Source: Syntrophorhabdaceae bacterium
GTDB taxonomy: Bacteria > Desulfobacterota > Syntrophorhabdia > Syntrophorhabdales > Syntrophorhabdaceae
Assembly: GCA_963666485.2 (NCBI GenBank)
Contig: CAXXUO010000001.1
Span: 192,001-256,000 of the forward strand
Length of the DNA stretch: 64,000 bases
Reading direction: 5' to 3'
Part shown: one piece after another, positions 1 through 64,000 of the stretch
Layout of the letters: each line of letters starts with the position of its first letter
How positions within the stretch are numbered: position 1 is the stretch's first letter
Notes under the pieces: generated by a model
Database searches by the model: none
What the model saw: only the letters and a program-made list of their open reading frames with translations
What the model was told of the DNA's origin: nothing
Translations under genes and position numbers: made by a program

Positions 1-146
1 TTACCGGAAAATCAAGACAGGCTCATGCCGGACAGGGAACGGCTGGAAAGTATGTTCGGATGAACACAATATTCCCCAGAATCGGGATGCGCGAATGAAG
101 GTGTTTATTCTTTGAAGAACGTCCCCCTCCTTCCCGCTTCTTTTTT

Positions 147-1013
147 TCAATTGTCAGATTTCCACCGGCCGCCTTCCTCGGCGAATGTGCTCCACTGGTT
201 ACCGGAGAAGATGATGACCGCTGTTCCGCCACGCACGACAACGCGCTTGATATTCTTGAGGGAATCTTCCATATCCTTTGCGGCCTCCTGCGCGAATGCC
301 TTCGCCTCATCCGCGCTCATCCGGGCGAGAAGAAGGTCCGTCCTGGCGTTTGACCGTTCGGTCGACAGGCGCTTGACCGCGTCAAAATCGCCTTTCTTCA
401 GAGCGTTGATCTTTTCCTTCAGGACCTTTGCCTGCGGGCTGTCCTGTGCGGCCTTGCCCTTAAGGTCGGCAGTGACCGGCAATTCATTGAAAAGCGGGGC
501 GCTGAATTTTACAGAGAAGGATATCGTCGGTATCTCATCGTTTCCGGCACCCTTCTCGGTATACTCGGTTTCCCCCGAAACCCGTGTCTTTGAGACGGCA
601 AGGTTCTTGAAAAGCTTCTTTCCGGAATCGCTGCGGCTCAGGGTCGTGAGCGACATGCCCTGTCGGGAAGGCTTCCGGAGAATTGTCACAACCATCTTAC
701 TCTGGTCCGCCGGATCGAACTGGAGGAGGAGTCCGCGGACCTTGCCTTCTTTGGCCAGGGTCGTGACCGGCAGGAAGGCTATTCCCCGCAGGGACTCCTG
801 AGGAACCTTCCTGTCCGCCAGCACTATGCGGATCTCTTTCGGGCGGTCGAGCAATCCTTCGGCGTTGTCGTGGAATTGGGCATAAGCCTCTTTCAACTCG
901 ATCGTTTCATTATTGATCACGAGAGTGCCTTGCACCCTGCCGGGATCGATAGCGTGCGCCGCTTGAAAACACAACAGCAGAAGAATAAGAAAACTCAGAA
1001 CGGTTCTTGTCAT
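147..1013 (-). CDS. Hypothetical exported protein
   Basis: 288-aa ORF with a signal-peptide-like N-terminus (MTRTVLSFLILLLLCFQAAHA); family not recognised. Confidence 0.75.
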   Translation of the reverse strand: MTRTVLSFLILLLLCFQAAHAIDPGRVQGTLVINNETIELKEAYAQFHDNAEGLLDRPKEIRIVLADRKVPQESLRGIAFLPVTTLAKEGKVRGLLLQFDPADQSKMVVTILRKPSRQGMSLTTLSRSDSGKKLFKNLAVSKTRVSGETEYTEKGAGNDEIPTISFSVKFSAPLFNELPVTADLKGKAAQDSPQAKVLKEKINALKKGDFDAVKRLSTERSNARTDLLLARMSADEAKAFAQEAAKDMEDSLKNIKRVVVRGGTAVIIFSGNQWSTFAEEGGRWKSDN

Positions 1014-1042
1014 AGTTCCCCCAACGTAACCACTATTTTTCT

Positions 1043-1309
1043 CTACGTATGATCAAATATCAGCTGCTTTGCTTCGACGCCGTCAATAGCATTTAATTTC
1101 TGCGTGAATTCGTGAAAACGCGAATCGGCCCCCACAAATTCGACCAGCAGTATACCGCCGGTCGAGGCCTCTTTGTCGTCGAGCTCATGTAATCCTAACC
1201 GTGTCTTTATGTTGCCTCCAAAATCGGTTAGGACCTGCTGTACCGGCAGCGCACGCACCAGCCGCTCCGTGACGTGAATCCCGAGAATGAGGTGTTTAGC
1301 TTTCTTCAT
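1043..1309 (-). CDS. Small ACT-like protein, TM1266/iron-only hydrogenase system regulator-like
   Basis: 88 aa with the motif VQQVLTDFGGNIKTRLGLHE; GGAGG RBS upstream. Confidence 0.6.
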   Translation of the reverse strand: MKKAKHLILGIHVTERLVRALPVQQVLTDFGGNIKTRLGLHELDDKEASTGGILLVEFVGADSRFHEFTQKLNAIDGVEAKQLIFDHT

Positions 1310-1580
1310 AACGTAACCTCCTGAGATAATGGTATTGTGGTGTATGATAGAATTATATCACGTTTAGGCCGTTTCCCGGCTTCAACGTAATTCAATTTCG
1401 ACATGCCTGCCGTGCCTTCTTGGCCTGCCCTTATCAATTGCGTGCATTGGGGGTCATCACACATTGTGCGTGAGACAGGCTGCAAACAAGGAATGGCGAC
1501 AGCTTAAAGAAGATCTCGTCATGCAAGCGTTCCATTACACGACCTGACCCCATAATTCTTGCAAGCTGGCAGAAGGTGAC

Positions 1581-1612
1581 GAGATATTGACATATTCAGG
1601 AACGTACCCGGT
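1581..1612 (+). repeat. Module-boundary motif, degenerate full copy
   Basis: gagatattgacatattcaggaacgtacccgg aligns with the copies at 3883, 3963 and 4726. Confidence 0.65.
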
Positions 1613-1852
1613 TTACCGACTCACCTTCATACATATTGTGCGTGATAGGCCACGGTGCAAGATTACCCCACTGTGCTGAAATAACAACATATTTAGTCTT
1701 TCATGACTCTACCCCGTCTTGCAAAAGAGGAAGGTCTCGGAGGATAATTTTTAACAAGGGCAAGCCGGGTCCAGGCGTGACGTCACGACAGCTATTGATC
1801 CGTTGGTTGCCAACGAGACCGCGGGAAATTGCGGGAACCACAGGAGGGTGCA

Positions 1853-2671
1853 ATGATCGATACATTGACCAACTTTGACCGTTTTTTAACCGTTTATCTT
1901 ATTCCCGTCGGGTGGAAAGTTCTCGGTGCCATCGTCCTGTGGATAGCAGGAGGCTGGGCGATCAGGATTATCGGGAATCTTTCGGGAAAGGGAATGCGGG
2001 CGCAAAAATTGGATCCCACGCTCATTAAGTACTTCGATGCCACTATCCGGGTTATCCTCAAAATAGTCCTTGTCATAGCGATCCTTTCCATCTTCGGCAT
2101 CCAGACCACGTCCTTCGTGGCCCTGATCGCTGCTGCCGGCATCGCTATCGGGGCAGCTTGGGGAGGTCTCCTGGCAAATTTCGCGGCCGGCGCCTTTCTC
2201 ATTATTCTGAGGCCTTTTCATGTCGGGGACATGATCACGGCAGCCGGGATGACGGGCGATGTCAGGGAAATCGGACTATTCGCCACAACCATCGATACAG
2301 TAGACAATCTCCGTGTTGTTGTGGGCAACAACAAGATCCTGTCGGACAACATCGTCAACTATACGACCAACCCGTTCCGACGCGTCGACCTGAAAGCACA
2401 GCTTGCCCAGAGTGTGGACCCCAATGAAGCAGCGACGCGCCTCACGGAACGGGTAAAGAAGATACCAAACGTCGTGGAGTCTCCCGCCCCGTCCGTGGAG
2501 ATACTGGAATTCAACCTCGCCGGACCGGTGCTCGCTGTGCGCCCTTTCTGCCACAACAAAGATTACTGGCAAGTGTTCTTTGACACGAACAGGGCAATAC
2601 AGGAGGTTTGCGCAACGGCCGGCTATGCAGCGCCGTGGACGAACCGGGTGGTTTATCATAAACCCCTGTAA
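1853..2671 (+). CDS. mscS: Small-conductance mechanosensitive channel
   Basis: Three hydrophobic segments, LANFAAG and RPFHVGD motifs; ATG at 1853 after a GGAGG RBS. Confidence 0.9.
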   Translation: MIDTLTNFDRFLTVYLIPVGWKVLGAIVLWIAGGWAIRIIGNLSGKGMRAQKLDPTLIKYFDATIRVILKIVLVIAILSIFGIQTTSFVALIAAAGIAIGAAWGGLLANFAAGAFLIILRPFHVGDMITAAGMTGDVREIGLFATTIDTVDNLRVVVGNNKILSDNIVNYTTNPFRRVDLKAQLAQSVDPNEAATRLTERVKKIPNVVESPAPSVEILEFNLAGPVLAVRPFCHNKDYWQVFFDTNRAIQEVCATAGYAAPWTNRVVYHKPL

Positions 2672-2710
2672 TGCCTGATGTCAGGTCAAGGAGAGACAGC
2701 GGGAAGGCAG

Positions 2711-2733
2711 GGGACGTCCCTGACTTCCTGCAT
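2711..2733 (+). repeat. Module-boundary motif, core only
   Basis: gggacgtccctgacttcctgcat; 2715-2733 matches 4000-4018 at 18/19 positions. Confidence 0.7.
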
Positions 2734-2734
2734 G

Positions 2735-3220
2735 CTACTTTGCCAAACGTACGGGAAGAACTCTTTGAAAAAGGTTGGTTGACTGCTTGAGCCACATCCG
2801 TTTGCCGCCGAAGAATTCTAAACCGGCGACCTCAGAACCTCGCGTTTCGGACGCCAGCACCAGGTCGCATGAAAATCGGATCAATTTTGTCAGATGTTCC
2901 TCTCCACATTCAGACTGGTAGGTCTTGCTCCTGTCATACAGGCCGGCAAGTTCGTCCAGGGTCGGCATCCGCCAGTCTGTGTAGCCGCCGCCGCGAAAAT
3001 TCTGGCAATATGATCTGGCATTGGAATAGCTGATGTCGCTTCCGTTGTCCTTTGCCGCCCACATAAGATTGGTCCTCGTATCGAGAACCGTTCCGTTGTC
3101 GTAGGCGATAAAAGGGCCATCCCGACCCGTCTCTCCCGCCGTGACATATTGGGCAGCGATGATTCCTGCAAAAGCGGCCATTATCAGTACCGCCGCCATT
3201 GTTGCCGATGGTCTTCTCAT
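2735..3220 (-). CDS. DUF1566 (Lcl C-terminal) domain exported protein
   Basis: Signal peptide followed by NGTVLDTRTNLMW and GGYTDWRMPTLDEL signatures. Confidence 0.85.
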   Translation of the reverse strand: MRRPSATMAAVLIMAAFAGIIAAQYVTAGETGRDGPFIAYDNGTVLDTRTNLMWAAKDNGSDISYSNARSYCQNFRGGGYTDWRMPTLDELAGLYDRSKTYQSECGEEHLTKLIRFSCDLVLASETRGSEVAGLEFFGGKRMWLKQSTNLFQRVLPVRLAK

Positions 3221-3401
3221 ACCCGGACCCCCTTTCGCTTTATGTTTTCCACTTCAACTGCCTGACTTTTCTCAGGCATCAAAAATCATCCGATCTCCGG
3301 CCCTCCCTCTTAGCTGGCTCGTTAGGCTTGGACTTGACCCGGACAGACAGGACCGTCCTTTAAGGACGCCCTATCTTCCCTGTCTTCGAGGGGTCTTCCT
3401 G

Positions 3402-3710
3402 TTAATATTTGTCGGGATTGAAGTTGCCTTCATGACCGAAATGCTTTTTATTCGCATTTTTCTGAGCCGCTATGTCGCTCGCGCTGGCTCCGTTGTCATG
3501 CATCCTGGTAATGATCTTATCCGCGGCGTTCTTGCGCTTTTGATCCATATCTTTTTCTTTTTGCGTGGATTGACCTGACGTAGTGCCTGTTTTCGAAGTG
3601 TCCGCCGCCATTACATTCAATGCCTGACCGGCGAAAAAGCTGCATGATACGACTAATGCGCTCAACAAAACCAGGGTTCTTCCTTTCATGATCTCTCTCC
3701 TTCCGGGCAT
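3402..3710 (-). CDS. Small hypothetical exported protein (start possibly 3689)
   Basis: Signal-peptide-like MKGRTLVLLSALVVSCSFFAG followed by a hydrophilic tail. Confidence 0.65.
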   Translation of the reverse strand: MPGRREIMKGRTLVLLSALVVSCSFFAGQALNVMAADTSKTGTTSGQSTQKEKDMDQKRKNAADKIITRMHDNGASASDIAAQKNANKKHFGHEGNFNPDKY

Positions 3711-3882
3711 TTTTTGTGATTGAGTATATCAGAGCATGTACGGGTTTTCAATGCCAGGGTTGGCAAGGGCAAAAGCCTTCCTCAGGTTTGCTCAAATCCA
3801 GAGATCCCGGCGTCGTACCGACTCGTAGTCTTTTGCTGACCCCGTTCCCTTTCCCTTTCGCGGCCAATCGGCGACAAAAGGA

Positions 3883-4018
3883 GAGATATTGAGATATTTG
3901 AGGACGTCCCCGAGCCCCATTACGAACCCCCCTGAGAGATTCCCTGACCCGCAACGAGGGCCGAGATATTGGCATATCTAAGGACGTCCCCGAGTTCCTC
4001 GTCCCTGAGTTCCTGCAT
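3883..4018 (+). repeat. Two full boundary motifs (3883-3914, 3963-3999) plus a tandem core copy (4000-4018)
   Basis: gagatattgagatatttgaggacgtccccgag; gagatattggcatatctaaggacgtccccgagttcct; cgtccctgagttcctgcat. Confidence 0.85.
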
Positions 4019-4145
4019 CACCACTAGAGTTCTAAAATGGTGATATTGCAAGTTCTGATCTCATGTTTCTGTTGACATAATATCAGGAAATTCGTACACT
4101 CAAATCTCGAAACGAGTAAATTTTTGACCACAAAAGGGGAAACAG

Positions 4146-4490
4146 ATGAAAAAGCTGAACATAATGATGGGCGCTTCCATATTTCTTTTGGCAATATTCA
4201 TTGTTAACGCAACGGCGTACGAAAGAGTATACAGCTACGAGCCCGAAACAGAATATGTCGGGCAAGGGGTCGTTGATTTTAAGAATATAACACCAGAACA
4301 GTGCCTGGCGGCTTGCAAACGGGAAGGCCGGTGTGGGTATTATACCTGGTATCCTGCCGGCGCGCCATCAGCAAGCACCCGGTATTCCCCGGCTGAGAAC
4401 AAATATACGCGGTGTTTACTTATGATGGGCCCGTTCAAAAAGTACACGAAGAGGGCGGCCATCTCCGGCATGATACAGGAGAGCAGATAA
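4146..4490 (+). CDS. Exported PAN/apple-like domain protein
   Basis: Signal peptide; C-x3-C-x5-C-x4-W ... CLL ... ISG pattern. Confidence 0.7.
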   Translation: MKKLNIMMGASIFLLAIFIVNATAYERVYSYEPETEYVGQGVVDFKNITPEQCLAACKREGRCGYYTWYPAGAPSASTRYSPAENKYTRCLLMMGPFKKYTKRAAISGMIQESR

Positions 4491-4536
4491 CCAAGAGTTC
4501 TTCACGTGTCGAGAATCATGTCCGGTCCGCAGTACC

Positions 4537-4622
4537 GAAAATAAGGCGCCAAGTAAGGCGCCATATTTTTTTATAAAAAACTCAGTAACGACCTACTTTC
4601 CTACAGAGTCGCCCCTGCAGTA
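4537..4622 (-). pseudogene. Displaced copy of the 5S rRNA 3' end plus terminator
   Basis: 4587-4622 matches 6534-6569 at 34/36; the ggcgcc hairpin at 4544-4563 mirrors 6489-6508. Confidence 0.9.
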
Positions 4623-4636
4623 AGGGCGTCCCTGAC
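4621..4636 (+). repeat. Module-boundary motif core fused to the 5S fragment
   Basis: taagggcgtccctgac starts exactly where the 5S similarity ends. Confidence 0.7.
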
Positions 4637-4725
4637 TCTCTGACTATCCTAAGGACAGAAGGCCTAGATATTTCTCTAAAATCACCGAGGTTGTTCAATC
4701 GTAGGCTCTACCCCCTGTTTTGAGC

Positions 4726-4758
4726 AAATATTGACATATCCAAGGACGTCCCTCAGTT
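4726..4758 (+). repeat. Module-boundary motif, full copy
   Basis: aaatattgacatatccaaggacgtccctcagtt. Confidence 0.8.
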
Positions 4759-4849
4759 ACTTTTTAACGAACGCTCCTGGTCGCCCTATAATCTTTGGTA
4801 ACTCTGCCTGACTTTGTGTAAGATAAGGATCAGATGAGGAGATGCAATC

Positions 4850-5311
4850 ATGGATGAACTGACCGATTCCCATTCCTGGGCTGTAAAAGGGGATAAGCTT
4901 AGGGCGGACAAAAATTGGCCGGAGCTTATCAAACACTGTGAAAACTGGCTAAAAAAATACCCTGGAGAGCTCAGCGCTCAAATCCTTCTTGGGGAAGCAT
5001 ATAACAATGCAGGCCGATACCAGGAATCGATGGACCTCTATTTCAAAGTCGTTACAAAAAGACCCAATGATTATGCGACCTGGTATTTGCTCGGTTCTCT
5101 CGCTGTCAGAGTCGGGAAAACTGAGGAAGCTATCAACTACTTCTCAATGGCAGTCTACACGAACCGTGATATGGGGGCGACAATCAAATCGACGTACCCG
5201 GACCTTTACGAAAAAGTAAGAAAACAATCCGGTTCGAATAGAATATTGCGGCTTTGCGTCGGAATAATCATTCTTATCCTGTTTGCAATCGCGGTCTGGA
5301 TATTTTTCTAA
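4850..5311 (+). CDS. TPR protein with a C-terminal membrane anchor
   Basis: TPR-like helices (LGEAYNNAGRYQES, TWYLLGSL..GKTEEAI), hydrophobic C-terminus, GAGGAG RBS. Confidence 0.8.
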   Translation: MDELTDSHSWAVKGDKLRADKNWPELIKHCENWLKKYPGELSAQILLGEAYNNAGRYQESMDLYFKVVTKRPNDYATWYLLGSLAVRVGKTEEAINYFSMAVYTNRDMGATIKSTYPDLYEKVRKQSGSNRILRLCVGIIILILFAIAVWIFF

Positions 5312-5519
5312 ATTAATCACGTACATTCAACGCGTTCTTCCCCGCTGAGATTCAAGGGGCGTTGAAGCCCCCCAAACACTCCGGACAACTGAGTCAACAA
5401 CGCTCCCTTTTTTATATTGAGTGACTCGATATTCCAAAGTTAAGGATCTGCCCGATATATTACTTTTTAACGAACGTTCCTAATCACCCGAATTATTGAA
5501 GATCGTTCGAATCCTCTTC

Positions 5520-5969
5520 CTAGGGCAATGGGGGCATCTTGCCGGTGCTCTTCCCATCCTTCGCATATTTGAGGGCGATTCCGACTGTCATATCCTCCGG
5601 GCTGCCTTTTACAAGGATGCTGCTAAACCTTCCATTCCTTGTTTGTTCCGATTCCGGGTATTCAAGAACTATCTCGCCCTTCTCACTATACCAATGGGAT
5701 TCCAGTATCCTTGTCCCGCGCGGCTCGTTTGTACGGGCTTCGACCTTATCGAGGATCCTCTTGGTCTTCATGGCGGGCTCCGGTTTATCATTCACTGTCA
5801 GCCGCCAGTATGTGATCGTGTCCTTGTTCCTGGTGACACTGTCGGAGTCTATGTAGTATTTTGCCGTTATGCCAAGCATCGTATTGGTAGTAACATGCAC
5901 CCAGTTCGTCGCAAACGCACTACCGGAGAAGAAAAGAAATGCCAGGAAGCAGAAGATAACTTTTTTCAT
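5520..5969 (-). CDS. Exported protein, surface-adhesin E-like
   Basis: Signal peptide MKKVIFCFLAFLFFSGSAFA followed by NWV...YYIDSDSV...YW; GGAGG RBS. Confidence 0.7.
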   Translation of the reverse strand: MKKVIFCFLAFLFFSGSAFATNWVHVTTNTMLGITAKYYIDSDSVTRNKDTITYWRLTVNDKPEPAMKTKRILDKVEARTNEPRGTRILESHWYSEKGEIVLEYPESEQTRNGRFSSILVKGSPEDMTVGIALKYAKDGKSTGKMPPLP

Positions 5970-6147
5970 ACCGCGAACCTCCCTTATAAATGATTCCGGC
6001 GATCTCGGAGAACACATTCAGGCAACATGTCCGCTATATAATAAAAATCGATCGTCGCTCTTGCAATCAAATTAATGAGGCATGATGATCAATATTCGAC
6101 TCATTCTTTAAAAAAGCACTAAAAGCCCAAAATTTGAAGACGGAAAA

Positions 6148-6377
6148 CCTTGGATCCCGGTGTCAAGCACCGGGATCACGGCACGTAATAAAGGATAACG
6201 GGCTAAAATAAACAAATGATGGGCTAATAATAAAATATATAATTTCAAAGGCAAAGACACTGGATGGCAATGACAACCAACTGGATTCCCGCATTCGCGG
6301 GAATGACGGATTGTTAGGTTTCGTGGAAAGTTATTTTGTTGGATTTCTTGCGGATTATTCCGGCAAAGCCGGAATCA
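6148..6377. repeat. Cluster of REP-like palindromes (6148-6180, 6281-6308, 6352-6376)
   Basis: ccttggatcccggtgtcaagcaccgggatcacg; ctggattcccgcattcgcgggaatgacg; attccggcaaagccggaat. Confidence 0.8.
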
Positions 6378-6481
6378 ATAATAGTTTCAGCCGCAAGGCC
6401 TGAAATCCTTTTTGGTCCGGCCGAACGTCAGTAAAACTAGGATGTGCGCACCAGTCCGGCAGGCCGAGGTGCTTTTTTACG

Positions 6482-6515
6482 AAAAAAAAGGCGCCTTTTT
6501 GGGCGCCTGTTTTTT
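6482..6515 (-). terminator. Intrinsic terminator of the rrn operon
   Basis: aggcgcc-loop-ggcgcct stem flanked by A and T runs, immediately after 5S. Confidence 0.8.
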
Positions 6516-6526
6516 CGTAAAAAAAG

Positions 6527-6645
6527 ACCCGGCAACGACCTACTTTCCCACAGAGTCACCCCTGCAGTATCATCGGCGCGGTAGAGCTTAACTGCCGTGT
6601 TCGGGATGGGAACGGGTGTGGCCTCTACGCTATGGTCACCGGGAA
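6527..6645 (-). rRNA. rrf: 5S rRNA
   Basis: Reverse complement contains cccatcccgaacac and gaaagtaggtcgttgcc; ends approximate. Confidence 0.97.
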
Positions 6646-6705
6646 ACTTTTTGAATCTATAAATTTTTAGGACAACTATATACGTTATTGAAAATTTTTG
6701 ATTAA

Positions 6706-9709
<3,004 letters not shown>

Positions 9710-9766
9710 AAAAATCAAAAATTTTCAAAACATATATAGTTGTCAAAGAACATTCAAACCATTTAC

Positions 9767-9842
9767 TGGTGGAGGTGAACGGGATTGAACCGATGGCCTC
9801 CTGCGTGCAAGGCAGGCGCTCTCCCAGCTGAGCTACACCCCC
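9767..9842 (-). tRNA. tRNA-Ala(TGC)
   Basis: GGGGGTGTAGCTCAG...TTGCACG...CCTCCACCA, 76 nt, CCA encoded. Confidence 0.97.
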
Positions 9843-9926
9843 AGAAGTGCTGCAGTATATTTTTCAGAGTTCGGAGTTCGGATTAACATCTGATCTCCTA
9901 TCGAATAAACTCATCACTGCCTATAA

Positions 9927-10000
<74 letters not shown>

Positions 10001-10059
10001 CAAGGTACAAATGATTCTTATTATAATAACTAAATAGCAGGCCCACGTCGTCATCGTCT

Positions 10060-11624
<1,565 letters not shown>

Positions 11625-11718
11625 AACCTGAACTTTACATCAAATTTCTGAATTAGACGTGGACCTGCTATTTAATTACTATTTTCAAAGAACAACGTTC
11701 AACCTTGAAGCAAGGATA

Positions 11719-11746
11719 ATTATACTTATTTTCTGGAGGATGTCAA
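11719..11746 (-). promoter_or_regulatory. rrn sigma70 promoter
   Basis: TTGACA-16 nt-TATAAT on the minus strand; boxA-like GTTCTTTGAA at 11684-11693. Confidence 0.85.
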
Positions 11747-11983
11747 GCGATGTTCTAAAAAAAATGCGTGAAAAATGGCGAATTGGCATCATAGATGCAT
11801 AGTCAGCTGATATCATAGGCGAAAGATGATCGAAATTTTCGTCCAATAACCCGGAAAATGGCTCCGTTATTAATAATTCTTACAAGTGACCGATAAAAAT
11901 ATGTGGTCTGAAGGCATCACGAACCCTTATTGTCACGGGTCGTGGGCATAAAGGACGGCAGATACAATACCAAGGAGATGTCC

Positions 11984-13624
11984 ATGAGAAACCTCAAGAT
12001 CAGTACCAAACTCGGAATCGGCGCGATAATTCTGATGGTCCTCATCACCATCCTGGGTTTTACCGGGTACTACTACCTCGAAAGGTCTTCCCGTTCGGTC
12101 GACCATATCGTAAAGAACAATTACGGGAGAATAGTAGCATTCAGACAGGTCCAGGACGCCGTGGATACCATTGATAAAGCGATGCTCAGTATAGCAGTGA
12201 CCAGAGACAAGTCGCTGAAGGAAGCCGAGAAAGCCCGTATCGACAAGGCCAGGGTATCCTACGGCGAGGCCATGAAAAAGATCGAGGGCGTTATGGCGAA
12301 TGTAAAGGACCCGAAAGTAAAGGCTCAATTCGGGGACCTGCTTGATAAGGTAAAAGAACAGCTGGGCAAGGGAAAGGAATATAACGTCAGGCTGGTAAAG
12401 CTTGCGATGGAAGGCAAGAATGATGAAGCGGCCGCGATATGGTCGGAACATACAAGCACTATTTCAGTCACTATAGACGGTCTCTTCAAGGAGCTTGTCA
12501 AAGTCAGTGAAGAGCGGATCGAGTCCCGTTTTCAGGAACTCACAAAACAAACGACGAGTGCAGAGATCGTCTTTGCCATTATCTCTCTCATCATAATGGC
12601 CCTGATAGCCGGAGGAACTTTCTTTGTCATAAGGACCCTTACCCATTCACTGCGGGAAGGCGTCAACGTCGCAAACAGGCTTGCCGAAGGGGACCTGACG
12701 GTTGACGTCAATGTCACCAACAGGGACGAGATCGGCGACCTTCTCGAATCAATGGGGAACATGGTCCGGAAATGGCGCGGCGTTGTGCACGAGATCAATG
12801 CATCAGCCGACAATATCGCGTCGGCCAGCCATCAGTTGAGCGCAAGCGCCGTACAGATGTCCAGAGGTTCCGGGGAACAGGCCCAGAGGTCCCTGCAGGT
12901 TGCCGCAGCATCCGAAGAGATGAGCCAGACGGTCATCGATGTTGCCCGTAATACAGGAAACATAGCGATGTCCAGCCAGGAAACGGTCGAGGTCGCGAAG
13001 AACGGTAAAGAGGTCGTCGACATGGCGGTACGCGAGGTACAGGAAATAGCCAGTACGGTCGATGCGTCTGCAACAATGGTCCGGTCCTTAGGTGAGCTCT
13101 CAAAACAGATCGGGGCTATCGTAAATGTCATCAATGAGATTGCCGACCAGACGAACCTCCTGGCGCTCAACGCCGCTATCGAGGCGGCGCGCGCCGGCGA
13201 ACATGGCCGTGGATTCGCCGTTGTCGCAGACGAGGTAAAGAAGCTGGCCGAGCGGACCGGCAGTTCGACGGCGGAGATCGCCGACATGATCGCCAATATA
13301 CAGAAAGAGGTCATCCGGGCCGTCGAGGCCATGGAGGAGGTAAAGCAGAAGGTGTCGTCCGGCACCACGCTTTCCGGGCAGGCGGGCAGTGCACTCAATG
13401 ATATCGTCAGGCAGGTGGACGACCTTCAGCTCATGGTCCAGCAGATCGCATCCGCAACGGAGGAAATGACGGCGACATCGGAAGGGATAAGCAAGGATAT
13501 CGATTCGATAGCGACGATATCCAAGGAGACATCGTCGGCATCGGAACAGGTATCGGAGGCTTCCGACGAGCTCTCCCGCCTGTCGGTCAGCCTTCAGGGA
13601 GTCGTCCGGGAATTCAGGGTTTAA
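11984..13624 (+). CDS. Methyl-accepting chemotaxis protein
   Basis: Two TM helices, HAMP domain, IADQTNLLALNAAIEAARAGEHGRGFAVVADEV hairpin; AAGGAG RBS. Confidence 0.95.
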   Translation: MRNLKISTKLGIGAIILMVLITILGFTGYYYLERSSRSVDHIVKNNYGRIVAFRQVQDAVDTIDKAMLSIAVTRDKSLKEAEKARIDKARVSYGEAMKKIEGVMANVKDPKVKAQFGDLLDKVKEQLGKGKEYNVRLVKLAMEGKNDEAAAIWSEHTSTISVTIDGLFKELVKVSEERIESRFQELTKQTTSAEIVFAIISLIIMALIAGGTFFVIRTLTHSLREGVNVANRLAEGDLTVDVNVTNRDEIGDLLESMGNMVRKWRGVVHEINASADNIASASHQLSASAVQMSRGSGEQAQRSLQVAAASEEMSQTVIDVARNTGNIAMSSQETVEVAKNGKEVVDMAVREVQEIASTVDASATMVRSLGELSKQIGAIVNVINEIADQTNLLALNAAIEAARAGEHGRGFAVVADEVKKLAERTGSSTAEIADMIANIQKEVIRAVEAMEEVKQKVSSGTTLSGQAGSALNDIVRQVDDLQLMVQQIASATEEMTATSEGISKDIDSIATISKETSSASEQVSEASDELSRLSVSLQGVVREFRV

Positions 13625-13664
13625 GCCTGGTTTAAAATATGCCGCATGACGGCGGCCGGCGTTT

Positions 13665-15017
13665 CTACGCGCCGGTCGCTTTTTTTATGGCGTCGTACGT
13701 TACATGTACGAGTTCTTTCAGTGTCCGTGCATCGATGGCAGGCGGGGGCATAAGGACGATGACGTCGCCGAGCGGACGGATAATGACACCCCGTTTCCGG
13801 GCCTCTGCCACGACCTTTTGTCCGATCTTGTCCCCGGCCGTAAAAAGCCTTTTCGTCTTTTTGCTCTTCACGAGCTCGATACCGACCATGAACCCCCTCT
13901 GGCGGACCTCGCCCACATGAGGCAACTCTTTGAAACGGACGAGTTCATTTTTTAAAAGGGTGATCTTGTCCGCCATGTTCTCGATGACGCGGTCCTTCTC
14001 GAAAAGCTTGAGATTCTCGACGGCGGCCGCACAGGCCACGGGGTTTCCCGTATACGTGTGGCCATGAAAAAAGGTCTTGTATTCATCGAACCTGCCCAGG
14101 AACCCGCTGAAGACCTCGTCGGTCGTCGCTGTCACGGCAAGAGGCAGGTACCCGCCGGTAATGCCCTTGGCCATGCAGATAAAATCCGGCTCCACCCCTT
14201 CCTGTTCGCAGGCGAACATGGTGCCCGTCCTGCCAAACCCGGTAGCCACCTCATCGGTAATGAAATGCAGCCCGTTGTCTTTCGTTATCTTCCATACCCT
14301 GTTTAAAAAGCCGTCAGGCTGCATGATCATGCCCGCCGCTCCCTGCACAAGCGGCTCGATAATGACCGCGCAGACCTCCTCCCTGTGCTTTCTCACAATC
14401 TCTTCGAAACGCGTGACGCAGGCCATGCCGCAGGATCCGCGCTCAAGCTTGAGGGGGCACCGGTAGCAGTAGGGCGAAGGGGATTTTATCGATCTGAAAA
14501 GCAGCGGCCGGTACACCTTATGAAAAAGGTCGATACCCCCGATGCTGACGGAGCCGATCGTGTCACCGTGATAGCCGTTCGTAAAGGAGATGAACCTCTT
14601 CCGGTTCTTTGCCCCTTTTTGCTGCCAGTACTGATACGACATCTTGACCGCGATCTCGACAGATGTCGAGCCATTGTCGGAATAGAAGACTTTCGTGAGC
14701 CCGCGCGGCAGGATATCGACCAGCTTTTTCGCCAGGACCGTTGACGGGACATTCGCGAGGCCGAGCAGGGTCGAATGGCAAAGTTCCCGTGATTGTCTCT
14801 CTATGGCATCTATAAGCTCTTTGCGGCCATGACCATGGACAAGCACCCACAATGACGAAACGCCGTCTATATAGCGTTTTCCGTCGGTGTCGACGAGGTA
14901 GAATCCCTCGCCGCGCTCTATGATGAGCGGGTCGCCATCCACCCAGTCCGCCATTTGAGTAAAAGGGTGCCAGATATAATTTTTGTCCCAGGTTTTCAGG
15001 TCATCACTGCTGTACAT
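13665..15017 (-). CDS. bioA: 7,8-diaminononanoate aminotransferase
   Basis: IWHPFTQM, DEVATGFGRTG, AKGITGGYLP, FFHGHTYTGNP. Confidence 0.95.
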   Translation of the reverse strand: MYSSDDLKTWDKNYIWHPFTQMADWVDGDPLIIERGEGFYLVDTDGKRYIDGVSSLWVLVHGHGRKELIDAIERQSRELCHSTLLGLANVPSTVLAKKLVDILPRGLTKVFYSDNGSTSVEIAVKMSYQYWQQKGAKNRKRFISFTNGYHGDTIGSVSIGGIDLFHKVYRPLLFRSIKSPSPYCYRCPLKLERGSCGMACVTRFEEIVRKHREEVCAVIIEPLVQGAAGMIMQPDGFLNRVWKITKDNGLHFITDEVATGFGRTGTMFACEQEGVEPDFICMAKGITGGYLPLAVTATTDEVFSGFLGRFDEYKTFFHGHTYTGNPVACAAAVENLKLFEKDRVIENMADKITLLKNELVRFKELPHVGEVRQRGFMVGIELVKSKKTKRLFTAGDKIGQKVVAEARKRGVIIRPLGDVIVLMPPPAIDARTLKELVHVTYDAIKKATGA

Positions 15018-15042
15018 AATTACCTCTTGGTCGTTGTTTCAG

Positions 15043-15385
15043 GTTCCACGTTCCACGTTCCACGTTAAAGGCAAAGACGCTGGATCGCGGCTTTCGCCGG
15101 GATGACGGGGAGGAGAGGTTTTCAGGTTATCTGTCGAGTACATATATACCTCTCGGTCGTTGTTTCAAGTTTCAGGTCAAAATCAAATATACTCGCTCGC
15201 GGCCTTCGAGACTGTCGTCGTAATATTGTAGATGCCGTCATATTGGACATTCCGGAACCAACCCCTGCCGTCATCCCGGCCCCCGAGCCGGGACCCAAGG
15301 TTTTTCTTTTCCGTCGTTCCGGGATTATGAAATTAAAACCGTAAAAAAACCAAACCTTGGGTCCCGGGTCAAGCCCGGGATGACG
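15043..15385. repeat. (TTCCACG)n array, REP-like palindromes (15080-15107, 15269-15300, 15355-15385) and a duplicate of the bioA start
   Basis: Read directly; the last two REPs form an inverted pair. Confidence 0.85.
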
Positions 15386-15434
15386 ACGAGGGATACGTCA
15401 CGTCTTTGTATTTACGCCTTACTCCTCACTGTAG

Positions 15435-16607
15435 TTAAATCAGCCTCATCCTCTTCCCCGCGGCGATGATCGCGTCAATTGCGCTGTCCATCTGCTCGCG
15501 GGTAAAATCCCTGACAATTGTCAATCTCAGGCGCGACGTACCGGACGGGACTGTGGGCGGACGTATCGCCTGGAGGAAGAACCCGTCTTTCATTATCATC
15601 GACTGCATCTTTACGGCATCCGAGTCCTTGCCGACAACGATCGGGACGATGGGCCCGACGCTGTCCTTCAGATCGAAGCCTGCGCCTGCGAGACGCGAGC
15701 GCATGTAATCTATGTTGTGCCAGAGCTGCTCCTTGTACGACAGGTCGTTCGCAACAAGGTCCAGGGCGGCCCGGGCGGCGCCGAGAGCTGCGGGCGGCAG
15801 GGCGGTCGTGTACATGAACGTCCGGGCACGGTTCACGAGGTATTCAATGACGACGGGATCGGAAAGGACGAACGCCCCGATCGAGCCTAAGGCCTTGCCG
15901 AAGGTCGCCATGTGAATGTCCGCCTTCCCTTTGAGCCCGCAGAATTCTTCGACGCCACTGCCGCCTTTTCCAAAGATGGCGGTCCCGTGCGCATCGTCGA
16001 CAATCGTGTAGAACCCGTATTTTTTCTTGAGCTCCGCTATTTCCTTTAACGGGGCGACGTCTCCGTCCATGCTGAAAATAGATTCAGTTATCACGAACAC
16101 TTTACCGCCGGAGGAAGAATATTTTTTCAACTTCCGTTCCAGGTCCCCCGGGTCGCGATGCTTGAAGATCACCTTTTTTGCGTACGATAACCGCATCGCA
16201 TCGATGAGGCTGGAATGGTTCAATTCGTCGCTCAGGATCACATCGCCTTTGGCCGGGATGGTCGAGATGATCCCGATATTCGCCATGTAGCCTGTCGGAA
16301 ATATCAGGCCGCGCTTATACCCCTTGTAGCGGGCGATGTCCTGTTCCAGGTCTTTGTAAAGGTCGATGCTTCCCGATACGCTGCGGGACGAACAGCTGCC
16401 CGTACCGTACTCGTTCACTGCCTTGATGGCCGCGTCCTTGACGACGGGATGAAGATGGAGAGAAAGGTAGCTGTTCGAGCAAAGGTTCAGGTATTCCCTG
16501 CCCTCGTGAATAATGGTCGCGCCGGATACGGGCCGGATATACCTGATATTCCTGTAGTTGCCTTTTTCCTTTATATCCTTGAGCAGGGAGGACAGAGTAT
16601 TCTTCAT
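15435..16607 (-). CDS. bioF: 8-amino-7-oxononanoate synthase
   Basis: NLCSNSYL, NHSSLIDA, ESIFSMDGD, DDAHG, TFGKALG, AIRPPTVP. Confidence 0.95.
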   Translation of the reverse strand: MKNTLSSLLKDIKEKGNYRNIRYIRPVSGATIIHEGREYLNLCSNSYLSLHLHPVVKDAAIKAVNEYGTGSCSSRSVSGSIDLYKDLEQDIARYKGYKRGLIFPTGYMANIGIISTIPAKGDVILSDELNHSSLIDAMRLSYAKKVIFKHRDPGDLERKLKKYSSSGGKVFVITESIFSMDGDVAPLKEIAELKKKYGFYTIVDDAHGTAIFGKGGSGVEEFCGLKGKADIHMATFGKALGSIGAFVLSDPVVIEYLVNRARTFMYTTALPPAALGAARAALDLVANDLSYKEQLWHNIDYMRSRLAGAGFDLKDSVGPIVPIVVGKDSDAVKMQSMIMKDGFFLQAIRPPTVPSGTSRLRLTIVRDFTREQMDSAIDAIIAAGKRMRLI

Positions 16608-16632
16608 AGGATGCTGCTATTTACCTGTAATC

Positions 16633-16661
16633 TGTCAACGGTTACTGAAAAATGGTTAACC
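16633..16661. promoter_or_regulatory. Candidate BirA operator
   Basis: TGTCAAC-N15-GTTAACC imperfect palindrome just upstream of bioF. Confidence 0.5.
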
Positions 16662-16670
16662 ACAATCGTT

Positions 16671-16705
16671 AAAAAAATCAGGGTGGGTACGAGACCCACC
16701 CTGAT
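16671..16705 (-). terminator. Terminator after gcdA
   Basis: atcagggtgggt/acccaccctgat stem followed by a T run on the minus strand. Confidence 0.75.
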
Positions 16706-16718
16706 ATATTGTGTCTAA

Positions 16719-18437
16719 TTAGCCTTTGATGATCCTTGGCATGATCATCTGGTGCCACGGGCAGATCGATTTCGGGTTCGCGTATGCGCAGTTTGCGAAT
16801 GCGACGAAGTATTTCCTCAGGTCTGCCATCTTCACGACCTCGTCTACAAGGCCTTTCTTGGCGCAGTAGGACGGACGTGACATGTCATAGTAGTGTTTCA
16901 CGGTTGCGTTCATCTTGTCGATGACCGGTCCGAGAGGCTTGCCGGAATCTTTCTCTTTCACGAGGCGGCGGGCGAAACTTGCGACTGCGGCTGTTTCACC
17001 GTGCATGACGTAGATCTCGGTGGTTGCCGTGCCGAGCGTGAAGCAGTTGTTGTTGTTGGCCTGCGGGCCTGCCATGATGTAGTGGGCGGCTGCGCTGCCT
17101 TTCCTCAGGACGATGGTCATCATCGGGAGGTCGCTCTGCTCGATCGAGTAGATCAGTGACTGGCCAAGGCCGAGGAGCTCTGCTTTCTCGGCGATGTCGC
17201 CAACGTCGATGCCCGACGTATCCTGGAGCCATATCATCGGGACCCTGTCCCTGCCGCAGAGGGTCACGAATTCGTTAACTTTGATGAGGCCTTCGCGGTA
17301 GAACTTGCCGCCGATGCCGGGGTACGGAGCGTAGCTCGGATATCCCTTCGGGAGCATGCCCTGCCTGTTGCCGACGATGCCGATCAGGAAGCCGTCAACC
17401 TTGACAAGGCCGGTATAAAGCTCAGGGCCGATCTCCGGACGGAATTCCATGTGCTCGCTGTTGTCGACGAGGCGTGCCATGACGCCTTCCATGTCGTAAA
17501 CCATCTTCTGGTTGAAGGAAACGACGCTGTAAAGGTCTTCTGTCGGGTATTTCGGCTCTGCCGGTGCGGCAACCCGGAAAAAGCTGGGATCATAGTACGG
17601 AAGCTTCACGACCCAGGATTTCAGTGAGTCGAGGAGGCTCTCTTCTGACGGATGGACTTCGCGGAAGAAGCCGGTCACATCGTGATGGATCTCAACGCGT
17701 CCCGGGGGAACTGACTTAAATTTCTTGGTGGCCTCGATGATCGCATCGGCCATCTGTTCGTCGAAAAAGCCCTTCGGTGCCATACCGCTGACGATGCCGG
17801 CGCCGCCGACTGCGATGTTCGCGTCTTTATGGGCAAGAAGGAGTGTCGGGGAGATGCCCTGGTAGCCGCCGCCTGCGGGGTTCGTTCCGTAGATGGCTGC
17901 GAGTACGGGGATGCCCAGTTTGTTGAGTTCGGCATGGCGGAAGAATGTCGTGCCGCTGCCGTGCCTGTTTGCGTACATAGTTTCCTGCTCGGGAAGCTTG
18001 ACGCCGGAGCAGTTGACGATCCATACGAGCGGGCAATGAAGCCTTCTCGCGATGTCGGTCACGCGGAGGATATTGAGCGGCTGTCCTGCGATCCATGCAC
18101 CTGCCATGACCTTGTTGTCAAAGCCGATGATCACGCACCACCTGCCGTTTATCCTTCCGAGACCGTCGACAACGCCTGTGGTCCCTGATTCTTCATCCAT
18201 CGGGTCGAACAGCGTGTGCAGAGGTGCCCAGGTACCGGCGTCAACGATGTACTCCAGTCTCTGGTGAATCGTCCATTCACCGCGCTTGTTCAGCGTTTCC
18301 GCAGCCAGGCCGGCGTTTTTCGCCTTCTGGACGCGTTCTTCGATGTCTTTCTCTACGGCTTTGATCTCTTCGGTATTCTTCGCATTTACCTTAACCGGCT
18401 TATTCCATTCCTGCATCTTTTCAAAATACGGTCTCAT
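16719..18437 (-). CDS. gcdA: Glutaconyl-CoA decarboxylase alpha (carboxyltransferase) subunit
   Basis: MRPYFEKM start, GTNPAGGGY, QDTSGIDVG, SICPWHQM; 572 aa. Confidence 0.85.
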   Translation of the reverse strand: MRPYFEKMQEWNKPVKVNAKNTEEIKAVEKDIEERVQKAKNAGLAAETLNKRGEWTIHQRLEYIVDAGTWAPLHTLFDPMDEESGTTGVVDGLGRINGRWCVIIGFDNKVMAGAWIAGQPLNILRVTDIARRLHCPLVWIVNCSGVKLPEQETMYANRHGSGTTFFRHAELNKLGIPVLAAIYGTNPAGGGYQGISPTLLLAHKDANIAVGGAGIVSGMAPKGFFDEQMADAIIEATKKFKSVPPGRVEIHHDVTGFFREVHPSEESLLDSLKSWVVKLPYYDPSFFRVAAPAEPKYPTEDLYSVVSFNQKMVYDMEGVMARLVDNSEHMEFRPEIGPELYTGLVKVDGFLIGIVGNRQGMLPKGYPSYAPYPGIGGKFYREGLIKVNEFVTLCGRDRVPMIWLQDTSGIDVGDIAEKAELLGLGQSLIYSIEQSDLPMMTIVLRKGSAAAHYIMAGPQANNNNCFTLGTATTEIYVMHGETAAVASFARRLVKEKDSGKPLGPVIDKMNATVKHYYDMSRPSYCAKKGLVDEVVKMADLRKYFVAFANCAYANPKSICPWHQMIMPRIIKG

Positions 18438-18464
18438 TTACTACCTCCGGGGGCTTGTAGGAAT

Positions 18465-18482
18465 TTGTAACTGTTTTCACAA
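18465..18482. promoter_or_regulatory. Candidate Rex operator upstream of gcdA
   Basis: TTGTAACTGTTTTCACAA abutting the -10 of TTGACA-18-TAAAAT (18511-18482, minus strand). Confidence 0.55.
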
Positions 18483-18566
18483 TTTTAATTTTTTTTCCGG
18501 TAATTTGTCAACATAAAAGGCTTTTACATGGTATCACCGGAAAAAAAATTTCCTGGCAGGAAATAC

Positions 18567-18647
18567 CTAGAAATACTTCTTAAACGCTACTCTGACTATG
18601 ATGTAGATAACGATAACCAGACCCATTATGGCAAGATATTTCATCAT
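18567..18647 (-). CDS. Putative 26-aa single-TM small protein
   Basis: MMKYLAIMGLVIVIYIIVRVAFKKYF; TAAGGA RBS; hairpin plus T run downstream. Confidence 0.5.
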   Translation of the reverse strand: MMKYLAIMGLVIVIYIIVRVAFKKYF

Positions 18648-18705
18648 GACGAGAGTATCCTTATTATTGCGCTCGTGCTAAAAAGTATAAGCAGGTTACA
18701 CCTGA

Positions 18706-20004
18706 TCAGTGCTTGAAAAGGCGCTGCCCCGCGAATACCATGCTCACATTCTGCTCGTTGCAGGCCTCGATCACCTCGAAATCCCTTTCAGACCCGCCCG
18801 GCTGGATCACGCCGCGCGCCCCTTCATGGATCGCCGCGTCAACGCCGTCCCTGAACGGGAAGAACCCGTCCGAGACGATAACCGAACCCTCGAGACCGGC
18901 ATGGACGTTCCGTGTAAGGATATCTATTGCTATAAGGTCCTTCATGTCCCTTTGACCACGTGAGGCCTCGAGTTTGAAGATAGCATAGGGAACCCCGTAT
19001 TTCCTGAACACCTCGGTATCGGCGAACTTCTTGTACGCCTTGAATATCGCGATCTCGACCACACCAACCCGGTCCTGCTCCCCCGTTCCGATAGCGACCG
19101 TTGCCTCATCCTTCACAAAGAGCGCCGAATTCGAGCTCACGCCGGACTCGACATACCAGCCGAAGAGCATGTCCCTGTACTCCTCTTCCGTCGGCAGGCG
19201 CTTGATCTTGTAGTTCTCGCCTTTATAGACCGCTTCGGCCGGCTTCAGGTCTTCCTTGCCTTTTATCCGGAAGGGCTGTGACTCCTGGAGGACCAACCCC
19301 CCGTCCATGAGCGACTTTATGTCGATAATGCGCCGCGCCTTGAACTTGTTCAGGTTTTCTATCGAGCGCATCTGCATGATGCGGAGGTTTTTCCACTTCT
19401 TGAGGATATCGAGCGCGCCACCCTCGAAATCGGGCGCGCACACGACCTCGAAATAATACGGGACCATAGCCTTCGCGGTCTCGACATCCAGGGTCTTTGT
19501 AAAGACAACGGCCCCGCCAAAGGCCGCGATCCGGTCGCACCAGAAGGCCTTTTCGAAAGCCTCGGCCGATGTCGACCCGTAAGCCGCACCGCTTGGATTG
19601 TTATGTTTCATTATGGCGCAGGCAGGCTTCTGGTCAAGGAACCGCAGGATATTCAGGGCATTGTCGACATCCGTCAGGTTGATCTTCCCCGGGTGCTTGC
19701 CGACCTGCAGCATATCGGCCTCCGTCACCTTGCTGACAAGACCGGTATCTGTATCAAAGAAACGCGCATCGCCCAGGACAATGTTGCCGTTTATAAGCTC
19801 GTACATCGCGGAAGGCTGGTCGGGGTTCTCGCCGTACCGAAGGCCCCGCTCGACATCGCAGTTCTCATCCGCGTCGAAAATGTTCCAGACCTTCTTCTTA
19901 TAGATGAGGACCTGTCCGCCCATATCGATCTTGATCGTGTCGGGAAAATTGTCCTTCACTATTTTCTTGTACATGCCTTTGATATCTTCCAAAACTACCT
20001 CCAT
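18706..20004 (-). CDS. purH: PurH-family AICAR transformylase-type protein lacking the usual N-terminal cyclohydrolase domain
   Basis: LRYGENPDQ, KHNNPSG, AAFGG, SDGFFPF, IQPGGS, RLFKH. Confidence 0.85.
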   Translation of the reverse strand: MEVVLEDIKGMYKKIVKDNFPDTIKIDMGGQVLIYKKKVWNIFDADENCDVERGLRYGENPDQPSAMYELINGNIVLGDARFFDTDTGLVSKVTEADMLQVGKHPGKINLTDVDNALNILRFLDQKPACAIMKHNNPSGAAYGSTSAEAFEKAFWCDRIAAFGGAVVFTKTLDVETAKAMVPYYFEVVCAPDFEGGALDILKKWKNLRIMQMRSIENLNKFKARRIIDIKSLMDGGLVLQESQPFRIKGKEDLKPAEAVYKGENYKIKRLPTEEEYRDMLFGWYVESGVSSNSALFVKDEATVAIGTGEQDRVGVVEIAIFKAYKKFADTEVFRKYGVPYAIFKLEASRGQRDMKDLIAIDILTRNVHAGLEGSVIVSDGFFPFRDGVDAAIHEGARGVIQPGGSERDFEVIEACNEQNVSMVFAGQRLFKH

Positions 20005-20013
20005 GAAAAGAAT

Positions 20014-20245
20014 GGTTTCACGTTCCAGGTTCCACGTTCCACGAAAAAAACAAAGACACGGGATTCCGGCTTTCGCGGGAATGACGGCAATGAAAACGGT
20101 TCAAGGTTCAAGGTTCAAGGTTCAACGCTAAACCAAAATGTAGAACGTAGAACTGCAAAAACCTTGGGTCCCGGGTCAAGCCCGGGATGACGGCAGAAGA
20201 TGATTTGCCGTTAGCCGTTAGCCGTTAGCCGTACGCCGTTAGCCG
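20014..20245. repeat. Heptamer arrays (TTCCACG, GGTTCAA x4, GCCGTTA) interleaved with REPs (20060-20086, 20162-20192)
   Basis: Read directly. Confidence 0.85.
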
Positions 20246-22113
20246 ATCTTTTCTACCACCGTTTCCACATCCAGCCCCTGGCTTGCCAGGACCTCGTCTG
20301 TTTCGCCGGACGCGCCGTAACTTGTCGCACCGAAAGACATGAGCTTGCCCTTAAATCCGGCCTTGAGAAGACCTGCGGTGACGACCGGGGCTATGCCGGT
20401 CCTGACGTTGTGGTCCTCGTAGGTTACGATCACGGGCAGGGCCGCCAGCTTCGCAATCGCCGCATCGTCCGCCTCGTCTACGCACGGCATATTTATGACG
20501 GCAAATGCCTTTCCCTTTTCCGCCAGCTTTTCCCTGACCGCAAGCGCCTTTGAAACGAGGCCGCCGTACGTGATTATGGCCCCGTCCGTGCCCTCCGCCA
20601 TGGTATCCATTGCGCCGTACCGGAAGACATAATCGCCGCCGAAACAGGGTTGCCCATCCTTGCCGTACATGACGGGCCAGCGGTTGCGGCCGGTCGCGAC
20701 AAAGAAATTGCCCTTTGCCCCGGCTATGTACCGTATGACCCTGTCCGTCTGGTTCGGGTCGCACGGCACGATGATCTTTGCCCGGTACAGGCCGCGGACA
20801 AGACCGATATAATCGACGCATTGGTGGGTCTTGCCGTCAGGCCCGACATCGAGGCCAACGTGCGTGATGACCGTTTTGAGATTCGTGTAGTTTATGTCAT
20901 TTATCCGCTGCTGGTTGTACACCTCGTCAATCCCGAATACACCGAAGTCGGCAAAGAATGTCAGTATGCCGCGGGTCGACATCGCTCCCGCGACCGTTGC
21001 CGTATTGTGTTCCTGAATACCCCCCTGGAAAAAATTCTCCGGGTACGCCTTTGCAAAATCGGCCGTTTTCACGGAGCTTGCGAGGTCGCAATCGAAGGCC
21101 GCCACGTGACGCCCGTTGGGGATGTTCCGGTCGCCTATATCTTTCAGTGCCTTTCCGAACGCAGTACGGTTGTCGACCTTATCCGACTCATTATAGGTAA
21201 AAGGTGTACCTGTATCGATTGCTTCTTCGAAGTCCGCCGGGACAAGGTTGAAAGTCCATTTCCCCTTTCTGAGGTCTTTGTAATACTCCAGTCTGTCCTC
21301 GAGGCCGAGTATTGCCATCGCCTCTTTGTATTCCGCCGCGTTGAGCGGACTGCCGTGATATTTTTCCTTATGCTCCATAAAGGGAACACCGTTGCCCATG
21401 ACCGTATTGGCAATAATGCACACAGGGTTATCGACATCGCGGGCGCGCCTCAAGGCGGCATAAATATCCTGGTGATCGTGCCCGTTTATCTCGATGACGT
21501 CCCAGCCGTCGGAAATGTAGTCCTCGAGTATGTTCTGGGGCATGATAAGGTCGATGCTGCCGCTGATCTGGAGCTTGTTGTAGTCGACGAGGGCCGTCAT
21601 ATTGGACAGTCCGTACTTGACCGCGATGCGGCGCGCTTCGGCCAGCTGGCCCTTCTGCTGTTCGCCGTCGCCCATGAAAACGTAAATGTGGGACGAGCTG
21701 CCGCGCAGCTTCGACGCCATGGCAAACCCCGCTGCAGCGGAGAGGCCCTGCCCTAAGTTTCCCGTTGACCACTGTATAAAAGGGATCCCTTTGACAACGT
21801 GACCTTCGAACGGACTGCCCGTCTTCCTGAAGAATGCGATAACCTCGTCGACGGGCATGTGGCCGAGACGGGCTAAGCTCGCATAGACCCCCGGCGACGT
21901 ATGGCCGTGGCTCACCACGATCTGGTCCGTATTTTTACCGGAAAGGTTCGCTGAAGACAGAACGGTCAGGTAAAGGTCAAGGGATGACATCGACCCGCCT
22001 GGATGGCCCGTACCCGAAAGATGGGTCATCGTGATAATATCGCCTTTCGCGAGGTGGGATAATTCTTTGAGTTTTTCGACCTCTTTATCGGTGAGCTTTT
22101 CAGCATCAAACAT
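20239..22113 (-). CDS. tkt: Transketolase
   Basis: GHPGGSMS, STGNLGQG, GDGEQQKG, GPDGKTHQ; ATG at 22113 after GGAGG. Confidence 0.93.
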   Translation of the reverse strand: MFDAEKLTDKEVEKLKELSHLAKGDIITMTHLSGTGHPGGSMSSLDLYLTVLSSANLSGKNTDQIVVSHGHTSPGVYASLARLGHMPVDEVIAFFRKTGSPFEGHVVKGIPFIQWSTGNLGQGLSAAAGFAMASKLRGSSSHIYVFMGDGEQQKGQLAEARRIAVKYGLSNMTALVDYNKLQISGSIDLIMPQNILEDYISDGWDVIEINGHDHQDIYAALRRARDVDNPVCIIANTVMGNGVPFMEHKEKYHGSPLNAAEYKEAMAILGLEDRLEYYKDLRKGKWTFNLVPADFEEAIDTGTPFTYNESDKVDNRTAFGKALKDIGDRNIPNGRHVAAFDCDLASSVKTADFAKAYPENFFQGGIQEHNTATVAGAMSTRGILTFFADFGVFGIDEVYNQQRINDINYTNLKTVITHVGLDVGPDGKTHQCVDYIGLVRGLYRAKIIVPCDPNQTDRVIRYIAGAKGNFFVATGRNRWPVMYGKDGQPCFGGDYVFRYGAMDTMAEGTDGAIITYGGLVSKALAVREKLAEKGKAFAVINMPCVDEADDAAIAKLAALPVIVTYEDHNVRTGIAPVVTAGLLKAGFKGKLMSFGATSYGASGETDEVLASQGLDVETVVEKIG

Positions 22114-22114
22114 T

Positions 22115-22747
22115 TTACTTGCCTCCCATGGAGTAATAATCACAATCCTCGCGCAAGAGACAGCGCGGGCAATCGGGTTTTTTCGCCGTACAGATATACC
22201 GCCCGTGAACTATCATAAGAAGCGAAAAGGGCATCCACGATGGCACGGGGACGAGCGATCTCAAATCCATTTCGATCTTCCCCGGGTCCTTGTTCGCGGT
22301 CAGGCCGATCCGCTGCGACACCCGGGCGACATGTGTATCGACGATGACACCCGGCTTGTTGTAGGCAAGGCCGACGATCATGTTGGCCGACTTGCGCCCT
22401 ATTCCCTTAACCTTCGCGAACGTGTCGATATCGTCCGGGACCTTCCCGTCAAACTTTTTCACAAGGTCAGTTGCAATGTTCTTTATCGCTTTTGCTTTGT
22501 TATGATAAAAGCCTGTCGGGCGTATATCCTCTTCGAGTTCAGCGTCGGGGACGTCAATGTAATCCTGCGCTGTTTTATATTTCCTGAACAACTCTTTTGT
22601 CACCGCATTGACCCGCGCATCGGTGCACTGGGCGGACAAGACCGTGGCAACAACAAGCTCAAGGGGATTCGTATAGGAAAGCTCCACCCGGGGCTCGCCG
22701 TGCATTTCCTGAAGCCTTTTCAAGATCGACGCGATATCTTTTTTCAT
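22115..22747 (-). CDS. nth: Endonuclease III
   Basis: LSAQCTD, HhH GIGRKSAN, VDTHV, C-x6-C-x2-C-x5-C. Confidence 0.95.
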   Translation of the reverse strand: MKKDIASILKRLQEMHGEPRVELSYTNPLELVVATVLSAQCTDARVNAVTKELFRKYKTAQDYIDVPDAELEEDIRPTGFYHNKAKAIKNIATDLVKKFDGKVPDDIDTFAKVKGIGRKSANMIVGLAYNKPGVIVDTHVARVSQRIGLTANKDPGKIEMDLRSLVPVPSWMPFSLLMIVHGRYICTAKKPDCPRCLLREDCDYYSMGGK

Positions 22748-22810
22748 AGCAGGTGCAGAGAATGTAATTTTATACCATTTTGATTGAGAATGTGTCCAAA
22801 AGAAAAAAAC

Positions 22811-22924
22811 CGTTCAAAGTTCAAGGTTCAAAGATCAAGGGAAAGACCCTGAATGCGTCCTGCATGATGTGAACCTTTCCAGGGGTTCTTTCAGCCTTGA
22901 ACCTTGAACCTTGAACCTTGAACC
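22811..22924. repeat. Inverted pair of (GGTTCAA)/(TTGAACC) heptamer arrays
   Basis: 22811-22839 and 22895-22924. Confidence 0.8.
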
Positions 22925-22926
22925 TC

Positions 22927-24648
22927 TTAGTGCATACCCTTATCCTTCAAAATCCTAATGATTTCTTCAAGGCTGCGGGTGTTGAGGACGTCTTTTTTTT
23001 CCTGCCACCCCTTTCGCGCTATGCAGACGCCGTAGAAGACCTCTGTCAGGCCGGCCATGTTGTGGGCGTCAGGGTTTATCGATATGAGTACATTTTTGTT
23101 TTTGGCATACTGCAGGTAGCGCCAGTCAATGTCGAGCCTGTACGGGCTGGCGTTGAGTTCGATGACCTTGTTGTGGCGCGCTGCTTCGTCTATTATGGCC
23201 CGCATATCGATATCATAACCTTCACGAGAGAGCAGGAGCCTGCCGGTCGGGTGGCCGAGGATGGTCATGTACGGGTTGGCGATCGCCGATATGACACGGG
23301 CCATCTGGTCTTCCCTCTTGAGCTTAAAATTGGAATGGATAGAACCTATGATAAAATCGAAGCCCTTCAGAATATCCTCGTCATAATCGAGGCTTCCATC
23401 CGGCAGGATGTCGCTTTCGATGCCTTTGAAGATGTGGAAATCGGGCCATTTGTCATTAAGCACGTCAATGAGGTCCCACTGCCTCCTGACATCGTCCGTC
23501 TTGAGGCCCCCCGCATAATACGCGCTTTTGCTGTGGTCGGAGATGCCTATATACGTGAACCCCAACTTCCTTGCCGTCTCGGCCATATCCTCCACCGAGT
23601 CCCTGCCGTCCGAGAAATCTGTGTGTATGTGGAAGACGCCCCGTATGTCTTTTTCGGAGACAAGGACCGGAATCCTGCCGGCTTCGGCCGCTTCGACCTC
23701 CCCCATATCCTCGCGGAGTTCCGGGGGGATATAATCCAGCCCTAACCTGTGGTAGACATGTTCCTCGGAATCGGCGGTGACGGGGCTATCGCCATGAAAA
23801 AGACCGTATTCGTTGAGCTTCAGGTTCAGTTTTTTTGCAATTCCCCGCAGGCGGACATTATGCTCCTTGCTGCCCGTGAAATACATCAGCGCGAACGGGA
23901 ACTCGTGGGGTTCGACGATCCGCAGGTCCGCATCGATACCCGAGATAAGCCGGACGGACGTCTTGGTATCACCGGTCAGGTATATCTCCTCTATCCCGGC
24001 AAGCGTCGTGAAAGCAAGGGACAAAGCCTCCCTGTCACCGCCGGCCACGAGAATGTCAAGGTCGCGGATGACCTCTTTCCGCCTGCGTATGCTCCCGCAG
24101 ATCTCGATAAGGCTGCCGGGGAGCTTCTCCTCGAGCCTGTCCCGGATGGCAAGCGCCTGGGGGTAGACATCACCGAACAGGTGCTCCCCTTGATGCTGCT
24201 TCATGAACTCTATGCCCTTGAGGATCTTTTCCTGGGTTTTTTCGCCAAACCCCGTGAGGTTTACGAGCCGATTCTCCCGGCAGGCATATTCGAGTTCGCC
24301 GACGGTCGCGATCGCAAAGGTTTCATACAATTGTTTTATCTTCTTCGGGCCCAGGTTCGGGATCCCGGTCAATTCAAGGAGGGATTCGGGAAATTCGCAT
24401 TTCAGCTCTTCGTAGTACGCTATTTTTCCGGTAGCGTAATACTCGGCGATCTTCCCCGCGATGGCTTCACCAATACCGCGAAGCTCGCGAACGCGCCCTT
24501 CCGCAATTATCTGCTCAAGATTCGTAAGATTGTCCGACAGGACATGTGCCGCGTTCGCATATGCGCGGCATTTAAAGGCGTTCTCTCCCTTGATCTCGAG
24601 AAGTCGCCCGATGTCTTCGAGAATGCTAACGATATTCGCGGCCGGCAT
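22927..24648 (-). CDS. polX: DNA polymerase X / PHP exonuclease
   Basis: GSIRR, DLD, FTGSKEHN, PHP motifs HIHT, HPTGR and DAH. Confidence 0.93.
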   Translation of the reverse strand: MPAANIVSILEDIGRLLEIKGENAFKCRAYANAAHVLSDNLTNLEQIIAEGRVRELRGIGEAIAGKIAEYYATGKIAYYEELKCEFPESLLELTGIPNLGPKKIKQLYETFAIATVGELEYACRENRLVNLTGFGEKTQEKILKGIEFMKQHQGEHLFGDVYPQALAIRDRLEEKLPGSLIEICGSIRRRKEVIRDLDILVAGGDREALSLAFTTLAGIEEIYLTGDTKTSVRLISGIDADLRIVEPHEFPFALMYFTGSKEHNVRLRGIAKKLNLKLNEYGLFHGDSPVTADSEEHVYHRLGLDYIPPELREDMGEVEAAEAGRIPVLVSEKDIRGVFHIHTDFSDGRDSVEDMAETARKLGFTYIGISDHSKSAYYAGGLKTDDVRRQWDLIDVLNDKWPDFHIFKGIESDILPDGSLDYDEDILKGFDFIIGSIHSNFKLKREDQMARVISAIANPYMTILGHPTGRLLLSREGYDIDMRAIIDEAARHNKVIELNASPYRLDIDWRYLQYAKNKNVLISINPDAHNMAGLTEVFYGVCIARKGWQEKKDVLNTRSLEEIIRILKDKGMH

Positions 24649-24700
24649 GCAAATAATCGTAATGTTGTCGGGGAATCATGTCAAATAAATTTGCGGCGTA

Positions 24701-24906
24701 CGGCTAACGGCTAACGGCTAACGGCTAACGGCTAACGGCTAACGGCTAACGGAAAAAATAGCACGATAAAGGACCGCCAGCAATTGTACGCAAAGTGATT
24801 GGGGTTCCCGTCGTTCCGGGGCTTGACCCCGGGCATTCAGGGTTCTGTTCTTATGCCTCTTTATATTTTGGATCCGTTTGCCGTTTGCCGTTAGCCGTTA
24901 GCCGTT
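24701..24906. repeat. Composite element: (CGGCTAA)x7, REP (24809-24838), inverted (GCCGTTA)n
   Basis: Read directly. Confidence 0.85.
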
Positions 24907-24963
24907 CTAATTTTCTTGCAATCGGGCAGGGCTTTCGGTATGATGCGGGTAAAGGAACAACCC

Positions 24964-25182
24964 ATGCCGGCAAAGAAAAAGACCCTCTATTATACCGAAC
25001 CGCTTTTCCAAGACATGAAAAAGGATTACTGTTACGTCTGCGGAAAGCGGATAAAGCAGAATGAAGGTATCAATGTCGGCAATAACGTGTGGCGCCACAA
25101 GGTTTGCAGACCCGGCAGTGCCCACTGGCTGCGTTCCACCCTCGCAAAAGACGAACTAACTCTGGAAATATTCAAAGCCTAA
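24964..25182 (+). CDS. Small hypothetical protein, possible Zn-binding (CxxC...HxxC)
   Basis: CYVC...HKVC; AAGGA RBS. Confidence 0.55.
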   Translation: MPAKKKTLYYTEPLFQDMKKDYCYVCGKRIKQNEGINVGNNVWRHKVCRPGSAHWLRSTLAKDELTLEIFKA

Positions 25183-25191
25183 AAAGACAAA

Positions 25192-25320
25192 CCTTGGATC
25201 CCGGTGTCAAGCACCGGGATGACGTGTTGTGATAATATTTCAGGCCGATTTCCACGCCTTCAGTAAAAATCGCTTGACCAGGCCCAAGAACGCCTTACGC
25301 CTTACGCCTTACGCCTTACG
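25192..25320. repeat. REP (25192-25224) and (CGCCTTA)x4 array (25291-25320)
   Basis: REP differs from 6148-6180 at a single position. Confidence 0.85.
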
Positions 25321-25321
25321 T

Positions 25322-25357
25322 AAAAAAAGGCGCCTGACAAATCAGGCGCCTTTTTTA
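25322..25357. terminator. Bidirectional terminator after hppA
   Basis: aaaaaaggcgcctga-caaa-tcaggcgcctttttt. Confidence 0.85.
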
Positions 25358-25372
25358 TGAGCGTAGCGAATA

Positions 25373-27811
25373 TTAATCGAGTTTCGTTTCGCCGATCCTC
25401 ATGCTGTAGAAGGAGCGGTAGACGAAGATGATTGCGACGACGAAGAAGATGCCGCCGATCACGTATTTCACTGTCTGGCTCTGGATGGTGACTGCGATCT
25501 CTGTCGCGAGAAGGCCGAACAGCGTGGTGAACTTAATGACCGGGTTCATGGAGACTGATGACGTATCCTTGAACGGGTCGCCAACGGTATCGCCGACGAC
25601 AGCCGCTTCGTGAAGGGCTGTGCCCTTTTCTTTCAGGTCGACTTCGACGATCTTCTTTGCATTGTCCCATGCGCCGCCGGCGTTTGCCATAAAGATGGCC
25701 TGGTACAGACCGAAGAATGCGATCGCTACCAGGTAGCCGATGAAGAAGTAGGGGTTAAAGAATGACAGTGCGAGGGCCATGAAGAAGACGACGATGAATA
25801 TGTTCCACATACCCTTCTGGGCATACTGGGTACAGATCTTGACGACTTCCTTGCTGTCCTCGATGGATGCCTCTTCTTTATCGAGGTTGATGTTCTGTTT
25901 GATAAAAACGACTGCGCGGTACGCGCCTGTCGTAACGGCCTGGGTGGCTGCGCCGGTGAACCAGTAGATAACAGCGCCGCCCATGAGGAGGCCCAGGATG
26001 ATCGTAGGCTGAACAAGGCTCAAATGAGAGATGACGTTGCCGAACATGTTCTCGAGCAGGATGATGATGCCGAAAACCATTGTCGTCGCGCCGACAACGG
26101 CCGTACCGATAAGAACCGGTTTAGCGGTTGCCTTAAACGTATTGCCTGCGCCGTCGGCCTCTTCCAGGTAGTCTTTCGCGCCGTCGAAGTTGGGCTCGAA
26201 ACCAAATGTACTCTTGATGTCGGCTGCGATATTGGGGACTGCTTCAATGCGTGAGAGTTCGTACACGGACTGGGCGTTATCGGAAACAGGACCGTAGCTG
26301 TCGACCGCGATCGTAACAGGGCCCATGCCGAGGAAACCGAAGGCCACGAGGCCAAATGCGAAGACCGGCGCCGCAAATGCGAACTTGGCGGGCATAAGGG
26401 CAACGATCGAGGGGTGCTGGGAAACAAGGTACGCAATAAACATGAGGACGAGGATAACAAGGCCTTCCCAGAAAGCGGAGAAGTTACCTGCAACAAAACC
26501 GGAGAGGATGTCGAGCGACGCTCCGCCGTGGCGGGCAGCACCGACAACTTCCTGGACGTGCCGTGATTTCGTGCTGGTAAAAACCTTGGTAAACTCCGGG
26601 ATCAAGGCTCCGGCGATGGTGCCGCAGGAGATGATGATCGCGAGCGCCCACCAGAGGCCCGGATACTTCGAGACGCTGATGTCGCCGAGCAGCATGTAGC
26701 TGGCCCAGAACGTAACGATGATCGCAACGATAGAGGTTATCCATACAAGGTTCGTCAGGGGCTGTTCGAAGTCAAATTTTTTCTTTGATCCGTAGACGGA
26801 AGACGTGATGCCCCTGTTGATGAAATAGGAAACAAGCGAGGTAAGGATCATAAGGATACGCATTGCAAAGATCCAGATGATCAGAACGCCTGACATCATG
26901 GGGTTCGCGGCGAGCGCCAGGGCCAGGAAGGCAACAAGGGCAACACCGGTGACACCGTATGTCTCGAAGCCGTCTGCTGTCGGGCCGACGCTGTCGCCAG
27001 CGTTGTCACCGGTACAGTCGGCGATAACACCCGGGTTCTTCGGGTCGTCTTCAGGAAGATGGAAGACTATTTTCATAAGGTCTGAACCGATGTCGGCGAT
27101 CTTTGTGAAGATACCGCCGGCGATCCTCAGCGCGCTTGCGCCGAGTGACTCACCGATCGCGAAACCGATAAAGCTCGGTCCAACAAGGTCTTTCGGGAGG
27201 AAAACAAGGATACAGATCATGAAAAAGAGCTCGACGCTGACGAGAAGAAGGCCGACGCTCATACCGGAGGTCAGCGGGATATTGACGACTTCAACCGGCC
27301 GGCCGCGCAGTGAGGCAAAAGCTGTCCGGGCATTTGCCCAGGTATTGATCCTCATGCCGAACCATGCAACACCGTAGGAACCGAGGATGCCGAGGATCGA
27401 GCAGATAAGGATGATGACCATGTTGCCGAACGGTGCATGGGAAAGGCCCATGAAGTAATACACCATACAGCATGCGATCAGGATCCAGAGGATGATGAGG
27501 AACTTACCCTGCTGGGCGAGGTAAGACTTACATGTCTCCCAGATAATGGCCGACACGTCAAGCATTGACTTGTGTGCGGGCATATTCTTGGTCTGGTTTG
27601 CCTGCATGACGCTGAAAATGAGGCCGATAATACAGATAACGATACCGAAATACATGATGCCGACGCCGCTCACCGTACTTCCGAAAAGAGAAAATGATAC
27701 CGTCGAAAGGTCCGGGAGAATGATGTCCGCCTCACCGGCAAACGCCGGCAGAGCGAGCAGCATAAACATGAATAACAATGATGCGGTGCTCAAAGCTTTC
27801 TTGATGCTCAT
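25373..27811 (-). CDS. hppA: Membrane-bound ion-translocating pyrophosphatase, K+-independent type
   Basis: GGIFTKIADIGSDL, EDDPKNPG, GDNAGD, DSYGPVSDNA, GNTFKA, GDTVGDPFKDTS. Confidence 0.95.
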   Translation of the reverse strand: MSIKKALSTASLLFMFMLLALPAFAGEADIILPDLSTVSFSLFGSTVSGVGIMYFGIVICIIGLIFSVMQANQTKNMPAHKSMLDVSAIIWETCKSYLAQQGKFLIILWILIACCMVYYFMGLSHAPFGNMVIILICSILGILGSYGVAWFGMRINTWANARTAFASLRGRPVEVVNIPLTSGMSVGLLLVSVELFFMICILVFLPKDLVGPSFIGFAIGESLGASALRIAGGIFTKIADIGSDLMKIVFHLPEDDPKNPGVIADCTGDNAGDSVGPTADGFETYGVTGVALVAFLALALAANPMMSGVLIIWIFAMRILMILTSLVSYFINRGITSSVYGSKKKFDFEQPLTNLVWITSIVAIIVTFWASYMLLGDISVSKYPGLWWALAIIISCGTIAGALIPEFTKVFTSTKSRHVQEVVGAARHGGASLDILSGFVAGNFSAFWEGLVILVLMFIAYLVSQHPSIVALMPAKFAFAAPVFAFGLVAFGFLGMGPVTIAVDSYGPVSDNAQSVYELSRIEAVPNIAADIKSTFGFEPNFDGAKDYLEEADGAGNTFKATAKPVLIGTAVVGATTMVFGIIILLENMFGNVISHLSLVQPTIILGLLMGGAVIYWFTGAATQAVTTGAYRAVVFIKQNINLDKEEASIEDSKEVVKICTQYAQKGMWNIFIVVFFMALALSFFNPYFFIGYLVAIAFFGLYQAIFMANAGGAWDNAKKIVEVDLKEKGTALHEAAVVGDTVGDPFKDTSSVSMNPVIKFTTLFGLLATEIAVTIQSQTVKYVIGGIFFVVAIIFVYRSFYSMRIGETKLD

Positions 27812-27913
27812 CTATTACCTCCTTGAGAGATGATAATGAATAACCATAATAACCCTGAAGTTGCGGATTGGCTCCCTATTTTAAACATTTTCTTTTTCGA
27901 ATGTCAACGAAAC

Positions 27914-27931
27914 TTAGGAAAAAATTCACAA
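27914..27931. promoter_or_regulatory. Candidate Rex operator upstream of hppA
   Basis: TTAGGAAAAAATTCACAA next to a minus-strand TTGACA at 27902-27907. Confidence 0.4.
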
Positions 27932-28040
27932 TATGTAATTGCGAGGGGTCAATTATCCTTATTCTATTAAAAACAGAAGGTTGGGAGAAAAGAAGGCTTT
28001 TTTGATCTTCGGTTAATTATTTATTTTATCAAAAAATCAA

Positions 28041-29054
28041 TTACAGGCCCACCCCGTCAAGCGCGGTGCCGCAGAACGAGCAGCCGCCGCCTTTCAGGTT
28101 GTACTCGGTAATACTGTACCCGTACCTGCCGATAACGGTCTTGTGACAGGTCGGGCAATACGTGTTCTCCCCGTCGAGCCCGGGAATGTTGCCGACGTAC
28201 ACATAGTGCAGGCCGGCTTCGATACCGATCTGCCGGGCCCGGGCAAGGGCCTTCGAACTTGTCGGGGACGCATCGAGAAGTTTATACGTCGGATAAAAGG
28301 CGCTCACGTGCCAGGGGACGTCCCTGCCCAGCTCGTCGGCGATAAAATGTGCGATGGCCTTCAACTCATCATCGCCGTCATTGTGTCCCGGGATCACGAG
28401 CGTCGTCAATTCTATCCAGATACCGAGTTTCCTGTGAAGCCGGATCGTGTCGAGGACGCCGGACAATTTTGCCCCGCAGACCTTTCCATAGAAGGATTCG
28501 CTGAAACCCTTGAGGTCTATGTTCGCCGCGTCGAGATAGGGGGCGACCGCCTTGAGCGGCTCCTCTTCAATATACCCGTTTGTTACAAAATTGTTCGCTA
28601 TCCCTTCTTTGCGTGCTATCTTCATGATGTCAAAGGCATATTCGAGGAATATCGTTGGCTCGGTGTACGTGTATGAGATGCTCGTGCACTGAGATGCTTT
28701 CGCTTCCTGAACGATAACCTCGGGCGCTACGTTCTGGCCGAATATCCTTTTGGCCTCGCGCGGCCCCTGGGAAATATCGTGGTTCTGGCAATGCAGGCAC
28801 CGGAAGTTGCACCCGGCCGTTGCAATCGAATAGGCCTTCGTCCCCGGATAAAAGTGGAAAAGCGGTTTCTTTTCTATGGGGTCGACATGGTTCGCACAGG
28901 GGAAGCCGTAGACAAGACTGTAGAGGGTACCGTCGCGGTTCTCCCGGACACCGCATATCCCTCTTTTTCCTTCAGCTATAATGCAATTGTGGCGGCACAG
29001 AAAACAATGCAGGGTCTTTTCGTCCCTTTTTTCCCAGAACGACGCTTCCTTCAT
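28041..29054 (-). CDS. amrS: AmmeMemoRadiSam system radical SAM enzyme
   Basis: DPIEKKPLFHFYPG, CNFRCLHCQN, YTYTEP. Confidence 0.92.
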   Translation of the reverse strand: MKEASFWEKRDEKTLHCFLCRHNCIIAEGKRGICGVRENRDGTLYSLVYGFPCANHVDPIEKKPLFHFYPGTKAYSIATAGCNFRCLHCQNHDISQGPREAKRIFGQNVAPEVIVQEAKASQCTSISYTYTEPTIFLEYAFDIMKIARKEGIANNFVTNGYIEEEPLKAVAPYLDAANIDLKGFSESFYGKVCGAKLSGVLDTIRLHRKLGIWIELTTLVIPGHNDGDDELKAIAHFIADELGRDVPWHVSAFYPTYKLLDASPTSSKALARARQIGIEAGLHYVYVGNIPGLDGENTYCPTCHKTVIGRYGYSITEYNLKGGGCSFCGTALDGVGL

Positions 29055-29057
29055 GGC

Positions 29058-31415
29058 TTACACCTTTTTCCCGAATATCGCCTCCACTACATCGTCCATG
29101 GTCTTCGCGGAAAGAAAGGTTATCTTCTTTTTTACGTAAGGGGGAATTTCAACAAGCTCGTGCCAGTTCTCGTGGGGGATGAGCACCTTTTCCATGCGGT
29201 TCCTTAAAGCTGCAAGGGTCTTTTCTTTAAGGCCCCCGATGGGAAGGACCCTTCCCGTGAGGGTGATCTCACCCGTCATCGCTATTTTCCTGTTTATCGG
29301 CTGTTTGGTGATCGCGCTGATCATCGCGACGGCCATTGTGATTCCGGCGGAGGGCCCATCCTTGGGAATGGCCCCCTGCGGTACGTGGATGTGCATCTCC
29401 AGCTCGTCAAAAATGGATTGATCGATCCCGAGGACGTCCGCTTTCGATTTTATGTACGTCAGCGCCGCCTGCGCAGATTCTTTCATGACGTCGCCCATGT
29501 TGCCCGTCAGGGTCAGCTCTTTCTTGCCGCGCCTGCAGGACGCCTCGATATAGAGAACATCCCCGCCGAACTCCGTCCAGGCAAGTCCGCTCGCCACCCC
29601 GATATAATCCTGCTCCATCTGGCTGTCGGGGAGATATTTGACCGGGCCTAAGAATTCGGTCAAATTCTTGGGAGTTACGAGCACCTTCTTTGTATTTCCC
29701 TCGGCGACCCTCCGGGCGACCTTCCGGGCGATCGTTGCGATCTCCCTCTCTATGTTCCTTAGGCCCGCCTCGCGCGTGTATTCGCCGATCGCTTTTTGGA
29801 TCGCTTTGTCCGATATCTCGAGCCGCGCGCTCGTCAGGCCGTTCTCCGATAGCTGTTTCGGAATGAGGTACCGCTTGGCTATCTCCAGCTTCTCCTGTTC
29901 GGTATAGCCGGGTATATCGATGACCTCCATCCTGTCGCGCAGCGCAGACGGTATCGTATCCATCTGGTTTGCCGTCGTTATGAACATGACCTTCGACAGG
30001 TCGAACGGGACGTTGAGGTAGTGGTCGCTGAACGCATTGTTCTGTTCCGGGTCGAGCACTTCGAGGAGCGCGCTCGCCGGGTCACCCCGGAAGTCGTTGC
30101 CGATCTTGTCTATCTCGTCCATCATGAACACCGGGTTGTTCGTCCCGGCAAGCTTGAGGTACTGTATGATCCGGCCGGGCATCGAACCTACGTACGTCCG
30201 CCGGTGCCCGCGTATCTCGGCCTCATCCTTCATGCCGCCGAGTGATATGCGCGAGAACTTCCGCCCGATGGCCCGCGCGATCGATTTTCCGAGCGACGTC
30301 TTGCCGACGCCGGGAGGCCCGACGAAACAGAGTATGGGGCCCTTCATGTCGGCCTTGAGCTTCATGACGCTCAAGAACTCGAGGATACGGTCCTTTACCT
30401 TATCGAGGTCGTAGTGGTCCTTGTCGAGGATCTTGCGCGCTTTCTTTATATCAATGTTGTCTTTGGTCGATTTGCTCCAGGGAAGCTCCACGAGCCATTC
30501 GAGGTACGTCCTCACCATCGTCGACTCGACGGCGTCCGGATGCATCATATCGAGGCGCTCCAACTGCTTTTTGGCCTCTTTCTCGACCTCTTTCGGCATC
30601 TTTGCTTTCTTGATCCGCTTGCGGAAGTCTTCGACCTCCTCGGTACGCTCATCGCCTTCGCCGAGCTCGGTCCGGATTGCGCGCATCTGCTCGCGCAGGA
30701 AGTATTCCCTCTGTGATTTGGACATCTCCTCTTTCGCCTGGGAAAGGATCTTTGCCTGCATGTTGAGGAGCTCGATCTCCTTGCCGAGGATCTCGGAGAG
30801 CTTCCTCAAGCGCTCGACGGGGTCGATTATCTCGAGGACCTCCTGGGCCTTGTCGACATTGAGCCCGAGGTTTGCGGCGGCGATGTCCGCGAGCCTTCCC
30901 GGTTCGTCAATGGTGTCGAGGACCATGAGGATATCCGGCGGGACCATCCGCCCCATCGATACAACCTTTTCCATCTCTTCCTTGACGTAGCGCATGAGTG
31001 CTTCTATCTCGAGGGTTATCTCGGTGATGATAGGCTCTTCGATCGGTTTCAGGCGGACAAGGAAGGTCGGCGTTTCCTGTATATACTGCTCGATCTTCGC
31101 TTTTTTAAGGCCCTGGATGAGGACCTTGACCCTTCCGTCAGGGAGCCTGAGCATACGCATGATCTGCGAAACGACCCCTACGCTATAGATCCTGTCCGGC
31201 AGGGGGTCCTCGTCGGTCAGGTCCTTTTGTGCGGCAACCACGATAAGACGGTCCTGGGACAGGGATTTTTCAACGGCGTTGATGGACATGTCCCTTCCGA
31301 CGAACAGGGGAAGCAGAACACTCGGGTACATTACCATGTCACGTACCGGCAGAAGCGGCAGGATATCAGGTATATTTACATTCTCTAAATCCGTCATGCG
31401 ATGCGGAGCCTCCAA
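29058..31415 (-). CDS. lon: ATP-dependent Lon protease (start 31415 or 31397)
   Basis: GPPGVGKTS, RGHRRTYVG, PKDGPSAG, IGGLKEK. Confidence 0.97.
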   Translation of the reverse strand: MEAPHRMTDLENVNIPDILPLLPVRDMVMYPSVLLPLFVGRDMSINAVEKSLSQDRLIVVAAQKDLTDEDPLPDRIYSVGVVSQIMRMLRLPDGRVKVLIQGLKKAKIEQYIQETPTFLVRLKPIEEPIITEITLEIEALMRYVKEEMEKVVSMGRMVPPDILMVLDTIDEPGRLADIAAANLGLNVDKAQEVLEIIDPVERLRKLSEILGKEIELLNMQAKILSQAKEEMSKSQREYFLREQMRAIRTELGEGDERTEEVEDFRKRIKKAKMPKEVEKEAKKQLERLDMMHPDAVESTMVRTYLEWLVELPWSKSTKDNIDIKKARKILDKDHYDLDKVKDRILEFLSVMKLKADMKGPILCFVGPPGVGKTSLGKSIARAIGRKFSRISLGGMKDEAEIRGHRRTYVGSMPGRIIQYLKLAGTNNPVFMMDEIDKIGNDFRGDPASALLEVLDPEQNNAFSDHYLNVPFDLSKVMFITTANQMDTIPSALRDRMEVIDIPGYTEQEKLEIAKRYLIPKQLSENGLTSARLEISDKAIQKAIGEYTREAGLRNIEREIATIARKVARRVAEGNTKKVLVTPKNLTEFLGPVKYLPDSQMEQDYIGVASGLAWTEFGGDVLYIEASCRRGKKELTLTGNMGDVMKESAQAALTYIKSKADVLGIDQSIFDELEMHIHVPQGAIPKDGPSAGITMAVAMISAITKQPINRKIAMTGEITLTGRVLPIGGLKEKTLAALRNRMEKVLIPHENWHELVEIPPYVKKKITFLSAKTMDDVVEAIFGKKV

Positions 31416-32771
31416 TTATTGTGCTGCAAAGAACGCGCTAAATGCCCGGTATGATTCGTATATGTCAAGTTTGTTCGACAGTTCATAGGGTGAATGCATG
31501 GCAAGCAGCGCGGGCCCGCAGTCGATTATGTCCATCCCGTACAGTGCGAGGTGTTTTGCCACCGTTCCCCCGCCGCCTTCGTCGACCCTGCCGAGCTCTC
31601 CGGTCTGCCACATCACGTCGGCGTCATTGAATAGCCGGATGACCTCGGCCACGTACTCGGCGTTCGCGTCGCTCGCGCCGGACTTTCCCAGGTGGCCGGT
31701 AAACTTGCTCAGGCACGGGCCGCGTCCCAGGTATGCCGCGTTCTGTTTCTCGTGGACCTCCTGATAGGTCGGGTTCACCGCGCCGTTCACATCAGCCGAC
31801 AGGGCCTTCGAATCGTACAGAATTTTCCTGACAACCGACTCATCGGCCTTGAGGCCCATCCCGTTTATTATGTCATCGAGAAATACCTTGAGGAAGTAGG
31901 ACTGGATCCCGGTCGACCCCTCGGAACCTATCTCTTCCTTATCGGCAAATATGGCAAGGCAGCTGCGCTTCGGGTCCCTGACATGGCATATGGCCTCGAG
32001 CAGGGGGTATGCCGATGCCCTGTCGTCCTGCCCGTATGCCCCGACCATGCTCCGGTCAAGGCCGACATCGCGTGCCTTGAACGCCGGGACCACCTCGATC
32101 TCGGCTGTAATAAAATCGTCCTCGGTCATGCCGTACCTGTCGTTCAGCAATTTCAGGATGTACTGCTTTACCGGCTCCTTATCAGCCCCTGCAAGGGGAA
32201 GGGATCCAAAAAGGACGATGAGCTTTTCGCCCTCGATCGCCTCGGACAGCTTCTTTTCGCCCTGTGTCTTGCGCGACAGGTGGGGCAAAAGGTCATCGAT
32301 GATGAAGACCGGGTCGTCGCTGTCCTCGCCGATGCATATGTCAACGGCTGTGCCGTCCGCCTTTATCACGATCCCGTGCAGTGCAAGCGGGGCCGCAACC
32401 CACTGATATTTCTTTATGCCCCCGTAATAATGGGTCCTGAGCAGTGCGAGGTCCACATCTTCGTAGAGGGGGTTCTGCTTGAGATCGAGCCTCGGCGCAT
32501 CGATATGCGCAACAATGATGTTGAGTCCTTCAACGATATCGGAAGACCCGCGTACAAATGCCATCACCGTTTTGTTCCGGTTGACCGCAAATACCCGCTC
32601 CTGTGAGGGGTCCACATCAAACCCGCTCTGCGACAGGGCGGCTGTAATGCACCGGACCGCCTCACGCTCGGTTTTCCCCCTGTCGAGAAAATCCTTGTAG
32701 CCTTCCGAGAAGTTGTAGATGGTCCTGATCTCTTGCTTCGATTTCGATTTCCAGCCGGATTGTCTTTGCAT
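31416..32771 (-). CDS. M18 family aminopeptidase
   Basis: AHIDAPRLDLK, YYGGIKKYQW, GQDDR, DKEEIGS, MHSPYE. Confidence 0.92.
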   Translation of the reverse strand: MQRQSGWKSKSKQEIRTIYNFSEGYKDFLDRGKTEREAVRCITAALSQSGFDVDPSQERVFAVNRNKTVMAFVRGSSDIVEGLNIIVAHIDAPRLDLKQNPLYEDVDLALLRTHYYGGIKKYQWVAAPLALHGIVIKADGTAVDICIGEDSDDPVFIIDDLLPHLSRKTQGEKKLSEAIEGEKLIVLFGSLPLAGADKEPVKQYILKLLNDRYGMTEDDFITAEIEVVPAFKARDVGLDRSMVGAYGQDDRASAYPLLEAICHVRDPKRSCLAIFADKEEIGSEGSTGIQSYFLKVFLDDIINGMGLKADESVVRKILYDSKALSADVNGAVNPTYQEVHEKQNAAYLGRGPCLSKFTGHLGKSGASDANAEYVAEVIRLFNDADVMWQTGELGRVDEGGGGTVAKHLALYGMDIIDCGPALLAMHSPYELSNKLDIYESYRAFSAFFAAQ

Positions 32772-32832
32772 GAGGTCCTTTCAGGGTATCAGAATAGCGC
32801 AGGTCGCGTCAACCGGGCTTCGCGTACATATA

Positions 32833-33187
32833 TGGTGGAGGCGGTGGGAATCGAACCCACGTCCAGAAAAGAAGGCGTCAGACAGACTACATGCTTAGTC
32901 AGCGTATTAGATCTTAAACACCATGGCACCCGCTGACGAGTTCCCTGCTGTTCCAGCCTATAAGGTTTCGCCCGGCACTATAGGCGTCCCGCCGGACTAT
33001 CCCGCTAAGAATGACACCATGCACGGACCTGGAAGCGGGAGGAAGGCCCGGATGATGTGGCTGCTCTAGGCAGCCAGTGCGTAGTCGTATGACTCTGCAG
33101 TTGTGTTTAGTTCCGCTTGGGTACGGGTAAGCAGTAACCCGGCATGCCTCTCTGGCCCTTGCATCCCTGTCGAAGCCTGTCGCCCCC
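32833..33187 (-). ncRNA. ssrA: tmRNA
   Basis: 5' GGGGGCGAC, 3' TTCGATTCCCACCGCCTCCACCA; tag reading frame (A)AESYDYALAA*. Confidence 0.95.
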
Positions 33188-33188
33188 T

Positions 33189-33635
33189 TTATCGTATTCT
33201 TTCCTCGCGCTCCATAAGACGTTTCTCGTCCTTGCGCCTGATTCCCTCTCTTTTATCGTAAAGTGTCTTGCCCTTGGCCAGCGCCAGTTCCATCTTGGCT
33301 CTGTTCCGTTTGTCAAAATAGAGGGAAAGGGGGACCAGCGTGTACCCCCGTTCTTTTACCTTACCGATGAGTCGCATGATCTCCCGCTTGTGCATGAGCA
33401 GCTTGCGGGTCCTTTTCGGCTCGTGATTGTAGATGTTCCCGCACGAATAGGGTGTTATATGGGCGTTAACGAGGAACACTTCGCCGTCCTTGACCTTTGC
33501 GTAGCTCTCCTTGAGGTTCGCCCGCCCTTCACGGAGCGACTTCACCTCGGTCCCTGTCAGCACGAGCCCCGTCTCGAATTTCTCCTCGATATGGTACTCG
33601 TGATAAGCCTTCCTGTTCGTGCAAATAACCTTCAT
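33189..33635 (-). CDS. smpB: SsrA-binding protein
   Basis: NRKAYHEY, GTEVKSLR, RKLLMHK, GKTLYDKRE. Confidence 0.97.
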   Translation of the reverse strand: MKVICTNRKAYHEYHIEEKFETGLVLTGTEVKSLREGRANLKESYAKVKDGEVFLVNAHITPYSCGNIYNHEPKRTRKLLMHKREIMRLIGKVKERGYTLVPLSLYFDKRNRAKMELALAKGKTLYDKREGIRRKDEKRLMEREERIR

Positions 33636-33686
33636 CGCCTATAATATAACACATTTACAGGCGAAAAAGAAGGGCAGCCGAAAGGC

Positions 33687-33865
33687 GGTTCAAGGTTCAA
33701 GGTTCAAGGTTCAATGCTATTTTTTTACTTGAACTTTGAACTTTCAACCTTGAACTGGTTCAGGTTCCTATTATCGGGAGTTCAATGATGAACTTCAGCC
33801 AAAAAGTCGTCCCGGTTTCAATGTTCGATGCTATTTTTTTCCTTGAACCTTGAACCTTGAACCTT
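33687..33865. repeat. Two tandem GGTTCAA/TTGAACC hairpin units with a duplicate of the kinase gene 3' end
   Basis: Both units share the ttc(a/g)atgctattttttt loop; duplicate at 33760-33796. Confidence 0.85.
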
Positions 33866-33867
33866 CT

Positions 33868-36003
33868 TTAAGTTTCGATTATCGGGAGTTCGATGATGAA
33901 CTTCGCTCCGCGCGGCTTGTTGTCTTCTACCCGTATCTTGCCGTGGTGCTCGAGGATGATCGAATGGACAATGGCGAGACCGAGACCTGTGCCGTCCTTT
34001 TCTTTCGTGAAATACGGGTCGAACACTTTTTCCTTGTCCTCGTCCGCGATGCCTTTGCCGGTATCTGCAAATTCTATGATGCCGGTATGCTTCGGTACAT
34101 CGAACCGTGTACTGACGGCGATGCTCCCCGCGCCGCCCTCCATCGCCTTGACGGCATTTGTTACCAGGTTGATGAATGCCCTTTTCAGGGCCTCACGGTC
34201 GACACGGACACGGGGCATGTTCTTCGGGCTAAAGGTTATCGAGACGCCCTGGTAGAGATTGCGGTAAAGATCGAGGGTTTCCTCTACAATAGCGTTGAGG
34301 TCCTCCGATGTCTTCGCCTGGGACGTATGCGTTAACTTCGTAAGCTCATTGACTATTTCCTTGATATCATCGACGGAGCGTATGATGACGGAGGTGGTTT
34401 GATCGAGGACTTCCTTTTCGTTTCCCGATGAATTGCTCATGATCTTCCTGCGGATACGCTGGGCCGAGAGGATAATGGGCGTCAGCGGGTTTTTGATCTC
34501 GTGCGTCAGTTTGCGCGCGATCTCCTGCCAGGTAGCAAGTTTTTCCGCCCGGACAACATGGGTTATGTCATCGAAGGCAATAATATATCCGGCGACCTTC
34601 CCGGCTTCATCCTTGAGGGCGGTCAATGACGCCCGAAGATATGTCACGTCCTTCTTCAGGTTGAGCCTTAAGTCCATCGTGATGCTTTCATCGCCCGCGG
34701 CCTTTACCTCTTTCAGGAAAGATTTTGTCAGTGTCCGGAAATCATTCCCGAATATCTCCCGCAACGACATCCCGTCGAGACTTTCCTGCTCCACACCCAG
34801 GATATGCCGTGCTGCATTGTTTCCGAGGCGGATGACCCCTTTTTTATCCGTAGATATAATGCCCGCAGCCACATTGTTGAGGACGAATTCGAGAGAGCGG
34901 CTTTTGCTTTCGATCTCGTCCTTCGCTACCTTGAGTTCCCTCGCCATGCTGTTGAACGCCCTGACAAGGGTGCTTATCTCGTCCTCTCCGCGCTCCTCGA
35001 GGTTGATATCGAATTTACCCTTCGCGATGATGGCCGCACCTTCTTTCATCTTCTCGATGGGAACGGTTATCTCGGTGGCCATTTTTATCCCGACCCAGAG
35101 TGAAACGAATATCGTCAGTATCGTTATCAGGAAAAGCGGGATGATGAAGCTGTACTTGAGCACTTTCTTGAAGACCCGGGATTCCTTGAATTCCTTGCTG
35201 GTCACGGCGATCTGCTTCATGCGTTCCGTGCCCTTCATCTTGATCATATCGCCCAGAAGAAGAAGCGGATAAGGCGAATTCACGTCCTGTGTGTCCGTCC
35301 GGATGCGCAGGCCCACGACGAGCATTTCACCCCCGTCGACCGGGATGATCTCCCGCGACACGCCGGAGCCCGACAGGGCCTTGAGCCGTGAACGGATGGC
35401 CTGGTCCGAACTGTCGGAACCGCTGGCCCTGATGATCTTGCCGGTCGCCGGGTCATAAACGGCCAGGTAGCTCAGGACATGCCATGTCTCGTACCGGTCG
35501 AGAAAATTCTTCAATTCCTTTTCATCGGCGATCATGTCCTTCTTCTGGATCTGTTCCGCCATCCGCGTCCCGATCCTCATGTGGCGCTGGAAGATCTCCT
35601 CGTAATGGAACTGGGACAGTTCGAGTGCACTTTCCAAAGTGTCCTCTACCTGCTGGCTGAACCAGCGGTCCATGGACACGTAAAAGAAGCCCGTCGCCAG
35701 TATGAAAAGGGTGAATGACGGGACGATCGATATAAAAAGGAGTGTGGATGTCAGCCTTTTCTTAAGGTCGGACCCCCAGATGCCCCTCTTTTTCTCGATG
35801 TAGGCCTTGAGAACGATGCGCGTGATGAGGAAAAGAAGGAGCAGTATCAGAAGAAGATTTAAGTTGAGGACAACGACGAGGAGCTTGTTTTCCCAGACCG
35901 GGAAGAATCTCGCGAAATTCGGGAGATTCGTTTCGAGCAGGACGAGTGCCCCGAAAACGACCAGGATGCCTATTATGAATGAGAGTTCTTTCTTAAATTT
36001 CAT
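33868..36003 (-). CDS. NtrY-like HAMP/PAS sensor histidine kinase
   Basis: Membrane N-terminus, HAMP, WQEIARKLTHEIKNPLTPI, NAVKA, DTGKG, GTGLGL. Confidence 0.9.
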   Translation of the reverse strand: MKFKKELSFIIGILVVFGALVLLETNLPNFARFFPVWENKLLVVVLNLNLLLILLLLFLITRIVLKAYIEKKRGIWGSDLKKRLTSTLLFISIVPSFTLFILATGFFYVSMDRWFSQQVEDTLESALELSQFHYEEIFQRHMRIGTRMAEQIQKKDMIADEKELKNFLDRYETWHVLSYLAVYDPATGKIIRASGSDSSDQAIRSRLKALSGSGVSREIIPVDGGEMLVVGLRIRTDTQDVNSPYPLLLLGDMIKMKGTERMKQIAVTSKEFKESRVFKKVLKYSFIIPLFLITILTIFVSLWVGIKMATEITVPIEKMKEGAAIIAKGKFDINLEERGEDEISTLVRAFNSMARELKVAKDEIESKSRSLEFVLNNVAAGIISTDKKGVIRLGNNAARHILGVEQESLDGMSLREIFGNDFRTLTKSFLKEVKAAGDESITMDLRLNLKKDVTYLRASLTALKDEAGKVAGYIIAFDDITHVVRAEKLATWQEIARKLTHEIKNPLTPIILSAQRIRRKIMSNSSGNEKEVLDQTTSVIIRSVDDIKEIVNELTKLTHTSQAKTSEDLNAIVEETLDLYRNLYQGVSITFSPKNMPRVRVDREALKRAFINLVTNAVKAMEGGAGSIAVSTRFDVPKHTGIIEFADTGKGIADEDKEKVFDPYFTKEKDGTGLGLAIVHSIILEHHGKIRVEDNKPRGAKFIIELPIIET

Positions 36004-36012
36004 AAAGTGACC

Positions 36013-36100
36013 TGGCGATGGGCGACGGGCGATGGGCGATGGGGAACGCCCATTCCCTGCATATTTCTTTCCTATCGCCTATTGCCCATTGCCTATCGCC
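36013..36100. repeat. Inverted (GGCGATG)/(CTATCGC) heptamer arrays
   Basis: 36013-36043 versus 36070-36100. Confidence 0.75.
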
Positions 36101-36105
36101 TGTCT

Positions 36106-36870
36106 TCATTTTATTCCAACAAAATTTATCTGCCGTTCGTTGCGGGCACCTCTCCGGTATGAAGCAAAAAGCGGGTCTTCGGAACAGAACGTGCATAATC
36201 CCGTATCGAGGATAGTATGAACACCCGACTCCGTCAAAAGCCAGGTGTTTGCATCTTTCAGGTCAAGATAGGTTGCGCCATCCTTGTCGTGAAATATATT
36301 TTCAGGGAAACCTTCACCGAGGAATGCCTCTTTTACCTCCGCCCCCACGGTATAGCAGCAGCCACGGATCGACGGGCCGAGGAGCGCAATGATGCGCGAA
36401 GGCGCGGCTCCCCGCTCCGACATCGCGGTGACGGCATCCGTCGTGATGCGCCCGAGAGTACCCCGCCACCCGGCATGGATTATTGCTGCCATGGGAAAAG
36501 CAAGGTCTACAAGGACGATGCTCATGCAATCGGCCGTTTTAATGACCCCCGCAATCCCGGGTTTGTAAAGCAGGATCCCGTCCCCCGTTTCCGGCCGGTC
36601 ATTGGGTCCCACCGCGTGGATAGTATTTCCATGCTCCTGGTGAAGCGTAACAGAACGCTCAAGGGAAAACATATCGAGAAATACCCGGGTTTCCTTATCG
36701 TCCAGTAACGAGGGGCAGGCCCGCGTGAAAAATCCATGGATGATTCCCCGCGCCGTCAACTCAGGGACGTGACAGTATTCCCAGCCATTCTTTCTTTCCC
36801 GGGCAAATTCCCATGCCGGAGGTGTCACATTTCTGTGATCCATGTTGTAGTTTACGGATTTTTTAGGCAT
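36106..36870 (-). CDS. pgeF: PgeF/YfiH polyphenol oxidase-family protein (start uncertain)
   Basis: HGFFTR, QEHG, TADC, HAGWRG, GPSI..CCY, FASYRR. Confidence 0.9.
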   Translation of the reverse strand: MPKKSVNYNMDHRNVTPPAWEFARERKNGWEYCHVPELTARGIIHGFFTRACPSLLDDKETRVFLDMFSLERSVTLHQEHGNTIHAVGPNDRPETGDGILLYKPGIAGVIKTADCMSIVLVDLAFPMAAIIHAGWRGTLGRITTDAVTAMSERGAAPSRIIALLGPSIRGCCYTVGAEVKEAFLGEGFPENIFHDKDGATYLDLKDANTWLLTESGVHTILDTGLCTFCSEDPLFASYRRGARNERQINFVGIK

Positions 36871-37819
36871 TTTGTCTACGATGTTTTTCCGCGAACTTGT
36901 TCATATCGGCAGGGACGGGTGCCTCGATCTTTACCGCGGCCCCGGTTACCGGGTGAATGAACTCTATGCGATATGCATGAAGAAGGGGCCTTGGCTCCAG
37001 CTTTTTGGCTTTTCTTCCATATGTCTCGTCGCCGACGACCGGAAAGCCGGCATGGCTCAAGTGAACGCGTATCTGGTGCGTTCTTCCTGTCGCGGGATAC
37101 GCCTCGACAAGGGAAAATCCCTCGAGGCGTTCCACGACCTTAAAACCGGTCGTAGCGTTCCTGCCGCCTGACGTGAGAACCGTCATCTTCTTCCTGTCCA
37201 CCGGGTGGCGGCCAATATTCCCGTCGACGGTCAAAACGTCCCAGGCCGGAATTCCCTCGACAATGGCCCGGTAGGTCTTTTTGACCTCCCTGTCCTTGAA
37301 CAATCCCGACAATCTTTCCTGTGTCCTTGAATCGCGGGCGATAAGTATGACACCCGTCGTGCCCTTGTCGAGTCGATGGACGATCCCCGGCCGCATCCCC
37401 GTCGTCCCGTCTTTATTGCCCTCTTCTCCCGTGGAACTTGAAACGTGGAACTTGAAACTATCTTTATTGAGGTATCCCAGTACCGCATTTACCAGCGTTC
37501 CCGAGTTGTGGCCGAAAGACGGGTGGACAACCATATCTGCAGGTTTGTCGATGGCGAGAAAATAATTGTCTTCGTAGAGAATGGAAAGAGGGATCTCCTC
37601 CGGGGCAAGATCGACCGGCTCTTCATCCGGGATATCACCGGCAATTTCGGCGCCTGCCTTCAGGCGCATCGACGGCTTGGGAATTTTGCCGGCCACCCGG
37701 ACATGGCCTCCGTCTATCATTTCTTTGATCTTTGTCCGTGTCAGGGTTAATTGCTCGGAGAGGAAAACGTCGAGCCTGATATCGTTTTGTTCGCAGGTGA
37801 TCGTGAAACTATGGGGCAT
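36863..37819 (-). CDS. rluD: RluA/RluD-family pseudouridine synthase with a 17-aa insertion
   Basis: S4 domain, KPADMVVHP, RPGIVHRLDKGTTG, TGRTHQIRVH. Confidence 0.92.
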   Translation of the reverse strand: MPHSFTITCEQNDIRLDVFLSEQLTLTRTKIKEMIDGGHVRVAGKIPKPSMRLKAGAEIAGDIPDEEPVDLAPEEIPLSILYEDNYFLAIDKPADMVVHPSFGHNSGTLVNAVLGYLNKDSFKFHVSSSTGEEGNKDGTTGMRPGIVHRLDKGTTGVILIARDSRTQERLSGLFKDREVKKTYRAIVEGIPAWDVLTVDGNIGRHPVDRKKMTVLTSGGRNATTGFKVVERLEGFSLVEAYPATGRTHQIRVHLSHAGFPVVGDETYGRKAKKLEPRPLLHAYRIEFIHPVTGAAVKIEAPVPADMNKFAEKHRRQNA

Positions 37820-39206
37820 CCGTATAAACCGAGGCTATTGCTTCAATAAGGTCTTTTTCGTCGTGCGCAAGGACCGTTCTCATGTCGAATATCAATCTTT
37901 CTTTTTCGATCCTGGCAATAACGGGGACCGGGCGGTCCCTCAAGCGCTTTTCGAAGGCATCGGCTGTTATAGCGGACGGGACAATGGCGATCGCCGAGGA
38001 AGGTATGACCATATCGGGAAAGCTGCCGCCTCCTACCTCCGATCCTGTGTGGACCACCGATATATCGGCACCCGGACACCGTTTCTTCAGGACCGATGCG
38101 AGACGCCGGGCCCTTTTGTCGAGGTTGTCCCTGGATTCGGATATCATTGCGATAGTCGGAATTTTCCGTGCAGCCGACGCTGCATCGAGGCATAAGAGGA
38201 GGGTTGCCTCAAGGCCCGCAAGGGTGAATTTGTCCGGTCTCAATGCCCTTGTTATCGGGTTGCGCTTTATGACATCTATGCATTCCTCTTTGCCGAGGAT
38301 TATTCCCGCCTGGGGGGCGCCTAAGAGCTTGTCACCGCTAAACGATATAACATCGAACCCAGTCTTCAGCTCCTCGGATATTATCGGCTCGCCCGTGTGG
38401 CCAAGGCTCTCGTGGGCATGGAAAAGCCCGCTGCCCGTGTCGAAATATGTCGGGATGCCATACCTCGCACCCAATCCCACCAATTCGCCCGAAGACGCTT
38501 CATGCGTGAAACCGCGTACACGGTAGTTGCTCGTATGGGCCTTCATGATGAGGCCCGTGTTGTCCCCGATCGCACGTTCGAAGTCTTCGATGTAGGTCCT
38601 GTTTGTCGTACCGACTTCCTTTAAGATTGCGCCGCTCTTTTTCATGACATCGGGTATCCTGAACGATCCGCCGATCTCTATGAGTTCGCCGCGCGAGATA
38701 ATGACCTCCTTGCCTTCTGCCAGGGCATTGAGGATGAGGAATACCGCTCCGGCGTTATTGTTCACCACAAGCGCATCCCCGGCAGACGTGAGCCTTTTCA
38801 AGACCGACGTACAGTGGTCATACCTGCTGCCGCGCACCCCTGTCACGAGGTTGTATTCGAGGTTGCAATACCCTGTTGCAACCTTCATGATGGCGTTCAC
38901 CGCTTCTTCGACGAGCACGGACCTGCCGAGGTTTGTATGGATTATCACTCCCGTCGCGTTTATAACACGTTTGAGGTGCGGCTCGACAAGGGCCTGGGCG
39001 AGGCGGGAGACCTCATCGACGATCGTATCAATGCCCGGCACCGCGACGGCGCGACCAGTCTTGATACCGGAACGAAGGGAATCGAGATATTCACGCAGGA
39101 CATCTTTCAGGATTGTTTCCGGGAAGCGAGCCTCGAGCTTCTTGAAACCCGGGTTCACAAGTATGGCATCGACCTTCGGTATCTTCCGCAACGGGTTGTC
39201 TGGCAT
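37809..39206 (-). CDS. selA: L-seryl-tRNA(Sec) selenium transferase
   Basis: VINATGVIIHTNLGRS, VVNNNA, SRGELIEIGGSFRIP, FSGDKLLG. Confidence 0.96.
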   Translation of the reverse strand: MPDNPLRKIPKVDAILVNPGFKKLEARFPETILKDVLREYLDSLRSGIKTGRAVAVPGIDTIVDEVSRLAQALVEPHLKRVINATGVIIHTNLGRSVLVEEAVNAIMKVATGYCNLEYNLVTGVRGSRYDHCTSVLKRLTSAGDALVVNNNAGAVFLILNALAEGKEVIISRGELIEIGGSFRIPDVMKKSGAILKEVGTTNRTYIEDFERAIGDNTGLIMKAHTSNYRVRGFTHEASSGELVGLGARYGIPTYFDTGSGLFHAHESLGHTGEPIISEELKTGFDVISFSGDKLLGAPQAGIILGKEECIDVIKRNPITRALRPDKFTLAGLEATLLLCLDAASAARKIPTIAMISESRDNLDKRARRLASVLKKRCPGADISVVHTGSEVGGGSFPDMVIPSSAIAIVPSAITADAFEKRLRDRPVPVIARIEKERLIFDMRTVLAHDEKDLIEAIASVYTDAP

Positions 39207-39241
39207 AGCTTTAGTTATTTTCTACCATATGGAGGGATGCG

Positions 39242-41281
39242 TCAACAGGTAATTTCCACCTTCGCGTCGACGATAACGCACCCTTTCCCCTCATCGTTCA
39301 CGATAACGGGGTTTATGTCCAGGCTGGTTATGTGCGGATTTTCAATGAGAAGCTGCGACACCCGGACGATAACGTCCTCGAGGGCATGGATGTCGGCCGG
39401 TCTCTTCCCGCGTGCACCTTTGAGAATCGCGGAGCCTTTGAGCTCATCGACCATGCTCCGGGCGTTTTCTTTGTCGACAGGTGCCACGCGGATCGACCGG
39501 TCTGCCATGATCTCGACATAGACCCCTCCGAGCCCGCAGACGATGACCGGCCCGAATTCATTATCGAAACGACCTCCGATGATCATTTCAAAACCGGGGG
39601 CGGCCATCTTCTGGATAACACAGCGAACCGGGCCCAGCTGTTCAAAGGCATCGACCAGTTCTTTCTCGTCCCTGATGTCAAGGTATACGCCTTTCTCTTC
39701 GGATTTATGGAGGACGGACGGGTCAGCCAGCTTCAATGCTACCGGATAACCAAGCTGTCCCGCGGCGGCAACAAGTTTTTCCCGGTTTTCCACGATATTG
39801 TAGCGTGCGACAGGAAGCCCGGATCGCTCGAGCAGGGAGAAGCATTCGTCGGGGCCCAGAAACCTCCGTCCCGCCCTGGCATCACACCGTATCTTTCCCG
39901 GGTACTTGTAGGAAAAGTGTTTTCCCCGCCCCCTTGCCTCATAATGCCTCAGGGACCAGGACAGGGCCTTGAGCGCCTGGTCAACGTCAGTAAAGACCGG
40001 AACGTCCGCCGCTTCCTTTATTGCAAACCACTCCGCCCGATTGGTCACAACGCACAAGGCGACCGGCTTATCATAGTTCGGGATGATCGCGGAGGCAAAC
40101 TTAAGAAAATTCCGCACCTTTCCGCCATCGCTTTCCGAACTGTAGGTAACGACGAACACGATCCCGTCCACGTTCTCTTCCTTAAGTGCCATCTCGAGGA
40201 TCGGGCAATAGTCATCGAGATCGTAGACATCGCCGATATCCAGCGGGTTCGTGGCGGCGATAACGTTCAGTTTCTTCGCATGGATACCGGAGAAGAAACC
40301 ATCCGAAAATACGGCAAAATCAAAACCGTACCGTTTCGCGGCGTCAGCGCAGAGTACACCATGACCGCCGGAGCGGGAGATGAGGGCCAGCCTTTTGCCT
40401 TTGAGCACGGGAAGGCTGAATATCTTGAATGAGTCCACCATCTCCTGAAAATTCGTGACCCGGATGATCCCCGCCTGCCTCATGGCGGCCTCTGCCACAT
40501 CGTCGTCACCCGCAAGCGCCGTGGTATGGAATTTGGCGATCTCGCCGCTCGATGGACTTCTGTTCGCCTTGAGCATGACGGCCGGTTTGGGGCTTGATGC
40601 GGCCAGCGCCATCAATTTCCGCCCGTCCGAGAAATTTTCGAGGTAGAGCCCGACAACACGTGTCCCGTCATCCTTCATGACGTATTCAAGGACATCGTTC
40701 TCGTCCGTCATCAGTTTGTTGCCGATGCTGACAAGCTTTCTCAGGCCAACATTTTCGACGGAGCACAGCATGCACGTGTCATAAAAGACGCCGCCGCTCT
40801 GCGAAATAAGGGAGGCCGAACCTTTTTTCATATAATCAGGGTCTATGATGAAAAAAGGAAGCACAACCCCGGCTTCGAGGTTGACGACGCCGAAGCAATT
40901 GGGGCCCACTATTCTCATGCCGTACCGTTCGGCCGCAAGAAGAACAGCCCCTTCGAGCCCGAGCCGCTCTCCCGAGAATTCGGTGAAGCCTCCCGATTCC
41001 AGGATCACGTTCCGTATGCCCTTTTTCCCGCACATCTCGACCGCCTGAGGTGCATAACGGGCGGGCACAAGTATGACCGCAAGGTCGGGAACACCGGGAA
41101 CCGTATCGAGGTCCTTCAGTATCTTCCTGCCGGCGACGACACCGCCGCGCGCACCGACGGGATACACGTCGCCGCGAAAGCCAAAGCGGGCAAGATTCTC
41201 GACAATGACACGCGCAAGGTTGCCCGGTGTATCGGAAACGCCGAATACTGCTATGCTTTCTGGATAGAAGAATTTTTCCAT
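39242..41281 (-). CDS. ADP-forming acetate/acyl-CoA ligase, fused alpha-beta
   Basis: CoA-binding domain, GPNCFG, SQSGG, HTTALAG, NPLD, C-terminal ATP-grasp (HKSE, DINP). Confidence 0.88.
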   Translation of the reverse strand: MEKFFYPESIAVFGVSDTPGNLARVIVENLARFGFRGDVYPVGARGGVVAGRKILKDLDTVPGVPDLAVILVPARYAPQAVEMCGKKGIRNVILESGGFTEFSGERLGLEGAVLLAAERYGMRIVGPNCFGVVNLEAGVVLPFFIIDPDYMKKGSASLISQSGGVFYDTCMLCSVENVGLRKLVSIGNKLMTDENDVLEYVMKDDGTRVVGLYLENFSDGRKLMALAASSPKPAVMLKANRSPSSGEIAKFHTTALAGDDDVAEAAMRQAGIIRVTNFQEMVDSFKIFSLPVLKGKRLALISRSGGHGVLCADAAKRYGFDFAVFSDGFFSGIHAKKLNVIAATNPLDIGDVYDLDDYCPILEMALKEENVDGIVFVVTYSSESDGGKVRNFLKFASAIIPNYDKPVALCVVTNRAEWFAIKEAADVPVFTDVDQALKALSWSLRHYEARGRGKHFSYKYPGKIRCDARAGRRFLGPDECFSLLERSGLPVARYNIVENREKLVAAAGQLGYPVALKLADPSVLHKSEEKGVYLDIRDEKELVDAFEQLGPVRCVIQKMAAPGFEMIIGGRFDNEFGPVIVCGLGGVYVEIMADRSIRVAPVDKENARSMVDELKGSAILKGARGKRPADIHALEDVIVRVSQLLIENPHITSLDINPVIVNDEGKGCVIVDAKVEITC

Positions 41282-41454
41282 ATTGGTCCTTCGAATTACG
41301 GGTAATCGAAAGCATCGTTAGTATAACGCCGGAACCCCTTAAAAAACAAGGATTAACGGCCGTATACCCAAGGTTGACAAGACCTCCCCCATTTGCTACA
41401 TTTCGAAGGTGATGGTCTTTTCAGACATTTCAAACCAACCATAACGGAGACCCC

Positions 41455-41919
41455 ATGACAAAAGTTGAGCATGCGTTGTCACTCTTTCAAAACGGCTTCA
41501 ATTGCTCTCAGGCCGTTTTTTCATCATTCGCCGAAGACCTGGGGTTGCCTGAAGAAAAAGCACTTATGATCGCAAGCGGTTTCGGCGCGGGAATGGGAAG
41601 GATGTCCCGTACGTGCGGGGCCGTGGCGGGGGCCTTCATGGTGCTCGGCTTAAAGGAAGGCTTTTCCTCCGGTGGCAACAAAGGGTCCAAAGAGATGATC
41701 TACCGGCTTGTCCGTGAATTGAGCGATGCGTTCGCCGCCGCTCACGGTTCCATTGAATGCCGTGAACTGCTCGGTCTCGATATCTCGACACCAGACGGCT
41801 ATAAGCAGGCGGCGGATTCCGGGATATTCCGCGACAAGTGCCCCCGATTCGTGCAGCAGGCCGTCGAAATAACGGAAAAAATGCTTGGTTTGCAACCTAA
41901 AAAATGTGATACAAACTGA
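41455..41919 (+). CDS. C-GCAxxG-C-C family putative redox protein
   Basis: GFNCSQAV, TCGAVAG, IECREL, KC. Confidence 0.88.
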   Translation: MTKVEHALSLFQNGFNCSQAVFSSFAEDLGLPEEKALMIASGFGAGMGRMSRTCGAVAGAFMVLGLKEGFSSGGNKGSKEMIYRLVRELSDAFAAAHGSIECRELLGLDISTPDGYKQAADSGIFRDKCPRFVQQAVEITEKMLGLQPKKCDTN

Positions 41920-41947
41920 CAAATCGGTGATATACTTAGAAAGGATC

Positions 41948-42340
41948 ATGAAAAAGATCGCGATAATATCACTTCTCGTATTCAGCGCGGCGCTTATTCT
42001 GCCATTGACCGGCGAGGCCGGTGGCTATTATTATCATGGCGGATACTACGGCGGCTGCGGAAATTATTGGGTTCCCGCAGCGATCGTCGGCGGCGCAATA
42101 CTGGCCGGGGCCCTTTTTATCGGGACCATGAATTACCAGGCTTCAAAACCTGTACCCCCGCCGCAGCCCGTGCCCTACGCTTCCCCGGACCCGAACTTTG
42201 TTGCACGCTACGGAACGGCCCCCGCCCCTTCACTACCACCTCAGCAGCAACCGACCGGCGGTCAATGGGTCACGGTTCCTGCCCAGCAGGTCGGCAGCAC
42301 CTGGGTACCCGCGCACCGGGTCTTCGTACCGAACTCATAA
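41948..42340 (+). CDS. Hypothetical Pro-rich membrane or exported protein
   Basis: Signal peptide, Gly/Tyr-rich segment, hydrophobic helix, WVTVP..WVPAH tail. Confidence 0.7.
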   Translation: MKKIAIISLLVFSAALILPLTGEAGGYYYHGGYYGGCGNYWVPAAIVGGAILAGALFIGTMNYQASKPVPPPQPVPYASPDPNFVARYGTAPAPSLPPQQQPTGGQWVTVPAQQVGSTWVPAHRVFVPNS

Positions 42341-42345
42341 AAAAC

Positions 42346-42645
42346 CGTTCCACGTTCAGCTCATCCGCCCTCAGAGCGTTTCCCTGCCGTAAGATCCTGC
42401 AATTTTTTCAGCCAGATGTTCGAAATCCCCTGGGCCGTCATTCCGGCGAAGGCCGGAATCCAGCGTCTTTGTTTTTTTGGCCTGACTTTTCATTGGTGCA
42501 AAAATATTAAAGGCACTGGATTCCGCCGCAAAAGCCGGCGGAATGACGAGAAACAATTATTCATAAGTGGCTTTTTAACATTTGAACGATAGAACGGCAT
42601 TGAGGGTTTTTTTATCGTGGAACCTGGAACGTGGAACGTGGAACC
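42346..42645. repeat. Composite element: TTCCACG unit, inverted REP pair (42436-42463, 42516-42548), (CGTGGAA)n
   Basis: Read directly. Confidence 0.8.
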
Positions 42646-42650
42646 TCTTT

Positions 42651-43835
42651 TTATTCAGTAAGTTCTCTGAAGCACGCTGCTCCACGGATGTAGTTGAAGT
42701 CTTTTTCGTTCTCGAAGATGCGGAGGTCTTTCACTTGGCCCGTGTCTAAGGCGGTCTTGATCCACTGGCATGCGCGGGTCGAGTTATGCCTGAGCGCTTC
42801 GACACGGGCGAGGAGCAACATCGATGCTACGTCATCGGGTTTTGATTCCCTGAACTTCGTAATGTCGGCAATTGATTTGTCGAACTGAAGCAGGTCTTTG
42901 TATATGACGGCCCTGGCGAGGTACGGGCCCGGGTTGTCCGGTTTTATCTCGATCGCTTTCGTGAAATCTGCAAGCGCCTTTTCCGGTTTTTTCTCGAAGG
43001 TATACATCATGCCGCGCTGGGAATATAGGAGTACATTCGACGGATTGATCGCGATCGCCCTGGTCAGCTCTTCTATTCCCTTGTCATATTTCTTCAGTAT
43101 GGCGTATATATCTGCCCGTCCCTGGTGCGCCTGCCAGAATTTGGGGGCTATCTCAAGCAACCTCTCGTAGTCGGCCATGGACCTGTCGTAATACCCGGTC
43201 TTTTGCTCGATAATGGCCCTTCCCAGGAGACTTAAGAATTCCTTCGGATTGAGCTCAAGCGCCTTCCCGTAGTCATCCACCGCCTTCTGGTTCTCGTTTA
43301 ACGCGGCGTACGTATTTCCCCGGAAGGTGAATGCACGCGGGTTCTTCGGGTCGAGCTCGATCGCCTTGTTGAGGTCGGTCAAGGCCTCAGGGTATTTTCT
43401 TTCGACATAAGACAGGATACCCCGCATCTCCCACGCCGCCTGGTTCCGCGGATTTATCCTGATGGCCTCCGACAGGTCTGTACGGGCAGCCCCGTAATTT
43501 CTCTCTTTTTCCCATACCTGGGCCCGCCCGATATGCGTCACGTCGCTCGCCGGGTTCAGCCCGATCGCCTTGTCGAAATCCGCCTTTGCCTTTCCCATAT
43601 CCCCCATGCCCTTGTAGGCAAATCCCCGCCATGTATACATGTCTGCGAGGGCAATGTCCTCCAGGTCGCCCTTCTTTATCGCATCGGTGCATGCTTTAAC
43701 CGCCTTGTCATACTGGCGGCCTACTGTCAGGTCCCTGCATCCTCCGGACGCTTTCACCCGGGCAGGCGCGAATAATACCATCGTTATCAAGACGATCGTT
43801 ATCAGACAGGTTGATCTCGAGATGCCCTGGCGCAT
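42651..43835 (-). CDS. Exported TPR-repeat protein
   Basis: Signal peptide and multiple TPR motifs (A..D..KAI.L.P). Confidence 0.9.
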   Translation of the reverse strand: MRQGISRSTCLITIVLITMVLFAPARVKASGGCRDLTVGRQYDKAVKACTDAIKKGDLEDIALADMYTWRGFAYKGMGDMGKAKADFDKAIGLNPASDVTHIGRAQVWEKERNYGAARTDLSEAIRINPRNQAAWEMRGILSYVERKYPEALTDLNKAIELDPKNPRAFTFRGNTYAALNENQKAVDDYGKALELNPKEFLSLLGRAIIEQKTGYYDRSMADYERLLEIAPKFWQAHQGRADIYAILKKYDKGIEELTRAIAINPSNVLLYSQRGMMYTFEKKPEKALADFTKAIEIKPDNPGPYLARAVIYKDLLQFDKSIADITKFRESKPDDVASMLLLARVEALRHNSTRACQWIKTALDTGQVKDLRIFENEKDFNYIRGAACFRELTE

Positions 43836-43903
43836 GGACGAAGCCTCCTTTAAGCCTGTGCATACTTTACATTATTCCGGTCAAATTTCAAGGGCTATGG
43901 ACG

Positions 43904-43932
43904 AAAAAAACCCCGTCTTTGATGGCGGGGTT
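43904..43932 (-). terminator. Terminator after nuoN
   Basis: aaccccgtc/ggcggggtt stem with a T run on the minus strand. Confidence 0.75.
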
Positions 43933-43954
43933 CAGGATGCTCAATAAAGTTCGT

Positions 43955-45415
43955 TTAACCGAAGATACCGACGGCCTTCTGCGCCATCACTATGAATACC
44001 TTCGGGAAAATACCCATGTACAGGAGGGCCAATATGCAGATGAGCATGACAAGCCCATACTGGGGCGCCCGGTCGGCTGTTCCCGACTCAGCGACAGGTT
44101 CCTTGAAATACATGTACATCATCACCCTGAGGTAGTAGTATGCGGCCACGACGCTGTTCAGGAAGCCGATGATAGCAAGCCAGTAAAACTGGGATTTGAC
44201 CGCCGTACTGAAAACATAGAACTTGCCCATGAACCCGGCAAGCGGCGGCACGCCGGCAAGTGACAGGAGAAAGATACTCATGCAAAGGGCTATGAACGGG
44301 TAGCGTGCGCCAAGCCCTGCAAAACTGTCGAGGTCGCTTCCGTTGTCGCCCTTCCGCTGCATCATGATAACAGCGGTGAAGGCGCCGATGTTCATGAATG
44401 TGTATGCGGCGAGATAATACAGCATGCTCGACGCCTGGGCCCTGTCGCCCGTGATAAAGGCAACCAGGATATACCCGGCATGCGCAATGCTTGAATATGC
44501 CAGCATCCTCTTGATGTCACGCTGGACGAGCGCTGTGATGTTCCCGACGGTCATCGTAAGCACCGCCAAAACCCATATGATCTCCGTCCAGCCAAACTGG
44601 AACGGGAGGAACGCCGTGAAAAAGACGCGTATCAGTGCGCCGAATGCGGCGGCCTTCACACCGGTCGCCATGTATGCGGTTATCGACGTCGGTGCGCCCT
44701 GGTAAACGTCCGGTGTCCACATATGAAAAGGCACCGAAGCGATCTTGAACCCGAAGCCGACAAGAAGGAAGCCAAGGCCGATCAGGAACATGGTAACCGA
44801 GAACGGCTGTTTCATGAGGAAGTATCTCTTCAGTTCGACCACGTCTATTATGCCGGTGGACCCGTATATCATGGACATGCCGTACAGGAGAAACCCTGTC
44901 GCGAATGCACCGAGGAGAAAATATTTCAGGGCTGCCTCGACGGATGCGATATTGCCCCTCAAAAGGCCGCAGAGAACATAGATCGAAAGGGACATCACCT
45001 CGAGCCCGATGAATATCGTGATGAAATGATGCGACGAGGTCATGACCATCATGCCGAGAACGCCGAACATGAGCAGCGAATAATATTCGCCTCCCCCTAT
45101 CTCCTCCCGGTCGGCATATCTTAAGGAAACGAGTGACACGAGGATGAGGATGGCGAGGAACATTATTTTAAAGAAGGTCCCGTAATTGTCGATCGTGTAA
45201 AGCTGATTGAAGATATCGAGGTTCGTCCCCCACAGGTTGGCTGTGAAGATAAGCGCCAGCAGGGAGCCGAATATGCACAGGGAACCGGAGATCTTCGACG
45301 CCACGGGGCCCTTCGTCAGGCCGCCTATGATAAGCAGCAGAAGTCCGAACCCGGTGATCATGATCTCGGGTAATATCCATCTAAATTCGCAGGCTGGTAT
45401 TAAAGCGTCCATCAA
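43955..45415 (-). CDS. nuoN: NADH-quinone oxidoreductase subunit N
   Basis: EAALKYFLLG, FKIASVPFHMWTPDVYQGAP, KRMLAYSSIAH. Confidence 0.96.
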   Translation of the reverse strand: MMDALIPACEFRWILPEIMITGFGLLLLIIGGLTKGPVASKISGSLCIFGSLLALIFTANLWGTNLDIFNQLYTIDNYGTFFKIMFLAILILVSLVSLRYADREEIGGGEYYSLLMFGVLGMMVMTSSHHFITIFIGLEVMSLSIYVLCGLLRGNIASVEAALKYFLLGAFATGFLLYGMSMIYGSTGIIDVVELKRYFLMKQPFSVTMFLIGLGFLLVGFGFKIASVPFHMWTPDVYQGAPTSITAYMATGVKAAAFGALIRVFFTAFLPFQFGWTEIIWVLAVLTMTVGNITALVQRDIKRMLAYSSIAHAGYILVAFITGDRAQASSMLYYLAAYTFMNIGAFTAVIMMQRKGDNGSDLDSFAGLGARYPFIALCMSIFLLSLAGVPPLAGFMGKFYVFSTAVKSQFYWLAIIGFLNSVVAAYYYLRVMMYMYFKEPVAESGTADRAPQYGLVMLICILALLYMGIFPKVFIVMAQKAVGIFG

Positions 45416-45423
45416 TCAGACCC

Positions 45424-47010
45424 CTATCTCGTCATATTCGTGTTCGTTGCTTCAACTGCAACTTTCGCCGTGGACCCGGTATTCTGTTCAAGCATCCTCG
45501 CCTGGGCATTCCTGTTCTTGACGAGGCTTAAATACTCGGTAACCGATGTATCCATTTTATTGAAGAACATCTTCGGGTAGATACCCATCAGAAGGATAAA
45601 GAAGACCATGCAGCACAGGATGGTTATTTCGCGGCCTTCAAGGTCTTTGAGTTCCCTGTTGGCGTCCTTCGTAACAACGCCGAACATGACCCTCTGGAAC
45701 ATCCAGAGCATGTACACCGCGCCGAGGATGACACCCGTCGTCGCGAGTATGCCGTAGACCGTGTTGGCCTTGAACGCGCCAAGCAGGATAAGGAACTCAC
45801 CCACGAAGCCATTCGTCCCGGGCAGGGCTATGGATGAAAGCGTTATGATCATAAAGAAAACGGCAAATATGGGCATAACCTTCGAGATCCCACCGAAATC
45901 GGCGATCATCCTCGTGTGCCTTCTCTCATATATCATGCCGACGATAAGGAAGAGCCCGCCGGTGGAGATGCCGTGGTTGAGCATCTGGTAGATGCCGCCC
46001 TGGACGCCCTGCATGTTGAAGGCAAAAATACCGAGCATGACGTAACCTAAGTGGCTCACGCTCGAGAAGGCGATAAGCCGCTTGAGATCGGGCTGCATCA
46101 TGCTGACGATCGCGCCGTAAATGATGCCGATGACAGCGAGTATGGACATGAGGGGGACCGCATCAATCGCGGCAGCCGGGAACAGGGGGATCGCAAACCG
46201 GATGAAACCGTATGTTCCCATTTTCAGGAGAACACCGGCGAGGATGACACTGCCGGCGGTAGGTGCCTCGGTATGGGCATCGGGCAACCATGTATGCACC
46301 GGGAACATCGGCACCTTGATGGCGAACGACAGGGCGAATGCGCCGAACAGCCAGTACTGTTTCGCGATCGGTATACTCGCCTTATACAGTTCCATTACGT
46401 TGAACGTATAGATGCCGCTCTGTGCGTAATAGTAGAAGTACAGGTAAAGTATGGCGACCAGCATGAGAACGCTGCCTGCCATCGTGAAGAGAAAGAACTT
46501 TATGGCTGCGTAAATGCGGTTCGGGCCGCCCCATATGCCGATGAGAAGGTACATCGGGATGAGCATCAATTCCCAGAAAACGTAGAAGAGAACGAGGTCG
46601 AGGGCGCAGAGTGTACCGATCATTGCCGTTTCCAGGAAAAGGAACGTGATATAGTATTCCTTCACCTTGTCCTCGATCGCCTTCCATGAACAGAGCACAC
46701 AGATCACCGTGAGGAACGTGGTGAGAAGGACGAGCAGGAGGCTGATACCGTCAATGCCGATATAGTAGCTGATACCCCAATCCGGGAACCAGTCGGCTTT
46801 TTCGACAAACTGCATTCCCTTCGCTGTATTGCTGAACTTGTAAAAGAGCGGGACAGACGCGAAGAGTTCGAACAGGGAGAATACCAGCGTGGCAGACTTG
46901 ATGAGAAGGGTGTTTTCGCGCTTTACGAAAAGCAGCAGCACCGCCCCCAGAAGAGGGAAGAATATCAGGAATGTAAGTATTGGTATACCGAAAACTGAGA
47001 ACTCCGTCAT
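45424..47010 (-). CDS. nuoM: NADH-quinone oxidoreductase subunit M
   Basis: FYVFWE, KVPMFPVHTWLPDAHTEAP, LLKMGTYG. Confidence 0.96.
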   Translation of the reverse strand: MTEFSVFGIPILTFLIFFPLLGAVLLLFVKRENTLLIKSATLVFSLFELFASVPLFYKFSNTAKGMQFVEKADWFPDWGISYYIGIDGISLLLVLLTTFLTVICVLCSWKAIEDKVKEYYITFLFLETAMIGTLCALDLVLFYVFWELMLIPMYLLIGIWGGPNRIYAAIKFFLFTMAGSVLMLVAILYLYFYYYAQSGIYTFNVMELYKASIPIAKQYWLFGAFALSFAIKVPMFPVHTWLPDAHTEAPTAGSVILAGVLLKMGTYGFIRFAIPLFPAAAIDAVPLMSILAVIGIIYGAIVSMMQPDLKRLIAFSSVSHLGYVMLGIFAFNMQGVQGGIYQMLNHGISTGGLFLIVGMIYERRHTRMIADFGGISKVMPIFAVFFMIITLSSIALPGTNGFVGEFLILLGAFKANTVYGILATTGVILGAVYMLWMFQRVMFGVVTKDANRELKDLEGREITILCCMVFFILLMGIYPKMFFNKMDTSVTEYLSLVKNRNAQARMLEQNTGSTAKVAVEATNTNMTR

Positions 47011-47020
47011 GTACGCACCT

Positions 47021-49006
47021 TTACAAGATTCTCGAAATAAGATAACCGACCACTGCTATCGCGCCGAGGATGACCGCAAATGCATAGCCCTGCACCGCAC
47101 CCGTCTGTACCTTGCGGATGATGCCGCCCACTCCGGCCAGGAGCGATGCGATACCATTCACGATGCCATCTACGATCATCTCGTCGAAAAAGTCTTTGCA
47201 GAACCTGCCGAGTTTCAGAAGGCCCCGCACGAATATGAAGCCGTACAGCTCATCTATGAAATACTTGTTATGGACCAGCGTGAACAGCCCGTGGAACTTT
47301 TCCACAAATTTCTTCGGGAGGTTCGGGTTCTTCACGTAAAAAAGCCAGGCGATGAATATGCCGAGGAGCCCGATGATAACGGCGCCTATCATGAGCTGCA
47401 TCTCCATCCCGTGATCGGCGCCCGCCGCTCCGCCGGATGAGGCGAATGCGGTGCTGATGATATTGAAGCCGCCCGCGTGCGCCGCAGCCGGTGCCGCATG
47501 GTGCCCAAATACAGGTTCCAGCCATTTCTCTATATGATTGGAGCCGCCGAGCAGGCCGGGGACGCCGACGTAGCCGCCGATTATGCTGAGGACCGCAAGG
47601 ATCATGAGAGGCACGGTCATAACCTTCGGAGACTCGTGGATGTGATGTTTTACCTCTTCATCCGCCCTGCATTCTCCGTGGAATGTGCTGAAGAACATCC
47701 GGAACATGTAGAACGCGGTCATGCCGGCTGTTATGGCGCCTATGGCCCAGAACCAGAAGCTGTTATATTTGCTGAAGGCCATCCAGAGGATCTCGTCCTT
47801 GCTGAAAAACCCTGATAAGCCCGGTACGCCCGCGATGGCGAGACATGCGATAAATGTCGTCCAGTAGGTGATGGGGGTTTTCTTGCGGAGCCCGCCCATT
47901 TTTCTCATGTCGAGTTCGCCGCTCATAGCGTGCATCACGGAACCGGCCGCGAGGAAGAGCAGGCCCTTGAAGAAGGCATGCGTCATGAGGTGGAAAACGC
48001 CGGCTGCGTATGCGCCCGCGCCCACACCGACGAACATGTAGCCGAGCTGGCTGACGGTGGAATACGCGAGGACGCGCTTGATATCGTACTGGGCTGTGCC
48101 GATCGTTGCGGCAAAGAACGCGGTCGCGAGACCGATGATCGTGACGACGAGGAGCGTCGTCGGCGCGAGGACGTACAGGAAATTAAGCCGTGCGATCATG
48201 TAGACGCCGGCGGTGACCATCGTGGCAGCGTGGATCAGCGAGCTGACAGGCGTCGGGCCTTCCATCGCGTCAGGCAGCCAGACATAAAGGGGTATCTGCG
48301 CCGATTTTCCCGTTGCGCCGACAAAGAACAGAAGCGTGATGACCGTTGCAAGCCCCGGCCCGATGAGGTGCGCGTTGGCCTGAATTTCGGAGAATTTCAA
48401 TGTCCAGATGCCCTGGGAGCCCAGGTACCCGACCAGCGTGAACACGCCGAGGAGGAACCCGAAGTCGCCGATCCTGTTGACGATGAACGCTTTTTTGCCG
48501 GCATTCGCCGCCGAGTCCTTTTCATACCAGAACCCGATGAGGAGATATGAACACAAACCGACGCCTTCCCACCCGACAAACATGAGAAGGGCGTTGTCGG
48601 CGGTGACCAGCGTCAGCATCATGAAAACGAACAGGTTGAGATAGCAGAAAAAGCGTCTGAACCCGGGGTCGTCGTGCATATAGCCGACAGAATAAATATG
48701 GATGAGTGAGCCGACACCCGAGACGATGAGGCACATGATGATGGACAAGGCGTCGATCCGGAACCCGATCGTTGTCTTGAGGTCGCCCGAGACGATCCAG
48801 TCGAACACGGTCTTTTCGAATACCCTGCTTTCCGGCGCCATCTGCAGGAACTGGACGAATATGGTTGCCGATACGGCGAAGGATGCAATAACAGCCAGGC
48901 ATGCAATCCAGGCGGTCAAAGTCTTCGGGAATTTTATCCCGAGAAGGCCATTGATCAGGAACCCGATCGCGGGAAATGCCGGAATAAGCCAGATAAGGTC
49001 AGCCAT
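47021..49006 (-). CDS. nuoL: NADH-quinone oxidoreductase subunit L
   Basis: GWEGVGLCSYLLIGFW, GKSAQIPLYVWLPDAMEGPTP, THAFFK. Confidence 0.96.
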   Translation of the reverse strand: MADLIWLIPAFPAIGFLINGLLGIKFPKTLTAWIACLAVIASFAVSATIFVQFLQMAPESRVFEKTVFDWIVSGDLKTTIGFRIDALSIIMCLIVSGVGSLIHIYSVGYMHDDPGFRRFFCYLNLFVFMMLTLVTADNALLMFVGWEGVGLCSYLLIGFWYEKDSAANAGKKAFIVNRIGDFGFLLGVFTLVGYLGSQGIWTLKFSEIQANAHLIGPGLATVITLLFFVGATGKSAQIPLYVWLPDAMEGPTPVSSLIHAATMVTAGVYMIARLNFLYVLAPTTLLVVTIIGLATAFFAATIGTAQYDIKRVLAYSTVSQLGYMFVGVGAGAYAAGVFHLMTHAFFKGLLFLAAGSVMHAMSGELDMRKMGGLRKKTPITYWTTFIACLAIAGVPGLSGFFSKDEILWMAFSKYNSFWFWAIGAITAGMTAFYMFRMFFSTFHGECRADEEVKHHIHESPKVMTVPLMILAVLSIIGGYVGVPGLLGGSNHIEKWLEPVFGHHAAPAAAHAGGFNIISTAFASSGGAAGADHGMEMQLMIGAVIIGLLGIFIAWLFYVKNPNLPKKFVEKFHGLFTLVHNKYFIDELYGFIFVRGLLKLGRFCKDFFDEMIVDGIVNGIASLLAGVGGIIRKVQTGAVQGYAFAVILGAIAVVGYLISRIL

Positions 49007-49020
49007 TTGAAACCCCTTCT

Positions 49021-49332
49021 TTAGCCTTTAAGCAGATTGAATTCGTCTACGTGTACTGTGCCCTTGTGCCTGAAGATGAGCACGAATATAGCAAGGCCCA
49101 CCGCCGCCTCGGCCGCCGCAACGGCCATGATGAAGATGACGAAGATGGCCCCGTCAAGGGAATTCAGGAAATTACCCGAGGTGATAAAGCTCAGGTTGAC
49201 CGCATTCAGCATGAGCTCTATGCACATGAAGATCACGATCGCGTTCCGGCGCGTGATGACGCCGATCGCCCCGATGGTGAAAAGTACTGCCGACAACAGA
49301 TAATAGAGGTCCTGCGGTATCTCGGGCAACAT
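49021..49332 (-). CDS. nuoK: NADH-quinone oxidoreductase subunit K
   Basis: [21 protein letters not shown]. Confidence 0.96.
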
Positions 49333-49340
49333 TATCTCTC

Positions 49341-49874
49341 CTATTCCTTTCTTTTCCTGGCAAGCAGCACCGCGCCGACGATACCGACAAGGAGAAGTAT
49401 CGAGGCGACTTCAAATGCGAATGCGTACTTGCCGTAAAGCAGGGCCCCAATCGCCCGGGTATTGCCTATCTCGGCGAGTTTCTGGGCGCTGTAGATGCCG
49501 TGCTGTCCTGAGTCGCTGTATGTGTATATGCCTGCAAGGACCTGCAGGAAGAGTGCTATCGTAATAATGGACCCGATGACTTTCGGGAAAGACTTTTTTG
49601 AGCCCCACTGTGCGCCCCATTCCAGGTGGATAAGCATGATAACGAAAAGGACGAGCATCATGATCGCCCCGGCGTATACCATGACCTGTGCGACTGCTAT
49701 GAAGGTCGCGTTGAGGGTGATGTACAGGACGGCGACGGAGAAAAATGTCACGATCAGCCATAATGCGCTGTGGATCGGGTTTTTACGTGTTACCATCATA
49801 AGGGATGAGCCCGTTGCCGTAAGGGCCATCACAACAAAGATAAACCATTTAAATCCGAGTCCAATTTCCATCAT
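49341..49874 (-). CDS. nuoJ: NADH-quinone oxidoreductase subunit J
   Basis: [35 protein letters not shown]. Confidence 0.95.
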
Positions 49875-50296
49875 TTTTTATCCTCATACATGGAAAGGAG
49901 TTTTTTCGTATCCAGCACAAAATCTTCCTTCCGGTAATGTGCCTGCTCGTAATCCTTGCCGAGGTTGATGGCATTGACCGGACATGCATCCTGGCAAAAT
50001 CCGCAGAAGATGCAGCGCCAGGGATCTATCTCGTATTTGACGGGGTAACGTTTCCCGTCGAATTTCTCGCCTATTTCAAGCGTGATGCACTGGTTCGGGC
50101 AGGCTGCCACGCACAGGCCGCACGCTACGCAGGCTGTCTCGCCGGCCTCGTTTTTCTTGAAATAATGCACGCCGCGCCATCTTTCCGGCACTTCGTGCTT
50201 CTTTTCCGGGTATTGGTACGTGATCGGCTTCGTGAACACCCGGGTGAACGTGAGCCGAAGTCCTTTAAGGAGAGGAAGGACTATCTTGTCTTTCAT
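49871..50296 (-). CDS. nuoI: NADH-quinone oxidoreductase subunit I
   Basis: TYQYPE, two CxxCxxCxxxCP motifs; ATG at 50296. Confidence 0.95.
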   Translation of the reverse strand: MKDKIVLPLLKGLRLTFTRVFTKPITYQYPEKKHEVPERWRGVHYFKKNEAGETACVACGLCVAACPNQCITLEIGEKFDGKRYPVKYEIDPWRCIFCGFCQDACPVNAINLGKDYEQAHYRKEDFVLDTKKLLSMYEDKK

Positions 50297-51294
50297 TACA
50301 GCACCCCCATTGCCACGAGGGCAGCAGTTACGACAACGTTGAGAAGCGTCAGCGGCAGAAGGACCTTCCATCCGAACTGCATGATATGGTCATATCTCAA
50401 CCGCGGATAGGTTCCCCTCTCCCAGATGAAGAAGAAGATGATCACGAAGACCTTGATGATGAACCACAGCGGCCCGAGGTACGCGGGGCCGGGGCCCATC
50501 CAGCCGCCGAGGAAGAGCGTCGTGACGATCGCCGCGACCGTGAACATGTGGGCGTATTCCGCGATCATGAACGTTGCGAATTTCATACTGCTGTACTCAA
50601 TATTAAAACCGCATGCCAGCTCGCTTTCCGATTCCGGCATGTCGAACGGTGTCCTGTTTATTTCTGCAAGGCCTGCAACCAGGTAAAAGATGAAGCCGAA
50701 GGGATACTTGACGATGAACCAGAGCCCCGACTGTGCATTGACGATCTCGCGCAGGTTGAGCGACCCGGCGATGATGATCGTGCCTATTACGGCGAGGCCG
50801 AGGGCCACTTCGTAGCTGATCATCTGGGCCGCGGCACGCAGGGCGCCGAGGACGCCGTACTTGTTGCCGGACGCCCATCCGCCGAGGACCACCCCGTATT
50901 CGCCGAGGGTAGCGAGGGCGAGGAGGTAAAGGAGCCCGGTGTCGATATCTGCGACAACCATCTTGACCTGCCTGCCCAACAATTCCACGGTCGGCCCGAA
51001 CGGGATGACGGCGAACATGCTGAGCGCCGCAAAAAGTGATATGCCGGGCGCGAGCACGTATAACACCTTGTCGGCCTCATCGGGGATGATGTCTTCCTTG
51101 AAGAAGGACTTGACGCCGTCTGCGATCGGCTGGAGAAGACCGAAGGGGCCTACCCTGTTCGGCCCGGGCCTGACCTGCAGGCGGCCGAGGAGCTTCCTTT
51201 CAAGGAGAGTGGTGTATGCCACGCACCCCATGAGAACGGCCACGACGACGATGTTCTTAACGACCATTATACCTAACGTGATAAGCTGTTCCAT
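50296..51294 (-). CDS. nuoH: NADH-quinone oxidoreductase subunit H
   Basis: RPGPNRVG, QPIADGVK, AQMISYE, NRTPFDMPE. Confidence 0.96.
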   Translation of the reverse strand: MEQLITLGIMVVKNIVVVAVLMGCVAYTTLLERKLLGRLQVRPGPNRVGPFGLLQPIADGVKSFFKEDIIPDEADKVLYVLAPGISLFAALSMFAVIPFGPTVELLGRQVKMVVADIDTGLLYLLALATLGEYGVVLGGWASGNKYGVLGALRAAAQMISYEVALGLAVIGTIIIAGSLNLREIVNAQSGLWFIVKYPFGFIFYLVAGLAEINRTPFDMPESESELACGFNIEYSSMKFATFMIAEYAHMFTVAAIVTTLFLGGWMGPGPAYLGPLWFIIKVFVIIFFFIWERGTYPRLRYDHIMQFGWKVLLPLTLLNVVVTAALVAMGVL

Positions 51295-51297
51295 GCG

Positions 51298-53712
51298 TTA
51301 ACCTTTTTTTACCGTCACTGCGATGTGTTTGGCATATCCATCGGTCAGATTCAATATGTCCTGCCTGTTCTTCAACATTCTATATTCAAGCACGCCCTTC
51401 TTCAGACCTTCTTTGATCATCGCAGGGTACTGCGCTTTTCCGTGATCGGATTCGATGACCACCTGGCCGCCTTCCGTGATCCCCAGTTCGTCAGCGTCCT
51501 CGCGCGAGATGAACAGCTTGTCGCCGGCGATCGCAGGGTTCTGGAGGTACGCCATTTTCGTATACACGCCCTTCCCTGCCAGGTGATGGTGGAAGAAGAC
51601 GTTCTTGAGGACAAGGGTGAACGGTTTCCGGGGGGCGCCTGCCCCGGCTGCGACCGGCGCGGCCTTTGCCGTACCGTTCGTGGGCTTGAGGCTCAACCGC
51701 CCGGACTCGCCCGTTACGATAAAATCCTTCTGGAAGACAACCGATGACGCCTCGGCCTCGTCCTTGTAGAGCCCGCCGCCCAGCCTGTCGAGGAGCATCC
51801 TCAGGAAATCGAACCCCGGCGACGCCTTGCCTTCGCCCCGTGCGACCGTGCGCACATATCCGTCCTCGGCGATATAGCTGCCCTCTTTCTGGGCGAAGCT
51901 GCCGGTCGGGACAACGACGTGGGCATATGCCGACGCGTTCGTTGCGAACATGTCGCATACCGCCATAAAGGCCTTGCCCTTCAGGGCTGCCTCGACGTTC
52001 TTGCCGGAAAGGTAGTGGAAAAGATCATCTTCATAGATGAAAAGCGCGTCCGCCTTGTTCAGCGCGTCCGATGGTGAAACCGCGCCGGGGAGGAATGACA
52101 GGGTGCCGACGGCATTCGACTGAAGGGCGGTCGGCATGACCACGCCTGTCTTCTGGATACCCTTCACGATACACAGGTTGAGGAGTGCCTCCATGCTCGC
52201 GATGTTGCCGCTTATGCCCGTGCCGAATATGACGGCAACAGACGATGCGTTCGAGAGGAGCTTGTAAAATTTATCAACGGCCTTTTCATCAGCACCGCTT
52301 GCCGCGACTGCATCGGCCTTGCTTCCGCTTAAACCCTCGATGCTCCCGGCATCCGGGTCGTTCTTCTTGTCGGCGATGAACTGGGCCGCTATTCCATTAA
52401 AGAATGCCGCATCCGAGCCCGGCGCGACCTTTACCCAGCAATCGCTGATGCGCGTGAGGTTCACGGGTGACGGGTCGACGACGGCTACTTTCGCCCCGGT
52501 GGTCTTCATGGCTTCCCGGACCTTGTTGGCGAGAAGGTGATTGTTCCCGAGAAGGTCCGCACCGGCAACGACGATGAGGTCGCATGTGTTCAGCGCGTCA
52601 TATTCATAAGGATACGGGATGCCCATCCGGCGCATCGTGTCGAGCACCTTGCCCGTATGGTAATACCCGGCAGTGCCAAAGACGGTCTTCGAAAATCCCT
52701 TCGCGATCTGCGTCACCAGGTAGGTTTCTTCGTTCGTTGCCCGCGGGGATACGATAAAACCGATGGTCTTGCCTTCTTTATCGAGTTTGGTCAACGCAGA
52801 TGCCGTTGCTTCTACGGCCTCGGCCAGCGTCGCTGCCGCTGCTTCCGCCCCCTGTTTGACCGTCGGTGCGGTAAGCCGCGCTTCGTTATTTGCGAAATCA
52901 TATCCAAAACGTCCCATCACGCACAGTGAGCCCTTGTTCGGCTCAAGCGACGCGTTCGTGACGACTTTCGTGATGAATTTGTCCTCGTACACATCGAGGT
53001 TGAGCGAGCACCCGAAACCGCAGTGCGGGCAGGTTGTCGTCTGCCGCTTTGTCTGCCATTTCCTGCTTTTCTGCGGGCTTTCCTGCTCGGTCAGCGCGCC
53101 GACGGGGCACATGAAGAGGCATTCGCCGCAGGAGATGCAGTCCTCGGGGACTGTCGGCTTCATCGCCGCCTCTATTCCCGTTCCCACAAGTTCCAGGACC
53201 TTCCGCCCGGATACCTCGCGGCATGCATGCACGCAGCGCAGGCACAGGACGCAGCGGTCCTCGGCATACCTGATCATCGCGGTCGCGTACGGTTTTACGG
53301 TCTTCGGCTCCCTATCCGCCTCGAGGTCGACACATTCGAGCCTGTGCTCGAAAACGAGGTCCTGAAGGCGGCACTCGCCGGCGGAATCGCAGTGCGGGCA
53401 TTCCAGCGGATGATTGATGAGGAGGAACTTAAGATATTCCTGGCGCATCGCGAAAAGCTTGTCGGACTGGGTCGTGACCGAGATACCCTCGATGGCGTTC
53501 GTCGTGCACGAGGCCATGGGTTTTTCGTACCCGTCGATCTCGACGATGCAGAGCCTGCAGGAGCCAATGGGAAGAAGGTTCTCGTGGTAGCACAGCGTTG
53601 GGATGTATATGTCGTTCTCCCGCGCAGCTTCGAGTATCGTCTTGCCTTCCTCTGTCTTTATCTCTTTGCCGTCTATCTTGAATGTTATCATTCCCGTTCC
53701 CTTTTCAGCCAA
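51298..53712 (-). CDS. NuoG/SfrA-like iron-sulfur subunit with a molybdopterin-oxidoreductase-like body
   Basis: 2Fe-2S (C..SCRLC..C), HPLECPHCDSAGEC, CVLCLRCVHAC, CISCGECLFMCP, CPHCGFGC..C. Confidence 0.85.
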   Translation of the reverse strand: MAEKGTGMITFKIDGKEIKTEEGKTILEAARENDIYIPTLCYHENLLPIGSCRLCIVEIDGYEKPMASCTTNAIEGISVTTQSDKLFAMRQEYLKFLLINHPLECPHCDSAGECRLQDLVFEHRLECVDLEADREPKTVKPYATAMIRYAEDRCVLCLRCVHACREVSGRKVLELVGTGIEAAMKPTVPEDCISCGECLFMCPVGALTEQESPQKSRKWQTKRQTTTCPHCGFGCSLNLDVYEDKFITKVVTNASLEPNKGSLCVMGRFGYDFANNEARLTAPTVKQGAEAAAATLAEAVEATASALTKLDKEGKTIGFIVSPRATNEETYLVTQIAKGFSKTVFGTAGYYHTGKVLDTMRRMGIPYPYEYDALNTCDLIVVAGADLLGNNHLLANKVREAMKTTGAKVAVVDPSPVNLTRISDCWVKVAPGSDAAFFNGIAAQFIADKKNDPDAGSIEGLSGSKADAVAASGADEKAVDKFYKLLSNASSVAVIFGTGISGNIASMEALLNLCIVKGIQKTGVVMPTALQSNAVGTLSFLPGAVSPSDALNKADALFIYEDDLFHYLSGKNVEAALKGKAFMAVCDMFATNASAYAHVVVPTGSFAQKEGSYIAEDGYVRTVARGEGKASPGFDFLRMLLDRLGGGLYKDEAEASSVVFQKDFIVTGESGRLSLKPTNGTAKAAPVAAGAGAPRKPFTLVLKNVFFHHHLAGKGVYTKMAYLQNPAIAGDKLFISREDADELGITEGGQVVIESDHGKAQYPAMIKEGLKKGVLEYRMLKNRQDILNLTDGYAKHIAVTVKKG

Positions 53713-55654
53713 CTGCGATCATGCCTATTCTGTAACAGCGAAGGCAGCGTGACGCCTCCGTGATCGCCTCATCGGTCCGGAACCCTTCCTCGAACTCTTC
53801 GAACGTCCATTTCCTGACCTCGGGGGCCATCGGCCGAAGCAGCATTCTCGGATGGTCGCCGAGGAACCCGACGTTCTCGTTCTTGTCGTACACCTTGAGC
53901 TGACCGAAGAACTTCACGTACTTTTCGCTTTCCCTGGCCTTTGGCTTCTCGCCTTTCAAATATTCGTCGATCTTCCAGGCCGCGCGCTTGCCGTTCCCGC
54001 AGGCGCGGACGAGGACATCGGGACCCGTTTCGCAGTCGCCGGCCGAGAATATGCCGGGGATGTTCGTCTCGAACGTCTCCTGGTCAACCTGGAAGGTGTT
54101 CCACTTTGTGATCGTGAACTCTTCCTTCTTTTCGAGGAATGACCAGTCGATCGCCTGCCCGATAGCCGGTATCAGGATATCGGTCTCGATCACGAATTCG
54201 GAGCCCGGAACGGGGACCGGCCGCCTGCGGCCGCTGGCGTCCGGCTCGCCGAGTTCCATGCGGATGCACTCGACGCCGACAACCTTGCCGTCCTTCTCGA
54301 TGACGCGTGACGGGTTGCACAGGTAATGGAACTCAACGCCCTCTTCCTCTGCCTCGTGGATCTCGACGGGGTCCGCAGGCATTTCCTTCTTCGTCCGCCT
54401 GTATACGAGGTGGACGTCGGGCTTGCCGATGCGGAACGATGAGCGAACACAGTCCATCGCAACGTTGCCGCCGCCGACAACCACGACCTTTTTCCCCTCG
54501 GGATACGGGTCTTTGCCGTTATTGATGTCGAGCAGGTATTTTACGCCGGCGATAAACCCGCGATAACCTGCGTCCTCACCCTGGACACCCATAGGCTGTG
54601 ACGTATGGGCCCCGACACCGATAAAGATCGCATCGAATTCCTTGCGCAGCTGCTCGAGGGTGATATCCTTTCCCATCTCGACGCCATACTTCATGGTGAC
54701 GCCGAATGATTCAACAAATTTGCCCTCAACGTCAAGGACCATCCTCGGCAGACGATAGTCGGGGATGCCGACGGCGGCCATTCCGCCCGGCTCGCCGAGT
54801 TTCTCGAAGACCGTTACCGGATATCCCATCTGGGCAAGGTAATATGCGCAGGAAAGACCGGCAGGGCCGGCACCGATAACAGCAACCTTCTTTGTTTTAT
54901 CTATCTTCGGCACGATATCGCGCTTGACGTTCTTGTCAATTTCCCAGTCCGCGACAAATCTCTTGAGGCTTTTTATGGAAATGGATTCATCGATGTTCGC
55001 GCGCCGGCAATTCGATTCGCACGGCCTTACGCAGACCCGCCCTAAGGTGCCGGCCATGCAGGTGTTCTCGCGGACGGTCTTGAGCGATTCGGTCATCCTT
55101 CCTTCGCTTATCGCCTCGACGTATGCCGGGATATCGAGCTGGCTCGGACAGACGCTCATGCACGGGGCGGTCACGGAGATCCTGTAATCGCCCGGTTTTG
55201 CCTTGCGGCCTTCGGCTATCGACTTGTCGAACTCGGGGCCGAAGAAATCGAGCGCCTGAAGGAGCGGCACGAAGCCGGTCTGCCCGATCTGGCATTTCGA
55301 CCCGTCCTTGATCTCGGCGGCGATAGCGCGTATCTTGCCGAGGTCTTCTTTCTTGCCCTTGCCGTCGGCGATCCTTTTCAGCGTTCCCAGGATAACCTTG
55401 CTTCCGATCCTGCACGGTATGCACCGGCCGCAGGATTCTTTCTGGACCGCCTCGGCGTACTTCACGGACATATCGATTATGTCCACGTTCTCATCGCAGA
55501 GGATGATGCCGTCCCATCCCATGAACGCCTTTACGGAAAGACCATTCTCGAACTCTCCGGGGAGCTTGACCTTCGGGGCTTCGAAAGACTCACGGGCCTT
55601 GCCCCTATTGTCTATTACCTCACCCTGCCAGGAACTAAAGATCACGTCAGCCAT
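53705..55654 (-). CDS. SfrB-like flavoprotein: NuoF-type 4Fe-4S segment fused to a GltD/NfnB-like domain
   Basis: VIFSSWQG start, ESCGRCIPC, GRVCVRPCE, GAGPAG, GGGNVAMD..YRR, EASRCLRC. Confidence 0.85.
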   Translation of the reverse strand: MADVIFSSWQGEVIDNRGKARESFEAPKVKLPGEFENGLSVKAFMGWDGIILCDENVDIIDMSVKYAEAVQKESCGRCIPCRIGSKVILGTLKRIADGKGKKEDLGKIRAIAAEIKDGSKCQIGQTGFVPLLQALDFFGPEFDKSIAEGRKAKPGDYRISVTAPCMSVCPSQLDIPAYVEAISEGRMTESLKTVRENTCMAGTLGRVCVRPCESNCRRANIDESISIKSLKRFVADWEIDKNVKRDIVPKIDKTKKVAVIGAGPAGLSCAYYLAQMGYPVTVFEKLGEPGGMAAVGIPDYRLPRMVLDVEGKFVESFGVTMKYGVEMGKDITLEQLRKEFDAIFIGVGAHTSQPMGVQGEDAGYRGFIAGVKYLLDINNGKDPYPEGKKVVVVGGGNVAMDCVRSSFRIGKPDVHLVYRRTKKEMPADPVEIHEAEEEGVEFHYLCNPSRVIEKDGKVVGVECIRMELGEPDASGRRRPVPVPGSEFVIETDILIPAIGQAIDWSFLEKKEEFTITKWNTFQVDQETFETNIPGIFSAGDCETGPDVLVRACGNGKRAAWKIDEYLKGEKPKARESEKYVKFFGQLKVYDKNENVGFLGDHPRMLLRPMAPEVRKWTFEEFEEGFRTDEAITEASRCLRCYRIGMIAVG

Positions 55655-55662
55655 AATCTACC

Positions 55663-56835
55663 TTATTTATCTATTTCGCCGAGGACTATGTCGATGCTTC
55701 CTATCGCTGCGACAACGTCGGCGACCAGCGATCCTTCTATCATCTTCGATATCGAGCCGAGGTTCAGGAATGAAGGCGGCCGGATCCTCACCCGGTAGGG
55801 TTTCTCCGTACCGTCGCTCACGATGTAGAACCCGAGTTCGCCCTTCGACGACTCGATAGAGGCGTAAGCCTCGCCTTTGGGCGGCCTGAAGCCGTCCGTC
55901 ATCAACTTGAAATGACGGATGAGCGCCGCCATATCATTCGCCACGTCTTCCTTTTCCGGGGGCACGTACGCCGGGGCGTCCGCTTTGATCGGTCCCTCGG
56001 GAAGTTTGTCGATGGCCTGCTGCACGATCCGTATCGATTGCCTCATCTCCTTCAGCCTGACGAGGTACCGGTCATATACGTCACCCTTCGTTCCGAGAGG
56101 TATCTCGAAATCGAAGTCTTCATAACTGGAGTACGGGTAGGCCTTGCGTACGTCATAGTTGACACCGGAAGCACGGAGCACCGGGCCCGTTACGCCGTAC
56201 GTGATCGCGTCATCGGCGCTCAAGGGACAGACGCCTTTCAGACGGCCTTTCCATATCACGTTCTCTGTGAGCAGGGTCTCGTACTCGTCTATCCTGCCCG
56301 GAAGTTCCTTGATCAAGGCCTGCGCCTCTGCGAGGAAACCTTCAGGCAACTCTTCGCGCAGACCGCCGAAACGTATGTAATCGGGCATGAGCCGTGCGCC
56401 CGAGACCTTTTCCAGGAGCTTCAGGCATGATTCCCTTTCACGGAAACCGTAGAAAAGGACCGTCATGGCACCCATGTCGAGGGCGTGTGTCGATACCCAC
56501 AGGAGATGCGCCGCGATGCGCTGCAATTCGCTCAGCATGACCCGGATGTACTGGGCCCTTTTCGGGATCTCGACGCCGATAAGCTTCTCGACGGCGAGGA
56601 CATACGCGAGGTTGTTGGACATGCCGCTTGTATAGTCGAGCCTGTCGGTCAGCGGCATACCCTGCCAGTACGTTCTGTTCTCGAAGATCTTTTCTATCCC
56701 GCGATGGAGATACCCAATGTCCGGGACGCTTGAAACGATCGTTTCGCCGTCGAGTTCAAGAACCACCCTCAGAACCCCGTGTGTTGCGGGGTGCTGAGGC
56801 CCCATATTGATCGTCATGTACTTTGTGTCAGCCAT
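55663..56835 (-). CDS. nuoD: NADH-quinone oxidoreductase subunit D
   Basis: NMGPQHPATHGVLR, GYLHRGIEK, DRLDY, GEIDK; no NiFe CxxC motifs. Confidence 0.96.
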   Translation of the reverse strand: MADTKYMTINMGPQHPATHGVLRVVLELDGETIVSSVPDIGYLHRGIEKIFENRTYWQGMPLTDRLDYTSGMSNNLAYVLAVEKLIGVEIPKRAQYIRVMLSELQRIAAHLLWVSTHALDMGAMTVLFYGFRERESCLKLLEKVSGARLMPDYIRFGGLREELPEGFLAEAQALIKELPGRIDEYETLLTENVIWKGRLKGVCPLSADDAITYGVTGPVLRASGVNYDVRKAYPYSSYEDFDFEIPLGTKGDVYDRYLVRLKEMRQSIRIVQQAIDKLPEGPIKADAPAYVPPEKEDVANDMAALIRHFKLMTDGFRPPKGEAYASIESSKGELGFYIVSDGTEKPYRVRIRPPSFLNLGSISKMIEGSLVADVVAAIGSIDIVLGEIDK

Positions 56836-57327
56836 TTATGCCTTCTCCAGGTCCACCACGAAACGCTTGTCGAAATCCTTGCCTTCGAGGGGAAACTCCT
56901 TGCACAGGGGATGTCCCTCGAAATCGTCGGGGTTATAGATCCTGCGCAGGTCGGGATGGTTAGCGAACGGCACGCCGAACATGTCGTAAATCTCCCTTTC
57001 GAGGAAATTGGCCGCCGGCCACAGGTCGCTGACCGTTTCTATGCCTTCGTCGCCGCATCTCGTCTTCACCACGATCCGTGCGTTGGTCTTGTGTGAGCGG
57101 AGGATGTACACGATTTCGAAGCGCGCCTCCTCGCCCATGTAATCGATCGCGAACATATCGACGAGCATGTTGAAGCCAAGGTCGCGGTCATATCGGCAAT
57201 GGTCGAGGGCTTCACGGATGCTGGCCTTGTCGACCATCGCGCTCGGCTCGCCGGGAGGGGTCGGTACGATCTTTATCCCGTCGGCCTTGCCGGAGAGTAT
57301 GTCCAAATATTCTTTATTATCGCTCAT
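56836..57327 (-). CDS. nuoC: NADH-quinone oxidoreductase subunit C
   Basis: [28 protein letters not shown] at 57327. Confidence 0.94.
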
Positions 57328-57818
57328 GCGCTCTTCCCGGGCAGTGATATCAAAGGCCTGTCTTTGATCGTTTCTTTCTGGATCTTCTTCTGCAGTTCTA
57401 TAATACCGGCCAGCAATGCCTCCGGCCTCGGAGGGCATCCGGGGATATATACGTCAACGGGGATTATCTGGTCCACCCCCTGAACAACGCTGTATGACCG
57501 GAAGATACCGCCGGATGACGCGCAGGCGCCGTATGCGATGACCCATTTCGGGTTCGGCATCTGCTCATAGATCCTGCGGACAACGGGGGCCATCTTCTTC
57601 GACAGCGTGCCGGCCACGATCATGAGGTCTGACTGCCTGGGTGACGGGCGGAAGACCTCCGCGCCGAAACGGGCGATATCGTATTCCGCGCAGCTGGCGA
57701 CCATCATTTCGAGGGCGCAGCAGGCAAGGCCGAACGTGACAGGGAAGAGGGAGTTTTTCCGGGACCAGTTTATAAGCCAGTCGACTGTTGATACCAATAC
57801 GTTGTTTTCTATTCCCAT
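57324..57818 (-). CDS. nuoB: NADH-quinone oxidoreductase subunit B
   Basis: [33 protein letters not shown] at 57818. Confidence 0.96.
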
Positions 57819-58162
57819 TCCAATGCACCTTTTTTCCAGATATAGAGATATCCTATGAAAAGAATGAACACGAAGATGATCATCTCGACGAACCCGAAAA
57901 GCCCGAGCCGCCGGGTGACCACCGCCCACGGGTACAGGAAGATGATTTCAATGTCGAACACGAGGAAGAGCATGGCAACGATATAATAGCGGATCGTCAT
58001 GATACGCTGGGTCGGCCCGATCGTCGTCATACCGCATTCGTAGGGGGCAAGTTTTGCTTTGGATTTCGTCCTGTGTCCGAGAACATGTGAAAAACCGATT
58101 ATAGCGGCGGCTATGATCCCGGCAAGACACATCATGACAAAGATCGCTACATATTCGAGCAT
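57809..58162 (-). CDS. nuoA: NADH-quinone oxidoreductase subunit A
   Basis: [21 protein letters not shown]. Confidence 0.96.
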
Positions 58163-58229
58163 GTCTCAGGTCCTCTTTAGAAGTCGCTGCATATCAGACA
58201 AAATGACAGAAATGGATTTTTGAGCCACT

Positions 58230-58283
58230 TTGTTCACAATTTCACAATGGCAAACTTTATCTTAATTTTGACAGTCTTGTCAA
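58230..58283 (-). promoter_or_regulatory. nuo promoter (TTGACA-18-TAAAGT) with a candidate Rex operator at 58230-58247
   Basis: TTGTTCACAATTTCACAA lies just downstream of the -10. Confidence 0.55.
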
Positions 58284-58396
58284 TCAGAAAAATAGGAATA
58301 TTTTCACTTTTCGCAGGGGGGCCATGATGTGCCGGAAACGTGTTATTACCTTCATAATGTGTGGAACATCAGATAGTTGCGAAAACAGCACCCGTA

Positions 58397-59449
58397 TCAC
58401 TGGCACTGGATGTAATTGTACGATTTCATTTTTTTTATGAAAGAATCCTTCTTTTCGGTGGGTACATTGACCCTGTACACGCCCTTCGGAAGCTTATACC
58501 TTCTCAGGTGGAGGTTGTTGTTCCGGTACGTCCGGTATGACACCTCCATGGCCTTCGCCAGGATGCACGAGTCGAACTCGTGGCTGGATTCGATGACGAC
58601 CTCGGACAGGAGGGCCGGGCGGTATAATTCCTTCTCGTCAACGCGGAACCCGTAGCGTTCCTTGTTCGCAATGATCTCCTTGAGCGCGAGTATCCTGAAA
58701 ACGTACCGCTCGGTCTCTTCCGGGAGGTACATGTCAAAAAAATCACGCGTCATCTGGTTGTCGATGGCCTCGCGCACCCGTCCGGGGCCGGCATTGTAGG
58801 CGGCCATGGCGAGGAGCCAGTCATTGAACTGGGCGTTGAGCTTCTTGAGATGACCGAGCGCCGAGCGCGTGGATTTTTTCATGTTGAACCTCTCGTCGAC
58901 AATATCATTGACGACGAGGCCCTCCAGCTTTCCCGTCTCCTTCATGAACTGCCACATCCCCCCGGCATTCGCCTTCGAGACCGCCCGGGGGTTCAGGTAG
59001 CTTTCCGTCACCGCGAGGTAAACGAGGTCTGTGGGGACCCCCATGCGCGCAACCTCTTCCGTCATCATGGGCAGGTATTTATAGTAGCGTTTTACGATGA
59101 TCGTGATGAGTCCCCGGTTCTCGAGAAGCTGGAACAGTTCGCGCTCGAACCGTTCCCGGATGTCGCCCCGAAAGATCGGGATCTTCTTGTCGCACAGCAC
59201 GAGATGGTCCGGCAGGGCGTCGAGATTGAAAATATCCGCCTGTCTCTGGAGGCGCAGAACGTCCTTTTCCAGGTCTCCCAACCTTTTGTCGACGGGCTGG
59301 GTGTTCTTCCGGGAGGCGTTCTGGGCGCCGAGGGTGTCCGCGCCGGCAAGAAGCATTGAGAAAAGAATACACGCGACGATACCTGCAATAACAAAAAACC
59401 GCCCCGGCTTTACCGCGGCGGACAGGAATCCGGATAATGCACTTTTCAC
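58397..59449 (-). CDS. MltD-like lytic transglycosylase
   Basis: LAVTES, AGGMWQFM, AAYNAG, LPEETERYV. Confidence 0.9.
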   Translation of the reverse strand: MKSALSGFLSAAVKPGRFFVIAGIVACILFSMLLAGADTLGAQNASRKNTQPVDKRLGDLEKDVLRLQRQADIFNLDALPDHLVLCDKKIPIFRGDIRERFERELFQLLENRGLITIIVKRYYKYLPMMTEEVARMGVPTDLVYLAVTESYLNPRAVSKANAGGMWQFMKETGKLEGLVVNDIVDERFNMKKSTRSALGHLKKLNAQFNDWLLAMAAYNAGPGRVREAIDNQMTRDFFDMYLPEETERYVFRILALKEIIANKERYGFRVDEKELYRPALLSEVVIESSHEFDSCILAKAMEVSYRTYRNNNLHLRRYKLPKGVYRVNVPTEKKDSFIKKMKSYNYIQCQ

Positions 59450-59670
59450 GATTCTTCCCTCACCATCTTCGTCAGGATCGATATTCTGTTCCCCATGCGT
59501 TCGATCACGCGCTTCATCTCGGTCTGCACGGCGGCCAGGTTGTCATATTTCTTCCGGTAGACGGATTCTATCTCCTGTTTCCAGTGGTCGACTATCTCGA
59601 TCTCCTTTTTGTTCATCTCGACATCGAACTTCTTCCGGAGGTCGCGCAGCATCTTCTCGTTAATCTCCAT
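59446..59670 (-). CDS. Hypothetical helical protein
   Basis: 74-aa ORF overlapping both neighbours; GGAG RBS. Confidence 0.7.
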   Translation of the reverse strand: MEINEKMLRDLRKKFDVEMNKKEIEIVDHWKQEIESVYRKKYDNLAAVQTEMKRVIERMGNRISILTKMVREES

Positions 59671-60232
59671 AGGTCTCCTTCTCCTTCTTGCTCATGATAT
59701 ACCGGTACACGAGAATAAACAACAGAACGAGACCCAGGACCACCGGTACGATAATTGTTTCATATTTCTTGATGTCATCGACAAAGACAAGTATGACCCG
59801 TCCGAAAAGATACCCGACCATGCCGACGAGGATGCTCCAGCATACCGAGTTGAGGACACTGTACATAAAAAATTTGCCGGCCTTCATATTCGTGCACCCG
59901 AGGAGTATCAGGACAACTGCCCGGATCCCGACGAGAAAACGGATAATGAAAATAATAAAATTGCCGTAATGCTTAATGATCTTGTCAGCGAGCGGAACTT
60001 TGTGCTTTATAAATTCAAATCGCTCGGTGATGTTCTTGCCGAAGAGCCTGCCGATGGCGAAGAAAGTGCAATCCCCGGCCAGTGTGCCTGCAAAGGCATA
60101 GAACATGACCATCAGGATGTTCATATACCCCAGCCGCGAGAAGATCCCGCCAAGGAGCACCGTTGTTTCACCTTCAAGAAAAGTGCCGATGAAGATACCT
60201 ATGTAACCGTATTTGGCAATATATGCTTCCAT
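59660..60232 (-). CDS. dedA: DedA family membrane protein
   Basis: FLEGET, AGDCTFFAIGR, RFLVGIR. Confidence 0.88.
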   Translation of the reverse strand: MEAYIAKYGYIGIFIGTFLEGETTVLLGGIFSRLGYMNILMVMFYAFAGTLAGDCTFFAIGRLFGKNITERFEFIKHKVPLADKIIKHYGNFIIFIIRFLVGIRAVVLILLGCTNMKAGKFFMYSVLNSVCWSILVGMVGYLFGRVILVFVDDIKKYETIIVPVVLGLVLLFILVYRYIMSKKEKETYGD

Positions 60233-60369
60233 ATTTTGTACAGCGCCGCCTGAAAAAGGCGGCTCCAAAATTATCTCCTTATTGTGGACTTCATTTTATA
60301 AAGATTATTGGCGAATGGTCAAGGATAATAGGCGATAGGCAAGAGGCGACACAATGCACCCCTCCTTTC

Positions 60370-60400
60370 GCCGTTAGCCGTTAGCCGTTAGCCGTTAGCC
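60370..60400. repeat. (GCCGTTA)x4 overlapping the tatC stop codon
   Basis: Read directly. Confidence 0.85.
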
Positions 60401-61102
60401 TTTCGCCCGTCTTTTTTCCACCATCCTCACCAATATTATTCCGATCTCGTAGAAGATATACATCGGGACGGAAAGGAGCATCAGGTTGTATACGTCCGGG
60501 GTCGGCGTTATGATGGCGGCGGCTATGACGATGCCGAGAATGGCATATCTGCGCGTGCGCACGAGCATCTGCGCCTTCACAATGCCTAATTTGCCGAGCG
60601 CAAGAAGGATGAGGGGCACCTCGAACGTTATCCCGAACGCAAATATCATCGTCGAGCAGAACGTGATGTAGCGGTCCATCGATATCATGGCCTTTACGAT
60701 CGCGCTCTCATAATCCGACACCAGGAACTTCACGCCGGACGGGAGCACGATGAAGTAACAGAAAACGCTTCCTCCATAAAAGAGCACCGCCGCGGCGAAC
60801 ACGAGGAGCCATCCGTGGATCTTTTTGATCCCGTACAGGCTTTTGAGCTCATTCCAGGCGAGGAAAAAGACGAAGGGGATGGCGAGAAAGATGCCCGCGA
60901 GCAGGGCAAGCTTGATGCTGCTGAAAAACACCTCGTGAATTGCGAGGTAATAGAGCTTGACGCCCGTCGCCTTAATCATCAGGCGCAGGATATACCGTGA
61001 AAAAATGAAGCTCCCGGTGCCCATAAGCCCTATGAAGATGAGGGATTTGAGGATCACCCGCCGGACCCCCGTCAGGGCCGCTATGACGGTTTCGCGCTGC
61101 AT
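60395..61102 (-). CDS. tatC: Twin-arginine translocase subunit C
   Basis: FGITFEVP, RRYAI, AAIITPTPD, FYEIGI. Confidence 0.92.
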   Translation of the reverse strand: MQRETVIAALTGVRRVILKSLIFIGLMGTGSFIFSRYILRLMIKATGVKLYYLAIHEVFFSSIKLALLAGIFLAIPFVFFLAWNELKSLYGIKKIHGWLLVFAAAVLFYGGSVFCYFIVLPSGVKFLVSDYESAIVKAMISMDRYITFCSTMIFAFGITFEVPLILLALGKLGIVKAQMLVRTRRYAILGIVIAAAIITPTPDVYNLMLLSVPMYIFYEIGIILVRMVEKRRAKG

Positions 61103-61698
61103 GTGAACCCGCTTCGGGACGTTCCCAGCGAGATTATGTATTTCAATGCATCGTCTGTTGCCATGTCGAGGAACAGAAGTTCCGCCTCAGGAGCGAAGAT
61201 GATATATCCGGAGGTCGGGTTCGGTGTGGTGGGGACAAAGACCGAACAATGGCGTGCCCCGTTTAAGTCGACCCGGTTGGTAACGAGCCCTATGGCATAT
61301 CTCCCCTTGAAGGGAAATTCGATGAGGACAACCTCTTTGAAAGATTTTATCTTGTCCGAGGAGAACGCCTCGGTCATATCCTTTACCGATCCGTATATGC
61401 TCTTGATGATCGGGATCCGGGCAACGATCCTTTCCCCTCGCGCAAATATCGTCTTGCCGAAATAGTTCGAGACAAAAACCCCTGTCACGTACGTGATAAC
61501 GATAAAGATCAGGAACGCCGTCCCCGTTACATAGACCTCGCGCTGGAATACCTGGAAGAAAATGTTCCTCAGGGCCGGCCCGATAAAATTCTCGATAAAG
61601 GACACGACGACGTAAATGATATAAGCCGTAACGATCACGGGGATAAGGACGAACAGTCCGGCGATGAATTTCTTTTTAAGATGGTTGGTTATCGACAT
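61081..61698 (-). CDS. DUF502 family membrane protein
   Basis: RIPIIKSIY, VFVPTTPNPTSG. Confidence 0.9.
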   Translation of the reverse strand: MSITNHLKKKFIAGLFVLIPVIVTAYIIYVVVSFIENFIGPALRNIFFQVFQREVYVTGTAFLIFIVITYVTGVFVSNYFGKTIFARGERIVARIPIIKSIYGSVKDMTEAFSSDKIKSFKEVVLIEFPFKGRYAIGLVTNRVDLNGARHCSVFVPTTPNPTSGYIIFAPEAELLFLDMATDDALKYIISLGTSRSGFTCSAKPS

Positions 61699-61751
61699 CG
61701 TGGGGAAATAGTAGCATGAAAAACGGGTAAAAAAAACCGTAAGGCGAGAAG

Positions 61752-62091
61752 CGGCTAACGGCTAACGGCTAACGGCTAACGGCTAACGGAAAAAAACATG
61801 ATCATTGCCGATCGAGAATTGTAAAAAGGTTGGTTGTAACTATTCGTCATTGTGTCCGGGACTAACTTTTTCCCCGTCACCCCGGGCTTGACCCGGGACC
61901 CAAGGTTTTGTTTTTATTTCGTTTTTATTTTTCATTTTGTTCTTAATTTGGTGTGCTAATTATTGCCTGCTGAAAAGAAAAACCTTGGGCCCCGGCTCCT
62001 AGGCCGGGGTGACGGTAGAGAACCGGTTTCGGTTTTTCAGAAGATATCAGACAGGGAAGAGAAGCCGTTAGCCGTTAGCCGTTAGCCGTTA
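61752..62091. repeat. Composite element: (CGGCTAA)x5, inverted REP pair (61875-61905, 61983-62014), (GCCGTTA)x4
   Basis: Read directly. Confidence 0.88.
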
Positions 62092-64000
62092 CGCTCTTTC
62101 AGGAACTCGTTGAGCGCCTGCGCCGTATCCACCGGCTGATAGCATGTCGTTCCGGCGCAAGGTATTATTTCGTTTTCCCCGGTATTACTGTATGCAATGA
62201 CCGAATAGGGATAGTATGCGCTGCGGGCTGCCTGCGCAATGTCGGAGCCGGGGTCCGAACGCACGTCGAGTTTTAGCATCCGGAAGAAAGCCTCAAGTGC
62301 GCAGAAAAAATAGCCGCCGTGAATCGACAGGGAACCGGCATCCGGCAGGAAGGCCCGCAAGGATTCCGTCGCGTACGACCTGTAGGCCTCTTCGCCGGAA
62401 ATTGCGGCTAGCTTGAGGAGGACGAGGATCGCGACCGCGTTGGGTGACGGGCGGGGCACGTCTTCGATGCCTTTGAGCCGAAGCCCGATAACTTCCGACT
62501 CCGTGTCGAAGAATCCCCATCCATTCGTATCCCGGAAGCGTTCGAGGCAGATATCGAAAAACCGTTTCGCATCGTGGAAATAGCAGTCTTCCCCCGTTGC
62601 TTCGTAGGCGCTGATAAGCGCTTCACACAGGTAAGCGTAATCCTCGAGCAGGGCCTTCACGCCCTCCGAATGATAAAGTTCATCATCGCGGACATTGACT
62701 GCCAGGACCCTGTTGAGGGCAGCAATTGCCCTGTCGAGCACATGCGGGTCGCCGAACGTTCTGTACGCCTTGAGGTATGCGGATATCATCATACCGTTCA
62801 GGGACGTATACAGGGCTGTGTCAATGTACGGTTTCTGCCTCTTTTCCCGCTCCGCGAGCAGTTTCTGCTTCCCGGATGCGAGCAGGGCCTTCAGTTCGGA
62901 TACAGGTTTGTCCATCTTAAGGGCAATATCCCCGACATTCCCGACGACGGAAAGGACGACCTTGTTCGGGGCATGGTGCACGGCATTGCGCGGGTTGAAC
63001 AGGTGCCGTGAGCATACCTCGAATTCTTCGCCGGACAGTGTTTTCTCGAGTTCTTCCCGGGTCCACGTGAAATAGCCGCCTTCATCATCCGGGGTCACGT
63101 CCGCGTCCATGCTGGCATAAAAGCCGCCTGACGGATCGGACAGTTCCTTATCGACAAAATCGATGATGCCGTCCGCGACATCCTTGAAATAGCCATCGCC
63201 GAAGATCCGGAACGCGTCGCAATAGTTCCTGAGGAGCCAGGCGTTATCGTCCGTCATCTTCTCGAAATGGGGCACGCCCCATGCCTGGTCTGTTGAATAA
63301 CGGTGGAAGCCCCCTCCTATCTGATCATGGAATCCCCCCGATGCCATGGCATACAGGGTTTTTTTGAGGGCGGCGGCGATCGTTTCATTCCCGGAGATGA
63401 CGTATCTGCCGAGGAGAAACTCGAGGGCGCCCGGCATCGGAAATTTCGGCGCTGACCCGAAGCCGCCGTGCACCTTGTCGACGGAAGCAAGCATCCGTTC
63501 ACCAGCCGAATCGATGAAGTCCGTCGAAAGGGTCCCTTTCGGTCCGCCATCGGATCTCAGTGCATCGATGAACAGCGCGCTCTGCTCCTCGATCTCATCC
63601 CGCCTTTCCTTGTAATACTGGCTTATCGCGGTGAGGACCATAGAAAAAGACGGCATGCCGAAGCTTTCGACGGGCGGGAAATAGGTGCCGCCAAAAAAAG
63701 GTTTTTTCTCGGGGGTCAGAAAAACGCTGAGCGGCCAGCCTCCGCTCCGTCCCATTGCAGCAACTGCCTGCTGGTACCGGCGGTCGATATCGGGGCGCTC
63801 GTCGCGGTCAAGCTTTATCGCGACAAAGTTCTCGTTCATGATCTGCGCAATGAAATCGTCCTCGAAGCTTTCCTTCGCCATGACGTGGCACCAGTGGCAC
63901 CAGATCGCGCCCGAGCTCAAGAACACCGGCTTGTTCTCCCGGGCCGCCTTTTCGAATGCCTCCTCCGACCATGGATGCCAGTCGATCTTCTGGTTCGCGG
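62082..64000 (-). CDS. YyaL/DUF255 thioredoxin-domain protein (5' end lies beyond the window)
   Basis: [44 protein letters not shown]; frame stays open to the window edge. Confidence 0.92.

Follow-up and report, generated by a model that had tools for sequence, protein, structure and literature searches.

The ~28-nt repeat that recurs between small envelope genes beside the rRNA operon is, with a probability of about 0.8, the type A terminal inverted repeat (TIR) of a TIRtron, and its copies in the window (the whole 64-kb stretch of DNA analysed here) are non-autonomous, right-end-like solo TIRs and fragments. Since the repeat is a TIRtron end-repeat and the transposase gene lies on another contig, the interval beside the rRNA operon is a poorly constrained landing zone for transposon ends, and we saw no sign of a new gene-capture system. 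An earlier note on this DNA, made from the sequence alone, had read the locus as a non-integron gene-capture array in which each acquired module leaves one joining site; that proposal is not borne out, as the TPR gene is a resident and mscS moves without the motif.

We searched the window with the pattern GAGATATTGRCATATNNARGGACGTCCC, allowing up to 3 mismatches, and found four full copies, all on the + strand, against none in 100 shuffles of the window. The repeat seen between the small envelope genes is therefore real, and its reported absence from the rest of the window held, with no further full copy there at up to 5 mismatches. The four copies lie at 1581..1608 (a degenerate, right-end-like solo copy in the TTGACA form, 2 mismatches, placed between a TM1266-like gene and mscS), 3883..3910 (2 mismatches), 3963..3990 (0 mismatches to the pattern of the earlier note) and 4725..4752 (2 mismatches, preceded by a relic of the TPR gene 3' end). 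The core GGACGTCCC matched seven times in the window (0.77 expected): at 2711/2712, a palindrome counted on both strands, at 3902, 3982 and 4744, and at 28315/28316. The last of these is also a palindrome, in the core part of the window. Over positions 1-6500, CGTCCC occurs seven times on the + strand (120, 2715, 3905, 3985, 4000, 4627, 4747) and once, at the palindrome, on the - strand; at the rate seen genome-wide, 0.42 per kb per strand, ~2.7 would be expected on each. Type A is rare across the genome, with only 12 copies in 5 loci. Solo copies lie on the + strand in 8 of 9 cases, all in regions of negative GC skew and mostly in one orientation relative to replication, and the solo type A copy folds no better than shuffles (z -0.5 to -0.8).

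The interval encodes an mscS-type channel (1853..2671, +; MS_channel_2nd, 65.5 bits), an exported Lcl_C (DUF1566) protein (2735..3220, -; Lcl_C, 52.3 bits), a small exported protein of no family (3402..3710, -), a PAN-like small exported protein (4146..4490, +), a TPR protein with a C-terminal hydrophobic stretch (4850..5311, +), whose gene is linked to the rrn operon in four species, and an Adhesin_E-like protein (5520..5969, -; Adhesin_E, 28.5 bits), with its likely start at the MKKVIF... codon. Profile matches to MS_channel_2nd, Lcl_C, TPR and Adhesin_E bear out the original gene calls, with PAN_4 (25.0 bits) below the Pfam cut-off of 27. Searching the array turned up no recombinase, as had been reported, and none came to light in the 8 kb on its left. 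GC content is 0.40-0.50 across 3450-6300, against 0.55 for the genome.

Gaps without a full copy in the reported stretch contain partial TIR ends; a repeat in every gap had been claimed, and ends do occur in the other gaps, but no repeat copy lies between the adhesin-E-like and 5S genes. At 2710..2720, direct reading and the core matches give the palindrome GGGGACGTCCC, two TIR tips head to head, whose + side flank is shared with 4001 and whose - side flank (CCTTCCCGCT) is shared with a further TIR-like end, AAGAACGTCCCC, at 115..126 (+), which had gone unnoticed. The claim that all copies lie on the + strand applies to the four full copies, but not to this palindrome, which has a shared flank on each strand. 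A truncated end, AAGGGCGTCCC, at 4621..4631 (+) is joined directly to a - strand copy (4545..4620) of the final ~43 nt of 5S rRNA together with the rrn terminator hairpin, whose likeness to the true 5S gene (6527-6643) ends at 4620. This 5S 3' fragment (4578-4620) and the TPR gene 3'-end relic (4661..4682, +; cf. window positions 5296-5311 and the way TPR and TIR are arranged in G011) had also been missed. Direct reading confirmed the core-only copies reported at 2711, 4000 and 4621; the one placed at 3361 reads TTTAAGGACGCCCT with one base missing and amounts to a weak relic of a TIR end at 3362..3375 (+; TTAAGGACGCCCTA), and the type A copy at 5428-5453 is likewise weak.

A second repeat type, absent from the earlier description, accompanies type A. 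A type C-like copy (TTACTTTTTAACGAACGCTCCT; 4757..4779, +) begins 4 nt past a type A copy and resembles the TIR at L023 of G009; its TTAACG and the TATAAT at 4787-4792 together score like a promoter ahead of the TPR gene. Downstream of that gene, at 5428..5482 (+), the degenerate type A copy is followed by a type C-like copy (5460-5482), and the A+C pair occurs twice, at 4725-4779 and 5428-5482, on either side of the TPR gene. At 3986..4015 (+), GTCCC and ~10 nt of flank are repeated in tandem with a period of 15; the CGTCCC at 4000 belongs to the second unit of this duplication, and the unit GTCCCTGAGTTCCTGCAT is found again at 2716-2733. Of all 9,790 GTCCC sites, 14 show such a stutter, and 10 of these belong to the 69 TIR-type ends; this specificity points to an end-directed process. 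Several copy pairs have 7-13 nt of flank in common and some bracket one or two genes, a pattern unexplained by simple independent insertion.

We found the cognate gene on contig C2 of the source genome (labelled G000, with C1, C2 and C4 among its contigs), consistent with the suggestion that the enzyme is encoded elsewhere. This TIRYT gene (C2:655343-656335, a 331-aa ORF), the only one of type A in the source genome, has its stop codon within a motif copy at C2:656329 and three inverted motif copies 182-264 nt upstream of its start. The repeat brackets a transposase gene: the motif serves a mobile element as its working end, much as the earlier note had supposed, and is not a promoter or operator. 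Its guess of a HUH Y1/RAYT-like enzyme was also a good one: the protein clears the cut-offs of Y1_Tnp (32.8 bits against 23) and Bac_DnaA_C (33.4 bits against 31.5), while NCBIfam REP_Tyr_transpos gives 61.7 bits, short of the 80 set for it. H60, H62 and Y119 are invariant across 11 homologues, and the C-terminal part matches DnaA domain IV (PDB 2z4r, E 3.3e-4). A PF01797 profile search of G000 gave no match at E 0.001, and neither phmmer nor profile matched the TIRYT to a solved Y1 transposase. Judged from these sequence matches, the product is predicted to be a tyrosine transposase of the RAYT-like Y1/HUH kind (Quentin subclass 2.1) whose C-terminus bears a DnaA-type helix-turn-helix.

A tblastn search of the source genome returned two TIRYT genes. 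The second (C1:678812-679798) is 46% identical and is flanked likewise by its own TIRs, of type B, which number 40 copies. Twelve inverted doublets are among these, all 102-112 bp long and 11 of them of 111 bp; the one doublet that was folded formed a hairpin (z -6.7). All TIR types have the end AAGGACGTCCC(C) in common, and at least four types within one genus share an 11-nt tip and differ in their inner parts. Across 12 TIRYT loci from G000 and its relatives, the tip A(A/C)G(G/A)ACGTCCC is shared and the inner parts are paralogue-specific; an inverted upstream copy is present at 7 of the 12, and the ...GTCCC end falls no more than 45 nt past the stop codon at 9.

The type A motif (up to 2 mismatches) is restricted to the genus: it was present in 7 of 41 genomes, namely G000 and 6 of 19 from the same genus, and in none of 21 from outside it, with a reversed-pattern control also at 0. 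TIRYT orthologues at least 67% identical were found in G002, G007, G015 and G019, all among the six motif-bearing relatives, and in each of them the gene match either runs into a motif copy at its end or is followed by one that starts 6 nt on. These results establish the anatomy of the TIRYT gene with its repeats, its conservation in relatives and the co-occurrence of repeat and gene. Less in keeping with the TIRtron reading, G011 and G013 carry five copies and one copy, with best full-length TIRYT matches of 48% identity, which suggests that copies can outlive, or be independent of, their cognate gene. In G002 an 82%-identical orthologue occupies the TPR-5S interval, which is where the array stands in the window. 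In four species the TPR and 5S genes are 0.4-6.3 kb apart, always with TIRs in between, and in an alignment read by eye 6 of 7 species have a TIR-like end at one common position upstream of the TPR gene; the supposed module and its repeat are therefore old residents.

These data are consistent with the following scheme. A TIRtron is a ~1.2-kb unit in which one TIRYT gene is bracketed by inverted copies of the repeat, and the predicted TIRYT would nick and rejoin DNA at or just beyond ACGTCCC(C), by analogy with Y1 enzymes of the IS200/IS605 and RAYT kind. New ends may land preferentially beside existing ones, so that different TIR types would stack on one strand and stutter duplications would arise, and later deletions would trim elements down to solo ends. 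The sister species G002 retains the transposase gene in the corresponding interval, and the genes between copies are probably ordinary accessory genes, not repeat-borne cargo.

Alternatively, whole TIRtrons may once have stood here and been reworked purely through segmental duplication and deletion, neither ongoing nor solo mobility being involved. We consider this unlikely, although G002 still has a TIRtron in the interval, the 3883 and 3963 copies look like an 80-bp tandem duplication with a common flank, the A+C pair is duplicated around the TPR gene, the TPR 3'-end relic and the 5S fragment speak for local duplication and deletion, and transposase 3'-end relics survive at C4:210686 and at 11083 of G002 L027. 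The type A copies of the window carry no transposase-coding relic, however, and all four have the same sharp inner boundary (GAGATATT...), which random deletion of whole elements does not predict, a difficulty for the TIRtron reading as well; the specificity of stutters for TIR ends also argues against purely passive scars.

Cassette-like capture, in which the TIR tip is a joining site and the TIRYT integrates circles or segments of gene plus TIR beside a resident TIR to build a polar array, seems distinctly improbable. In its favor, direct TIR repeats with common adjoining sequence bracket one or two genes at four places: the TPR gene between the window's A+C pairs, one membrane-protein ORF between C2:652454 and 653510 of G000 (~150 nt in common), the YdjM and acyltransferase genes between 9279 and 11108 of G002 L027 (~50 nt in common, including a transposase 3'-end relic), and one ORF between 5037 and 6046 of G002 L030. 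The varying size of the TIR-bearing TPR-5S interval, the fusion of the 5S fragment to a truncated end at 4620/4621 and the lowered GC content would fit as well. The TPR gene is nevertheless an old unit instead of a recent capture, gene orientations are mixed, the gap between the adhesin-like and 5S genes has no TIR, and in G018 the TIRs on either side of the TPR gene point towards each other. The mscS locus differs in each of 7 relatives without a convincing TIR end at its flanks (no end at 6 loci, and at the seventh a single match ~1.5 kb off). Single genes in G015 are separated by complete mini-TIRtrons that have both ends, indicating insertions into an existing gene row. Circular or excision junctions had been envisaged, but the source-sample contigs held no credible joint, the only one (1612 to 6284) having a 25-letter side and ending in another repeat. 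Conserved synteny with indel boundaries unrelated to the motif had been named as evidence against capture: the TPR gene is in synteny, and the indels were not shown to end at the motif. What survives of the capture idea is a weaker version, based on local repeat-gene-repeat units. A regulator site or promoter common to the envelope genes, with the palindrome GGACGTCC as operator and TTGACA as -35 box, is largely refuted by the link of the motif to a transposase gene and very improbable, for although the motif holds TTGACA exactly 17 nt from its tip and an 8-bp palindrome, and three + copies lie ~100-245 nt ahead of + genes, start-codon distances vary, other copies face gene 3' ends, none of the type A copies is called as a promoter in a consensus scan, inverted copies bracket transposase genes in several genomes, and the few genomic copies occupy so few loci.

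Compared with known systems, the TIRtron reading leaves a likeness to integron cassette arrays, namely a short polar repeat between unrelated single genes; integrase, attI and folded attC are all absent here, genes point both ways, what recurs is a transposon end, and at least one "cassette" is a conserved resident gene. A HUH enzyme of the IS91/ISCR kind could move adjacent DNA by one-ended events, which would fit the joint copying of a TIR and a few donor-flank bases. IS91/ISCR elements, however, belong to a different protein family (Y2, Rep-like), with no inverted repeats and with defined ori/ter ends, and neither the present locus nor the genomes compared here gave a sign of read-through transposition. 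With IS200/IS605 elements (e.g. IS608, ISDra2) the element shares the Y1 HUH catalytic domain (Pfam Y1_Tnp), the predominance of one orientation relative to replication among solo copies, and the lack of an evident target duplication, here at the mini-elements (printed flanks, read by eye). IS200/IS605 elements have subterminal hairpins, are multi-copy as whole elements and often carry tnpB; they lack terminal inverted repeats, unlike the element described here.

REP/REPIN-RAYT systems resemble it in a single-copy, domesticated-looking Y1 gene flanked by its own inverted repeat, in non-autonomous inverted doublets (here type B) and in mostly vertical inheritance within a lineage. In contrast to them, the repeat unit here is not a palindrome, the GTAG head is absent, and the protein, which has an additional HTH domain, does not reach the cut-off of the NCBIfam RAYT model. 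Bertels and Rainey (2011, PMC3116915) deal with such systems, as reportedly do Nunvar (2010) and Ton-Hoang (2012).

The closest likeness is to TIRtrons and their TIRYTs, defined by Di Nocera, De Gregorio and Rocco (2013, PMC3733652), whose TIR families occur as singles, dimers and groups; Y1 proteins with Bac_DnaA_C form subclass 2.1.2, equated with TIRYTs (Quentin et al., 2018, PMC6006769), and the accessible parts of the two papers describe no TIRYT activity. By those parts, the common features are a single RAYT-like Y1 HUH gene with non-palindromic terminal inverted repeats on both sides, one of them overlapping the gene 3' end (compare the "3'ov" class), a C-terminal Bac_DnaA_C-type HTH, a TIR that begins with GGGG, a TIR family scattered as singles, dimers and groups, and several TIRYT genes per genome, each with its own TIR family. 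The tip GGGGACGT differs in fitting 6 of 8 positions of the published GGGGWSAS, as does the set of TIR types in the genus, alike at the tip and different inside. Same-strand stacks of right-end-like solo copies at a conserved spot, stutter duplications at tips and repeats bracketing genes go beyond what the accessible text of either paper describes. The element is a member of this known but little-studied kind.

The ~28-nt motif that recurs between small envelope genes at 1581..6017 of the window, termed here the type A terminal inverted repeat (TIR), is a genuine repeat. The pattern proposed in the earlier note gave 4 matches in the 64-kb window at ≤3 mismatches (1581, 3883, 3963 and 4725) and 0 in 100 shuffles. 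All four full copies lie on the + strand, and the rest of the window added zero matches even at ≤5 mismatches, in agreement with the polarity and the local confinement first described. The core GGACGTCCC matched 7 times in the window against 0.77 expected, and CGTCCC occurs 7 times on the + strand and once on the - strand of window positions 1-6500, for an expectation of ~2.7 per strand. Among the core-only and degenerate copies previously listed, those at 2711, 4000 and 4621 held up as clear cases, and those at 3361 and 5428-5453 are weak. The gene calls were borne out by domain search, which recovered an MscS-type channel (mscS, 1853..2671), an Lcl_C/DUF1566 protein, a TPR protein (4850..5311) and an Adhesin_E-like protein, among others; no family was found for the small exported protein, and the PAN-like protein scored under the Pfam cut-off. 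N-terminal hydrophobic leaders were seen in translations of the array genes, which occupy both strands.

Across this genome (G000; 10 contigs, 3.77 Mb) the type A TIR occurs as 12 copies in 5 loci at ≤5 mismatches, with four copies in the window, six at C2:652454-660706, and one each at C1:312567 and C4:210686. Eight of the nine solo copies are on the + strand, a bias behind which stand few independent events. Within the cluster on contig C2, the TGA of a 331-aa ORF (C2:655343-656335) falls within a type A copy (...ttcaagttGGGATATTGAcatattcAAGGACGTCCCC), and the start of the ORF is preceded by three inverted copies at a distance of 182-264 nt; the gene is bracketed by terminal inverted repeats over C2:655062-656357. 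Its product carries a Y1_Tnp domain (Pfam, 32.8 bits; cut-off 23) and a C-terminal helix-turn-helix (HTH) of the Bac_DnaA_C type (33.4 bits; cut-off 31.5), and it reached 61.7 bits with the NCBIfam REP-associated tyrosine transposase model NF047646, under the model's cut-off of 80. A genome search of G000 with PF01797 gave zero matches at E 0.001; the ORF itself passes the Pfam cut-off, and we put the miss down to an initial filter of that search. The earlier guess that a HUH Y1/RAYT-like nuclease encoded elsewhere acts on the motif was therefore right as to the enzyme, which we call a TIR-associated tyrosine transposase (TIRYT), and the ~1.2-kb unit of gene and inverted TIRs a TIRtron. H60, H62 and Y119 do not vary among 11 aligned homologues; we take the two histidines to fit the HUH motif and Y119 to be the catalytic tyrosine. 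The family profile matches DnaA domain IV (PDB 2z4r, E 3.3e-4), and PDB sequence searches matched no solved Y1 transposase structure by sequence or family profile. Around the intact type A TIRtron is an island (locus L002, C2:648000-664000) that also encodes an AAA_14/DUF4143 ATPase, a DSP-PTPase-type phosphatase of the Tc-R-P family, an HNH_2 endonuclease and an HhH-GPD protein. This island has two copies, 1.06 kb apart, of a ~150-nt unit in which a TIR is combined with the 5' end of the phosphatase gene and the region upstream of it.

A tblastn search found one paralogue of the type A protein in G000 (C1:678812-679798, 46% identical), with the same two domains (Y1_Tnp 27.1 bits). This type B gene is bracketed likewise by a second repeat, type B (TT(A/T)CTTACTTTCTTAAGGACGTCCCC), over C1:678772-680054, and G000 holds one gene copy for each of the two TIR types A and B. 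The type B TIR is present in 40 copies, including 12 doublets in inverted orientation (11 measure 111 bp; full range 102-112 bp), and the one doublet that was folded formed a long hairpin (MFE -29.6 kcal/mol, z -6.7). The solo type A repeat folded no better than shuffles on either strand (z -0.76 and -0.51), with no attC-like hairpin; type A doublets of ~195 bp occur in the relative G002. The 111-bp type B doublets sit within a larger conserved repeat of ~350 bp (locus L001 4410-4720, C1:272410-272720, and ~10 other loci), which contains no ORF and has outer parts that are themselves partly inverted repeats (...ggtcttccggttaag... / ...cttaaccgggagact...). At L001 4220-4790 the type B element is bordered by short tandem repeat runs (CTTACGC heptamers and GGCTAACG-like units), and similar 'gttcaagg' runs were seen at other type B loci.

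When 12 TIRYT loci from G000 and its relatives were compared, an inverted upstream copy was found in 7 and a ...GTCCC end within 45 nt past the stop codon in 9. The inner TIR sequence varies with the paralogue (type A ATATTGACATATTC, an A variant CAATTGAAATATTT, type C TTATTTACTTGTTAACG, type D GAATGTGAAGATGTG, and also type B), and the tip A(A/C)G(G/A)ACGTCCC is common to all types. Type C TIR copies are present in G000 and a type C transposase gene is absent, so these copies are orphans of a lost element.

The type A motif (≤2 mismatches) was detected in 7 of 41 genomes, namely G000 and 6 of 19 relatives in the same genus, with 0 of 21 outside the genus and 0 hits for a reversed-pattern control. 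Full-length type A orthologues at least 67% identical occur in G002 (82%), G007, G015 and G019. All four of these relatives carry the motif, in a copy that overlaps the end of the gene match or begins 6 nt after it. This shows co-occurrence of motif and gene; action of the TIRYT on its own TIRs is putative. The motif also occurs in G011 (5 copies) and G013 (1 copy), where the best full-length matches are 48% identical, and a variant TIR accompanies the 59% orthologue of G039. Few instances of the exact pattern came from public collections (4 stretches in genome_contigs, 3 in metagenome_contigs), which yielded no new strains for locus comparison, as the genome_contigs matches and 2 of the 3 metagenome matches fell on G002:C1 and G011:C24/C92.

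The array occupies a variable interval adjoining a complete rrn operon on its right, with the 5S gene at 6527-6643 on the - strand. In four species the TPR gene lies near the 5S gene and is directed towards it, at a distance of 0.4 kb in G011, 1.2 kb in G000, 3.5 kb in G018 and 6.3 kb in G002. In G011 this interval contains little besides one type A TIR. In that of G002 are two genes, the type A TIRtron in intact form, and another right end, to which ~25 nt from the 3' end of the transposase gene are still attached; therefore, the orphan copies of the window sit where a sister species still has the gene.

Several features of this locus had been overlooked. A type C-like TIR (4757-4779) follows directly on the type A copy at 4725, a degenerate A+C TIR pair (5428-5482) lies downstream of the TPR gene, a relic of the TPR 3' end (4661-4682) has the layout of the TPR-TIR unit of G011, and a further TIR-type end is at 115. 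Just left of the window, a type C TIR on the - strand (C1:191244; L054 7245-7268) stands directly upstream of a second phosphatase gene (Y_phosphatase2/Tc-R-P). TIR-type ends are ~12-fold enriched in C1:190000-198500 (6 ends over 8.5 kb; genome-wide rate 0.057 per kb). By eye, an alignment of seven species has a TIR-like end upstream of the TPR gene in six, 13-17 nt before a conserved TTTG(G/A)TAAC, and none was seen in the seventh, G012. These ends differ in type: the end is C-like in G000, of another type in G002, and a degenerate D in G018, G017 and G009; that of G011 has a stutter. From this alignment we take the spot to be a recurrent landing spot. Different TIR types stack on one strand, A then C in G000 and C then D in G018, which suggests that new ends land beside old ones.

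A promoter-like site at 4764-4792, 58 nt upstream of the TPR start codon, takes its -35 (TTAACG) from the type C-like TIR and its -10 (TATAAT) from the flank, and a TIR-borne hybrid promoter before the TPR gene is possible. The type A copies were rejected as promoters, as none of them scored as one in the scan. Two other hairpin-type repeats, at 6145-6181 and 6279-6312 (...cccggtgtcaagcaccggg... and ...ggattcccgcattcgcgggaatgac...), recur many times in G000 and relatives and have a word depth of 245-1131 in contigs of the source sample versus ~5-8 in their flanks; they resemble classical REP-like elements and seem to have no relation to the TIR family.

We propose the following mechanism. The TIRYT would recognise its TIRs, with the HTH perhaps binding the GGACGTCC palindrome and the Y1 domain cutting close to the tip. 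It would mobilise TIRtrons and their deletion derivatives, including the type B doublets, the ~195-bp type A doublets of G002, and ~310-bp mini-elements of G015. Existing tips would be favoured insertion sites, deletion and local duplication would then leave solo right ends, and genes lying between TIR ends, those of the array among them, would be bystanders. We put the identity of the element as a TIRtron at about 0.8 and hold the details of this scheme with less confidence.

Some features are not accounted for by this scheme. At four sites (around the window TPR gene, at C2:652454/653510, and two in G002), one or two genes stand between direct TIR repeats that also have adjoining sequence in common. 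Copies have 7-13 nt in common past GTCCC, as with GTCCCTGA(C/G)TTCCTGCAT, found at both 2716 and 4001, and CCTTCCCGCT, which the end at 115 has in common with the minus side of 2711; because these flanks are common, the copied unit or the true element end reaches past the tip. Stutters, in which GTCCC and some flank are repeated in tandem at a period of 14-25 nt, mark 4 of the 10 ends of type A, 5 of the 40 of type B and 1 of the 19 others, and these 10 are most of just 14 such cases among all 9,790 GTCCC sites. At window 4545-4620 the rrn terminator hairpin is present a second time together with the final ~43 nt of the 5S gene; this duplicate abuts the truncated TIR end at 4621, and over the 31 nt leading up to the break it differs from the real 5S at 2 positions. 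All window copies stop at one sharp inner boundary without a transposase-coding relic, and transposase remnants do persist at C4:210686 and in G002. These footprints point to an end-directed cut-and-rejoin process. They could also be read as marks of joining sites, where TIR tips (ACGTCCCC plus ~10 nt) receive incoming ends in TIRYT-mediated events, ends from different TIRYT paralogues stack up in turn at given chromosomal spots, all on one strand, and segments of gene plus TIR are sometimes integrated or duplicated between two ends. We consider this reading unlikely; if true, small accessory genes would be shuffled in the manner of cassettes by an HUH nuclease at hot spots, the rrn-proximal interval among them.

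The broader claim of the earlier note, a non-integron gene-capture array with one repeat left per acquired module, was not supported. The TPR gene and its repeat, one of the supposed modules, are old residents, and mscS, with 76-86% identity within the genus, occupies another locus in every one of seven relatives, with no convincing TIR ends beside it at six of these loci and one lone match ~1.5 kb off at the seventh. In G011, mscS and a gene for a TPR-like exported protein (L009 1284-3103) sit between neighbours whose spacing in G000 is ~160 nt (C9:439050-439260), with no TIR at the borders. Small envelope genes of the genus thus move without this repeat. G015 has, next to an 844-aa ORF and among single small genes, three TIRtrons of ~310 bp with internal deletions alongside an intact one (L029 4347-8579, contig C4 of that genome). 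Each of these mini-elements keeps both ends and ~24 N-terminal and ~40 C-terminal codons; with both ends and an internally deleted gene, they have the look of insertions into an existing row of genes.

We found no credible excision joint in contigs of the source sample (three contig sets from one sample, probably the assembly source, in which rare forms would be invisible), and these sets contained no sequence variants at the locus. A further run, of raw reads, had none on this stretch. A joint from 1612 to 6284, skipping 4671, was rejected as excision evidence, having a 25-letter side and ending in another abundant repeat. Searches for a clean filled and empty module pair in relatives returned paralogous phosphatase genes and repeat units and no such pair. 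The comparison of module gain and loss covered other species, whose genes are 76-86% identical and whose intergenic borders are not placeable to the base. For annotation, the overall result removes a false lead, as a polar repeat between unrelated genes does not by itself mean a capture system.

The genus is a compact natural test set for TIRYT action: it has at least 4 TIR types with a common 11-nt tip, as well as genes that are intact, mini-elements with internal deletions, hairpin doublets and solo ends, and a hot spot comparable between species. The stutters and common flanks hint where the enzyme cuts and rejoins.

Among known systems, TIRtrons encode TIRYTs, which are RAYT-like genes with flanking terminal inverted repeats in place of REPs; some published TIRs overlap the 3' end of the TIRYT gene, and TIR families occur as singles, dimers or groups (Di Nocera et al., PMC3733652). 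Y1 proteins with a Bac_DnaA_C-like tail form subclass 2.1.2, which is equated with TIRYTs, within a subclass 2.1 that has a C-terminal HTH (Bac_DnaA_C, HTH_23 or HTH_28) (Quentin et al., PMC6006769). In the accounts of TIRYTs and TIRtrons drawn on from these two papers, the description comes from comparative genomics only, and no activity, cleavage site or target is given. The tip consensus GGGGWSAS fits the majority of published cases, and since other published TIRs are unrelated to it, a fit is not obligatory for a TIRtron (PMC3733652). Our element resembles this group in having a Y1 domain that passes the Pfam cut-off with the three invariant residues, a gene bracketed by TIRs and not by palindromic REPs, the HTH of subclass 2.1, and TIRs that are also dispersed, for both type A and type B; it departs from the consensus, which the tip GGGGACGT fits at 6 of 8 positions.

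The repeat unit of REP/REPIN-RAYT systems is an imperfect palindrome of 20-40 nt, often with a GTAG head. The non-autonomous inverted type B doublets recall such systems, but the solo type A repeat folds no better than shuffles and lacks the GTAG head, and the protein falls under the cut-off of the curated RAYT model. IS200/IS605 elements have subterminal hairpins, lack terminal inverted repeats, and are multi-copy as whole elements, whereas here terminal inverted repeats are present, each type has one gene copy, and the right end has no significant hairpin. An integron cassette array has an adjacent integrase with attI, folding attC sites and co-oriented cassettes; here neither the array nor the 8 kb on its left contains a recombinase, the motif does not fold, and the genes are on both strands. 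Set against these systems, the element is most probably a member of the TIRtron/TIRYT group in an uncultured deltaproteobacterial genus, of a kind already known and barely studied.

Follow-up and report, generated by a model that had tools for sequence, protein, structure and literature searches.

Islands and prophages that integrate into the 3' ends of tRNA and tmRNA genes leave an arrangement in which the attL side carries the restored gene and the attR side a displaced fragment of its 3' end. A literature search for 5S rRNA genes as integration sites of islands returned, among the titles listed, tRNA-type cases only. In homology-facilitated illegitimate recombination (HFIR), foreign DNA has its best-conserved anchor in the rRNA (rrn) operon, and the microhomology at the joints amounts to 3 to 10 nt. 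Some other bacteria carry additional 5S genes, for example the second 5S gene in an rrn operon of E. coli. Illegitimate recombination, HFIR included, was reportedly described in 2002 both by de Vries and Wackernagel and by Prudhomme et al. A further system concerns dispersed repeats: in REPtrons and TIRtrons (PMC3733652), the gene of an IS200-like Y1 HUH transposase lies between inverted copies of a repeat that is dispersed in the genome.

The stretch of DNA that was analysed, the window (64,000 nt, C1:192001-256000), belongs to a Syntrophorhabdaceae genome, G000 (3.77 Mb, 10 contigs), in which a single rrn operon is found on the minus strand within a 1.4-Mb contig. A leftover of about 100 bases, consisting of the 3' end of a 5S gene together with the terminator that adjoins it, is present 1.9 kb from the working 5S gene (Table 1). 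Positions 4587-4622 match the 3' part of the working gene (6534-6569) at 34 of 36 positions, in the same orientation, and a blastn-short search of 4537-4636 against the whole genome returns this match over 36 nt (C1:198534-198569, E 4.5e-9) and no further match with E < 1. Over the complete 43-nt 5S part there are five differences, all of them transitions, three of which fall in the final 7 bases of the gene; none of these five substitutions is present in the 7 distinct 5S 3' variants with which the fragment was compared. In a gapped alignment the colinear similarity continues from the 5S tail through the terminator hairpin to about position 4521. With blastn, 4538-4622 is colinear with 6483-6569 over 88 nt at 79.5% identity, and for the approximately 60 nt beyond the 34/36 core, through the terminator region, the similarity is roughly 75%. 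Apart from this 88-nt piece, no other piece of an rrn operon is found in the genome when the whole operon is used as a blastn query.

The other end of the similarity is sharp, as the match ends at 4622 in all eight comparisons with the 5S genes of relatives (7 other genus genomes). Just 1-2 nt (T/A) are shared by both sides of the joint, the 5S gene reading GCAGTA/TCATC and the repeat T/AAGG, where the slash marks the joint. The fragment retains a hairpin with the same 8-bp helix as the working 5S gene, with the GNRA loop GCGA instead of GUGA; the calculated energies are -14.2 kcal/mol for the fragment and -12.2 kcal/mol for the working copy, neither of which is significant when compared with shuffled sequences (z -1.3 and -0.9). 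The fold of 4536-4580 is far more stable than expected, with z -5.3 and -5.5 on the two strands and none of 200 shuffles folding as well, and the hairpin at 4545-4562, which lies 55 nt 3' of the stop codon of the PAN-like gene, is terminator-like in both orientations. The initial annotation had described, from the sequence alone, the 34/36 match in the same orientation, a diverged ggcgcc terminator hairpin beside the tail, an end of the similarity at the boundary motif and a loop change from GTGA to GCGA that preserves a GNRA tetraloop, and each of these descriptions is confirmed. Its proposal to compare the fragment with the rest of the genome and with the 5S genes of related genomes has been followed, giving the one genomic match and the break at 4622 throughout.

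Table 1. Position of the 5S remnant, its surroundings and the genes associated with the boundary motif (window coordinates, unless a contig is named; a dot denotes a feature listed without strand)
Feature	Position	Strand	Remarks
Repeat core	115-125	+	AAGAACGTCCC; left edge of the 4.66-kb block
Full boundary-motif copy upstream of PAN	3966-3999	+	ATATTGGCATATCTAAGGACGTCCCC...; another copy at 3886-3919
PAN-like small secreted protein gene	4146-4490	+	114 aa; promoter-like site at 4072-4100
5S-downstream-like region	4521-4579	.	Hairpin 4545-4562, GGCGCC-AAGTAA-GGCGCC
5S gene remnant (last 43 nt)	4580-4622	-	38/43 identical to 6527-6569
Repeat core	4622-4632	+	AAGGGCGTCCC; directly abuts the break in the 5S remnant
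Second TPR module, remnant of 3' tail and downstream region	4661-4727	+	Homologous to 8994-9053 of locus L014 of G011
Full boundary-motif copy	4728-4761	+	ATATTGACATATCCAAGGACGTCCCT...
Promoter-like site TTAACG-17-TATAAT	4764-4792	+	Overlaps the degenerate core AACGAACGCTCC at 4766-4777
TPR protein gene	4850-5311	+	153 aa; C-terminal membrane helix
Adhesin_E-like lipoprotein gene	5520-5969	-	PF16747, 28.9 bits (cut-off 23.7)
Dispersed-repeat copy	6136-6186	.	Many copies in G000 and relatives; depth spike in bin 6101-6187
Second dispersed repeat family	6278-6316		Depth spike in bin 6275-6361
Terminator hairpin of the working 5S gene	6489-6508	.	Terminator-like on both strands
5S rRNA	6527-6643	-	111 bits; sole 5S gene of the genome, last gene of the rrn operon
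23S rRNA	6705-9709	-	
16S rRNA	10065-11624	-	
tRNA-Ile and tRNA-Ala		-	In the rrn operon
Y1_Tnp+DnaA_C gene	C2:655334-656335		Repeats at 655062-655175 (-) and 656332 (+)
Y1_Tnp+DnaA_C gene	C1:678809-679798		Repeats at 678782 (-) and 679947-680044 (+)

The locus resembles the islands of tRNA and tmRNA genes in that a complete RNA gene is separated from a direct copy of its 3' end by about 2 kb occupied by unrelated genes, but several properties are different. No integrase, excisionase or other recombinase is encoded between the two 5S copies, where the open reading frames are those of the TPR protein and the Adhesin_E-like lipoprotein, and recombinase families are also absent from the 8 open reading frames scanned in window 147-5969. 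Instead of a short exact core, the repeated sequence includes the approximately 60 nt of diverged terminator, and relatives carry the TPR module beside the 5S gene with no displaced fragment. An empty site, in which the 5S gene would be followed by the flank found beyond the fragment, is not seen in the 40 related genomes or the metagenome contigs; some relatives have the TPR module beside the 5S gene, and G007 has another conserved gene there. Scars of illegitimate recombination or HFIR resemble the locus in the presence of a gene fragment joined to unrelated DNA, a sharp break, minimal microhomology, a conserved possible anchor (the rrn operon) and a region that varies among relatives; the locus differs from them in that the shared 1-2 nt fall short of the usual microhomology of HFIR, the joint is located at a transposase-associated repeat and no donor is found. 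A non-functional 5S piece near a working operon also recalls extra or orphan 5S genes, such as the orphan decayed copy of G006, but here only the last 43 nt are kept, with a sharp break. The fragment is likely to be the scar of a recombination event in which no integrase took part, rather than a site of attachment. As such it adds a new case to a known kind of event, the scar left by recombination at a repeat, and it is also a caution that an intact gene accompanied by a displaced 3' fragment is, taken alone, no proof of a site-specific island.

The core of the boundary motif occurs, with at most one mismatch, 199 times in the genome and six times in window 100-4800, against 0.25 expected, and the pattern [AC][AG]GG[AG]CGTCCC has 92 matches in the genome. 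Two subfamilies of the repeat can be distinguished, one with the leader ATATT(G/C)ACATATT (about 11 copies) and one with the leader CTTACTTTCTT (about 44 copies), these copy numbers being counted by hand from the 92 pattern matches. Many copies form inverted pairs with a spacing of approximately 90 nt and with short tandem units behind them, and the one cluster of such pairs that was inspected is free of genes. Two paralogous genes of this genome, 46% identical to each other, encode an IS200-like Y1 transposase with a DnaA-type C-terminal helix-turn-helix, and each lies between inverted copies of its own subfamily, the two subfamilies having the core AAGGACGTCCCC in common. The Y1 transposase scores 33.2 bits with PF01797 (cut-off 23), matches PF08299 as well, and shows the HAH motif and the NRYKS tyrosine in its translation; with the NCBIfam profile REP_Tyr_transpos it scores 61.6 bits, below the 80-bit cut-off. 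The genes were located by tblastn, a genome-wide search with the Pfam Y1_Tnp profile giving nothing at E 0.01. Inverted repeats of 18-30 nt flank all five of the homologues checked in G007, G011 and G091; in four of these the repeats start with GGGGACG or GGGACG, and the 18-nt repeat of the fifth, locus L079, is AT-rich.

The boundary motif is a dispersed inverted repeat tied to a transposase and is a known kind of element, since the arrangement matches that of REPtrons and TIRtrons. The likeness to the REP/RAYT and TIR/TIRYT systems (PMC3733652) concerns the Y1 genes with inverted flanking repeats, the dispersion of the repeats and the many inverted pairs. Among the differences, the core agrees at only 6 of 8 positions with the GGGGWSAS consensus that is given there by Di Nocera et al. 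2013, the repeat of G000 has neither a GTAG tag nor a clear stem-loop, and the protein is below the REP_Tyr_transpos cut-off. This likeness accounts for the boundary motif, and not for the 5S fragment. The break is of interest as it lies at the repeat edge of little-studied HUH transposases with a DnaA-type DNA-binding domain, and these inverted repeats share a GGGGACG start across several genomes from two families.

With RpoB identities of 97% and 96%, respectively, G011 and G007 are the closest species genomes. Among 20 genus genomes the truncated 5S copy is found in G000 alone; an extra 5S piece is absent from the other 19, save for the orphan 5S-like copy of G006, a decayed sequence of 46 bits that exists besides the working 5S gene and has no 23S gene next to it. 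The TPR module has the same limits in all relatives (corresponding to about 4794-5318), and its distance to the 5S gene is 0.4 kb in G011, 3.5 kb in G018 and 6.3 kb in G002, no second 5S piece being found in these three genomes; in G002 the orthologue of the C2 transposase sits between the TPR module and the 5S gene. A 92%-identical wastewater contig has the TPR module, the lipoprotein gene and the 5S gene together; upstream of the TPR module it ends 64 nt past the point that corresponds to window 4784. When an alignment of five TPR proteins was used as the query against metagenome contigs, 13 loci were obtained; 11 of them are clear relatives, and the one locus with a 5S gene within reach is the contig of G011 itself. 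The DNA behind the 5S gene is a variable spot across the genus, because the neighbour differs: in G007, where the TPR module is absent, just 18 nt separate a homologue of C1:187.6-188.2k from the 5S-downstream region, a homologue of C1:174k adjoins the 5S gene in G013, and in G012 and G009 the TPR module is found in other neighbourhoods.

The most informative arrangement is that of two loci, L063 and L067, in which the conserved gene whose end corresponds to window 1-60 and the TPR module behind it are separated by a single core (GAAGAACGTCCC or ACGTCCCC) and then 16 nt. In G000 the order is the conserved gene, the core at 115-125, 4.66 kb of DNA, the degenerate core at 4766-4777 and the TPR module, and since L063 and L067 join the conserved gene directly to the TPR module, the extra DNA of G000 would be this 4.66-kb block. 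It comprises, in this order, a 288-aa gene, a TM1266-like gene, an MscS channel gene, an Lcl_C-domain gene, a 102-aa gene, the PAN-like gene, the terminator with the 5S tail, the core at 4622, the remnant of a TPR tail and the motif copy at 4728. The right edge of the block is located at about 4764-4792, and the homology with the TPR modules of all relatives begins at 4780-4794. In L067 neither the lipoprotein gene nor a 5S gene is found in the 2.1 kb behind the TPR module.

Two further comparisons concern the terminators. The region 4521-4579 aligns with the 5S-downstream regions of G007, G002, G011, G003 and G000 itself, and for the spacer between the PAN-like gene and the tail (4494-4579) the best agreement among genus members is with the 5S-downstream region of G007 (64/93). 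When the terminator of the fragment is scored against those of G007, G002, G011 and G000 itself, values of 26, 23, 22 and 22, respectively, are obtained, other species overall giving 19-26, so that this comparison singles out no clear nearest relative. The terminator of the working 5S gene of G000 has a clearly highest score, 38, with that of G011.

In the wider order, 53 of 96 genomes have any 5S match, and extra copies are seen in G000, G091 and G006. G091, which belongs to another family of the order, has two 5S tails, of 61 and 50 nt, behind its intact 5S gene, the order being 23S, 5S with terminator, HicB-like and RelB/ParE genes, the 61-nt tail with half a terminator, PIN/MazE-type genes and the 50-nt tail with terminator. 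Each of these tails is preceded by an 85-copy repeat of that genome, which is also present in its 23S-5S spacer. This array looks like repeated addition behind the 5S gene, or like tandem duplication of a spacer-5S-terminator unit. The repeat next to its 5S sequences, TTTCGCGATTCGCGATT, was considered as a Y1 inverted repeat and rejected, as it differs from the Y1 repeats of that genome, and the parallel between G000 and G091 is limited to the presence of a dispersed repeat that abuts the break. From G091 there is a modest hint that 5S tails gather behind rRNA operons more often than has been noticed. A 43-nt fragment in G076 was rejected as a displaced tail, being a contig end, and the short 5S pieces of G021 and G070 were rejected as they start at a contig end. 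Weak 5S matches of 22-26 nt occur in G052, G072 and G068, and the locus of G052 (L057) showed tRNA only. A search at the level of the class found the same genomes as that at the level of the order and added nothing.

The preferred reading, with a probability of roughly 0.45, is that the tail and the PAN-like gene came together from a position behind a 5S gene, and that the tail became joined to the repeat core illegitimately. Positions 4521-4622 would then be the last 43 nt of a 5S gene and the terminator region that followed it, and the PAN-like gene would have been located directly behind this gene, whether in a different genus member or in an arrangement that existed earlier. The PAN-like gene and the tail would have reached their present place within the 4.66-kb block of small gene modules, between the conserved gene (ending at about 60) and the TPR module, where the broken 5S end would have been joined to the 5' edge of the transposase-associated repeat by illegitimate, non-integrase recombination. 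Repeat-associated breakage is an attractive, though unproven, cause of a joint at the 5' edge of the core. Subsequently, the 5S part would have drifted by five transitions in 43 nt, and the hairpin would have stayed intact. This hairpin probably now terminates the PAN transcript, a role suggested by its sequence and position, and serving as the PAN terminator may be the reason why it was kept when the 5S tail decayed in its last bases.

The block with the PAN-like gene and the tail is regarded as the added DNA because of the absence of a recombinase, the occurrence of the TPR module beside the 5S gene with no fragment, and the direct join of the conserved gene to the TPR module in relatives; with respect to the donor and the direction of the event, we infer rather than observe. 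The assignment of the PAN-like protein itself is tentative (PAN_4, E 2e-5, 25 bits, below the 27-bit cut-off). Its relatives are found in 0 of 40 related genomes, as expected for imported DNA, and none is confirmed among 110 pattern matches in metagenome contigs. The capture of a module from behind the 5S gene of a relative was the second proposal of the initial annotation, and it fits better than the insertion, discussed below, but no donor and no relative with the PAN-like gene behind an intact 5S gene is found in the 40 genomes and the metagenome contigs. Other observations also count against capture: the state of L063 and L067 could as well result from a deletion between the direct cores of a G000-like ancestor, the layout of G007 fits equally well with the side of the fragment being the old native flank of the 5S gene, the microhomology at the joint is just 1-2 nt, and the arrays of G091 resemble serial insertion directly behind the 5S gene.

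The opposite direction, which is unlikely, would be that the order PAN, terminator and 5S gene is native and that a 1.95-kb segment with the TPR and lipoprotein genes was inserted into the 5S gene, bringing a replacement tail and terminator, either by recombination anchored in rrn homology with an illegitimate far end, as in HFIR, or by an integrase acting in trans. It is in agreement with the succession of intact gene, insert and displaced 3' fragment in the same orientation, with the seemingly empty state of G007, where the TPR module is absent and the conserved gene lies 18 nt from the 5S-downstream region, and with the alignment of the flank of the fragment to the 5S-downstream region of G007 as far as the PAN stop codon; the two tails among the toxin-antitoxin genes of G091 are also what serial insertions would give. 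Against it, the segment has no recombinase, and G011, G002 and G018 have the TPR module beside the 5S gene with no displaced fragment. The working 5S terminator, moreover, looks vertically inherited, because it is closest to that of G011 (38, compared with 22 for the fragment); the working tail has the AGTCACC variant and not the AATCACT of G011-type genomes, which is also a point against this reading. The join seen in L063 and L067 requires extra steps, L067 having neither the lipoprotein gene nor a 5S gene within 2.1 kb. The initial annotation had suggested such an entry of segment 4623-6569 into the 5S gene with restoration of its 3' end, and this is now disfavoured by the lack of a recombinase, the TPR modules beside 5S genes with no fragment and the two joined loci.

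It is improbable that the fragment is the leftover of a second 5S gene, be it a tandem extra copy or part of a second rrn operon, that has been mostly deleted. Sequence conservation is better in the 5S part than in the terminator part, in keeping with a gene that still functioned until recently, and the orphan copy of G006, with no 23S gene, could be a comparable case. However, no trace of the remaining 5S or of another rRNA piece is found in the genome, none of the other 19 genus genomes has a second 5S gene in this position, and in G000 the rrn operon is single, in a 1.4-Mb contig, with the break coinciding with the repeat core. The initial annotation had named a full second 5S gene that relatives carry here and that simply decayed, with a breakpoint unrelated to the motif, as an observation that would overturn its reading. 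In G000 a decayed full-length 5S gene is not present at 4400-4900, as the RF00001 covariance model gives only 13.5 bits (E 6.8) for the span 4580-4689.

A local copy of about 100 nt of the genome's own tail and terminator, pasted 1.9 kb away as filler DNA in break repair at the repeat core or as a long target duplication and diverged afterwards, is quite improbable. The 88 nt at 79.5% identity in the same orientation, 1.95 kb apart, are in line with it, and the 5S part (5/43) and the terminator part (12/47) have diverged to degrees that show no clear difference and are statistically compatible, so that an old copy of the own tail could account for both. Nevertheless, the terminator of the fragment resembles that of G000 no more closely than it does the terminators of other species, and in the loop it differs completely from that of G000. 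The homology to 5S-downstream regions, moreover, reaches to within 4-30 nt of the PAN stop codon; this points to a long-standing adjacency more than to a patch and in this respect favours the joint arrival of the PAN-like gene and the tail.

A more general scheme, in which the rrn end is a recurrent docking place where modules are added with a fresh 5S tail and terminator and with no integrase, is very improbable. It could proceed by Y1/HUH strand transfer at the cores with read-through capture of flanking DNA, and its footprints would be the 5S tails of G000 (one) and G091 (two). If these two cases should share a cause, gene gain could be predicted to occur at the 3' ends of rRNA operons.

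That the joint is a misassembly, which the initial annotation had listed as a possible refutation, or that the similarity is due to chance, is extremely improbable: assemblies often break at rRNA regions and repeats, but the match has a genome-wide E of 4.5e-9, the fragment is not a collapsed repeat because five positions differ from the working copy, and a 12,472-nt Logan contig agrees with 4100-6171 throughout (0 differences), in two runs of one sample alike, with no assembly break reported at 4622, the sample being probably the source sample, such that the support is that of a second assembler and not of independent DNA.

Under the reading in which the PAN-like gene and the tail arrived together, the fragment is a small scar that would record how the variable DNA behind the sole rRNA operon of this bacterium was put together. 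The possibility that the cores are the boundaries of mobile single-gene cassettes was also considered and has been lowered, as the data on the TPR module and the MscS gene do not support it. The MscS gene has a different neighbourhood in each of G011, G013 and G014, and cores are near it in none of these three genomes (300 nt upstream and 200 nt downstream). Synteny within the genus is low, and the cores are dense in the G000 block and are no general cassette boundary. For the TPR module, a core is found at most 110 nt upstream in four of nine distinct loci by script, and in one more by eye.

Both paralogous Y1 (IS200-like) transposase genes of the source genome, each encoding a DnaA-type C-terminal domain, are bordered on both sides by inverted copies of a repeat subfamily of their own, and the two subfamilies have the core AAGGACGTCCCC in common. 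Inverted repeats, most of which start with GGGGACG or GGGACG, also border the Y1 transposase homologues of two other genomes of the genus (G007 and G011) and of a genome from another family of the same order (G091), so conservation of this TIRtron-like family extends to two families of that order. In the source genome the core is followed by short units in tandem, between one and three of them and 10-25 nt long; each unit starts with GTCCC or repeats the core, and the units vary between copies.

Positions of the transposase genes and dispersed repeats in the source genome
Feature	Position	Location
Y1 transposase gene, paralogue 1	C2:655334-656335	outside window
Y1 transposase gene, paralogue 2	C1:678809-679798	outside window
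Transposase-associated repeat, copies	1584, 3886, 3966, 4622, 4728	window
Repeat core with tandem units	3985-4015	window
Repeat core with tandem units	C4:210703-210760; C2:653527-653560; C1:679947-680010	
Two further dispersed repeat families, copies	6136-6186 and 6278-6316	window

Extra 5S pieces are also seen in other genomes. Behind an intact 5S in G091 (locus L055, C173, 1-2600) lie two 3' fragments of 5S, 61 and 50 nt long, each carrying a terminator or half of one and each preceded by a copy of the 85-copy repeat TTTCGCGATTCGCGATT, which is also present in the 23S-5S spacer of this genome. Between the 5S pieces lie toxin-antitoxin genes (HicB-like, RelB/ParE-like and PIN/MazE-type), and an LRR-Roc-COR-TIR gene comes after the array. 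In G006, of the same genus as the source genome, an orphan decayed 5S-like copy (locus L030, C103, 1506-1613; 46 bits) lacks an adjoining 23S. Over its last 57 nt at the 3' end this copy matches the G000/G007-type 5S exactly, and not G006's own 5S variant, so either it was transferred from one species to another or the contig is mis-binned.

The TPR module (4794-5318) has identical limits in all relatives, yet it is found in at least five different neighbourhoods (L014-L019, L062-L072), and partial copies of the TPR 3' end occur at 4661-4680 and in G002 (L015, 8952-9051). The MscS channel gene (1829-2671) is kept in most of the genus at 75-86% DNA identity, with different neighbours in G011, G013 and G014; low synteny is general in this genus.

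An exact 17-nt repeat, TTACTTTTTAACGAACG, has the look of a degenerate CTTACTTTCTTAAGGACG repeat. Its copy at 4757-4773 forms the -35 side of the promoter-like site of the TPR gene, and its copy at 5460-5476 points into the lipoprotein gene on the antisense strand; two further copies occur elsewhere in the source genome. Between the lipoprotein gene and the 5S, one of the two further dispersed families has the palindrome CCCGGTG..CACCGGG and the other GGATTCCCGC..GCGGGAATGAC. Both are multicopy in the source genome and its relatives, and in metagenome contig sets they give rise to spikes in depth that range from hundreds to thousands.

Follow-up and report, generated by a model that had tools for sequence, protein, structure and literature searches.

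Several described enzymes resemble parts of the system reported here. Replacement of NuoF by an NfnB-like protein is already in print for Sulfurimonas (chemoautotrophic Campylobacterota), in a preprint (10.1101/717884) that describes, in Sulfurimonas denitrificans, an NfnB homologue in the NuoF position of the nuo operon (Suden_1822-1824), with the Tyr-Arg-Arg and the iron-sulfur cysteines kept, and proposes that NAD(P)H is made there by reverse electron transport. Nuo-Bfu (Schut et al. 2022, PMC9304861) and NUO-2 of Nitrospina and Kuenenia (PMC3578206) also have altered input modules in the nuoEFG slot, for which other donors or reverse running were proposed; as described there, both keep NuoE/NuoF-type subunits with extra clusters, and those descriptions contain no GltD-type flavoprotein without a NuoF core. 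Two-subunit enzymes are found in FdhAB (Moorella type) and in SfrAB of Geobacter sulfurreducens, whose beta subunit joins a NuoF 4Fe-4S domain to a GltD-like FAD/NADPH module and whose alpha subunit carries a 2Fe-2S and several 4Fe-4S clusters followed by a molybdopterin fold; the Moorella NADPH-dependent formate dehydrogenase genes appear as sfrB2/sfrA2/fdhF3 in the text of PMC13040438. Finally, the soluble Bfu-type transhydrogenases StnABC/NfnABC use the same building blocks, including a dead formate dehydrogenase (FDH)-like tail.

In the window analysed here (64,000 nucleotides of a Syntrophorhabdaceae genome), the minus strand carries nuoA-B-C-D, a 649-aa flavoprotein (X649), an 804-aa iron-sulfur protein (G804) and nuoH-N, in that order (Pfam and NCBIfam; Table 1). 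The gene order, domains and motifs reported in the first-pass annotation are thus all present. As in canonical 14-subunit complex I (T. thermophilus Nqo1-14, E. coli Nuo), eleven core subunits stand in canonical order with an input module in the nuoEFG slot, which X649 and G804 fill exactly. Unlike canonical complex I, the operon has no NuoE and no FMN/NADH domain, its flavin module, of the GltD type and FAD-binding by homology, bears an NADP-type motif, and its large iron-sulfur subunit falls in the FdhA clade of our tree and not in the NuoG clade. Junctions are tight (nuoD/X649, 8 bp gap; X649/G804, 8 bp overlap; G804/nuoH, 3 bp gap) and leave no room for a nuoE between nuoD, X649, G804 and nuoH. 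That nuoB, nuoC and nuoI seem to overlap widely stems from the use of the longest ORF; homologues indicate later starts (M38, M38 and M26, respectively).

Table 1. Genes of the variant nuo operon, with positions in the window
Gene	Position	Strand	Evidence
nuoA	57809..58162	-	PF00507, 125 bits
nuoB	57324..57929 (longest ORF; likely start M38)	-	PF01058, 102 bits
nuoC	56836..57438 (longest ORF; likely start M38)	-	PF00329, 138 bits
nuoD	55663..56835	-	TIGR01962, 583 bits vs cut-off 459; alignment to 2fug_4
X649 flavoprotein	53705..55654	-	Pfam, NCBIfam, PDB alignments, AF2 model and Foldseek
G804	51298..53712 (start possibly ATG at 53691, M8)	-	Pfam/NCBIfam, invariant Cys, MAFFT, tree
nuoH	50296..51294	-	PF00146, 413 bits
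nuoI	49871..50371 (likely start 50296; 141 aa)	-	TIGR01971, 140 bits vs cut-off 113; alignment
nuoJ	49341..49874	-	PF00499
nuoK	49021..49332	-	PF00420
nuoL	47021..49006	-	PF00361 and PF00662
nuoM	45424..47010	-	PF00361 and PF01059
nuoN	43955..45415	-	TIGR01770, 461 bits vs cut-off 333

To judge by sequence, the membrane arm and Q-module (NuoA-D, NuoH-N) are those of an ordinary complex I. NuoD, NuoI and NuoN exceed their NCBIfam cut-offs, and Q-site residues and N2 cysteines are kept. NuoD H19 and Y68 correspond, ungapped, to T. thermophilus Nqo4 H38 and Y87; NuoB has the CC...C...C motif, with N2-type cysteines in a stretch of 16 residues and in PGCPP; and NuoI has two CxxCxxCxxxCP motifs. 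With NuoD above its equivalog cut-off, the Nqo4 residues matched and the NuoB motif present, the Q-module appears functional.

X649 comprises the NuoF 4Fe-4S region PF10589 (aa 63-144), PF14691 (162-242) and PF07992 (255-553), and Pfam finds no PF01512 (FMN/NADH) domain in it; in its domain make-up it retains of NuoF solely the part that bears the 4Fe-4S cluster. The ligands of this cluster (C75, C78, C81, C121) are invariant in 76/76 sequences, and the stretch aligns to C-terminal regions of NuoF/HydB/HoxF-type chains in the PDB. A GltD/NfnB-type two-cluster domain follows (C165, C169, C208, C212 and C216, with C637 and C640 in the C-terminal tail) and is succeeded by Rossmann domains for FAD and NADP(H) with GGGNVA at 394-399 and YRR at 418-420, so that the fusion of a NuoF-type motif to a GltD/NfnB-like domain described in the first-pass annotation was recovered. 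The AF2 model (pLDDT 83.9) has NfnABC/StnC, NfnB and GltD as top Foldseek matches, and JGI labels homologues 'formate dehydrogenase (NADP+) beta subunit', the subunit whose architecture X649 has.

A preference of X649 for NADPH is predicted from the motif. GGGNVAMD...VYRRTKKEMPA is at least 95% conserved among 76 homologues and aligns to the same motif in five solved NADP(H)-binding enzymes (9n5u_A, 9bov_A, 8oh5_C, 4ylf_B, 5jca_L), and the YRR aligns to Tyr310 and Arg311-312 of T. maritima NfnB, which preprint 10.1101/717884 names as ligands of the NADP phosphate; the motif is thus indeed one typical of NADP(H). It is conceivable that X649 nevertheless uses NADH, so that the genome would simply encode two NADH:quinone oxidoreductases that differ in their heads: the specificity is read from the motif alone, and organisms with two complex I isozymes are described as common (PMC4453560). 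Against this, the conserved motif is shared with NADP(H) enzymes and is demonstrably changeable, two X649 paralogues of the same genome having LEK in place of YRR, so that YRR is no constant of the family; we hold the NADH reading to be improbable. A second, canonical and complete nuoA-N operon lies at G000:C1:804568-818998; the variant is therefore not needed for NADH oxidation, a point that counts against the reading favoured below. The reported absence of nuoE and nuoF holds for the variant operon but not for the genome, where PF01512 occurs in five genes, including one of the canonical operon; nuoEF genes that might serve as input module from elsewhere do exist, but belong to a complete operon of their own.

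G804 carries motifs for one 2Fe-2S cluster (C41/C52/C55/C69), a His-ligated 4Fe-4S cluster (H101/C105/C108/C114), two ferredoxin-type 4Fe-4S clusters (C154/C157/C160/C164 with C192/C195/C198/C202) and one Mo-enzyme-type 4Fe-4S cluster (C228/C231/C235/C264). All ligands are invariant in 21/21 aligned homologues, which confirms the count of one 2Fe-2S and four 4Fe-4S motifs, and the N1b, N5, N4 and N7-type motifs are all kept. A degenerate molybdopterin domain follows. Could G804 still be a formate dehydrogenase, and the complex a formate:quinone oxidoreductase? Intact Sec-FdhA stands beside the same nuo/X649 layout in 8 related loci, and Kuenenia NUO-2 was formerly annotated as such an enzyme, according to PMC3578206. 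In G804, however, Tyr lies opposite the Mo-ligand Cys of 6tg9_A, or Leu opposite Sec in the MAFFT alignment, the catalytic Arg is replaced by Ala, neither alignment has a Cys in that stretch, and the molybdopterin domain scores 67 bits vs 293 bits for Sec-FdhA of the same genome; the formate reading is hardly credible.

The best NCBIfam model for G804 is NuoG (334 bits, under the cut-off of 470). In the tree, G804 sits on a fully supported long branch away from four canonical NuoG and groups with FdhA-type alpha subunits; together with the Fdh-beta architecture of X649, this agrees with the earlier view that the inserted genes are not diverged nuoF and nuoG. Descent of the G804 lineage from an active FDH is likely and not proven, because the clade that holds it (types C and D) is placed next to the Sec-FdhA clade and not within it, with joining supports of only 82 and 84. 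G804 is thus no NuoG orthologue and is predicted to be a catalytically dead FdhA, yet in the role of NuoG. Of the phylogeny proposed in the first-pass annotation, the tree covers NuoG and FdhA-type alpha subunits, with SfrA and SfrB compared by description; the likeness of the pair to SfrAB is accordingly one of described architectures and annotation, not of alignment.

These features are best explained by a two-subunit input module whose ancestor was an NADP-dependent formate dehydrogenase like FdhAB/SfrAB. What sets the pair apart from FdhAB/SfrAB is its position within a nuo operon and an alpha subunit without the Sec/Cys and the Arg. We put at roughly 0.6 the probability that the operon encodes a complex I with such an input pair, coupling NADP(H) to quinone and probably running in reverse in syntrophy. 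We infer assembly on the Nuo arm, electron path, NADPH specificity, quinone partner and direction as follows. In the forward direction, the FAD of X649, in the GltD-type domain, would accept hydride from NADPH and release single electrons, which would cross the two 4Fe-4S clusters of X649 to reach the NuoF-type cluster that it has kept (N3 position). Next would come the 2Fe-2S cluster (N1b position) and 4Fe-4S chain of G804, NuoI, NuoB and, at NuoD/NuoH, quinone, with proton translocation coupled to the transfer; G804, its molybdopterin site being dead, would be wire and scaffold only. Reverse operation is most likely where the host is an obligate fermenter or syntroph, the proton motive force lifting electrons from quinol, supplied by acyl-CoA oxidation, to NADP+; NADPH-linked hydrogenases or formate dehydrogenases would draw on the NADPH so formed. 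Partners of the NADPH type are encoded in the genome, namely a GltD-[FeFe]-hydrogenase fusion with the YRR motif and a NuoF-GltD fusion adjoining HydA. The gene content of the operon points to a proton-coupled connection of NADP(H) with the quinones of the membrane. The quinone partner itself is putative, since no menaquinone pathway is recognisable in the genome, which is 99% complete (MenA, 91 bits vs a cut-off of 102; MenD and MenB under their cut-offs; no match to PF02621).

The NfnB homology of the X649 flavin domain also invites a bifurcating or confurcating reading, in which its FAD would split or merge electron pairs and quinol oxidation would reduce NADP+ and ferredoxin at the same time, or the reaction would run the other way. 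Two G804 clusters that are lacking or off-path in canonical Nqo3-type NuoG might offer a side branch; Nqo3 has one 4Fe-4S motif fewer than G804. GltD and DPD share the fold of the NfnB flavin domain and do not bifurcate. The FAD that bifurcates in NfnAB sits in NfnB (PMC5861303), and the hypothesis has been published for Campylobacterota (10.1101/717884). The operon, however, lacks by Pfam an NfnA-like subunit, an FMN-bearing BfuB/NuoF and a BfuC/NuoE, and neither a ferredoxin gene nor a ferredoxin-docking feature was identified; the 'possibly bifurcating' of the first-pass annotation found no support, and we consider such a module quite unlikely. In the comparison with StnABC/NfnABC, X649 aa 156-641 and G804 aa 102-623 align to residues 95-567 and 563-1080 of one large-subunit chain (8oh5, 9bov, 9n5u; the best PDB matches), but there the GltD module forms an insertion within the NuoG-like chain, and FMN-bearing NuoF-like and NuoE-like subunits, both absent here, are needed.

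The layout itself was surveyed among relatives, as the first-pass annotation had proposed. It is nuo-embedded in 66 of 80 related loci, which is more than chance, and these 66 fall in three well-supported clades of X649 homologues, 8 of them still having an intact selenocysteine FdhA; in 12 loci the X649 homologue has no nuo neighbours, and 2 loci are too short to be judged. Full-length X649 orthologues (at least 62% identity) occur in 33/81 genomes of the class and 17/19 of the genus, and by coordinates a G804-type gene directly adjoins X649 in 15 further genomes. Canonical NuoG exceeds its cut-off in just 4/25 related genomes and 18/25 have a G804-like, TGA-free match (294-359 bits), so that in most relatives no canonical NuoG was found for this arm.

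The nuo-embedded pairs have stand-alone, Sec-containing pairs as their sisters, and the 12 loci with an X649-type gene and FdhA partner but no nuo genes indicate that such a pair can function in solution. X649 and G804 might therefore be a soluble oxidoreductase like SfrAB, acting between NADPH and ferredoxin or another acceptor, and share no more than a transcript with a 'headless' complex I of 11 subunits that is fed by reduced ferredoxin like cyanobacterial NDH-1, through a diffusible carrier and without docking. FdhAB and SfrAB are described as soluble, and headless 11-subunit complexes of Moorella, thought to use ferredoxin, are discussed in PMC13040438. Yet the pair occupies the exact nuoEFG slot across clades, the N3 domain of NuoF and the N-terminal clusters of NuoG type are exactly the parts retained, and the catalytic site of G804 is lost, which leaves the pair without a second substrate site of its own beyond the FeS clusters. 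We regard the soluble pair as unlikely and favour the input module docked on the Nuo arm.

The Sulfurimonas system, as described in its preprint (10.1101/717884), includes two copies of NuoG and a NuoE that is non-canonical, whereas the present operon lacks NuoE and has one alpha subunit, probably derived from an FDH. The hosts differ as well, syntrophic Thermodesulfobacteriota here and Campylobacterota there, the two sets being compared by description. As a lead only, a Campylobacterota cluster in the Atlas has the same PF10589 plus GltD make-up.

The window holds 13 consecutive ORFs on the minus strand in the order nuoA, B, C, D, X649, G804, nuoH, I, J, K, L, M and N (Table), which together supply all eleven core subunits of complex I, NuoA-D and NuoH-N, in one operon (Pfam and NCBIfam matches). 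The two remaining genes, for a flavoprotein (X649) and an FeS protein (G804), stand between nuoD and nuoH with tight junctions: 8 bp separate nuoD from X649, X649 and G804 overlap by 8 bp, and G804 is followed by nuoH after 3 bp. The large overlaps that nuoB, nuoC and nuoI seem to show arise because the longest ORF was taken; homologues point to later starts. In NuoD, H19 is aligned with H38 and Y68 with Y87 of Nqo4, residues that bind the quinone head group, and NuoB keeps the N2 cysteines in their CC...C...C pattern. There is no NuoE-like gene among the 13, nor ORF space for one in the operon, and the FMN/NADH-binding domain PF01512 was not found in X649 by Pfam. The first-pass annotation had described this gene order, the tight junctions, the domain fusion of X649 and the cluster motifs of both proteins, and all of these are present; the feature itself is real, conserved and well defined. 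The statement that nuoE and the FMN/NADH core of NuoF are missing holds for this operon but fails for the rest of the genome, where a second operon has both.

Coordinates of the operon, its surroundings and related loci (G000 is the genome of the window; other G and L handles designate related genomes and loci)
Feature	Location	Strand	Description
nuo operon	window 43955-58162	-	13 consecutive ORFs
X649	window 53705-55654	-	649 aa
G804	window 51298-53712	-	804 aa
Promoter-like site	window 58283-58254		TTGACA-18-TAAAGT, upstream of nuoA
TPR gene	window 42651-43835	-	just after nuoN
MltD-like transglycosylase gene	window 58397-59449	-	upstream of nuoA
ADP-forming acetate-CoA-ligase-like gene	window 39242-41281	-	
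rRNA operon	window 6527-11624	-	5S, 23S, two tRNAs, 16S
tmRNA gene	window 32833-33187	-	
Second nuoA-N operon	G000:C1:804568-818998		canonical, complete, with nuoEFG
Third Nuo-like cluster	G000:C6:27313-31700		NuoL/M-, NuoH-, NuoB- and NuoD-like
L140, own genome	C1:1214783-1218226		1147-aa 2Fe-2S/GltD/[FeFe]-hydrogenase fusion, YRR motif
L141, own genome	C1:1350953-1356000		1017-aa NuoF-GltD fusion, then 574-aa HydA
L142, own genome	C1:1317000-1323000		899-aa Sec-FdhA
Sec-FdhA	L064 2809-5499		followed by nuoA from 5684
X649 homologue	L064 8567-10516		alone between nuoD and nuoH
Other loci with Sec-FdhA upstream of nuoA	L052, L061, L065, L066, L070, L081, L082		
Syntrophales-type gene set	L044:602-7023		before nuoA
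X649 orthologue	G002:C1:20490-22439		3 in-frame stops
X649 orthologue	G061:C27:12862-14820		3 in-frame stops

X649 joins the iron-sulfur region of NuoF (PF10589, aa 63-144) to a GltD/DPD two-cluster domain (PF14691, 162-242), and PF07992, an FAD/NAD(P)H oxidoreductase domain, follows at 255-553. Among 76 aligned homologues, the NuoF-type cysteines C75, C78, C81 and C121 are invariant, as are C165, C169, C208, C212, C216 and the C-terminal pair C637/C640, while C199 is kept in 63. A PDB search aligns residues 156-641 first with the GltD-like portion of NfnA/StnC (9bov_A, 9n5u_A, 8oh5_C) and next with NfnB, NfnI-L, GltD and DPD, and residues ~25-150 with the C-terminal part of NuoF/HydB/HoxF-type chains; an AlphaFold2 model (mean pLDDT 83.9, built on a 27-row alignment) retrieved the same families with Foldseek. 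The nucleotide-binding region carries GGGNVA at 394-399 and YRR at 418-420, and in alignments GGGNVAMD...VYRRTKKEMPA falls on the equivalent motif of five NADP(H)-binding enzymes with solved structures. YRR corresponds to Tyr310 and Arg311-312 of T. maritima NfnB, given as NADP-phosphate ligands in a preprint (10.1101/717884). Since two paralogues in the same genome have LEK at this place, YRR is informative rather than a constant of the family. A rival reading, in which X649 is specific for NADH, has against it both this variation among paralogues and the correspondence of X649 itself with NADP(H)-binding enzymes. Two X649 orthologues, in genomes G002 and G061, are interrupted by stops and may be pseudogenes or assembly errors.

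G804 possesses a full set of cluster ligands, invariant in all 21 aligned homologues: C41/52/55/69 for the 2Fe-2S cluster, H101/C105/108/114, the ferredoxin-type sets C154/157/160/164 and C192/195/198/202, and C228/231/235/264. Its top NCBIfam model is that of NuoG (TIGR01973), at 334 bits against a cut-off of 470, yet its nearest relative in the PDB is the alpha subunit of the NAD-dependent formate dehydrogenase of R. capsulatus (6tg9_A, 255 bits), with NuoG chains ranking lower. Residual formate dehydrogenase activity, one of the rival readings, is effectively excluded for the protein of the window by its active-site residues. The Mo-ligand Cys of 6tg9_A faces Tyr in a phmmer alignment, while MAFFT, run on 64 alpha-type sequences (FdhA/SfrA-type large FeS subunits), sets Leu against the selenocysteine column and Ala against the catalytic Arg of PLRGQNNVQG; the two alignments differ by a five-residue shift of register at the Mo-ligand position, and neither places Cys or Sec there. 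The molybdopterin domain scores 67 bits, versus 293 bits for the Sec-FdhA of the same genome. The catalytic set that G804 lacks is intact in 11 related loci.

That G804 is merely a diverged NuoG is ruled out by pairwise scores and by phylogeny. G804 and the NuoG of its own genome are 24% identical (177 bits), and the N-terminal 356 residues of G804 are 42-45% identical to Sec-FdhAs. On a tree of 90 sequences, four canonical NuoG, that of the own genome included, are split from 86 FdhA-like proteins, G804 among them, by a branch with 100% support and a length of 1.26 on each side. The G804 type (21 rows) is monophyletic and joins a second type lacking the active site (82% support), and both lie beside a clade made of a third such type and all Sec-FdhAs (84% support). 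From this split and the lost active-site residues, the sequence of G804 is that of an alpha subunit of the FdhA/SfrA type that lacks an active site, and not of a NuoG orthologue. It is likely to descend from an active enzyme, although the topology is no proof of this.

The most economical reading of these sequences would be that an FdhAB/SfrAB-type pair serves as the N-module of a complex I. The NuoF cluster domain contacts NuoG in complex I, and the parts kept, this domain in X649 and the NuoG-type clusters at the N terminus of the alpha subunit G804, would be those required to connect a GltD-type NADPH dehydrogenase with the canonical FeS chain; the FMN/NADH domain, NuoE and the Mo site would have been lost as superfluous. 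Compared with canonical complex I, the eleven core subunits, the NuoD His/Tyr pair and the NuoB N2 cysteines are shared, and NuoE, a PF01512 NuoF and a NuoG orthologue are not. A structure prediction of G804 with NuoI (alignments A1 and A2) gave scores of 0.47, 0.00 and 0.25, from which no call was made.

Both subunits have counterparts in the NADP-dependent formate dehydrogenase FdhAB and in SfrAB. The beta subunit of these enzymes has the same fusion of a NuoF-type 4Fe-4S domain to a GltD-type FeS/FAD/NADPH module as X649, whose homologues are named 'formate dehydrogenase (NADP+) beta subunit' in their source annotation, and the alpha subunit has the same 2Fe-2S, four 4Fe-4S and molybdopterin fold as G804, within the FdhA clade. 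Formate dehydrogenase members have a catalytic Sec/Cys, His and Arg, whereas G804 is devoid of the Sec/Cys and the Arg. The likeness to G. sulfurreducens SfrA and SfrB was judged by published descriptions, in which SfrB is GltD-like and SfrA NuoG-like (PMC7483475). The two names are linked by the NADPH-dependent Fdh of M. thermoacetica, annotated sfrB2/sfrA2/fdhF3 in PMC13040438. In a rival view, X649 and G804 would form a soluble SfrAB-like enzyme that is only co-transcribed with the nuo genes; the operon context argues for a pair attached to the membrane, unlike the soluble FdhAB/SfrAB heterodimer.

Another rival is a bifurcating module that would also reduce ferredoxin. The GltD-like part of X649 recalls the Nfn and Stn enzymes, but Stn/NfnABC of the Bfu family has BfuB (NuoF-like, FMN) and BfuC (NuoE-like), and NfnAB (NfnSL) pairs its NfnB-like subunit with NfnA (small, FNR-like, 2Fe-2S/FAD); by Pfam, none of these partners is present among the 13 genes.

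Complex I with an NfnB/GltD-type flavoprotein head is already known, and the operon of the window is a variant of that non-canonical form of complex I. According to 10.1101/717884, an NfnB homologue with Tyr-Arg-Arg replaces NuoF in the Sulfurimonas operon, and the flavodoxin-dependent complex I of Campylobacter has another altered head. The Campylobacterota complex described there shares with ours an NfnB-like protein with this motif in the NuoF position, but has a non-canonical NuoE and two NuoG copies, compared to no NuoE and a single G804 here. Other reports describe complex I operons with altered heads in Nitrospina/Kuenenia NUO-2 (PMC3578206) and Nuo-Bfu (PMC9304861), and a hypothesised coupling of formate dehydrogenase to complex I in Moorella caeni, with genes at separate loci (PMC11996240). 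In the literature covered, we did not find this layout described for Syntrophorhabdia, Syntrophales or any other Thermodesulfobacteriota, though the paper on the genome of the cultured relative (10.1111/1462-2920.12444) may mention the operon.

The layout is conserved. Scanning one genome per species yielded 213 relatives of X649; among the best 80 loci, analysed by tblastn and ORF maps, nuo genes adjoin the homologue in 66, 12 have none and 2 are too short to judge. An alpha-type gene lies between X649 and nuoH in 54 of the 66 nuo-linked loci, and these alpha subunits fall into three types, all without an active site. In the other 12, the X649 homologue is directly followed by nuoH; 8 of these have sequence upstream of nuoA, and all 8 carry there a Sec-FdhA with an in-frame TGA (HCARL-U-HSS context) and an intact PLRGQNNVQG. 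These eight loci look like complex I operons that incorporate a formate dehydrogenase. The same intact Sec-FdhA adjoins the X649 homologue at three stand-alone loci devoid of nuo genes. Among X649 homologues, those from nuo operons fall into three clades with good support, which form a polytomy with a single clade holding 11 stand-alone forms. Full-length X649 orthologues (at least 62% identity) are present in 33 of 81 sampled genomes of the class, and in 17 of the 19 of the genus. Canonical NuoG exceeds the cut-off in only 4 of 25 related genomes, while 18 have a TGA-free G804-like match, two of which, once extracted, proved 78% and 88% identical to G804. A different gene set precedes nuoA at the Syntrophales-type locus L044: HdrA-like, MvhD/FlpD, an unassigned 264-aa ORF and an FdhF-like gene of 688 aa that contains an in-frame TGA (Pfam); the other loci of this type are L041, L043, L048, L050, L051, L060, L063, L071, L072 and L088.

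The genome of the window has five NuoF-domain genes. The subunits of its second, canonical nuo operon are 24-54% identical to those of the window, and the third, distant cluster (30% identity to NuoD) may be a group-4 hydrogenase-type complex. The hydrogenase fusion L140, the NuoF-GltD fusion with HydA at L141 and the Sec-FdhA at L142 together point to an NADPH-centred H2/formate metabolism. No component of the standard menaquinone pathway exceeded its cut-off in this genome, 99% complete and with two nuo operons (MenA, 91 bits versus 102; MenD and MenB below cut-off), and MqnA/MqnD (PF02621) had no match; we do not conclude that the pathway is absent. NuoD of the window retains H19/Y68 despite these missing matches.

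Given related organisms that are syntrophic fermenters, and NADPH-type hydrogenases in the genome, a quinol:NADP+ reaction driven by pmf would be an attractive direction for this complex. Of the interpretation in the first-pass annotation, the architectural part is supported, and the proposed function (an ion-pumping NADPH:quinone oxidoreductase, or reverse transport to NADP+) seems plausible. We propose, at a probability of roughly one in three, that the head of this complex I is an NADP-dependent formate dehydrogenase taken over by syntrophic Thermodesulfobacteriota, with the stages visible in living genomes: a soluble Sec-FdhAB would come first, then Sec-FdhA and FdhB wired into a nuo operon as a complex I with built-in formate dehydrogenase, and finally a dead FdhA serving as a new 'NuoG'. 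In the organism of the window, the end product would be a pmf-driven quinol:NADP+ oxidoreductase feeding NADPH-linked hydrogenases and formate dehydrogenases. The likely series of forms leading from formate dehydrogenase to a NuoG-like wire is unusually clear, and bears on the origin of the N-module, as this would be a second instance of a formate dehydrogenase alpha subunit becoming such a wire, and related genomes still hold intermediates.

How obligate syntrophs lift electrons from acyl-CoA oxidation, at the quinol level, to H2 or formate is a long-standing question, and such a complex, if real, would fill in the reverse-electron-transport step still missing from the syntrophic oxidation of aromatics and fatty acids. 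A head binding NADP(H) instead of NADH, together with the NADPH-type [FeFe] hydrogenase fusions, would give a testable route from quinol through pmf-driven reverse complex I to NADPH, and on to H2 or formate; such a complex also bears on the feeding of 'headless' 11-subunit complexes. Membrane assays and complexome profiling are feasible, since the genus given as label to the closest public contigs has cultured members.

As for expression, a scan of 43000-59000 was uninformative, with 10 promoter-like sites versus 10.0 expected, one of them upstream of nuoA, and 22 terminator-like sites versus 14.2; sequencing entries matching 51298-55654 comprise four DNA/contig entries from a single study, with no RNA run listed. 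The TPR gene was rejected as a member of the system, having no homologue across 80 related loci. The MltD-like transglycosylase gene is kept in the 12 closest loci only. Elsewhere, the window contains an acetate-CoA-ligase-like gene, an rRNA operon and a tmRNA gene.
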